Origin: Alkanindiges illinoisensis DSM 15370
Lineage (GTDB): Bacteria; Pseudomonadota; Gammaproteobacteria; Pseudomonadales; Moraxellaceae
Assembly (NCBI RefSeq): GCF_000619845.1
Contig: NZ_JHUX01000007.1
Span: 90,001-122,000, forward strand
Direction of reading: 5' to 3'
Length of the DNA: 32,000 bases
Every line of letters begins with the position of its first letter. Within the stretch, counting starts at the first letter, position 1. Made by a program: the position numbers and the translations under genes. The notes under the pieces were generated by a model. That model was not told where the DNA came from. It did no database searches and saw only the letters and a list, made by a program, of their open reading frames with translations. This document shows positions 1-32,000 of the stretch, piece by piece.

Positions 1-1
1 T

Positions 2-526
2 CCTATTATTAAATTTAGTCAAAATAATAAAAATGTCTGTTTATCAGGAACAACATTTTCATATAAAGATAATAATATAAATGTTGAGAATGAATGTTAT
101 ACATTTAATTTAAACAATAAAATTTATTTTAAAAAAATGCAAAAGAAAAAAGATATAAAACATGAACAAGGAGCTTTTCCAATTTTGTTTGAAAATAAAA
201 ATTTTTTATGTAATGGAATAAAATGTAAGGAAAGTGTTCTTACTAATGATGAACTAAAAGAAATATCAAATAATAATGTAAATAGTGAGCTTCGGTTTCT
301 TGTAAATGAAAGAGGATTTGATACAACTTATATTAATGCCTCCATTGATAATAGAACTTTATATATTGTTAGATATAGTGAAGGAGATAGTGAGCAAAAT
401 ACTATATATTTATCTTATTTTTTAAAGGGCTTATTTAAAACAAAGTTGTTAGGTGCTGTTAAGTCGTTTAAAGTAGATGGTAGCCAAAATATATATTTTA
501 ATGGAAGTAAAGTTACTTTAAATTAA
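2..526 (+). CDS. Hypothetical protein, 5'-truncated by the window edge (AT-rich, Asn/Lys-rich)
   Basis: Frame 2 is open from nt 2 to the TAA at 524-526. The ORF track only starts it at the internal Met at 137. A 175-codon open frame is very unlikely by chance in DNA this AT-rich. No family recognised. Confidence 0.5.
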   Translation, partial: PIIKFSQNNKNVCLSGTTFSYKDNNINVENECYTFNLNNKIYFKKMQKKKDIKHEQGAFPILFENKNFLCNGIKCKESVLTNDELKEISNNNVNSELRFLVNERGFDTTYINASIDNRTLYIVRYSEGDSEQNTIYLSYFLKGLFKTKLLGAVKSFKVDGSQNIYFNGSKVTLN

Positions 527-1374
527 GTGAAAGTTCTCAGCTTTTAAAGAAGAAACTTTAATTAATATAAATTATTAAAGTGAATTTTTGGTTGATTCTA
601 GAAATGATAATAAAGTATCAAGTAAATCGCAAAAAAATACAATTGATCCATTCAGTGGTTTCTGTACTTGTATTTCTGGGAAAAAAGAAGAGTAGATTAG
701 TATTTGGTTATAATACCACTAAATTAGAATCACAGATAGTCGTCCAAGATGGGGGAATATATTCTAAATGAAGAAGCAAATTAAATTTATAATTTTTACT
801 TATTTAATACAAGTAATGTATTAGATGGGTTCTATAAGGATAGAATTAATAAATTTAATAATTATACTATAGGTTCTTTAAGTCAATATTGTATGGATAA
901 ATTTGTTGAAGATAAAGAAAGTATAAAAATATAATTTCATCCCAAGAAAGTTAATTTAGATACACTAGCCTTTATAAAAGATATAATAGTGAGTATAAAT
1001 ATTTTAATAGTAAGGAATTTTTTGGAACAGATAGTGGTTTTCCTAATAAATATTTTTTCCAGCTTAATTAAATTACAATTAAAAATAAAGATAAAAATTT
1101 GAAATTGGTAAGTCTGATCTAGAGCAATATTTTTTACCGATAGATGGCTTAGAAGGACAAAGAAATAAGCTTGCTAATGTATTTATTTTTATATCGCAGA
1201 ATTAAATTCTAAGATATAAAAGAGAGAAATTTTCCCTCTTTTTCATCTGAATCTCCCTTTTCATTTGCCCATTTTTTGACTAATCTAGTCTCAAAATAAT
1301 CGACATGCATCCATAACGTATCAACTAATAGACGCAGTCGATATAACACAAAAAATTGAGTTGGGGGATAACTC

Positions 1375-2286
1375 ATGTTTTGCAGTGAATGTCGTGCCCA
1401 GAATAATCTGGTGGCGCGCTATTGCGTGGGCTGTGGCAGCGAATTAAAACATTTTCTTATTGATGATGAGCCAGCAATTGTACAGCCATCTATGCCTGCC
1501 TCCTCATTGATGCAGTCTGATATATGCTATAAATCGTTGTCCAGAAAAGAGCAGTATCAGGCAGTCATTGGCAGTAATCAGAATTATTATTTAAAGAAAT
1601 TTCTTGAATTTGATCGGGAAGGCCAGGGGAGGCCAAGCTGGCACTGGCCTGCCTTTTTTGTTACGTTTTACTGGATGCTGTATCGCAAGATGTGGCGTAA
1701 TGCCTTGCTGTATTTTGTATTGCCTTACGTGGCCTTAATTATTGTTGGTATTGCTGCCGGGATTATGGGTAGTGCCGGTGCACCAATTGCCGGGCTGTTA
1801 TATCTGGCACTCATGGTAGGTTTGTGGTTTGTACCACCATTATATGCTGATGCGTTGTACTATAATCACTGTCGGCAGGTCATTGCCAACGCTAGGCAGC
1901 ATACCAGCCATCCGCATCGTTTATACGGCATATTAAGTACCCGAGGCGGCACCAGTAATCTGTTTATCATTATTATTGTTTTTATTTCTTTTGTGGTGAT
2001 GATCGGTGTATTGGCAGCCATCGCGATTCCGGCTTATAACAATTATGCAATGCGTGCCAAAACGACGCAGGCTGCGACACTGGGCCAAAAAGCCACCAGT
2101 GCGGTGGATCATTATTATCAGCGCCATCATCAGTTTCCATCCAGTATGCTGGACACAGACCTGACCCAAACTTTGCCGCAAGCTGTAAAGGCCATTGAGA
2201 TTGATGATCAAACAGGCCAGATTAATGTGGTGTTAACAGGCTCAGGTTCTCGGGAAAGTGCACTTATCTTTAAGCCAGTGGTGTAA
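1375..2286 (+). CDS. Membrane protein fusing an N-terminal zinc ribbon, a DUF2628-like membrane domain and a C-terminal type IV pilin-like domain; apparently truncated by an in-frame TAA
   Basis: SD-like GGGGGA lies upstream of the ATG. CSECRAQNNLVARYCVGCG is a CxxC...CxxC zinc ribbon. YYLKKF...SWHWPAFFVTFYWMLYRKMW is DUF2628-like. IGVLAAIAIPAYNNYAMRAKTTQAA...AVDHYY matches the pilin alpha-1 helix and the following core. Confidence 0.8.
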   Translation: MFCSECRAQNNLVARYCVGCGSELKHFLIDDEPAIVQPSMPASSLMQSDICYKSLSRKEQYQAVIGSNQNYYLKKFLEFDREGQGRPSWHWPAFFVTFYWMLYRKMWRNALLYFVLPYVALIIVGIAAGIMGSAGAPIAGLLYLALMVGLWFVPPLYADALYYNHCRQVIANARQHTSHPHRLYGILSTRGGTSNLFIIIIVFISFVVMIGVLAAIAIPAYNNYAMRAKTTQAATLGQKATSAVDHYYQRHHQFPSSMLDTDLTQTLPQAVKAIEIDDQTGQINVVLTGSGSRESALIFKPVV

Positions 2287-2361
2287 GTAGGCGATACCAT
2301 TGTCTGGGACTGTAGCGGGCAATATATTGCTAAAGTTAATTTGCCACAGCAATGTCAGTAA
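2287..2361 (+). other. In-frame continuation after the TAA at 2284-2286, encoding a pilin C-terminal disulfide loop (VGDTIVWDCSGQYIAKVNLPQQCQ) and ending in tandem stops TAA TGA
   Basis: Direct translation of the same frame. The W-x-C ... LP-x-x-C pattern is the conserved D-region of type IV pilins. A double stop follows at 2359-2364. Confidence 0.7.
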
Positions 2362-2396
2362 TGAGCGATTAAAAGCAGCGGATTTAACGCTTATCT

Positions 2397-2747
2397 TTAA
2401 CCTGCCAATGTCGCGTAACTGGCTGGATCAAAACCTACCAGAATTTGCTCCCTGCTAACCAGCACTGGCCGTTTGATCATGCTGGGGTTGTCCTGTAAAG
2501 CCTGAAGCGTGTGCTGTGGGCTGGATAAAATAGCAGCCTGTTGCTCGGGGTTAAACTTGCGCCAAGTGGTGCCTTTTTTATTAAGTAAGGCATCAAGGCC
2601 GACACGGCTGGCCCAATGTTCAAGCGTGTTTAAATCAATGCCGTGTTTTTTATAATCATGAAATTCATAGCCCAACTGCTGAGTATCTAGCTGCTCAAAG
2701 GCTTTTTTCATGGTGCTGCAATTTTTAATACCGTAAACCGTTAACAT
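2397..2747 (-). CDS. yffB: ArsC/Spx-family protein, YffB-like
   Basis: MLTVYGIKNCSTMKKA...GTTWRK...MIKRPVL...GF closely follows the E. coli YffB pattern (YGIKNCDTIKKA, GTTWRK, IIKRPLL). Confidence 0.85.
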   Translation of the reverse strand: MLTVYGIKNCSTMKKAFEQLDTQQLGYEFHDYKKHGIDLNTLEHWASRVGLDALLNKKGTTWRKFNPEQQAAILSSPQHTLQALQDNPSMIKRPVLVSREQILVGFDPASYATLAG

Positions 2748-2850
2748 GACCTATCCTCAATAAGCAGGCAGCACATCATAGTCAATTGTGCTTGCACAAA
2801 TCCAATGAATATAAAGCTAGACAGTGATTTACGATCTTAAAAGACAGTGA

Positions 2851-3069
2851 TTAATTTCTGGACAGTTTAACCATGCTACAGGACACATATTTCTCCTGCT
2901 GGTTGGGGCCTAAAATATAGCAGGCTTCTTTACCCAGATCGTATTCATAAATGATACTTGAATTTTGTTTATTATTAAAAAAGCCCAGATAGGTAAACGT
3001 GCCAACACAGACTAGTAATAAGACTGTCAACAAGCTATAGAGTATGCGGTGAGATTTATTGGGGAACAT
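2851..3069 (-). CDS. Small hypothetical single-pass membrane protein (72 aa)
   Basis: ORF with one hydrophobic segment (ILYSLLTVLLLVCVGTFTYLGFF). No clear SD and no family recognised. Confidence 0.35.
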   Translation of the reverse strand: MFPNKSHRILYSLLTVLLLVCVGTFTYLGFFNNKQNSSIIYEYDLGKEACYILGPNQQEKYVSCSMVKLSRN

Positions 3070-3144
3070 AGTGGCTTTACTAATTTGTTATGTGGCCATA
3101 AAAAAGGATGATAAAAACTGAAAAGGCAAAAGCACATTCAGACA

Positions 3145-3305
3145 AAATGGAGAAAACCCGCGCCAATATCATCCTGATAGCGCGGGTCTCAAGTCAACGT
3201 CCTGTCTTTGCTTCCATACAGTATTGTAATGTCCTACACTACAAAACCTTTCCATCCTACGGCAGTCCTTCCTTTCTGGTCATCCTGACCGACTTCCCTG
3301 TGCCG
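3145..3305 (-). ncRNA. Csr/Rsm-family CsrA(RsmA)-sequestering sRNA (RsmY/RsmZ/CsrB-like); ends approximate
   Basis: The minus strand has 10 GGA motifs in about 160 nt, three of them as CAGGA(U/C)G. A GGUCAGGAUGACC hairpin lies at 3278-3290. The terminal GC hairpin ACCCGCGC/GCGCGGGU (3156-3187) has AUCAGGAUGAU in its loop and is followed by UUUUCUCCAUUUUG. A -10-like TATTCT sits at 3310-3315, with a GacA box upstream. Confidence 0.75.
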
Positions 3306-3362
3306 TAAGAGAATAATGCGCTTTTATTGTTTGTTTGAAAATAGTAAATTAACGTCATGTTA

Positions 3363-3380
3363 TGTACGCTCAGGCTTACA
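3363..3380 (-). promoter_or_regulatory. GacA/UvrY-type upstream activating palindrome (TGTAAGcctgagCGTACA on the minus strand)
   Basis: Matches 11 of the 12 specified positions of the consensus TGTAAG-N6-CTTACA. It is centred about 70 bp upstream of the inferred sRNA 5' end, as at rsmY/rsmZ/csrB promoters. Confidence 0.65.
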
Positions 3381-3424
3381 AAGCGTGAACACAGTCACAA
3401 AAGAAATAATTACGGAAAACTCAC

Positions 3425-4207
3425 TTAAAGCACATAATCAATCACAACTGGCGCATGGTCACTAAAGCGTTCGTCCCGGTAAATAAAGGCATTGGCGACC
3501 CGGTCGCGCCAGTCCGGGGACACCACATGGTAATCAATGCGCCAGCCCACATTATTGGCCCAGGCCTGCCCCCGATTAGACCACCAGGAGTATTCGTGCG
3601 TATCTGGACGATGAACCCGAAAGGCATCCACATAGCCTAATTCGTCATATAAGGTGTCCAACCAAGCGCGTTCATGTGGCAAGACGCCGGAATTTTTCTG
3701 GTTGCCTTTCCAGTTCTTGATATCAATTTCTTTATGCACAATGTTGTAATCACCGCAAACAATAATGGACTTGCCTTGTTCACGCCATTGCCTGAAATGA
3801 AGCAGCATTTCCTGTAAAAATAAATCTTTGCGCGCTTGTGCGTCATCACCGCTGGAGCCGGATGGCAGATATAGCGATGCCACTACAAAATTTTTGCCTT
3901 CGCTGGTTTGAAACTCCGCAGCCGTAAAACGGCCTTGGGTGTCACAAATATCAAAACCCAAGCCATTATTAATACTGCTAAACGGATGGCGGCTATAAAT
4001 GGCCGTGCCTGAATAACCGGGTTTTTCGGCATGGCACAGGTGCATGTGCCAGCCCGCAGGTTTATGTTCTTCCAGCCACTGGTGCGGTTGCAAGCGGGTC
4101 TCCTGCATGCAAACAATGTCGGCACCTGAATTTTCCAGCCACTGAAAAAACCCCTTGGCCGTGGCCGAGCGTAAACCATTTACATTAATTGACACCACCC
4201 GAAGCAT
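3425..4207 (-). CDS. xthA: Exodeoxyribonuclease III
   Basis: MLRVVSINVNGLRS, CMQETR, GDYN and SDHAPV are EEP-nuclease motifs. The ATG at 4207 has a GGGG SD-like element. The longest ORF extends to 4240 without an SD. Confidence 0.93.
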   Translation of the reverse strand: MLRVVSINVNGLRSATAKGFFQWLENSGADIVCMQETRLQPHQWLEEHKPAGWHMHLCHAEKPGYSGTAIYSRHPFSSINNGLGFDICDTQGRFTAAEFQTSEGKNFVVASLYLPSGSSGDDAQARKDLFLQEMLLHFRQWREQGKSIIVCGDYNIVHKEIDIKNWKGNQKNSGVLPHERAWLDTLYDELGYVDAFRVHRPDTHEYSWWSNRGQAWANNVGWRIDYHVVSPDWRDRVANAFIYRDERFSDHAPVVIDYVL

Positions 4208-4309
4208 TTTTGCCCCAGTGTCTAAATCCTTTGCTATCATGCGCGCTGATTACCTTGTATACCTTAACTTTCGTTGTTAAATAACCAATTAAATAAACAG
4301 GAGCCTGCC

Positions 4310-4960
4310 ATGTCATCTGTTCAGCCTTTTAGTCCTCAAGCATTGATCGAACTGGCATTAAAGCGTGGTGTGCTCAAGTTTGGTGAGTTTACTTTAAAAT
4401 CCGGTCGAATCAGCCCTTATTTTTTTAATGCTGGTTTGCTCAATGATGGCGAAGCATTGTCTCTGCTGGCCAGTGGTTATGCCGACAAGCTGATGAACTG
4501 CGAAAGCGTGAGCGTGATTTTTGGCCCGGCATACAAGGGGATTCCGTTTGTGGCTGCAACCGCATCGGCACTTTGGCAGCAGCATGGCGTGAATGTTCCA
4601 TGGGGCTTTAACCGCAAGGAAGCCAAGGATCATGGTGAAGGTGGGATGCTGGTGGGCGCGGATGTGAAAGGCCAGCGCGTATGGATTATTGATGATGTGA
4701 TTACGGCGGGCACGGCCATTCGTGAAGTGGTGGATATTCTGCAAGCTGCCGGGGCAACGATTGCAGGGGTACTGGTGGCGCTGGATCGTCAGGAAAAGGG
4801 ACAAGGGGAGTTATCGGCCATTCAGGAAGTGGAAAAGCAGCTGAATATTCCGGTACATGCGCTGATTACCATGCAGGATTTGATGGATTATTTAAAGAAA
4901 AATAACCGTAGTGATGATCTGGCTAAAATGCAGGATTATCGGGAGAAATATGGGGTTTAA
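4310..4960 (+). CDS. pyrE: Orotate phosphoribosyltransferase
   Basis: [18 protein letters not shown] plus the PRPP-binding [21 protein letters not shown] lies 7 nt before the ATG at 4310. The track ORF starts at an upstream TTG at 4274. Confidence 0.95.
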
Positions 4961-4983
4961 GTTGGTCAAATAATATGCTATTT

Positions 4984-5014
4984 TGTACACACTCAATATA
5001 AATTGGTGTGTACA
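4984..5014. promoter_or_regulatory. 9-bp perfect inverted repeat TGTACACAC-N13-GTGTGTACA at the vapB 5' end (candidate VapBC autoregulatory operator)
   Basis: Arms at 4984-4992 and 5006-5014, read directly from the sequence. Each arm contains a TGTACA palindrome. The repeat overlaps the possible vapB start codons. Confidence 0.4.
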
Positions 5015-5269
5015 GTGACCGAGTATATTACCCGTGTGTTTAAAAATGGCAATAGTCAGGCAGTACGTATTCCTGCTGAATTGCGTCTCAACAGTGACCG
5101 TGTGCAAATCTTTAAAAATGCGCAGGGTGATTTAGTGATTCACCCGATTCAGGCCAGCCGTGGTGCAGCATTCATGCAGGTGCTTCAAGGTTTTGATGAT
5201 GAATTTATCCATTTTATGGAGCAGGAACAGCAAGAGGCTTTACCACTACAAGAGCGTGAAACATTATGA
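5003..5269 (+). CDS. vapB: VapB-type antitoxin (SpoVT/AbrB-like)
   Basis: VFKNGNSQAVRIPAELRL is an AbrB/MazE-fold motif. It overlaps the downstream PIN gene by 4 bp. The start is uncertain (TTG 5003, GTG 5006 or GTG 5015). Confidence 0.85.
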   Translation: MVCTVTEYITRVFKNGNSQAVRIPAELRLNSDRVQIFKNAQGDLVIHPIQASRGAAFMQVLQGFDDEFIHFMEQEQQEALPLQERETL

Positions 5270-5673
5270 GGTTTATGCTCGATACCAATATTATTATTTA
5301 TCTCATTAAAAATAAGCCAGAAAGTGTTGCAGCCAAAGTAGATCAATTAAAACCTAATGATGATTTGGTGATGTCTTTTGTCACTTATGCAGAATTATTA
5401 AAAGGTGCTGAAAATAGCAGCCAAAAAGCGAGAGTACTTCATAACCTTGAAAAGCTCATTGAGCAAATTTCAGTGGTTTATCCCATTAATGCACAGATTT
5501 GCCAGCATTATGCTGTTCAGTTCTTAAGGCTCAAACAATCTGGAACTTTAATTGGTGCTAATGATTTATGGATTGCCTGTCATGCCTTGGCTGAACAAGC
5601 AGTCTTGGTGACTCATAATGTGCGTGAGTTTCAGCGGATTGATGGCTTAGTGATTGAAGACTGGGTAGAGTAA
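5266..5673 (+). CDS. vapC: VapC-type PIN-domain ribonuclease toxin
   Basis: MLDTNIIIY (N-terminal PIN Asp), ANDLWIA and THNVREFQRI. ATGA overlap with vapB. Confidence 0.9.
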   Translation: MRFMLDTNIIIYLIKNKPESVAAKVDQLKPNDDLVMSFVTYAELLKGAENSSQKARVLHNLEKLIEQISVVYPINAQICQHYAVQFLRLKQSGTLIGANDLWIACHALAEQAVLVTHNVREFQRIDGLVIEDWVE

Positions 5674-5757
5674 AACCAATTACAAGAATGATCCTATAAA
5701 AATGCAGTATTATTATGAAAAGTAAGGGGCATAATCATAAACTTTCAAAAGCCAAGT

Positions 5758-5991
5758 GTGTATAACTTTCAGTTATCAAATCAGATACTAGGAAATCTAG
5801 CTGGCGCTGGGTTTCTGGCTATGCTTTTTATAGATATGCTCACTTATTGTAATTTGCCTTATTTATCAGAGTTAGCAGATTGGTATTTCATATCGTTTGC
5901 TATTTGCATAATACCTTTCGGTGTATTTGTTATAACAATTTCTCGCCAAAAAAAGCAACCAGCATCTATACAGAAGAAAATTTTTCTATAA
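5758..5991 (+). CDS. Hypothetical small membrane protein (AT-rich)
   Basis: GTG-start ORF with two hydrophobic segments. It is lower in G+C than its neighbours. No family recognised. Confidence 0.4.
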   Translation: MYNFQLSNQILGNLAGAGFLAMLFIDMLTYCNLPYLSELADWYFISFAICIIPFGVFVITISRQKKQPASIQKKIFL

Positions 5992-5999
5992 GTGAGATA

Positions 6000-6287
6000 A
6001 TGGATAGGCTACCGAACTGGCTAAATTCTCTACTAATTACAGTTATTATTTATGTAGCTTATAATTTCATTAAGTGTTCTAGCTTGTTACAAGGACAGAC
6101 CATTATTGAAGATGGAAATTTTGCCATAAACAATAAGGGCAGTATTACTTATATAAGTCATGCTTACTATATCCAACATCGGCTATATGAACTGCGGTTG
6201 TGGTCAGGCGCTTTATTAGTATTTTATCTTATACCAGCCGTTTATTACCTGTTTTATGCACGACTTAAAAACTTGACACAAGTATGA
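6000..6287 (+). CDS. Hypothetical small membrane protein (AT-rich)
   Basis: The ATG at 6000 (MDRLPNWLNSLLITVIIYVAYNF...) is the plausible start inside track ORF 5880..6287. Two hydrophobic segments. No family recognised. Confidence 0.4.
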   Translation: MDRLPNWLNSLLITVIIYVAYNFIKCSSLLQGQTIIEDGNFAINNKGSITYISHAYYIQHRLYELRLWSGALLVFYLIPAVYYLFYARLKNLTQV

Positions 6288-6399
6288 CGTGAATTTTTCT
6301 TTCGAGGAATCTATTGGCTTATACAACGACAATTTTAAACCAAAAAAAGTACGTCATTCGCTATACTTCCGTATCTTTAAAAATTAGCGATAAAAAACA

Positions 6400-7353
6400 A
6401 TGCGCGTTCTGGTTGTGATGGATCCCATCGAAAATATTAACCTGAAAAAAGACACTACCATTGCCATGCTGTGGGCTGCCAAGCGCCGTGGACATACGAT
6501 TGGTTATGCATTGCAGGATGACCTGTTTATTGATGCAGGCAAAGCCTTTGGCACTATTGCAGCACTGGATGTGTTTGAAGATTATGCCGCGCGGAGCGGC
6601 CAGTATTTTGAACTGGGCGAAAAACAGCGCGAATCACTGGCGAGCTATGATGTGATCCTGATGCGCAAAGACCCGCCATTCGATCTGCGCTTTATCTATA
6701 CCACCTATATTTTAGAGCAGGCCGAACGTGAAGGCGCGTGGATTATTAACAAGCCGCAATCCCTGCGTGACTGCAATGAAAAACTGTTTGCCACCCAGTT
6801 TAGTGAGTTACAGGTATCCACACTGGTGACCTCGCAACAAAGCCTGATCCGTGAGTTTCTGGCACAGCATCAGGATATTATTGTCAAGCCTCTGGATGGC
6901 ATGGGTGGCACCGGGATTTTCCGCCTGACCGTCGGCAGTCCTAATGTGGGTTCAACGCTGGAAATGCTGACTATTTTGGGCACACAGCCGATTATGGCGC
7001 AGCGCTATATTCCTGAAATTGTAGATGGTGACAAGCGCATTTTAATGATTAATGGCGAGCCAGTGCCGTACTGCCTGGCGCGTATCCCGCAGGCTGGGGA
7101 AACCCGTGGTAATCTGGCCGCAGGTGGTCGTGGCGAAGCGCGGCCATTAACCGAAAAAGATAAAGCCATTGCCGCCAAAATTGGTCCTGTGTTACGGGAA
7201 AAAGGTCTGGTTTTTGTCGGGCTGGATGTGATTGGCGAGTACGTAACTGAAATTAATGTGACCAGCCCAACCTGTGTGCGTGAAATTGATGCACAGTTTG
7301 GCACCTCCATTGCCGATGACCTGTTTGCTGTGCTGGAACAGGGACGTGGCTGA
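6400..7353 (+). CDS. gshB: Glutathione synthetase (ATP-grasp)
   Basis: MRVLVVMDPIENINLKKDTT, KPLDGMGG and EINVTSPTC are typical prokaryotic GshB motifs. Confidence 0.95.
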   Translation: MRVLVVMDPIENINLKKDTTIAMLWAAKRRGHTIGYALQDDLFIDAGKAFGTIAALDVFEDYAARSGQYFELGEKQRESLASYDVILMRKDPPFDLRFIYTTYILEQAEREGAWIINKPQSLRDCNEKLFATQFSELQVSTLVTSQQSLIREFLAQHQDIIVKPLDGMGGTGIFRLTVGSPNVGSTLEMLTILGTQPIMAQRYIPEIVDGDKRILMINGEPVPYCLARIPQAGETRGNLAAGGRGEARPLTEKDKAIAAKIGPVLREKGLVFVGLDVIGEYVTEINVTSPTCVREIDAQFGTSIADDLFAVLEQGRG

Positions 7354-8435
7354 TGCAGGTGAAGCAACTGCTGAAGGAATACCAGACGATTTTGCAGCAA
7401 CCGCAGGGCTGGCTAAAGGCACCGCTATGGACACTGGCCTTGGCAACCGGTGCCAAATCATTTGTGGATAATCCGGTTCTGGGTAATTCAGTCTTTAATC
7501 AGGCAGGCTTGCATTTATGGCGGGTGAAGCTGGCGGCACGACTCGCTGCTCGCCGCCGTGCCCGCTTAAGCAAGTCTTTAACAGCTGAGGATGCCCGGTT
7601 TTTTAACCAGTACGGATTTATTGTTAAAGAAGATTTCCTGCCTGCTGATGACTTTGCACGATTAGAACAGGAACTGCTGGGCACAGAATTGCCAGCCCGT
7701 GAAACCTTGCAGGGCAATACGGTAACGCGGCGAATTCCGCTGGACTATCAGACCCTGCCACAACTGCCAAACACCCAACAGTTGATTGCACAGCCCGAAC
7801 TGCAACACCTGCTGAATTATGTGGGTTCATTTCAGGTACAGCCGATGCTGTATATACAAAGCATTTTGTCACAGGTACGCAAGGCCAAGGCAGATCCCCA
7901 AACCAAACTGCATGCCGATACCTTTCATTCCAGCGTCAAGGCATGGCTGTTTTTAACTGATGTGGCTGAGGACGAGGGGCCATTTGTGTATGTGCCCGGT
8001 TCGCATCAATTAACACCGGCACGCCTTGACTGGGAAAAGCAGCGTTCGATTAATGCGGCGAGGGCAGACCGTATGAGCGCGCGGGGTTCATTCCGGATCA
8101 GTGAAGCAGAACTTGAGCAACTGGGCCTGCCAAAACCCAAGGCATTTGCCGTCAAAAAAAATACACTGGTGGTGGCAGATACCTTTGGTTTTCACGCACG
8201 CGGTAAAAGTGTACGACCATCGACCCGGATTGAAGTGTGGGCTTATGCAAGGCGCAATCCATTCTTGCCGTGGACTGGCTTTGACCCTTTAGCATTGCCG
8301 TTTTTAAAGGATAAAATCATTCCACTGTACTGGTGGGCACTGGATGAACTGGAAAAACGCCAGTGGCGCAAAAACCCGTGGCGCTCTGTAGGCCGATTGC
8401 GTGCCGGTGATCCGCCGCGTTTTATCAAAAAATAG
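7353..8435 (+). CDS. Phytanoyl-CoA dioxygenase (PhyH)-like Fe(II)/2-oxoglutarate oxygenase family protein
   Basis: HADTFH (HxD), WLFLTDVAEDEGPFVYVPGSHQ and a distal GFHARG His. The ATG overlaps the gshB TGA by 1 nt. Confidence 0.6.
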   Translation: MQVKQLLKEYQTILQQPQGWLKAPLWTLALATGAKSFVDNPVLGNSVFNQAGLHLWRVKLAARLAARRRARLSKSLTAEDARFFNQYGFIVKEDFLPADDFARLEQELLGTELPARETLQGNTVTRRIPLDYQTLPQLPNTQQLIAQPELQHLLNYVGSFQVQPMLYIQSILSQVRKAKADPQTKLHADTFHSSVKAWLFLTDVAEDEGPFVYVPGSHQLTPARLDWEKQRSINAARADRMSARGSFRISEAELEQLGLPKPKAFAVKKNTLVVADTFGFHARGKSVRPSTRIEVWAYARRNPFLPWTGFDPLALPFLKDKIIPLYWWALDELEKRQWRKNPWRSVGRLRAGDPPRFIKK

Positions 8436-8584
8436 GATTGTCGTACAAAAATACTGGCAAATTGAGCGCTGGCCTGTTTAAGCTTGACCTGAAATCCGGC
8501 TAGAATAAGCGCCTAATTGGCATACGGATATGCATTCAGCAGGCAATACGGATAAATGTGTAAAAGCATAAGCACAGGTGGTTT

Positions 8585-9685
8585 GTGGTTCAGGGGCAGG
8601 TAAAACAAATTAAGACCGTCATGATCATGGCAGCGGGCACAGGAGGACACGTATTTCCTGCGCTGGCCGTGGCTGAGCACCTGCGTGCGCAAGGCATTGA
8701 AATCCATTGGTTAGCAACCCGTACTGGCATGGAACATCGTCTGGTTGGCTCTAAAAATATTCCACTGCATCCGATTGATATTCAGGGTTTGCGTGGCAAT
8801 GGCCTCAAGCGTTTGATTACTGCACCGTTTAAAATCATGGCAGCAACACTGGCGGCCATGCGTCTGATGCGCCAGCTAAATATTGATGCCGTGATTGGTT
8901 TTGGGGGTTATGTGGCCGGTCCTGGTGGACTGGCTGCGCGCTTGCTGGGTTTGCCACTGGTGATCCATGAGCAAAATGCCATTGCCGGCTTTACCAATAC
9001 CCAACTGGCACGCCTGTCCGCATTGGTATTACAGGCTTTTCCGAATACTTTTACTGAATCTCAAAAAGTCAAAACCACTGGCAATCCGGTGCGTGCCGAT
9101 ATTGCCAGTTTGCCAGAACCGCAAGTTCGCTATGCCGAACGCGGCAATTTGCCGTTAAATATTCTGGTGGTTGGCGGTTCGCTAGGTGCCCAGGCTTTAA
9201 ATGAACGGATTCCAGCAGCACTGGCTGGTCTGGATATTCCCTTAAATATCATGCATCAGTGCGGTCAGCAGCAGTTGCAGGCCACCCAGCAGCGTTATAT
9301 TGATTTGGCCAGTAGCCAGCTAAATGTGCAGGTAATGCCTTTTGTGGAAGACATGGCCAATGCCTATGCACGTGCCGATTTGATTATTTGCCGTGCCGGT
9401 GCCTTAACAGTGACTGAAATTGCAACCGCAGGGGTTGCAGCGGTATTTGTGCCATTGCCCAGTGCGGTAGACGACCATCAAACCGCCAATGCCCGCTATC
9501 TGGTAGATTGCGGTGCGGCATTACTATGTCCGCAAGCCAGCCTGACTCCCCAATCGCTTCAGGCCGCGCTGCAACCCATCATGAAACGTGCCACCTTGCA
9601 GGCCATGGCTGAAAAAGCCCGACAGCAGGCGCATCCGCAGGCCACTCGTCAGGTGAGTGAATTTCTGTTGTCATTGTCGCATTAA
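8585..9685 (+). CDS. murG: UDP-GlcNAc:undecaprenyl-PP-MurNAc-pentapeptide GlcNAc transferase
   Basis: MIMAAGTGGHVFPALAVA, VGGSLGAQALN and DDHQTANA. The GTG start gives an N-terminal length like Acinetobacter MurG. Confidence 0.95.
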   Translation: MVQGQVKQIKTVMIMAAGTGGHVFPALAVAEHLRAQGIEIHWLATRTGMEHRLVGSKNIPLHPIDIQGLRGNGLKRLITAPFKIMAATLAAMRLMRQLNIDAVIGFGGYVAGPGGLAARLLGLPLVIHEQNAIAGFTNTQLARLSALVLQAFPNTFTESQKVKTTGNPVRADIASLPEPQVRYAERGNLPLNILVVGGSLGAQALNERIPAALAGLDIPLNIMHQCGQQQLQATQQRYIDLASSQLNVQVMPFVEDMANAYARADLIICRAGALTVTEIATAGVAAVFVPLPSAVDDHQTANARYLVDCGAALLCPQASLTPQSLQAALQPIMKRATLQAMAEKARQQAHPQATRQVSEFLLSLSH

Positions 9686-9715
9686 TTTTGTATTACGCCC
9701 AAATTTGAGTTCATT

Positions 9716-11173
9716 ATGACGCCATCCAATATTTCATCGGCTCAGGCCAAGCAACTGATCAAGATTCCGGAAATGCGCCGCATCCGGCATATTCATTTTG
9801 TTGGTATTGGCGGCGCTGGCATGTGTGGCATTGCAGAAGTGCTTAAAAATCAGGGCTATGAGATTTCCGGTTCAGATTTAAAGCCCAGCAAGACCACTGA
9901 GCGCTTAAATGAGCAGGGCATCACGGTGCATTTTGGTCATCAGGCCAGCAATATTGAAGGCGCTGATGTGCTGGTGGTGTCCACGGCAATTGACCGTGAA
10001 AATCCGGAAATCCGGCAAGCCATCAGCCAGCGCATTCCTGTGGTGCGCCGTGCTGAAATGCTGGGTGAGCTGATGCGTTATCGGCATGGCATTGCAGTAG
10101 CAGGTACCCATGGCAAAACCACCACCACCAGCCTGCTGACCTGTATGCTAGCCGAGGAAAACCTTGATCCCACTTATGTGATTGGCGGCCTGCTCAACCG
10201 CAGCGGTGTCAATGCGGCACTGGGTGCCAGCCGTTATCTGGTGGCTGAAGCCGATGAAAGTGATGCGTCATTTTTATACCTGCAACCAATGGCGGCCATT
10301 GTTACCAATATTGATGCTGACCACATGGAAACCTATGGCGGCAGCTTTGAAAAACTCAAAGATACGTTTATCCAGTTTTTGCATAACCTGCCGTTTTATG
10401 GGCTGGCGGTGGTGTGTGGTGATGATGCCGTGATTCGCGAGCTGTTGCCGCGCATTGGCCGTCCCGTGCTCACTTATGGCTTTGGCGAAGAAAACGACAT
10501 CCGTGCCGTGGAGGTCGAGCAATCGGGCATGCAAACGCATTTCACCGTGCTGCGCAAGGATCGGGAGCCACTACGGCTAACCATTAATCAGCCTGGCTTG
10601 CACAATGTGCTCAATGCACTGGCTGCTATTGGCGTTGCTACCGATGAAGGTGTGTCGGACGCGGCCATCAGCCGTGCACTGGAAGGCTTTTCAGGCGTGG
10701 GCCGCCGCTTCCAGATTCAGGGCGAATTTGCACAGGATAATGGCAATATTAAGCTGGTGGATGATTATGGCCATCATCCCAAGGAAGTGGAAGCCACTAT
10801 TAAGGCTGCACGTCAAAGCCATCCGGATCGTCGTCTGGTGATGCTGTTTCAGCCGCATCGTTTTACCCGTACTCGCGACTGTTTTGAAGACTTTGTTGAG
10901 GTGCTGTCGCAGGTGGATGTGCTGTTATTGCTGGAAGTTTATCCGGCAGGTGAAAAGCCGATTGTTGGTGCTGACAGCCGCAGTCTGGCTCGCAGTTTGC
11001 GCCTGCGCGGTCAGGTGGAGCCGATTCTAGTTGATCCGGTTGAAAGCCAGTTACCTGTAGTGTTACAAAATGTGTTAAAAGCAAATGACTTGCTACTGAC
11101 GCAAGGTGCTGGCAATGTGGGTGCCATTTCAGTGGAGCTGGCGCAGCAAGGCTTGTATTTAAAGGCAAAATAG
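9716..11173 (+). CDS. murC: UDP-N-acetylmuramate--L-alanine ligase
   Basis: [16 protein letters not shown] and the Mur-ligase P-loop [10 protein letters not shown]. Confidence 0.96.
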
Positions 11174-11405
11174 TCATTAAACGGTCATATTGAGTGGTTT
11201 TTGCCATAGGTATGGCAGGTAGAGCCGGGCACTATTTTTAAGCAGGACAGGCCAAAAACAAATTTGGTCATTTGCGCAGATTTGTCTAACATGACGGACT
11301 GCTGCAGAGGAGTGCTCATGCTAGATTGAGCCTTTTTTGGTGCGACTAGCCCGCTATTGATGCCGGGTTATCGTAAAAGAATGTTTTAAACGATGGACGT
11401 ATAGC

Positions 11406-12380
11406 GTGTCACACATACAAAGCACGGATTTTGGCAAAGTTGCAGTATTGTTTGGGGGTAACTCAGCCGAACGTGAGGTTTCCTTAAATAGTGGTCAGGC
11501 CGTCCTGCAGGCCTTGCTGGAACAGGGTATTAATGCAGAAGCGTTTGATCCGGCGGTACGTTCAATCACCGAAATTACTGCCTATGACCGTGCTTTTATT
11601 GTGCTGCATGGCCGTGGTGGTGAAGATGGCCAGATTCAGGGCCTGCTGGAATGGTTAAACCTGCCTTATACCGGCAGTGGCGTGCTGGCGTCGGCGCTGG
11701 GTATGGATAAAGCCAAAACCAAGCAATTGTGGCAAGGCTGCGGCATGCCGACAGCACCATATCGCCTGCTGGACCAGAATACTGATTTTGCCCAGGTGGT
11801 ACAGGAACTGGGTTTGCCGCTGATTATTAAGCCCGTGCATGAAGGCTCCAGCATTGGCATGAGCAAGGTGGAAACCCTTGAGCAACTCCAGCCGGCCTAT
11901 GAGCAGGCTGCTGTCCATGATGCGGTGGTAATGGCAGAGCGCTGGATTACCGGCCGTGAATTTACTGTCGTGATTTTAAACGGTCAGGCTTTGCCAGTGA
12001 TTCGCCTGCAACCGCCCAGTGATGCCGCTTTTTATGATTATGAAGCCAAATACCAGCGTAATGACACCCAGTATGGCATTCCTTGCGGTTTAAGCCATGA
12101 CGCTGAGCAACAATTACAGGCACTGGCCTTACGTGCCTTTAATGCGGTGGGTGCTACCGGCTGGGGCCGTATCGATGCCATGCAGGATGAGCAGGGCAAT
12201 TTCTGGCTGCTGGAAGTCAATACCGTACCCGGTATGACCGATCATTCGCTGGTACCCATGGCTGCCAAGGCTATCGGACACAGTTTTGCCGAACTTTGTC
12301 AGCTAATTTTGCAGCAAACCCTTTCTCCGGCACAGGCTCAAACAAACCCTCAAACCCAGCCTATGTCAAGCGTGGGTTAA
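11406..12380 (+). CDS. ddl: D-alanine--D-alanine ligase
   Basis: [20 protein letters not shown] and the ATP-grasp [14 protein letters not shown] start. Confidence 0.95.
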
Positions 12381-12387
12381 GGTCATT

Positions 12388-13254
12388 ATGGCACAGCTTC
12401 CCATTTCCATACGCCGTAAAGCCCCCTCCGTGCAGGGGATCAGCAGCAGTGCCAATCGTGCAGGCCGCTGGGAGCGCGCTTCCTGGTGGGGTAGCTGGTT
12501 GCTGGTGATTCTGGCCGTGATTCTATGCGGCGTAGGGTTTTGGTCCATGCTCAACACCATGCGCCATGCCCCTGCTGCAACTGTCAGGGTGGCGGGTGAG
12601 CTGAATCCGCTCCAGCAACAATTACTGCAAAACAAATTGCAGCCACTGGTCAAAGAAGGCTTTTTCACCACGGATCTGGAACGTTTACGTGATGCGGCCT
12701 TAACCTTGCCCTGGGTAGACCGGGTGGTCGTCACCCGGCATTGGCCCAACGGCATGGTGGTGCGTGCCACGCCACGGCATCCGATTGCACGCTGGGGCAG
12801 TGGTCGCCTGCTAAGTGACAGTGGCCATATCTTTGTAGAAGCCCGTTATGTAGATCGCCGCGACCTGCCGCTATTACACGGTCCGGCCAGCCATTCGGTA
12901 CAACTCATGCAGCAATACCGGCAAATCAACCAGTGGTTTGCCCCTTTAGGCATGCAGCTTAAGGAATTGCACCTGACCGACCGCATGACCTGGTTTATGC
13001 AGTTTAATACCGGCATGCGGGTTATTGTTGATCAGGATCAGACCTTAACCAAGCTGCACCGCTTAAGCCAGTTGGGTTTAACCGAATTAAAGGCACAATG
13101 GCCCAATATTGTGGCTGTTGATTTGCGCTACCGTAACGGCCTTGCCTTACAGTGGAAAAATACACAACCGCCAAAAATTGTAGAAGGCAAGTTTGTGATT
13201 GAACCACAACTGCCAGTGGTTACTCCTCTCGCTCAACCTGTGGTCAATCAATGA
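12388..13254 (+). CDS. ftsQ: Cell division protein FtsQ
   Basis: Position between ddl and ftsA. An N-terminal basic region is followed by one TM segment (WLLVILAVILCGVGFW) and a periplasmic domain. Confidence 0.85.
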   Translation: MAQLPISIRRKAPSVQGISSSANRAGRWERASWWGSWLLVILAVILCGVGFWSMLNTMRHAPAATVRVAGELNPLQQQLLQNKLQPLVKEGFFTTDLERLRDAALTLPWVDRVVVTRHWPNGMVVRATPRHPIARWGSGRLLSDSGHIFVEARYVDRRDLPLLHGPASHSVQLMQQYRQINQWFAPLGMQLKELHLTDRMTWFMQFNTGMRVIVDQDQTLTKLHRLSQLGLTELKAQWPNIVAVDLRYRNGLALQWKNTQPPKIVEGKFVIEPQLPVVTPLAQPVVNQ

Positions 13255-13299
13255 GTGGAAGATTGATGAGACTTGAACACATAACGCATGGTAAATGTC

Positions 13300-14568
13300 A
13301 TGAATGAAGCGGTTCCATCTGTTGTTGCCATAGATATTGGAACACACAAGGTATCGGTGCTGATTGGCCGGATTCATGCACCTGACCAGATTGAAGTGAT
13401 TGGGATGGCGCATGCGCCCAACCGGGGCATGAGCAAGGGTATTATCCGTAATCTGGATAAAGTGGTGGCCGCCATCAAGGATGCCGTGTCACAAGCGGAA
13501 GACATGGCCGATTGCCGCATCCATACCGCATGGGTGGCGATTCCCAGTGCCGAGCTGAAAAGCTTTAATGCCTCTGGCCGCACGCCGGTGATGAACCAGA
13601 CCATTACCACCACTGAAATTGTACGTACCCTGGAAATGGCCAAAAGCAGCCATTTGATGCCGGATCATTACCTCACCAATGCAGTACCGCTAGGCGTTGC
13701 CATTGATGATCAGCCGGAATGGGTAGATCATCCCATCAATATGTCGGGCAATTTTATTACCGGCCATTATCACCTGATGATGCTGCCCATCAATACCATG
13801 CAAAATCTGGATAAAGCGCTAAAAAGCGCCGGAATTGGTGTGGAGCGCACCATTATTTCAACGCTGGCCACCAGTGAAGCGGTGTTGCTTAAAGATGAAA
13901 AAGAATATGGCGTGTGCATGGTGGATATAGGCGCTGGTACTACCAACATTGCCGTGTATCTGGAAAACCGCCTGATTCTAAGCCACACCCTGCAAAAGGG
14001 TGGCGAGCATGTGACCCGTGATATTGCTTCTGTGTTGCAAACCTCAACCGAACAGGCTGAAAACCTGAAAATCCGCTATGGCTGTGTGGACTTGTCGGCC
14101 ATTAAGCCGGATCAGATGATCCAGATTCCCGGCATTGGCATTGCACCGGGCATGATCATCAGCCGGATTGAACTGGCCGATATCATTGTGGCGCGCTACG
14201 AAGAAATTTTTGAGGAAGTGCGCCAGCAGCTGGAACAAAGTGGCGCCATTAATGTTCTGCGTCATGGTGTGGTGCTTACTGGAGATGCCTGCCAGATTGA
14301 AGGTGCAGTTGCGCTGGCACGCCGCGTACTAGGTGTGTCTGCCCATCTGGGTAATCCGCCACTGGCTGTAGATATCAGCGAAGAAAAACGTCCGCTGCTG
14401 CGCCGTTCCATTTATGCCACGGCCAGTGGCCTGCTGATGTATAGCCAGAATGAGCAACAACGTGCCACCGAAGTGGGAGCGGAAGAACAAGCCAGTGACG
14501 GCTGGTTGCAGCAATATGTAGTACAGCCGGTACAGAATATGCTCGAAAAGCTGCGCCAGCTGGTTTAG
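13300..14568 (+). CDS. ftsA: Cell division protein FtsA
   Basis: VVAIDIGTHKVSVLIG and VDIGAGTTNIAV are actin-like ATPase motifs. The ATG at 13300 (MNEAVPS...) is preferred over 13288. Confidence 0.95.
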   Translation: MNEAVPSVVAIDIGTHKVSVLIGRIHAPDQIEVIGMAHAPNRGMSKGIIRNLDKVVAAIKDAVSQAEDMADCRIHTAWVAIPSAELKSFNASGRTPVMNQTITTTEIVRTLEMAKSSHLMPDHYLTNAVPLGVAIDDQPEWVDHPINMSGNFITGHYHLMMLPINTMQNLDKALKSAGIGVERTIISTLATSEAVLLKDEKEYGVCMVDIGAGTTNIAVYLENRLILSHTLQKGGEHVTRDIASVLQTSTEQAENLKIRYGCVDLSAIKPDQMIQIPGIGIAPGMIISRIELADIIVARYEEIFEEVRQQLEQSGAINVLRHGVVLTGDACQIEGAVALARRVLGVSAHLGNPPLAVDISEEKRPLLRRSIYATASGLLMYSQNEQQRATEVGAEEQASDGWLQQYVVQPVQNMLEKLRQLV

Positions 14569-14791
14569 TGCATTAGTTTAGTGACTGCGGTTTTAAGTGA
14601 TTAATCCCGCAGTAAGCGTTTAAATTATGCTGTGAGTTTGTTGTTGAATATCCGTTTTCACTTGACAGTGAGCATAGGGCAACGCATGCTAATTTATTTA
14701 CTAAGCTTTCTTTTATTTAACGTTTTTTACTTAACTCAGGCAGTGCTACGGGCATACAAGCTGCCATACAAATCTTGGAGACCAAAAGGTC

Positions 14792-16012
14792 ATGTCCTCA
14801 TTTACGCTAATTGAAGATGAAGTAGTCGACAACAATGGGCAGGCCCGTTTTACCGTTTTTGGTGTGGGTGGCGGCGGTGGCAATGCGGTACAACACATGG
14901 TTGAGTCAGAAATTTCTGGCGTAAAGTTTGTGTGTGCCAATACGGACAAGCAGGCGCTGGACCGGATGAAAGCGCCCTTTAATGTGCAGCTTGGCCAGCA
15001 AAGTACCCGCGGTCTGGGTGCTGGTGCCAATCCGGAAGTGGGTCGCACCTCGGCTGAAGAAGCACGCGACCAAATCCGTGACCAGCTTGAAGGCACGGAC
15101 ATGGTATTTGTCACTGCCGGTATGGGTGGTGGTACAGGGACAGGTGCTGCGCCAGTTGTGGCGGAAGTGGCCAAGGAAATGGGTATTCTGACCGTTGGTG
15201 TGGTTACTACCCCCTTTGGTTTTGAAGGCCGCAAGCGCCAGAGATCGGCTGAAAAAGGCATTGAAGAACTGGAACGCCACGTTGACTCACTCATTATTAT
15301 TCCCAATGAAAAACTGCTGAGTGTGTATGGCGATATTTCCATGAAGGAAGCCTTTAAAAAGGCTGATGATGTGTTACTGAACGCAGTACGCAGTATTTTT
15401 GATCTGGTGGTGAATCACGGTCACATTAACCTTGACTTCGCCGACCTGAAAACTGCCATGAGCACCCGTGGCTATGCCATGATGGGTATTGGAGCCAGCC
15501 GTGGTGAAGACCGCGCACGTCAGGCCGCAGAAATGGCAATTCGCAGTCCGCTGCTGGATCAGGTGCGTCTGGAAAATGCCAAGGGTGTGTTGATTAACAT
15601 TACCAGTGGTGATGACATCAAGCCGCGCGAAGTACAAATGATTTCCAATGTGGTCAGCCAGATTGTTGACCTGGATGAAGGCGACATTTTCTACGGTACA
15701 GTGTTTGACCCTGAAGCACGTGATGAATTGCGCGTCACCGTGATTGCCACGGGCCTGAATCGCGACCCGGTAGATTTTTCTACACCTGTTGCACGTCCTG
15801 CAGCCGCACCAGCACCAGTTGCCCAGCCACAGCCTGCGCCTGTAGCCCCTGTTGCTGCCAGCCAGCCAGTGGATGAGGATGATGCTCCTGCCATTAGCCG
15901 TCGTGCGCCTTCTGTTGCACCACAGCCTGCTCCAGCGCCGCAGCCAGCACCAGCGGCTCGTCCAGCGCCCATGAGCATTCAGGATTACCTGAAGAACCAG
16001 CAAAAGAAATAA
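14792..16012 (+). CDS. ftsZ: Cell division GTPase FtsZ
   Basis: GVGGGGGNAV and GMGGGTGTGAAPV tubulin signatures. A long Pro/Ala-rich linker leads to the C-terminal peptide SIQDYLKNQ. Confidence 0.97.
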   Translation: MSSFTLIEDEVVDNNGQARFTVFGVGGGGGNAVQHMVESEISGVKFVCANTDKQALDRMKAPFNVQLGQQSTRGLGAGANPEVGRTSAEEARDQIRDQLEGTDMVFVTAGMGGGTGTGAAPVVAEVAKEMGILTVGVVTTPFGFEGRKRQRSAEKGIEELERHVDSLIIIPNEKLLSVYGDISMKEAFKKADDVLLNAVRSIFDLVVNHGHINLDFADLKTAMSTRGYAMMGIGASRGEDRARQAAEMAIRSPLLDQVRLENAKGVLINITSGDDIKPREVQMISNVVSQIVDLDEGDIFYGTVFDPEARDELRVTVIATGLNRDPVDFSTPVARPAAAPAPVAQPQPAPVAPVAASQPVDEDDAPAISRRAPSVAPQPAPAPQPAPAARPAPMSIQDYLKNQQKK

Positions 16013-16056
16013 TCTTATTGCACTTGCCGCCTTGTGTTGGCAGGTACTTTCAAAAA

Positions 16057-16095
16057 ACAGGCCTGTAGATCAGTTGGATCTACAGGCCTGTTTTC
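16057..16095 (+). terminator. Rho-independent terminator after ftsZ
   Basis: 15-bp perfect stem ACAGGCCTGTAGATC/GATCTACAGGCCTGT with loop AGTTG, followed by TTTT. Confidence 0.8.
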
Positions 16096-16161
16096 TATTC
16101 AGGCCAATAATGTTAATTTAGGCGCCTTGCTTTTTAACACAGTTTTTTAAGATAGACCTTT

Positions 16162-17064
16162 ATGCTGAAACAGCGAACCATCAAACAAGTGATCAGAGCC
16201 AGTGGCATTGGACTGCATAGCGGTAAAAACGTATTTATCAATTTTTTACCGCATGTGATTGATGGTGGCATTGTATTTCGGCGCATTGACCTTGACCCGC
16301 CAGTCGATATTCCTGCCAATGCCTTGCTGGTACAGGAAACGGTCATGTCGTCCAATCTGGTCAAGGGGGAAGCCCGCATTGGCACGGTTGAACACCTGAT
16401 GAGTGCACTGGCAGGTATGGGCATTGATAACATTATTATTGAGGTGTCTGCGCCGGAAATTCCCATTATGGACGGTAGCGCCGGGCCATTTATTTATTTG
16501 CTGCAACAGGCAGGCTTGCAGGAGCAGGACGCGGCCAAAAAATACATTTGCATCCGGCAGCCTGTTGAAGTCTGTGTGGATGACAAGCGTGCGGCGTTTT
16601 TACCCCATCATGGTTTTAGCGTGCAGTTTACCATCGACTTTGATCATCCGGCCTTTAGCGAAGAATACAAGTCCGCTGAGGTGGATTTTTCTACTACTTC
16701 ATTTATTGAGGAAATCAGTCAGGCGCGCACCTTTGGCTTTATGCGTGACCTGGAATACCTGCGCCAGCATAATCTGGCGCTTGGTGCCACGCTGGACAAT
16801 GCAATTGCCGTGGATGAGCAGGGTGTGGTGAATGAAGAAGGCTTGCGTTTTAGCGATGAGTTTGTGCGGCATAAAATGCTGGATGCCATTGGGGACTTAT
16901 ACCTGATTGGCCACAGCATTATTGGCCGCTTTGAAGGCTATAAATCCGGACATGCACTCAACAATCAACTACTACGTAAAATTTTAGCCACGCCGGAATG
17001 TTATGAAATTGTGACATTTGATGACGATGTAAATTGCCCGATTTCATACGTAAAAGTGAGTTAA
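16162..17064 (+). CDS. lpxC: UDP-3-O-acyl-N-acetylglucosamine deacetylase
   Basis: [27 protein letters not shown] and [15 protein letters not shown]. Confidence 0.96.
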
Positions 17065-17165
17065 CTTCCTTATATCCCTAGGTTTGCAATGTAACTATCC
17101 ACAGCTTTTTGTGTACTTATGTTGCTTAAAAAATAGCCTAAATCCACATTGTGCTCACTTTTCGA

Positions 17166-17603
17166 TCATTTTTTGCTTGCCAAACGTTGTAGCGCTTCGC
17201 TAAGCTCGCGGTCATGAATGAGGGTGGCAGCTTCTAAAATGGCTTGCCGGGTTGGCTCATCCAGTGGTGGTAAAGGCAGGTGTGGCACTACTTTTGGTGC
17301 TGGTTTTGCTTCTACAATGACCCTGATGGCACGTAAATTTTTAAACTCGGTGATGTTGCGAAGTTGCTTAACGTAATGCGTTTGTAAATATCGTAATTGG
17401 CTGACCGCTGCATATTGTTCAGCAGCAACACACAGGATTCCTTCTTGAAAGGAAACTACTTGCCAGTTTTCATGTTGAGGTAACACTGGCTTTGTCAATT
17501 GCGTAAGTTTCTCCAGATAGAGCATTTGGGCTTGGAGAGATTGCAAACCCCCTGTTTTTAAATCCTGATGATGTGTGGCAAAGGCGTGAACTGGACGCTT
17601 CAT
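17166..17603 (-). CDS. DUF721 / DciA-like protein
   Basis: Size, the pattern W..VSF..GIL.V........SQLRY....YVKQL.......L..I.V, and the conserved position near lpxC next to an M23 peptidase, as in Pseudomonas and Acinetobacter. Recognised from memory only. Confidence 0.5.
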   Translation of the reverse strand: MKRPVHAFATHHQDLKTGGLQSLQAQMLYLEKLTQLTKPVLPQHENWQVVSFQEGILCVAAEQYAAVSQLRYLQTHYVKQLRNITEFKNLRAIRVIVEAKPAPKVVPHLPLPPLDEPTRQAILEAATLIHDRELSEALQRLASKK

Positions 17604-17718
17604 GGCTAAGTCTTTGAGTTAAAAAAGCCGTTTAACCTTAAACGATTTTTTCATCCCGGAGCAAGTGGCAAACGCATCATCTGATCTAACAGCAGGACAG
17701 GAAAGAGATTATAGTTAT

Positions 17719-18555
17719 ATGCATAAGCGCCGGATTTTTTTAGCCTTATCTTTTACAGCATGGATTGCTTCATCATCATTTGCAAACCCACAGACTTTAC
17801 TGAATTCTTCTGCTGACCAGACTGCACTGGACAGCTATGTCACCCAGATGTGGACCACCCAGCAACAGCTGGTTGATTCCCTGAGTGCCAGCGGCCTGAT
17901 TGAGGCTGATGAGCAGCATGATCACTATCATGACCACGGCACTGGCATGGGCGGTGAGTACAATGGCGAGATGAGTGTACTGGCAACTGCTGAGGATGAT
18001 GGCATCCAGCAGCAGATTGATGAGATTTCCCGTCAGGCGCAGGCCCGTCAGGACAATCTGGGTCAGTTGTCACAGGCATTAACCGTGACCCGTTCTTATC
18101 GGTCCTCAGGTTTTGTGACACCAGACAGCACGTTAAACGTCAATGCCAATGCCTTGCTGGCGATTGAGCCGATTGCCAATGCACGGGTATCCTCCAAGTT
18201 TGGCTACCGCAGCATGTCGGGCCGGGGTGAATACCATCCGGGCATTGATCTGGCTGCACCGACTGGCACCCCGATTTATGCCACAGGCGATGGCATTGTC
18301 ATCCGCGCAGGCTGGGTAAACGGCTATGGCAATCTGGTTGAAATTGACCACGGTAATGGTTTGATTACCCGTTACGGTCATGCCTCACGCCTGTTTGTCT
18401 CTGTAGGTGAGCAGGTAAAAGCCAACCAGAATATTGCTGCTGTAGGCTGCACCGGACGCTGTACTGGCCCGCATGTGCATTATGAAGTGTTAAAAGATGG
18501 CAAGCGTGAAAATCCGGCCACTTATCTGGCACTGGCACCCAAGCGCGAATCCTGA
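17719..18555 (+). CDS. M23 family metallopeptidase (secreted)
   Basis: HPGIDLAAPTGTPIYA...GYGNLVEIDHGNG..TRYGH...TGPHVHYEV. The ATG at 17719 gives the signal peptide MHKRRIFLALSFTAWIASSSFA. Confidence 0.9.
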   Translation: MHKRRIFLALSFTAWIASSSFANPQTLLNSSADQTALDSYVTQMWTTQQQLVDSLSASGLIEADEQHDHYHDHGTGMGGEYNGEMSVLATAEDDGIQQQIDEISRQAQARQDNLGQLSQALTVTRSYRSSGFVTPDSTLNVNANALLAIEPIANARVSSKFGYRSMSGRGEYHPGIDLAAPTGTPIYATGDGIVIRAGWVNGYGNLVEIDHGNGLITRYGHASRLFVSVGEQVKANQNIAAVGCTGRCTGPHVHYEVLKDGKRENPATYLALAPKRES

Positions 18556-18603
18556 TGCTGTTTTTGATAGTGTGATTTCTGCGTTACCCTCATGATGAAA
18601 ATG

Positions 18604-18627
18604 CCCGGTTTTTACCGGGTTTTTTTT
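18604..18627 (+). terminator. Rho-independent terminator after the M23 peptidase gene
   Basis: CCCGGT-TTTT-ACCGGG followed by T8. Confidence 0.7.
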
Positions 18628-18813
18628 GCCTGAAATTTAAGTCTGGTTTGTTGTTTTAGAACTTTTTGGCTCTCCACGTTTTGCCTGATTGTGTTTGATA
18701 CGACATACATTATTTTTCAATTCTTTAGTCGATTGCCTATTGAATCCCGCTATGCTAAGTCCGTAAGGTAAGTGGCACCAACATTAGAAAATTGATAATA
18801 AAAGGAGAGCAGC

Positions 18814-21699
18814 ATGGCGTTTTATCAGGACCCGGATGCGCTAGAAACCCAGGAATGGCAGGATGCATTTGATTCGGTCATTTCGCATGTGGGCCTTGAA
18901 CGTGCTGCTTTTCTGCTCAAAGCGTTATACCAGCAAGCCATTGCACGTCATGTGCCTATCCAGCGCCTGAATACACCGTATTTAAATACCATTGCGGTTG
19001 ATGAAGAAGCAGGCCTGCCCGGTGATGCACACATGGAGCGCCGTATTCGCGCCCTGATTCGCTGGAATGCACTGGCCATGGTGCTGCGTGCCAATTTAAG
19101 TGATGATCTGGGCGGCCATCTGGCGACCTTTGCCTCCAGCGCGACCTTGTATGATGTGGGCTTTAACCATTTTTTCCGCGCACCGAGTGATCGTTTTGGC
19201 GGCGACATGATTTATTACCAGGGCCATTCGGCACCGGGGATTTATGCCCGTTCTTTTCTGGAAGGCCGGATTAATGAAGAGCAACTGAGCAATTTCCGGC
19301 GTGAAGTGGGCGGCAAAGGGCTGTCCAGCTATCCGCACCCATACCTGATGCCGGATTACTGGCAATTTCCTACTGTATCGATGGGTCTTGGGCCGATCAT
19401 GTCGATTTATCAGGCACATATTCAGAAATACCTCACCAACCGCAAGCTGATTAAGGATGAAAACCGCAAGGTCTGGGCCTTTCTGGGCGATGGTGAAATG
19501 GATGAGCCGGAAAGTCTGGGTGCCATTGCACTGGCAGGCCGCGAAAAGCTGGACAACCTGATCTGGGTGATTAACTGTAACCTGCAACGGCTGGATGGCC
19601 CGGTGCGTGGCAATGGCAAGATCATTCAGGAGCTGGAATCGATTTTCCGGGGTGCAGGCTGGCGTGTGATCAAGGTGGTGTGGGGCCGTCGCTGGGATTC
19701 GCTGCTGGCACGCGATAAATCCGGCGCCTTAAGACAACGCATGGAAGAAGCAGTTGATGGCGAATACCAGTTGTATCAAGCCAAGGGTGGTGCGTTTGCC
19801 CGTGAGCATTTCTTTGGCAAGTATCCGGAAACCGCAGAACTGGTTGCGGATATGAGCGATGAGGACATTGATGCGCTGAATCGCGGTGGCCATGATCCGT
19901 TTAAGGTATATGCTGCCTATGCCGAAGCTGTGAAGGGCAAGGGCCAGCCCACTGTAATTCTGGCCAAGACAGTCAAGGGCTATGGCTTGTCGGCAGAAGC
20001 CCAAAGTATTAATAAAACCCACCAGATTAAAAAATTGCAAGCTGAGGCGCTAAAATATTTCCGTGACCGCTTTAACTTGCCCTTAACTGATGCGCAATTG
20101 CCGGACTTGCCATTTTACCGTCCGGATGAGGATTCTGCTGAAATCAAGTATATGCGTGCACGCCGTGAAGCCCTGGGTGGCTACTTGCCCATGCGCTGTC
20201 AAAAGGCGGAGCCACTTGCCATCCCTGATCTGGACAGCTTCCAGCAAATTATTGAAGGCAGTGGTGACAAGGAATATTCCACCACCATGGTGATGGTGCG
20301 GATTTTATCAGCCTTGCTGAAAAACAAGGCGCTCAGTGACCGGGTAGTACCGATTGTTCCGGATGAAGCGCGTACTTTTGGTTTAGAGGGCATGTTTCGC
20401 CAGTTGGGGATTTATTCGGCCAGCGGCCAGCTGTATACCTCGGAAGACAGCGAGCAGCTGATGAGCTACCGCGAGGCTGAAAACGGCCACATGCTGCAAG
20501 AAGGCATTAATGAAGCCGGGGCGCTCAGTGCGTGGATTGCCCTGGGCACCAGTTATTCTACCAATGCATTGCCCATGATTCCGTTTTACATGTTTTATTC
20601 CATGTTTGGTTTCCAGCGGGTAGGTGACCTGATCTGGGCAGCGGGGGATTGTCAGGCACAGGGTTTTTTACTGGGCGCAACCGCAGGCCGCACCACCTTG
20701 AATGGTGAAGGCTTGCAGCATCAGGACGGACACTCATTGGTGCTGGCCAATACGGTGCCCAACTGTATGAGCTATGATCCGTGCTTTGGCTATGAACTGG
20801 CAGTGATTGTGCAGGATGGCCTGCGCCGCATGTATGGGCCAGTCGATTCTGGCGGCGGGGAACGTATTTTTTATTACCTCACGGTGATGAATGAAAACTA
20901 TGTGCAGCCTGCCATGCCGGAAGGCGTTTCCGAGGGCATTCGCCGTGGCATGTATTTGTTACAGGAGGATGAGCAGGCCACCGTGCAGTTGCTGGGTTCC
21001 GGGGTCATCCTGCGTGAAGTGCAAAAAGCCGCGCAAATTTTAAAGGATGAGTACGCCATTCATGCCAATGTGTGGAGTGTCACCAGCTTTAATGAACTGG
21101 CGCGTGATGGCATGAAGTGCGAGCTGCAAAACCGCCTGCATCCAATTTGTGAAGAATCAGACATTCAGGTGCCGTGGGTGGCACAGCAGCTGGCGAATCA
21201 TCAGGGCATTGTGGTGGCTGCCACTGATTATGTGCGGGCTTACAGTGAGCAAATTCGTGCTTATCTGCCGGATAGCCGCCCTTATGTGACGCTGGGCACC
21301 GATGGTTTTGGCCGCTCGGATACCCGGGAAAACCTGCGTGCCTATTTTGGGGTGGATGCCGCGCATATTGTGGTGGCAACCTTAAAACTACTGGCGGACG
21401 AAGGTGAAGTGGATCGTCGCATGGTGAAGGATGCGATTTCCAGTTTTGAGCTGGAAACGGATGTGCCGGCTCCATGGCTGCCTCAAGCAGCAGCACCGAT
21501 CAATGATGTTACCAGCGCCAAATCCAGCATCAATCAGGACAATGCCCATGCCTCAACCAATACCGAAAATGAAGCGCCCGGTTCAGCCAATCAAAATGTG
21601 CAACTATTAAGTCCACAACAATCAAGCCCACAACAACCAGACCCAGAAAAACCAAGCCAAACCTTGGGACAAACTGACAGCACACCAGAACAGGAGTAA
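18814..21699 (+). CDS. aceE: Pyruvate dehydrogenase E1 component (homodimeric type) with a low-complexity C-terminal extension
   Basis: AAAAGGAGAG SD. The ThDP motif GDGEMDEPES and full-length AceE-like sequence are present. The last 72 aa are Q/S/N/P-rich. Confidence 0.96.
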   Translation: MAFYQDPDALETQEWQDAFDSVISHVGLERAAFLLKALYQQAIARHVPIQRLNTPYLNTIAVDEEAGLPGDAHMERRIRALIRWNALAMVLRANLSDDLGGHLATFASSATLYDVGFNHFFRAPSDRFGGDMIYYQGHSAPGIYARSFLEGRINEEQLSNFRREVGGKGLSSYPHPYLMPDYWQFPTVSMGLGPIMSIYQAHIQKYLTNRKLIKDENRKVWAFLGDGEMDEPESLGAIALAGREKLDNLIWVINCNLQRLDGPVRGNGKIIQELESIFRGAGWRVIKVVWGRRWDSLLARDKSGALRQRMEEAVDGEYQLYQAKGGAFAREHFFGKYPETAELVADMSDEDIDALNRGGHDPFKVYAAYAEAVKGKGQPTVILAKTVKGYGLSAEAQSINKTHQIKKLQAEALKYFRDRFNLPLTDAQLPDLPFYRPDEDSAEIKYMRARREALGGYLPMRCQKAEPLAIPDLDSFQQIIEGSGDKEYSTTMVMVRILSALLKNKALSDRVVPIVPDEARTFGLEGMFRQLGIYSASGQLYTSEDSEQLMSYREAENGHMLQEGINEAGALSAWIALGTSYSTNALPMIPFYMFYSMFGFQRVGDLIWAAGDCQAQGFLLGATAGRTTLNGEGLQHQDGHSLVLANTVPNCMSYDPCFGYELAVIVQDGLRRMYGPVDSGGGERIFYYLTVMNENYVQPAMPEGVSEGIRRGMYLLQEDEQATVQLLGSGVILREVQKAAQILKDEYAIHANVWSVTSFNELARDGMKCELQNRLHPICEESDIQVPWVAQQLANHQGIVVAATDYVRAYSEQIRAYLPDSRPYVTLGTDGFGRSDTRENLRAYFGVDAAHIVVATLKLLADEGEVDRRMVKDAISSFELETDVPAPWLPQAAAPINDVTSAKSSINQDNAHASTNTENEAPGSANQNVQLLSPQQSSPQQPDPEKPSQTLGQTDSTPEQE

Positions 21700-21704
21700 G
21701 CAGT

Positions 21705-23393
21705 ATGGATATTAAAGCCCCTGATCTAGGTGTAGATAGCGCAGATGTATCAGAAATTCTGGTAAAAGTCGGCGACAGTATTGAAAAGGAACAAAGTCTG
21801 CTGGTGTTGGAGTCGGCGAAAGCCAGCGTGGAAGTGCCCAGTCCGGCCAGTGGGATAATTAAAGCCATTGCCATCCGACAGGGCCAAAGCGTGAAGCAGG
21901 GCGATATGCTGTTTGAGCTGGAAGGTGATACGGCTGAGCAGCCAACTCCCACTGAAAACAGCAATGTGGACGAATCAGATCAGGTCGCGCCAGAACAACA
22001 AATGGCTACTGAGCAGGATGAACCGGCCTCTGAATCAGGAATAAAAGACGTTAAAGTACCTGACCTGGGTGTGGATGAAGCGGATGTGTCAGAAATTCTG
22101 GTGAGTGTGGGTGACAGCATTGCAAAGGATCAAAGCCTGATTGTGCTGGAATCGGCCAAGGCCAGTGTTGAAGTGCCCAGTCCAGTGAGTGGGACGGTCA
22201 AGGAAATCAAGCTGAAAACTGGCCAAAAAGTTAAACAGGGCATGGTCATTTTAAGCCTTGAGCACAATGAGACAGATACAAAAAGTCTGGCAGGCAGCAA
22301 AAATACTGAACCAGATAAAATGGCACACGCTATAGCGCCTCGACCAAATAAGCATGCCCCATCTGCTCAGCAAGACCGGAACACTGGACAGGATAATGCC
22401 TCTAATCATTCCGTAAAAAATATACAGGGTCAGCAAAACCAGCAGAATAAAGCCTTAAGTGCTGAACAAATCAAGGCCAATGCTGAGGTATATGCAGGTC
22501 CGGCAGTACGACAACTGGCCCGGCAATTGGGTGTGGTACTAGCGCAAGTCCCACCATCGGGTGCCAACCAGCGCATTCTCAAGGAAGATGTGTTTGCCTT
22601 TGTTAAGCATACATTGAGTACAGAAAAAGCTGCTACTTCAGGCCAAAATGTTGTATTGGCTAGCAATGGTTTACCAGCCTTACCGGATTTTGAAAAGTTT
22701 GGCGGCAGCACCCTTCAGCCAATGTCACGCCTGCAACAGGTGTCTGTCCCACAACTTTCTCTGAATAACTATATTCCGCAAGTCACGCAGTTTGACCAAG
22801 CCGATATCACCGAACTGGAAAACTGGCGCAATACCCTTAAAGCCGATTATAAAAAACAGAATATCAGCCTGACTATTCTGGCGTTTATTGTAAAAGCTGT
22901 GGCGTATTTACTGAAAAAAGAACCTTATTTTAATAGCCATCTGGCCGATGACCAGAAATCCATTGTGCTGCGCAATGAAATTCATTTAGGCATTGCCGTT
23001 GCAACGCAAGATGGACTGACTGTGCCCGTGTTGCGTAATCCGGATACCTTGAGCATTCAGGACATTGCCATCCAGTTGGGCGAGCTGAGCCAGAAGGCCC
23101 GTGATAAAAAGCTCAAGCCACAGGAGTTGCAAGGTGCCAGCTTTACCATTACCAGTCTGGGCAGTATTGGCGGTACGGCATTTACGCCGCTGGTGAACTG
23201 GCCGCAGGTGGCTATTCTAGGGATTTCGCCAGCCAGCATGCAGCCTGTATGGAACGGTCAGGATTTTGAGCCGCGCCTAATGCTGCCGTTGTCGCTGTCG
23301 TATGATCACCGGGTCATTAATGGGGCAGACGCCGCCCGCTTTACCCACGCGTTGGCCGAAATATTGTCTGATATACGTCGTGTATTGCTGTAA
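21705..23393 (+). CDS. aceF: Dihydrolipoamide acetyltransferase (PDH E2), two lipoyl domains
   Basis: Two LESAKAS lipoyl-lysine motifs, the E3/E1-binding domain AGPAVRQLARQLGV, and the catalytic SYDHRVINGADAARF. Confidence 0.96.
   Translation: MDIKAPDLGVDSADVSEILVKVGDSIEKEQSLLVLESAKASVEVPSPASGIIKAIAIRQGQSVKQGDMLFELEGDTAEQPTPTENSNVDESDQVAPEQQMATEQDEPASESGIKDVKVPDLGVDEADVSEILVSVGDSIAKDQSLIVLESAKASVEVPSPVSGTVKEIKLKTGQKVKQGMVILSLEHNETDTKSLAGSKNTEPDKMAHAIAPRPNKHAPSAQQDRNTGQDNASNHSVKNIQGQQNQQNKALSAEQIKANAEVYAGPAVRQLARQLGVVLAQVPPSGANQRILKEDVFAFVKHTLSTEKAATSGQNVVLASNGLPALPDFEKFGGSTLQPMSRLQQVSVPQLSLNNYIPQVTQFDQADITELENWRNTLKADYKKQNISLTILAFIVKAVAYLLKKEPYFNSHLADDQKSIVLRNEIHLGIAVATQDGLTVPVLRNPDTLSIQDIAIQLGELSQKARDKKLKPQELQGASFTITSLGSIGGTAFTPLVNWPQVAILGISPASMQPVWNGQDFEPRLMLPLSLSYDHRVINGADAARFTHALAEILSDIRRVLL
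21708..22262 (+). repeat. Intragenic tandem duplication: two lipoyl-domain coding units (21708-21923 and 22047-22262, period 339 nt)
   Basis: Direct comparison of the two DNA/protein segments (PDLGVD.ADVSEILV.VGDSI.K.QSL.VLESAKASVEVPSP.SG). Confidence 0.9.
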
Positions 23394-23612
23394 GTACAGT
23401 TTGATAGAGCGCACTATTAGGCAGTATTAGGCTCTCATGCGTTAATTGGGGCGTTATTGGCTTTTCAACGGTTAAATCTGGACAGACTGGTATTTTTTCC
23501 TGCTTTAAATGCTCAAGCACTTAAAGCAGGGAAAATCCAGTGAGCTGGATAAAAACCAGTGAAATGTCATGGCAATGCTAAAACCCCGTCGCGTTTATCC
23601 CGGATTTTCGGT

Positions 23613-25114
<1,502 letters not shown>

Positions 25115-25150
25115 TTTTAGCCTGGCCTGAACCTGCTTCAGCTTGCCTTA

Positions 25151-25185
25151 AAAACCGTCAAAATTTTTGGCGGTTTTTTGTTTTA
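25151..25185 (+). terminator. Rho-independent terminator after guaB
   Basis: AAAACCGTCAAAA / TTTTGGCGGTTTT stem (one G-U pair) followed by a T-rich tract. Confidence 0.7.
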
Positions 25186-25284
25186 CTCAATTTAATTTTT
25201 ACAAAAACTTAAAATTTTTAAGTAAACTTTGTTTTAACCTACAAGGTTTGGTATTGCACTAAATAATCTTAGCGAGAAAAGAAC

Positions 25285-26622
25285 ATGAGCCACTTTGGCA
25301 CCGACGGCATTCGTGGAAAATTTGGCGAAGACCCAATTACTCCAGAATTTGCATTAAAACTGGGCTTTGCGGCAGGACGCGTGTTTGCCAGTCAGGCGAA
25401 AAAAGGCCAGGCCAAAGTGATGATGGGCAAGGATACCCGCTTGTCTGGCTATGTACTGGAAGCAGCATTGCAGGCTGGCCTAAACGCGGCTGGTGTGGAT
25501 GTACTGATGCTTGGCCCGCTGCCGACCCCAGCCATTGCACATTTAACCCGGGCGTTCCATGCGGATGCCGGTATTGTCATTTCAGCCTCGCACAATCCTT
25601 ATTTTGACAATGGCATCAAGTTTTTTTCTGCGGAAGGTAAAAAATTGCCTGATGAGCTACAAAATGCCATTAGCGCCGAACTGGAACAGCCTATTGAAAT
25701 TACTGCACCTGACCGTCTGGGCAAAAGCTACCGGATCAAGGATGCCAGTGGCCGTTATATTGAATTCTGCAAGTCCAGCTTTCCGTATCAGTTAAACCTG
25801 ACAGGCCTGAAGATTGTCATTGATTGTGCCAATGGTGCCGGTTACATGGTGGGGCCAGCCATTTTGCGTGAACTGGGAGCAACAGTCATTGCACTGCATA
25901 GCCAGCCCGATGGCCTGAATATTAATGCTGACTGTGGTTCTACTCATCCGGAAAGCCTGCAAAAAGCCGTGGTGGATTATCAGGCAGATGTGGGCATTGC
26001 ACTGGATGGTGATGCTGACCGTATTATCATGGTGGATCAGCACGGCAAGCTGGTGGACGGCGATGCCATTTTATACATTCTGGCCACGCAGGCCGGCTGT
26101 GCCGTTGATGGTGTGGTTGGTACCCTGATGAGCAATATGGGCTTAGAGCTGGCGCTAAAGGCGCACAATATTGCCTTTAAGCGGGCCAAGGTGGGTGACC
26201 GCTATGTGATGGCAGAGCTTGAAGAAAGCCACTGGCAAATTGGCGGTGAGCCTTCCGGCCATATTTTATGTCTGGATAAAAGCACCACCGGCGATGCACT
26301 GATTTGTGGCTTGCAGGTTCTGGCGCAAATGGTGGCACAGCAAAAAGCACTGCATGAGCTGACAGAAGGGCTAAGCATTTTACCGCAGGCGCTGGTGAAT
26401 GTACGACTGGCGCAAATGCTTGATCCGTATGCCGACCCGGCCTTAAGCCAGGCATTTGATGAAGCAGAACAGCAACTGGCCGGACGTGGCCGCCTGCTGA
26501 TTCGCAAATCAGGCACTGAGCCAGTGATCCGGGTCATGGTTGAAGGTGAAACGCAGGCGCAGGTCGACCAGTTGGCCAAACAACTGGCTGAGCTGATCCG
26601 TAGCCGTGCCATTGCTGCATAA
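25285..26622 (+). CDS. glmM: Phosphoglucosamine mutase
   Basis: FGTDGIRGK, the phosphoserine loop [15 protein letters not shown], and DGDADR. Confidence 0.96.
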
Positions 26623-26684
26623 GCAATTTAAGAAATGTGCAGTGCTGGCAGTATGATTCCAAGGTCAAAGCAGGCGAGGGCAGT

Positions 26685-27344
26685 ATGAGTGTAAAGGATC
26701 TCAGCGAATTACGGCAAAATTATGGCAAAGGCAGTTTGCAGGTGCATGATGTGTCCGCCGATCCTTTAGACCAGTTCCTGAAGTGGCTGGATCATGCCTT
26801 GCAGGCACAGGTTACCGAGCCTTATGCCATGACGCTGGCTACCGCTGATGGCAATGGCCGTCCGCATGCCCGTACTGTGTTACTGCGTGGTGCAGACGCA
26901 AATGGTTTTTATTTTTATAGTAATTATGACAGCCAGAAAGGGCAGGATTTAGCGGCTAACCCGTATGCCGAGCTGCTGTTTTTCTGGCCTGCACTGGAAC
27001 AGCAGGTGCGCATTCATGGATCGGTTGAGCGTATTAGCGAGCAGGAATCCACCGCGTATTATCATAAGCGTCCACGGGATAGCCAGATTGCCGCGCATGT
27101 CAGTACCCCGCAAAGTGGCATCATTGAAAGTCGTGAATTGCTGGAACAGCGCTTTGCCGATTTAAACCACCAGCTTGAACACACCACCAATATTGAAAAA
27201 CCGGTATTCTGGGGTGGTTATTGCCTTAAGCCCAATTCTTATGAGTTTTGGCAAGGGCGTCCCAACCGCCTGCACGACCGTTTAAAATACATTCCTGATA
27301 GTTTGAGCGACACAGGCTGGCGTATTGAGCGTTTAATGCCTTAA
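26685..27344 (+). CDS. pdxH: Pyridoxamine 5'-phosphate oxidase
   Basis: RTVLLRG, FYSNYDSQKG, EFWQGRPNRLHDR and a C-terminal ERLMP. The ATG at 26685 (MSVKDLSELR) is preferred over the upstream start at 26637. Confidence 0.93.
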   Translation: MSVKDLSELRQNYGKGSLQVHDVSADPLDQFLKWLDHALQAQVTEPYAMTLATADGNGRPHARTVLLRGADANGFYFYSNYDSQKGQDLAANPYAELLFFWPALEQQVRIHGSVERISEQESTAYYHKRPRDSQIAAHVSTPQSGIIESRELLEQRFADLNHQLEHTTNIEKPVFWGGYCLKPNSYEFWQGRPNRLHDRLKYIPDSLSDTGWRIERLMP

Positions 27345-27429
27345 ATTCTGTTGCTATTATTTTCCGTCATGACGGATTACATGATAGCTTGCAGCCTATA
27401 TCGTCCTGTGGATCCATTTTGCATTCGCC

Positions 27430-29148
27430 ATGTCCTCATACCAGTTAATTGCCCGTCCTTGTCCGCCTGTTGCCGGGCAACTGGGTGAGCATATTTCTCC
27501 CTTGCTGGCCCGGCTGTATGCAGCGCGCGGTGTCGATTCGGCTGAACAACTGAGCCTTAAACTCAATCAATTGATACCCGCACAACAGCTGAAAGGACTG
27601 GACTGTGCAGTTAAGCTGCTGGATCAGGCCATTGATCAGCAAACCCGGATTTTGATCGTAGGTGATTTTGATGCTGATGGCGCAACCAGCACTGCGCTCA
27701 TGATGCTGGCACTGGGCCAGATGGGTGCTTGTGTTAGCTATCTGGTGCCAGACCGCTTTAAGTATGGTTATGGTTTGACTCCGAAAATTGTGGCACTGGC
27801 CATTGATGAATACCAGCCGCAACTGATTGTGACGGTGGATAATGGCATTTCCAGTCATAGCGGAGTAGAAGCCGCGCATGCAGCCGGAATTAAGGTGATT
27901 ATTACTGACCACCACCTGACCACCAAAACACCGCCAGAATGTGCAGCCGTCGTAAATCCCAACCAGCCGGAATGCAATTTTGGTAGCAAGGCACTGGCTG
28001 GTGTCGGAGTGGCCTTTTATGTGCTGGCTGCACTGGCAACCCAGCGCAAACAGCAGGGCAAAGCCAGTATTAATCTTACCCAGTATCTGGATATTGTGGC
28101 CATTGGTACGGTGGCTGACGTTGCACAACTGGATTTTAATAACCGCATTCTGGTGGCTGCCGGGGTTGAGCGTATCCGGCAGGGGGTATGTCGCCCCGGT
28201 GTGCTGGCCCTGCTGGAAGTTGCAGGCCGTGAAACCTATAAAATTAGCCCGCAGGATCTGGGTTTTGTGATTGGCCCGCGCATTAATGCCGCTGGACGTA
28301 TGGAAAATATGCGCATTGGGATTGATTGCCTGCTGGCTAATAGCTTTGATGAGGCATGGCCGCTGGCACAACGGCTGGATGAGCTGAATCGTGAGCGCCG
28401 TCGGGTCGAAGCGCAAATGAAACAGGAAGCATTGGACTTGCTGGCACATTCGGCCTATAGCAACCTGAGCGATATTCCACCCGCCATTGTGCTGTTTGAA
28501 CCCAACTGGCATCAGGGCGTGATTGGTATTGTGGCCGGACGCTTAAAAGAGCAGTTTCACCGGCCCACTATTGTGTTTGCGCCCAGTGAAGATGGGTTGT
28601 TTGTCAAAGGTTCGGCGCGTTCCATTGCTGGCATTCATATTCGGGATGCCATTGAGCGGGTAGCTGAACAGTATCCTGAGCTGGTGAGTCATTTTGGCGG
28701 GCATGCCATGGCAGCAGGATTAACCTTACCGCGCCAGCAATTTGAAGCTTTTACAGAGGTTTTCCAGCAAATTATTGCAGAACATGATCCAAGCCTGTTT
28801 GATGCGCGGCTATTGACGGATGGCGAACTGCAAGTCCATGAGTTTAGTCTGGATACTGCGCGTGACCTTGCGCATGCCGGGCCGTGGGGACAGGGTTTTC
28901 CTGCACCGCTATTTGAAGGGCTATTTAAGGTGCTGGAATATCGCTGGTTGCAAGACAAGCATTTGAAACTGTTGTTACAGCATCCTGATCATAAGCAGCG
29001 TATTGATGCCATTTATTTTAATGCCAAGCGACAACACTGGCCTGACACCATGCCCAAGCTTCGACTGGCTTATCAACTGGATATTAATGAATATCAGGGC
29101 AGGCAACGATTACAATTGCTGATACAACATGCTGAAATTGTGACTTAA
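27430..29148 (+). CDS. recJ: Single-stranded-DNA-specific exonuclease RecJ
   Basis: GDFDADGATS, ITDHH (DHH motif) and GGHAMAAG (DHHA1). Size is typical at 572 aa. Confidence 0.96.
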   Translation: MSSYQLIARPCPPVAGQLGEHISPLLARLYAARGVDSAEQLSLKLNQLIPAQQLKGLDCAVKLLDQAIDQQTRILIVGDFDADGATSTALMMLALGQMGACVSYLVPDRFKYGYGLTPKIVALAIDEYQPQLIVTVDNGISSHSGVEAAHAAGIKVIITDHHLTTKTPPECAAVVNPNQPECNFGSKALAGVGVAFYVLAALATQRKQQGKASINLTQYLDIVAIGTVADVAQLDFNNRILVAAGVERIRQGVCRPGVLALLEVAGRETYKISPQDLGFVIGPRINAAGRMENMRIGIDCLLANSFDEAWPLAQRLDELNRERRRVEAQMKQEALDLLAHSAYSNLSDIPPAIVLFEPNWHQGVIGIVAGRLKEQFHRPTIVFAPSEDGLFVKGSARSIAGIHIRDAIERVAEQYPELVSHFGGHAMAAGLTLPRQQFEAFTEVFQQIIAEHDPSLFDARLLTDGELQVHEFSLDTARDLAHAGPWGQGFPAPLFEGLFKVLEYRWLQDKHLKLLLQHPDHKQRIDAIYFNAKRQHWPDTMPKLRLAYQLDINEYQGRQRLQLLIQHAEIVT

Positions 29149-29172
29149 ACGGCATACCTTAAAAGAAGCCAT

Positions 29173-29209
29173 AAAAAAGCCGCTAGACATCATGAGTAGC
29201 GGCTTTTTT
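29173..29209. terminator. Bidirectional Rho-independent terminator between convergent recJ and the porin gene
   Basis: AAAAAAGCCGCTA / TAGCGGCTTTTTT stem, with an A-run 5' and a T-run 3'. Confidence 0.8.
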
Positions 29210-29223
29210 TAAAGGATTAATCC

Positions 29224-29964
29224 TTAGAAGCGGTAGGTTCCGCGGATACCTACAGTGTTGGTGTCATCACCAAAACCTAGCTCACCTTGGACGCTGGTTT
29301 GCTGGTTAATGAATTTACGCGCACGAACCGTAAATACATCGTAATCACCTGCACCTAAGTCAGTGTTTTCATACTGACCACCAATGCTAAAGGTATTGTC
29401 GACAAAATAATCAGCAGCTACATTATAGCTGTCGTAATCACCAAATACGCCACCCGCTTCAAAATTCCAGTCATGCTGACCCACACGGGTTACATACTTG
29501 GCACGAATAGAAGGATCAGTGTTGCTGTCGTCATTATATTCAGTGCCTACCAGTCCCGCAGCAATCAGGAAGTTTGGTGCAGGGAAATAACCGATTTCAG
29601 CACCATACTGATTGGCATGGTCGTCATCAAATTCAACACGTGACAGGTTGCCAGACACGTAGAAGTCAGTGTTTGGTACGTAGTATTCACCTTTAATGCC
29701 ATATTGAGTAGTTTCGTCATCGGCATCATCAGTAGCAACATTGACACCAACATTACTGGCGCGGTTCATAAAAGCAGCTTCAGCCAATGGCGCATTGTTG
29801 TCGGTTACTGGATTGAAGTAGTAGGTTGCATCCAGGCCAAATGCATTCACACTGTCACTGTTATCATTATCAAAATAAGTGTAATCCGCACCTACTTCAG
29901 TTTGATAGGCATTTGCTGCAGACATAGTGGCCAATAGTGCAGCAGCCAGCGCTAATTTTTTCAT
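29224..29964 (-). CDS. Outer-membrane beta-barrel protein, Omp33-36-like putative porin
   Basis: Signal peptide MKKLALAAALLATMSAANA. AYQTEV...TYYF..V.DNNAPLAEAAFMNRASNV resembles the Acinetobacter Omp33-36 N-terminus (from memory). Alternating aromatic pattern with a terminal YRF. Confidence 0.65.
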   Translation of the reverse strand: MKKLALAAALLATMSAANAYQTEVGADYTYFDNDNSDSVNAFGLDATYYFNPVTDNNAPLAEAAFMNRASNVGVNVATDDADDETTQYGIKGEYYVPNTDFYVSGNLSRVEFDDDHANQYGAEIGYFPAPNFLIAAGLVGTEYNDDSNTDPSIRAKYVTRVGQHDWNFEAGGVFGDYDSYNVAADYFVDNTFSIGGQYENTDLGAGDYDVFTVRARKFINQQTSVQGELGFGDDTNTVGIRGTYRF

Positions 29965-30301
29965 GATATCTCTCCAAAAAGAATGAAATTATTTGTTACA
30001 CATTTGCCATCTTACAGCGCGTAAGAAATTAGTCAAACCTGAACCCGTTAACTGCAATTTAGCTACTTTTTATGAAGTATTTCAATGAATTAATATTTTA
30101 ATTTATAAAGTTATGCACTGATATGACACACATTTTGTAAATATTTTGGGTTTTTTGCCCTAACTTGTAACATTTATGCAACCATTTCTCGGGTTGTTTA
30201 CCAAGGCCATACTTAAAAATATGAATAACAACGCTGCACTTTGTAGCCAGTGTTAAAAAAAGAAATAGACGTTTAGATATTTTTGAAAAAGGGTATAGCT
30301 G

Positions 30302-30329
30302 TTGAGCAATGAGGTGGACGTGCTAAAAT
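30302..30329 (+). promoter_or_regulatory. Candidate sigma70 promoter for prfB (TTGAGC-N16-TAAAAT)
   Basis: Hexamers at 30302-30307 and 30324-30329, read from the sequence. Confidence 0.4.
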
Positions 30330-30362
30330 TCAGGTTCATTTATGACTGTTTTGAGATGTATT

Positions 30363-31458
30363 GTGGAAATTAATCCGTATCTGGTTCGGTTAAAGGACTT
30401 GCGTGAGCGTGGTCAAACGCTTAGGGGGTATCTTTGACTACGACTATAAAAAAGAGCGACTGGAAGAAGTATTACGCGAACTAGAAGACCCTGCCATCTG
30501 GAATGACCAGAGCCGTGCACAGGCAATGGCCAAGGAAAAGGGCGAGCTGGAAAATATTGTGGGTGTACTGGATGATTTAAGCCAGCAGCTGGAAGATGCA
30601 CAAGCCATGCTGGATCTGGCGGTGGAAGCAGATGAAGAAAGCCTGCTGGATGATGTGGATAGTGAGCTTAAAACCGCCGATGAAGCAGTGGGCAAGCTGG
30701 AATTTCGCCGCATGTTCAGTAACCAGATGGATCCCAATAACTGCTTTCTGGATATTCAGGCCGGTTCCGGGGGTACAGAAGCACAGGACTGGGCTTCCAT
30801 GTTACTGCGCATGTACCTGCGCTGGATTGAGCGTCATGGCTTTAAGGCTGAAGTCATGGAAGAATCTGATGGCGATGTAGCCGGGATTAAAAGTGCAACT
30901 ATCCGGGTGGAAGGCGAGTATGCCTTTGGCTGGCTTAGAACTGAAACCGGCGTGCATCGTCTGGTACGCAAGTCGCCATTTGATAGCGGTAACCGTCGTC
31001 ATACCTCGTTTTCAGCGGTATTTGTGTCGCCAGAAGTGGATGACAATATTGAAATTGATATCAATCCGGCCGATGTCCGCACTGATACTTACCGGGCTTC
31101 CGGTGCGGGTGGCCAGCACATTAATAAGACCGATTCGGCAGTGCGTTTGACGCACGTTCCCACAGGAACGGTGGTGGCCTGCCAGAATGAACGCAGCCAG
31201 CATGCCAACCGTGACCGTGCCTGGAAGCTGTTACGTGCCAAACTGTACGAGCTGGAAATCCAGAAGCGTAATGAAGCCCAACAGGCGCTAGAAGCCACCA
31301 AGTCGGATATTGGCTGGGGTAGCCAGATTCGTTCCTACGTACTGGATGATTCACGCGTGAAAGACTTGCGGACTGGCGTAGAAAATTCCAATACCGGTGC
31401 GGTACTGGATGGTGATCTGGATAAATTTATTGAAGCCAGTTTAAAAATGGGGCTTTGA
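30363..31458 (+). CDS. prfB: Peptide chain release factor 2, expressed via a programmed +1 frameshift at 30432-30437
   Basis: Frame 0 (GTG 30363; an in-frame ATG at 30342 is an alternative) encodes [24 protein letters not shown] and then TGA. The classic AGGGGG-TAT-CTT-TGA-C site is present. The +1 frame continues [12 protein letters not shown]... with the SPF and GGQ motifs. Confidence 0.95.
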
Positions 31459-31500
31459 TCCACAAATTCGGATAGAAAAATATTTGCAGGGAAAGGGCAA

Positions 31501-31530
31501 TATAACATTGCCCTTTTTTTTGATACATCT
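31501..31530 (+). terminator. Rho-independent terminator after prfB
   Basis: AAAGGGCAAT-ATAAC-ATTGCCCTTT followed by a T-run. Confidence 0.85.
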
Positions 31531-31684
31531 TATTTCAATTTTACGATATATATATCTAAAAAAAACGATACATATATCGAATATGTGCTATATATTAATC
31601 CTGCGCAGAAAAGCAGAATGAATTGGCTATAATAGTGCTGGCAAGACACAATACTTGCTAACGACATACGCTGAGGATAAGTGC

Positions 31685-31993
31685 ATGACCAGTCAGATTG
31701 ATAGCGAAGCGATTTTAAAGGCGCTGGCCAATCCGGTGCGTCGTGAAATATTGCAATGGCTGAAGCAGCCGGAACATTATTTTCCAACCCAGCATGTGTC
31801 TGCAAGCTATGGGGTATGTGCCGGACAGATTGATGCCAAGACAGGTTTGTCGCAATCAACGGTGTCAAATCATCTGGCTGTATTGCAAAAGTCAGGTTTG
31901 ATTTGTTGTCAGAAAGTCGGACAGTGGTCATTTTACCAGCGTAATGAAGCCGTCATTCAGCAATTTCTGCAATCTTTACAACGCGATTTGTAA
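31685..31993 (+). CDS. ArsR/SmtB-family winged-helix transcriptional regulator
   Basis: ILKALANPVRREILQWL and GLSQSTVSNHLAVLQKSGLI. The ATG at 31685 is preferred over the TTG at 31655. Confidence 0.85.
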   Translation: MTSQIDSEAILKALANPVRREILQWLKQPEHYFPTQHVSASYGVCAGQIDAKTGLSQSTVSNHLAVLQKSGLICCQKVGQWSFYQRNEAVIQQFLQSLQRDL

Positions 31994-32000
31994 GACCTGA

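Follow-up and report, generated by a model that had tools for sequence, protein, structure and literature searches.

The window analysed here is a stretch of 32,000 nucleotides from Alkanindiges illinoisensis DSM 15370 (contig NZ_JHUX01000007.1, positions 90,001 to 122,000), and the gene under study lies near its beginning, on the forward strand. An initial annotation made from the letters of the window had described it as a fusion of a zinc ribbon, a DUF2628 membrane module and a complete type IV pilin-like domain, interrupted by an in-frame TAA. The features of the locus are listed below in window coordinates.

1363-1368, plus strand: Shine-Dalgarno-like GGGGGA, 6 nt 5' of the ATG, seen directly in the sequence
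1375-2286, plus strand: truncated coding sequence, 303 aa plus TAA (RefSeq WP_026471714.1, "DUF2628 domain-containing protein", Alkanindiges illinoisensis)
1378-1446, plus strand: N-terminal cytoplasmic zinc ribbon, residues 2-24, with C3, C6, C17 and C20 (Zn_Ribbon_1, 21.3 bits)
1606-1869, plus strand: DUF2628 membrane module, residues 78-165 (PF10947 match, loop charges, AF2 helices)
1945-1956, plus strand: GGTS motif (G191, G192, T193, S194) directly before the last transmembrane helix, on the cytoplasmic face by inferred topology
1960-2037, plus strand: last transmembrane helix, residues 196-221 (PilE alignment, column counts)
2038-2283, plus strand: retained part of the pilin head, residues 222-303, with alpha1-C, the alpha-beta loop and beta1-beta3 (AF2, Foldseek)
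2284-2286, plus strand: premature TAA, Q304*; orthologues have CAA (L001) or CAG (L002, L017)
2287-2358, plus strand: 24 former codons, now untranslated, for beta4 and the disulfide-bonded D-region (W311, C313, L323, P324, C327)
2308-2310, plus strand: GAC (Asp312), downstream of the stop; close relatives all have GGC (Gly)
2359-2364, plus strand: original tandem stop TAA TGA, read from the sequence

The reading frame ends at the TAA at 2284-2286 exactly as the initial annotation had reported, in coordinates as well as in translation, and it stays open beyond this point for 24 codons, encoding VGDTIVWDCSGQYIAKVNLPQQCQ, before reaching TAA TGA. The suggestion that this continuation is the conserved D-region of a pilin was borne out: 22 of the 24 post-stop residues match the intact orthologue of A. 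illinoisensis strain NFYY 23406, a level of identity that indicates homology rather than chance. A scan for promoters and terminators returned nothing relevant exceeding shuffled expectation.

The window DNA is approximately 93% identical to that of strain NFYY 23406 (L001) and approximately 84% identical to that of A. hydrocarboniclasticus H1 (L002), and downstream synteny with both is kept (arsC-family, xthA-like and pyrE-like genes). The close orthologues are all uninterrupted, with lengths of 328-331 aa, and carry a Gln codon in place of the TAA, as in these two strains and in a metagenomic relative (L017); more distant homologues are likewise without interruption. Within the 90%-identity protein cluster, all ten full-length members are 328 aa long and have Gln304, as does one C-terminal fragment spanning the site, leaving the window protein as the sole 303-aa member. 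The initial annotation had allowed for orthologues that consistently end at the equivalent of position 2286 with unconserved sequence behind it; instead, the orthologues read through this point and the downstream sequence is conserved. Among the origins it had offered, a recent nonsense mutation is thus the one that fits, being private to the strain at a position where all orthologues have a Gln codon. From these alignments, Q304* is most simply explained as a strain-private nonsense mutation, for which a single C>T transition at 2284, turning CAA into TAA, would be the simplest route. Slipped-strand phase variation was also considered as a cause of the stop and was ruled out, because neither a repeat nor a homopolymer was found at the site.

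A sequencing or assembly error, under which the true codon would be CAA and the full 328-aa protein would be made, had been offered as well. That only one strain shows the stop and that the 24 downstream codons are intact would both be expected of such an error. However, the Logan assembly of SRR3313971 (L016) is 100% identical to positions 1-4717 of the window, TAA included, and an assembler artefact is unlikely when two assemblies from different pipelines are identical over 4.7 kb, although the second might share the reads of the deposited genome, in which case a systematic read error would appear in both. The change is moreover a substitution in a non-repetitive context rather than a homopolymer indel, and it is accompanied, 24 nt downstream, by a second private substitution, G312D, which is derived in the window lineage at a position that is variable in the wider family. 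Taken together, we regard an error as very improbable.

The three-part architecture proposed initially was upheld by Pfam, a sequence search of the PDB, AF2 and Foldseek alike. DUF2628 (PF10947) matched residues 78-165 at 39.6-39.8 bits (cut-off 23), a region that contains an aromatic interfacial segment (89-103), an RKMWRN loop and a transmembrane hairpin (110-132 and 139-160). On the 328-aa read-through product, Pilin (PF00114) scored 28.2 bits (cut-off 22) over residues 227-328, covering positions 2-108 of the 108 in the model, so that the case without a significant pilin match, which the initial annotation had also considered, does not apply. Of the three profile matches anticipated there, the zinc ribbon is the one that fell short: Zn_Ribbon_1 (PF13240) reached 21.3 bits, below its cut-off of 25, and the CxxC-x10-CxxC motif is nonetheless present. 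Of the 102 family members in which the segment is present, 101-102 have each of its four cysteines, and homologues reach 25-31 bits. The actual 303-aa product has no Pilin match at E ≤ 0.01, which accounts for a RefSeq name that mentions DUF2628 only, and shows how a single stop codon could erase a whole Pfam pilin match from an annotation.

Structural evidence came from an AF2 model of an intact orthologue with 94% identity (P0001), built with 118 sequences (mean pLDDT 88), which stands in for the read-through protein whose structure the initial annotation had proposed to predict, and in which the pilin head is modelled. The model comprises a small N-terminal ribbon, a disordered linker (30-49), helices at 57-103, helical membrane segments at 107-176, a further helix at 180-190 and, after a four-residue break at GGTS (191-194), a single helix of 57 residues (195-251), followed by strands at 271-276, 283-287, 296-305 and 308-316. 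Foldseek against the PDB returned full-length gonococcal pilin (1AY2) as the top match (E = 2.3 × 10−4, TM-score 0.60 normalised by target), with Burkholderia PilA structures among the further matches; in this search of the full model only the pilin part was matched, and the DUF2628 part had no match at E < 1. The sequence search of the PDB found Neisseria PilE at E = 1.3 × 10−10. Based on these sequence and model matches, we conclude that the intact family has a genuine and complete pilin domain, one of the type IVa major pilins. Its landmarks are well preserved in the 118-member alignment: G211 is invariant and P219 present in 117 of the 118 sequences, with the hydrophobic alpha1-N running into the long alpha1, while in the head W311 and C313 are invariant, conservation of L323, P324 and C327 is 90% or higher, and the two cysteines occur in 118/118 (C313) and 117/118 (C327) members. 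Intact orthologues thus have a four-stranded head, whereas the 303-aa product of the window is without beta4 and both cysteines.

The C-terminal half of the last transmembrane helix, IGVLAAIAIPAY, is homologous to pilin alpha1-N (Gly14..Pro22..Tyr24). The pilin-like helix begins at about residue 196, after the zinc ribbon and DUF2628, rather than behind a short basic leader. The earlier observation that it lacks the prepilin cleavage site and Glu5 extends to the whole family, as Gly-1, Phe+1 and Glu5 are absent from every one of the 118 aligned sequences. V202 stands opposite Glu5 in the PilE alignment, in a column occupied by L, F, V, A or I in 118/118; segment 196-221 contains zero D/E in all 118 sequences; and the residue in register with position -1 of a class III signal peptide is hydrophobic.

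One motif at this junction could be mistaken for a processing site. G191, G192 and T193 are invariant (118/118) and S194 nearly so (117/118), and prepilin peptidase PilD might conceivably cut between the second glycine and the threonine of K/R-G-G-T-S, so that the zinc ribbon and DUF2628 would act as a giant leader and a Glu5-less pilin would be released. PilD cleavage depends above all on Gly-1, and the motif resembles a class III signal peptide in following a basic residue on the putative cytoplasmic face and in preceding a hydrophobic helix. Yet it sits 5-6 residues further from Gly14/Pro22 than the canonical Gly-1 site, neither Phe+1 nor Glu5 follows, and the same GG[T/V/I]x plus helix occurs in headless orthologues, in variants with other heads and in pilin-free DUF2628 proteins. 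The latter have a C-terminus built alike, in which a basic helix leads to GG[T/V/I]x and to one more transmembrane helix, after which the chain ends (RGGIS in Actinomycete proteins; GGTN, GGVN and GGTH in zinc-ribbon-bearing proteins), indicating that the motif belongs to the DUF2628 scaffold. The same occurrence in pilin-free proteins rules out GGTS as a relic of a prepilin-peptidase site. We therefore give very little credence to PilD release; rather, given that GG[T/V]x precedes the last helix in these pilin-free proteins also, the pilin part very probably stays uncleaved.

To place the domains relative to the membrane, loop charges and hydropathy were averaged over the 118 sequences and the positive-inside rule was applied. 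Loops 104-109 (mean K+R 2.2, D+E 0) and 161-195 (mean K+R 5.8, D+E 2.4) are basic, the hairpin loop 133-138 is short and non-basic, and segment 89-103, only 15 residues long, is aromatic and weakly hydrophobic. By that rule, we infer that the chain starts inside with the N-terminus, continues through an interfacial helix, a transmembrane hairpin and a helix in the cytoplasm, and then runs outward in the last helix to a head in the periplasm. In some variants a DnaJ J-domain with its HPD motif replaces the zinc ribbon; since a J-domain must be cytoplasmic, the N-terminus would be cytoplasmic too, in agreement with this topology. The initial idea of a pilin fold facing the periplasm is consistent with both lines of evidence. 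The two conserved cysteines of the head also agree with a periplasmic location.

How widespread is this architecture? A search of 5.8 billion proteins gave 383 matches, most of them 310-330 aa long and with the same three Pfam domains, and an exhaustive profile search of 1.84 billion representatives placed at least 525 clusters (50% identity level) in the family at E ≤ 1 × 10−30; among the 150 best matches listed, most align over nearly the full profile length. Members are mostly from Betaproteobacteria, with some from Gammaproteobacteria, and the named sources include Gallionellaceae, Rhodocyclaceae, Burkholderiales, Vitreoscilla, Methylophaga thiooxydans, Scleromatobacter humisilvae, mine-drainage metagenomes and Moraxellaceae. 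The literature on DUF2628 yielded only passing mentions, in two papers, searches on the pilin-like domain, PF00114 and uncleaved pilin yielded nothing describing the fusion architecture, and no NCBIfam model came near its cut-off. The initial annotation knew of no characterised example, and we found none either, but the architecture is not rare: it is common and forms a large family in the databases. The possibility raised there, that it would prove both common and already characterised, applies in its first half only.

Family members differ in what they carry at the periplasmic end. In P0158 the head is swapped for an FGE-sulfatase domain while the scaffold and the alpha1-N-like helix are kept, and in P0128, P0130, P0195, P0215 and P0244 the pilin head is replaced by unrelated sequences. 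A syntenic orthologue in a Moraxellaceae MAG (L003/P0007), located beside an arsC-family gene, ends as soon as the last transmembrane helix is complete, and no pilin remnant was found at this locus by tblastn; P0018 is headless in a similar manner, and headless orthologues keep the scaffold at approximately 60% identity. Such comparisons indicate that the scaffold is self-sufficient and that periplasmic heads have been added to it, swapped and lost. Seen against them, Q304* resembles the beginning of a head loss already complete in a neighbouring lineage.

The genomic neighbourhood, whose statistics the initial annotation had suggested examining, is not conserved among the loci compared (Alkanindiges, the Moraxellaceae MAG and three metagenome or assembly loci), where the neighbours are variously nif genes and an esterase, ribE and sodB, dnaX and a thioesterase, or LysM and arsC. 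Pilus genes were found neither within 6-8 kb of the family genes in any of 22 loci nor anywhere in the window, and a regular-expression scan for genes with a prepilin signature was negative within the same distance in these 22 loci as well as throughout the window. The neighbourhood therefore gives no support for a link to type IV pili.

Because sister Moraxellaceae lineages have lost the head and the window copy now has a stop, the whole gene might be taken for a decaying, functionless relic in Alkanindiges, the stop being one step of its loss. Selection argues otherwise. Among the three Alkanindiges lineages, the Nei-Gojobori dN/dS of the complete gene is approximately 0.09, with ranges of 0.05-0.15 in the head and 0.06-0.24 in the 24 post-stop codons, indicating strong purifying selection throughout; ten sequences of at least 90% identity, from isolates and the environment, are intact, and the headless orthologues retain their scaffold. 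A relic is, on this evidence, a most doubtful explanation. Besides the stop itself, the post-stop stretch differs from that of strain NFYY 23406 by only one synonymous and one non-synonymous change, and the derived changes in the window lineage, polarised with A. hydrocarboniclasticus H1, comprise 13 synonymous and four non-synonymous ones. Neither dN/dS, nor the derived changes, nor the post-stop frame reveals relaxed selection or further decay, and since the post-stop codons are undecayed, the nonsense mutation is recent. The head had evidently been under purifying selection within Alkanindiges until now. Programmed or leaky read-through yielding isoforms of 303 and 328 aa, rated the less likely option from the outset, deserves almost no weight despite an open frame that encodes a conserved structural element past the stop, as every orthologue has a sense codon there, so that the stop lacks conservation, as bacterial termination is efficient at a TAA with G behind it, and as tRNA and Rfam scans of the window were empty, with no suppressor, recoding or other known RNA element. 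Judged from these sequence comparisons, the nonsense mutation is a real, recent and ordinary strain-specific lesion.

The best explanation overall, which we consider likely, is that the gene belongs to a widespread, uncharacterised family of membrane pilin fusions whose head has been cut by the recent Q304* mutation. The truncated product breaks off at the end of strand beta3 and lacks beta4 (308-316) as well as the D-region. In the AF2 model of the truncated product, alpha1 and three strands persist with pLDDT 79-80 at the end, a modest drop that is no measure of stability. Because the deleted elements are invariant in the family, the head is probably inactivated and possibly degraded. The scaffold, by analogy with the headless Moraxellaceae orthologues, may still work after truncation.

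The likely history is as follows. The ancestral scaffold, which also exists alone, consists of a cytoplasmic zinc ribbon and DUF2628, then a basic helix on the cytoplasmic side, the GG[T/V]x turn and one last transmembrane helix. In the fusion family this last helix has been joined in frame to a type IVa major pilin, whose sequence begins at about its residue 6-13, producing a complete pilin head (alpha1-C, four-stranded sheet and disulfide-bonded D-region) that is held in the periplasm on an uncleavable anchor. With no class III signal peptide, Phe+1 or Glu5, such a protein would presumably undergo neither canonical PilD processing nor filament polymerisation. Finally, one C>T transition at 2284 (CAA>TAA) would have created Q304* and deleted beta4 and both head cysteines.

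As to function, the likeliest role would be that of a transmembrane adaptor or sensor, which might link an exchangeable periplasmic head (the pilin head, the FGE-sulfatase domain or others) to a cytoplasmic module that is exchangeable too (zinc ribbon or J-domain); we put this tentative role at somewhat below an even chance. The version with a pilin head would resemble the unassembled pilin of the membrane pool. A more specific and, in our view, rather unlikely proposal is that the family could be a membrane-tethered mimic of unassembled pilin, which would dock on pilin-recognising components, such as the assembly platform or alignment complex, PilS-type pilin-sensing kinases or pilin-modifying enzymes, and relay or buffer to the cytoplasm through the zinc ribbon or, in the J-domain variants, through DnaK. 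If so, pilus-bearing Beta- and Gammaproteobacteria would carry an unrecognised stand-alone regulator or sensor of pilus biogenesis, and the Q304* allele and the headless Moraxellaceae orthologues would represent natural loss-of-head variants. Whichever role applies, the pilin fold is familiar from subunits that are cleaved and polymerise into type IV filaments, and the fusion family, an uncharacterised yet conserved set of proteins in which a major-pilin head under purifying selection is permanently fused to a polytopic scaffold, suggests a use outside filaments.

The closest known systems place these observations in context. Type IVa major pilins (Neisseria PilE, 1AY2 and 2HI2; Burkholderia PilA, 9JRV and 9IME) share with the fusion family an alpha1 bearing the G-ILAAIAIPAY-QDY signature, a four-stranded antiparallel sheet and the C-terminal W-x-C...LP-x-x-C disulfide loop. 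Unlike them, the window protein is without a short leader and without Gly-1, Phe+1 and Glu5, its pilin part starts at about residue 196 of a polytopic protein, its gene does not lie beside pilus genes, and its head has been under purifying, not diversifying, selection. At the other end, stand-alone zinc ribbon-DUF2628 proteins (P0295, P0296 and P0299; Actinomycete P0281) have in common with it the N-terminal CxxC..CxxC, the NxDYY...W-N/H-W-xAF...W-x-LYRKM core, the GG[T/V]x turn and the last helix, but they end a few residues past this helix, whereas the window family extends into pilin alpha1 and the head.

Two further systems offer functional parallels. In zinc ribbon-YARHG proteins, for which signalling across the membrane has been proposed and is experimentally untried (Coggill & Bateman 2012, PMC3355149), the order of parts is that of the window family, with a zinc ribbon inside the cell at the N-terminus, then a membrane span and then a domain outside the cytoplasm; these proteins, however, have a single span and another external domain and are mostly from Gram-positive bacteria (PMC3355149), and homology with the window family was seen at the zinc ribbon only. 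The second parallel concerns the truncation itself. In P. aeruginosa PAO579, a premature stop yields PilA108, a pilin whose head is truncated C-terminally in the envelope, and whose new FTF C-terminus activates AlgW, a gain of function in envelope-stress signalling by what is otherwise a canonical processed pilin (PMC3684759). The window product, in contrast, is a fusion protein ending in ...KPVV without the aromatic motif described for PilA108 (PMC3684759), and nothing in its sequence suggests a comparable gain of function in the window strain, the expected outcome being instead a probable inactivation of the head on a scaffold that may persist.

Two syntenic orthologues of the fusion protein, each only 228-229 aa long, the protein P0018 and the product of a gene in the locus of Moraxellaceae MAG PMG_235 (L003), lack a pilin head or any remnant of one. 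Both retain the zinc ribbon, the DUF2628 module, the GGT motif and the last transmembrane helix, and in both the GILAAIAIPAY signature of alpha1-N, the N-terminal half of pilin helix alpha1, has decayed.

L003 380-1066: headless syntenic orthologue

Other family members carry exchanged domains. In the homologues P0213 and P0225 (664-724 aa), a DnaJ J-domain with its HPD motif replaces the zinc ribbon, and a C-terminal extension follows the pilin head. At the opposite end of the architecture, an FGE-sulfatase domain takes the place of the pilin head in P0158 (476 aa).

Upstream of the fusion gene, window 1-1240 is without homology to A. illinoisensis strain NFYY 23406; similarity to the locus of that strain (L001) starts at window 1240. 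In the Logan assembly contig of SRR3313971, the region matching window 1-1240 forms the terminal portion of a 309-aa gene, itself preceded by a LysM-domain gene. A small ORF flanked by arsC-family and xthA-like genes is among the gene calls of the Logan contig; its product has one hydrophobic segment and no Pfam match.

2851-3069 (-): small ORF, 72 aa

A strain-variable spot (window 4961-6327) lies between a pyrE-like gene and gshB, and NFYY carries unrelated sequence at this position. Besides small membrane ORFs, the spot holds a MazE/AbrB-type antitoxin gene overlapped by that of a PIN-domain toxin.

4274-4960: pyrE-like gene
5003-5269: MazE/AbrB-type antitoxin
5266-5673: PIN-domain toxin
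6400-7353: gshB

A partial dcw cluster (window 8585-17064) comprises murG, murC, ddl, ftsQ, ftsA and ftsZ, then lpxC; past it lie a DciA-like gene, an M23 peptidase gene, aceE/aceF, guaB, glmM, pdxH and recJ. These are ordinary housekeeping surroundings, and no type IV pilus genes occur from the dcw cluster onward to recJ.

17166-17603 (-): DciA-like gene
30364-31458 (+): release factor 2 gene (PCRF and RF-1 domains)

Frame 0 of the release factor 2 gene starts at GTG 30364 and stops at TGA 30435-30437, and the listed ORF 30403-31458 is its +1 frame. The programmed +1 frameshift site, AGGGGGTATCTTTGAC at window 30423-30438, is of the classic type.

Follow-up and report, generated by a model that had tools for sequence, protein, structure and literature searches.

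What, if anything, is encoded in the 355-bp gap (3070-3424) between a small ORF (2851..3069, minus strand) and an ExoIII-family gene (3425..4240, minus strand) in the window, the 32-kb stretch of Alkanindiges DNA analysed here? An earlier note on this DNA had held that the gap is not empty, and every sequence feature that it listed was found in its place. From these features and their conservation, we conclude that 3306..3151 (minus strand) is probably an independent gene, encoding a non-coding CsrA (RsmA)-sponge RNA of about 156 nt under a GacA-activated promoter.

The locus and its neighbours

The upstream neighbour of the RNA, the ExoIII-family gene, is divergent from pyrE. Its product matches the xth family model TIGR00633 (238 bits); among PDB entries it is closest to Neisseria NApe (2jc5, 270 bits), with Pseudomonas Crc (4jg3) at 206 bits. 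Its identity to the protein from Alkanindiges illinoisensis is 95%, and to those from two other Alkanindiges species 92% and 81%, which places the window in Alkanindiges (Moraxellaceae). In the 90% UniRef cluster that holds the A. pittii and A. baumannii proteins, one name is "Catabolite repression control protein", so that our gene is the one named crc in some Acinetobacter annotations. The gene earlier called xthA is better described as this pyrE-linked ExoIII-family gene; we use xth/crc below.

Downstream of the RNA are a lineage-specific small ORF and then an ArsC/YffB-family gene (arsC-family below). The small ORF (2851-3069, minus strand, 72 aa), which follows the RNA terminator and precedes the arsC-family gene, has a hydrophobic N-terminal segment. 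It is conserved in comparison loci L001 (97%), L002 (81%), and L085 (47%) and absent from Acinetobacter, and searches of Pfam and NCBIfam gave no match to it.

On the other side of xth/crc, the pyrE ORF as mechanically called (4274-4960, plus strand) starts with TTG at 4274 and encodes 228 aa, whereas its relatives are annotated with 215-216 aa. A start at the in-frame ATG at 4310 (MSSVQPF...) would fit the length of the relatives and leave about 69 bp between pyrE and xth/crc. Between pyrE and gshB (5003-5673, plus strand) is a VapBC-type toxin-antitoxin pair, in which an 88-aa MazE/AbrB-like antitoxin ORF overlaps a 135-aa PIN-domain toxin ORF. The pair looks like a mobile insertion, since it is present in L091 and L002 and a different ORF occupies its place in L085. 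Neither csrA nor uvrY/gacA homologues were found in the 32-kb window, and searches that included a covariance model found no second copy of the RNA in it.

A predicted GGA-rich RNA

The predicted RNA runs from the invariant ACGGCA (A3306) to a U-tract, both ends being placed at conservation boundaries. The covariance model R1 scores it at 181 bits over its full length, and it folds better than all 200 of its dinucleotide shuffles (z = -3.3). Ten GGA triplets are found in 3143-3305 (minus strand), starting at 3297, 3285, 3272, 3268, 3257, 3253, 3234, 3215, 3202, and 3174. The mean for the minus strand is 1.53 GGA per 163-nt window and ten is the maximum on that strand, so the earlier count of ten in about 160 nt, far above chance, is confirmed. 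Eight of the ten have an AGGA or ARGGA context (by hand count). Three are in hairpin loops (those of hairpins H2 and H3 and the inner loop of the terminator, described below), two of them in the context CAGGAUG.

Orthologues carry 8-10 GGA. Of 31 distinct family sequences, 30-31 have each of seven GGA, an eighth persists with its register shifted by one base, and the hairpin sequence around the conserved triplets turns over freely. The relatives are set apart by indels whose lengths are not divisible by three, which speaks against a coding function.

An ORF antisense to the RNA (3108..3308, plus strand) was rejected as coding. It has no Pfam match, and in relatives it is split between frames (L085), truncated (L091 and L004), or absent (Acinetobacter). 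The suspicion that this ORF was spurious was well placed. A second 163-nt segment with ten GGA, at about 4780-4942 (plus strand) inside pyrE, was rejected as a codon artefact: eight of the nine GGA counted in 4780-4942 fall in one register (xxG-GAx), reflecting the Glu/Asp-rich C-terminus of PyrE.

Secondary structure

RNAalifold, applied to a MAFFT alignment, gave a closing helix (H1), a hairpin (H2), and the terminator but missed the central hairpin (H3), which MAFFT had placed out of register; re-alignment with R1 restored H3. In the R1-based alignment of 31 distinct sequences, which is fitted to the model and so biased towards structure, 96.0% of cells are paired, and sliding the 3' partners lowers this to 31-47%. 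Covariation scores 0.335, a value that none of 500 shuffles reaches; the shuffles score 0.092 and the slid controls at most 0.080. Twelve pairs show compensatory change, with eight in H3, two in the terminator stem, one in the terminator inner hairpin, and one in H2; H1 and most of the terminator are invariant and hence uninformative. Covariation in the aligned sequences supports four of the predicted helices.

The 5' domain (3259..3306, minus strand) is closed by H1 (3306-3302 with 3263-3259), which encloses GGA 1-4 and H2. H1 never varies and therefore says nothing on pairing. The GGA of this domain have unpaired probabilities of 0.83-0.99. H2 (3290-3278, minus strand; GGUC-AGGAU-GACC, GGUCAGGAUGACC) belongs to the RNAalifold consensus and has one covarying pair (GC in 20 sequences and UA in 10). 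The hairpin loop with GGA that had been noticed here is present, and its pairing is backed by covariation.

The central hairpin H3 (3224..3244, minus strand; UUGUAGUG-UAGGA-CAUUACAA) has compensatory changes at all eight pairs across the 31 distinct sequences, with 88% of cells paired. Its primary sequence is unrelated between clades, and the GGA loop occurs only in the Alkanindiges clade.

The RNA ends in an intrinsic terminator (3143..3190, minus strand) with a GC-rich stem (3190-3180 with 3163-3153), the loop AUCAGGAUGAU, and then UUUUCUCCAUUUU, the U-rich tail extending to 3143. The inner AUCA-GGA-UGAU loop presents a GGA. In this element 99.7% of cells are paired and two stem pairs covary (AU/GC/CG/UA and UA/CG), so that both folding and covariation uphold the earlier description of a GC-rich terminator hairpin with a GGA loop and a U-rich tail. 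A simple terminator scan was negative because the loop is longer than the 8-nt limit of the scan.

None of the ten GGA falls within a helix of the consensus structure. The ensemble unpaired probability is 0.71-1.00 for nine of the ten, compared with 0.41 for all nucleotides, the exception being the GGA at position 105 (0.24). Folding had been suggested as a check on GGA exposure, and it finds the triplets exposed and not buried in stems.

The predicted promoter and the GacA-type box

The GacA/UvrY box has the consensus TGTAAG-N6-CTTACA. The palindrome TGTAAGCCTGAGCGTACA (3363..3380, minus strand), a putative GacA/UvrY-type upstream activating site centred at -64.5 from the predicted start, agrees with this consensus at 11 of 12 positions and is the sole match in the window with one mismatch or fewer. 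At that threshold 0.04 matches are expected per window (4 of 100 shuffles had one), so the reported fit of this 18-bp palindrome to the box holds; at up to two mismatches 1.2 matches are expected and a match is not significant.

The box matches at 11-12 of 12 positions, centred exactly at -64.5, in all nine Alkanindiges-type copies, including a paralogue in L004 and the truncated L086, and it is perfect (12/12) in L003 and L086. Its right half, C-TACA, is invariant in the 12 sequences of alignment A2 and at least 90% conserved in 19 Acinetobacter-type promoters. The left half is degenerate in the Acinetobacter orthologues, where only the right half is conserved at that position. The survival of only this half-site accounts for the candidate RNA of Acinetobacter sp. 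ADP1 having been recorded without an upstream site by Kulkarni et al. (PMC1488887). Given the degenerate left half and the ADP1 candidate without a site, GacA control may not be family-wide.

A weak -35-like hexamer, TTTTCA (3336..3341, minus strand), can be read from the sequence 17 bp upstream of the -10, and a T-rich block is conserved at this position in A2 and in the Acinetobacter-type promoters. Such a weak -35 would fit an activator-dependent promoter. The predicted -10 hexamer, CATTAT (3313..3318, minus strand), is part of a block, GCATTAT, conserved across both genera. It occurs in 9 of the 12 sequences of A2, and the rest have single-base variants such as CACTAT and CAATAT. The hexamer TATTCT, which had been proposed as the -10, exists at 3315-3310 but varies, and it is the overlapping CATTAT (3318-3313) that is conserved. 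The predicted +1 is A3306, because the invariant ACGGCA starts 7 nt after the -10. A simple promoter scan found promoter-like matches only inside the RNA, and these are not conserved.

The conserved -10 and start are kept in L092, where a gene has been inserted between xth and the RNA, and at other loci (L163 and L156). This persistence of the promoter block and start despite insertion and relocation points to an independent transcription unit.

Another palindrome, GTGAACA-nn-TGTTCAC, is strongly conserved just after the xth/crc stop codon (L082 3826-3841 and 19 Acinetobacter-type loci), with symmetric variants that preserve pairing (GTGTAC/GTACAC, GTTTAC/GTAAAC, and GTAAAC/GTTTAC). Its role could be that of a stem-loop at the 3' end of the upstream mRNA, or of a site for a regulator. 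Its counterpart in the window, at 3385-3398, is weak (-3.1 kcal/mol) and also resembles TGTGA-N6-TCAC.

Distribution and paralogues

The element downstream of xth/crc is conserved in three Alkanindiges genomes, one Moraxellaceae MAG, metagenomic intermediates, and Acinetobacter. The Acinetobacter that carry it are A. pittii, A. johnsonii, A. modestus, two other species, an A. baylyi-type contig, and A. baumannii, in which the orthologue is at CP010397.1 150554-150701 (minus strand). Across the two genera and 31 distinct sequences, the core of the RNA is near-invariant while both flanks diverge. Family copies have nhmmer E-values of 1e-33 to 1e-54, and full-length copies score 128-182 bits with R1 (131-146 bits in A. 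baylyi-type, A. baumannii, A. pittii, A. johnsonii, and A. modestus DNA).

Profile and covariance-model searches of the compared loci found no copy in A. marinus, Moraxella nasicaprae, Agitococcus, or the non-Moraxellaceae loci. Because several loci have xth/crc and no RNA downstream (L088 from Acinetobacter marinus, L090 from Moraxella nasicaprae, and L005-L008), the element is not universal in Moraxellaceae at this position. The arsC-family neighbour is also missing in A. marinus and M. nasicaprae.

A scan of metagenomes with a two-block pattern, followed by a covariance-model filter, gave at least 29 further family loci; among the matches listed, 51 of 80 were non-members by the covariance model. 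Nearly all low-GC members share the gene order pyrE (leftward), xth/crc, RNA, and arsC-family (all rightward). The high-GC members have other downstream genes, encoding a methyltransferase, a 2OG oxygenase, or prc.

Several copies depart from the common arrangement. In two higher-GC contigs the RNA is duplicated in tandem after xth, the copies being about 170 nt apart (L131 444-598 and 765-920; L142 2984-3138 and 3305-3460). The L004 paralogue (6278-6395) has its own GacA box and lies 2.2 kb downstream, beyond a gene for a 7TMR-DISM GGDEF diguanylate cyclase (4249-6165); a full-length version of it is found at L107 12777-12927. Some copies have no xth nearby, such as the one directly downstream of a tail-specific protease (prc) gene at L163 1670-1817 (minus strand), on a contig with a GC content of 0.54, which has a 9/12 box and scores 99.5 bits. 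In L092 (Acinetobacter sp. HY1485), a 219-aa opposite-strand ORF (2349-3008) is inserted between xth/crc and the RNA (3337-3489), whose promoter is retained and whose 3' end is only 49 nt from the arsC-family gene.

Relation to known CsrA-binding RNAs

The RNA has all five of the sequence features by which Kulkarni et al. define CsrA-regulating sRNAs (PMC1488887). It is intergenic, the only overlapping ORF being antisense and unsupported; it is rich in GGA, with 10 in 156 nt; it ends in a Rho-independent terminator; its GGA lie in loops or single-stranded regions; and the Alkanindiges-type copies have a conserved upstream 18-bp site of the UvrY/GacA type, of which Acinetobacter has only a half-site. 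At the level of sequence, the RNA has the architecture of the RsmY/RsmZ/CsrB class that had been claimed for it, namely dense and exposed GGA, hairpins, a terminator, and a box at a fixed distance.

A search of the whole window with Rfam 15 at the gathering score gave no match to a Csr/Rsm family. At E<=10, region 3050-3450 again matched no Csr/Rsm family and gave only chance matches to eukaryotic families (UCA1 and snR63), and Rfam searches of the orthologous loci gave nothing but a tRNA. The RNA is outside the curated CsrB, CsrC, RsmY, RsmZ, and RsmX families, and its likeness to characterised sponges, with no Rfam Csr/Rsm match, is one of architecture alone and not of homology. The models concerned include RF00195, RF00166, and RF02144 for Pseudomonas RsmY, RsmZ, and RsmX and RF00018 and RF00084 for E. 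coli CsrB and CsrC. The earlier note had named, as a combined sign against a sponge, the lack of a covariance-model match and GGA in stems; the first half applies, as no Rfam model matches, and the second does not, as the GGA are exposed.

Like the Pseudomonas RNAs RsmY, RsmZ, and RsmX, the Alkanindiges RNA is small (about 110-160 nt), has GGA in loops and linkers, and ends in a rho-independent terminator (PMC11611043, PMC7911923), and in both a palindromic GacA UAS lies upstream of a weak promoter (PMC11611043, PMC7911923). They differ in helix layout and primary sequence, with no covariance-model similarity at E<=10, and in the Alkanindiges RNA the terminator loop itself presents a GGA. The mechanism proposed for the Alkanindiges RNA would be the same as that of E. 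coli CsrB and CsrC, with titration of CsrA by repeated GGA and activation by a UvrY/GacA-family regulator. E. coli CsrB is about 370 nt long with about 18-22 sites, compared with 156 nt and 10 in the Alkanindiges RNA, and there is no model match.

The closest relative is in the sister genus Acinetobacter, which carries the orthologue. In 2006 Kulkarni et al. predicted an RNA called "rsmB" in Acinetobacter sp. ADP1 between crc and ACIAD3528 (PMC1488887). It has the same position and orientation as ours, with pyrE leftward and xth/crc, the RNA, and the arsC-family gene rightward. The Acinetobacter element shows clear homology in sequence and structure, with eight GGA positions and the terminator loop in common. 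Two differences are that the full GacA palindrome at -64.5 is present in the Alkanindiges type and its right half alone in Acinetobacter, and that the GGA loop of the central hairpin is limited to Alkanindiges. The suggestion that a divergent family member might be found here has thus proved correct, although the Acinetobacter orthologue at the same locus was predicted in 2006 (PMC1488887).

Acinetobacter baylyi has gacA, gacS, and csrA (PMC12455638), and CsrA-binding sponge RNAs are found in Acinetobacter (PMC13643297, PMC13516227). Reviews citing Singh et al. 2025 give A. baumannii three CsrA sponges, CsrB, CsrC, and CsrD (PMC13516227), and A. baumannii CsrB was enriched in CsrA RIP-qPCR (PMC13643297). 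The Acinetobacter counterpart of our RNA may be one of CsrB, CsrC, and CsrD.

Psychrobacter arcticus has a predicted rsmX between prc and slyD (Kulkarni et al. 2006, Table 2; PMC1488887), and the family member in L163 is likewise adjacent to prc, a likeness of locus and not of compared sequence. This arrangement suggests that other Moraxellaceae-like genomes hold prc-linked members of the family.

Alternative explanations

The RNA could be a CsrA sponge without GacA control, its palindrome being vestigial or the site of another regulator. Gac-independent RNAs of this kind, RsmV and RsmW, are documented in P. aeruginosa (PMC7911923), the Acinetobacter orthologues retain the right half-site only, and the ADP1 candidate was listed without a conserved upstream site (PMC1488887). 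We nevertheless think this unlikely, in view of the match of the box in the Alkanindiges clade (11-12 of 12 positions) at an invariant distance in nine copies, one of them a paralogue elsewhere, and of the chance expectation of 0.04. Moreover, even a half-degenerate box, TATAGCGAAACGCTTACA, is a functional GacA site in P. brassicacearum rsmX (PMC7911923).

Other explanations deny that the RNA is a sponge. It is very unlikely to act in cis on the downstream genes, as their leader or as a read-through unit, or to be a base-pairing RNA of the Hfq/Crc or CrcZ-like type. In nearly all low-GC members the RNA and the arsC-family gene point the same way, in L092 the two are 49 nt apart and remained together despite the insertion, and the RNA adjoins a gene named crc in some annotations. 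However, a strong terminator supported by covariation separates it from the downstream genes, these genes differ in the high-GC members (methyltransferase, 2OG oxygenase, or prc), and selection is on the GGA triplets and not on a contiguous pairing seed. A CrcZ/CrcY-type reading was rejected, as none of 12 orthologues has AAnAAnAA Hfq/Crc motifs. We regard it as extremely improbable that there is no functional RNA at all and that the region is a GGA-rich spacer by chance or encodes a protein from 3108..3308 (plus strand). A stop-free antisense stretch does span the region in the Alkanindiges clade, but opposite a purine-rich sense strand an open frame is expected by composition alone, and this ORF lacks a family match and breaks up in L085, L091, L004, and Acinetobacter. 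A chance spacer would also be hard to reconcile with a core conserved far better than its flanks in two genera and 31 sequences and with helices preserved by compensatory changes.

Proposed mechanism and significance

For a CsrA sponge under GacA control, the reading that we prefer, we propose the following mechanism. Phosphorylated GacA, a response regulator of the UvrY/GacA family, would bind the palindrome centred at -64.5 and activate a promoter of the sigma-70 type, in which the -35 is weak and the -10 is CATTAT. The RNA made from it would consist of a closing helix at the 5' end, two short hairpins, and the terminator, and about 8-10 GGA would stay exposed, some in hairpin loops and others in single-stranded linkers. 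Since a dimer of CsrA or RsmE binds two exposed GGA, one RNA with ten sites could hold up to about five dimers. CsrA would in this way be titrated from its mRNA targets and its translational control relieved. For the Alkanindiges RNA we infer transcription, the exact 5' end, the dependence on GacA, and the binding of CsrA.

The sponge kind of RNA is already known and the Acinetobacter orthologue already predicted; what is added is the Alkanindiges member, and the understanding of the mechanism is unchanged. With a counterpart already predicted in the sister genus, the RNA is a useful annotation and not a surprise. With it, a Gac/Csr regulatory node is placed in Alkanindiges, a genus of hydrocarbon degraders that has been little studied. 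A further gain is a covariance model, with an alignment of 31 sequences, for a family of Moraxellaceae sponge RNAs missing from Rfam. Lacking an Rfam model, the RNA is overlooked by annotation pipelines, also in the pathogen A. baumannii, in which CsrA is conditionally essential (PMC13643297). The full box of the Alkanindiges type and the half box of Acinetobacter offer a concrete and testable way into the evolution of Gac control over CsrA sponges.

A broader and rather doubtful proposal is that the RNA is the founding sequence of an undescribed Rsm/Csr family that spans the Moraxellaceae and occupies several loci (xth/crc-linked, prc-linked, and tandem), with a box intact in the Alkanindiges-like lineages and decayed to a half-site in Acinetobacter. 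If this were true, the A. baumannii orthologue would have partly escaped Gac control or had it re-tuned, a natural regulatory rewiring of a CsrA sponge, and the conserved place beside a crc-like gene could hint at a coupling of two carbon-control systems.
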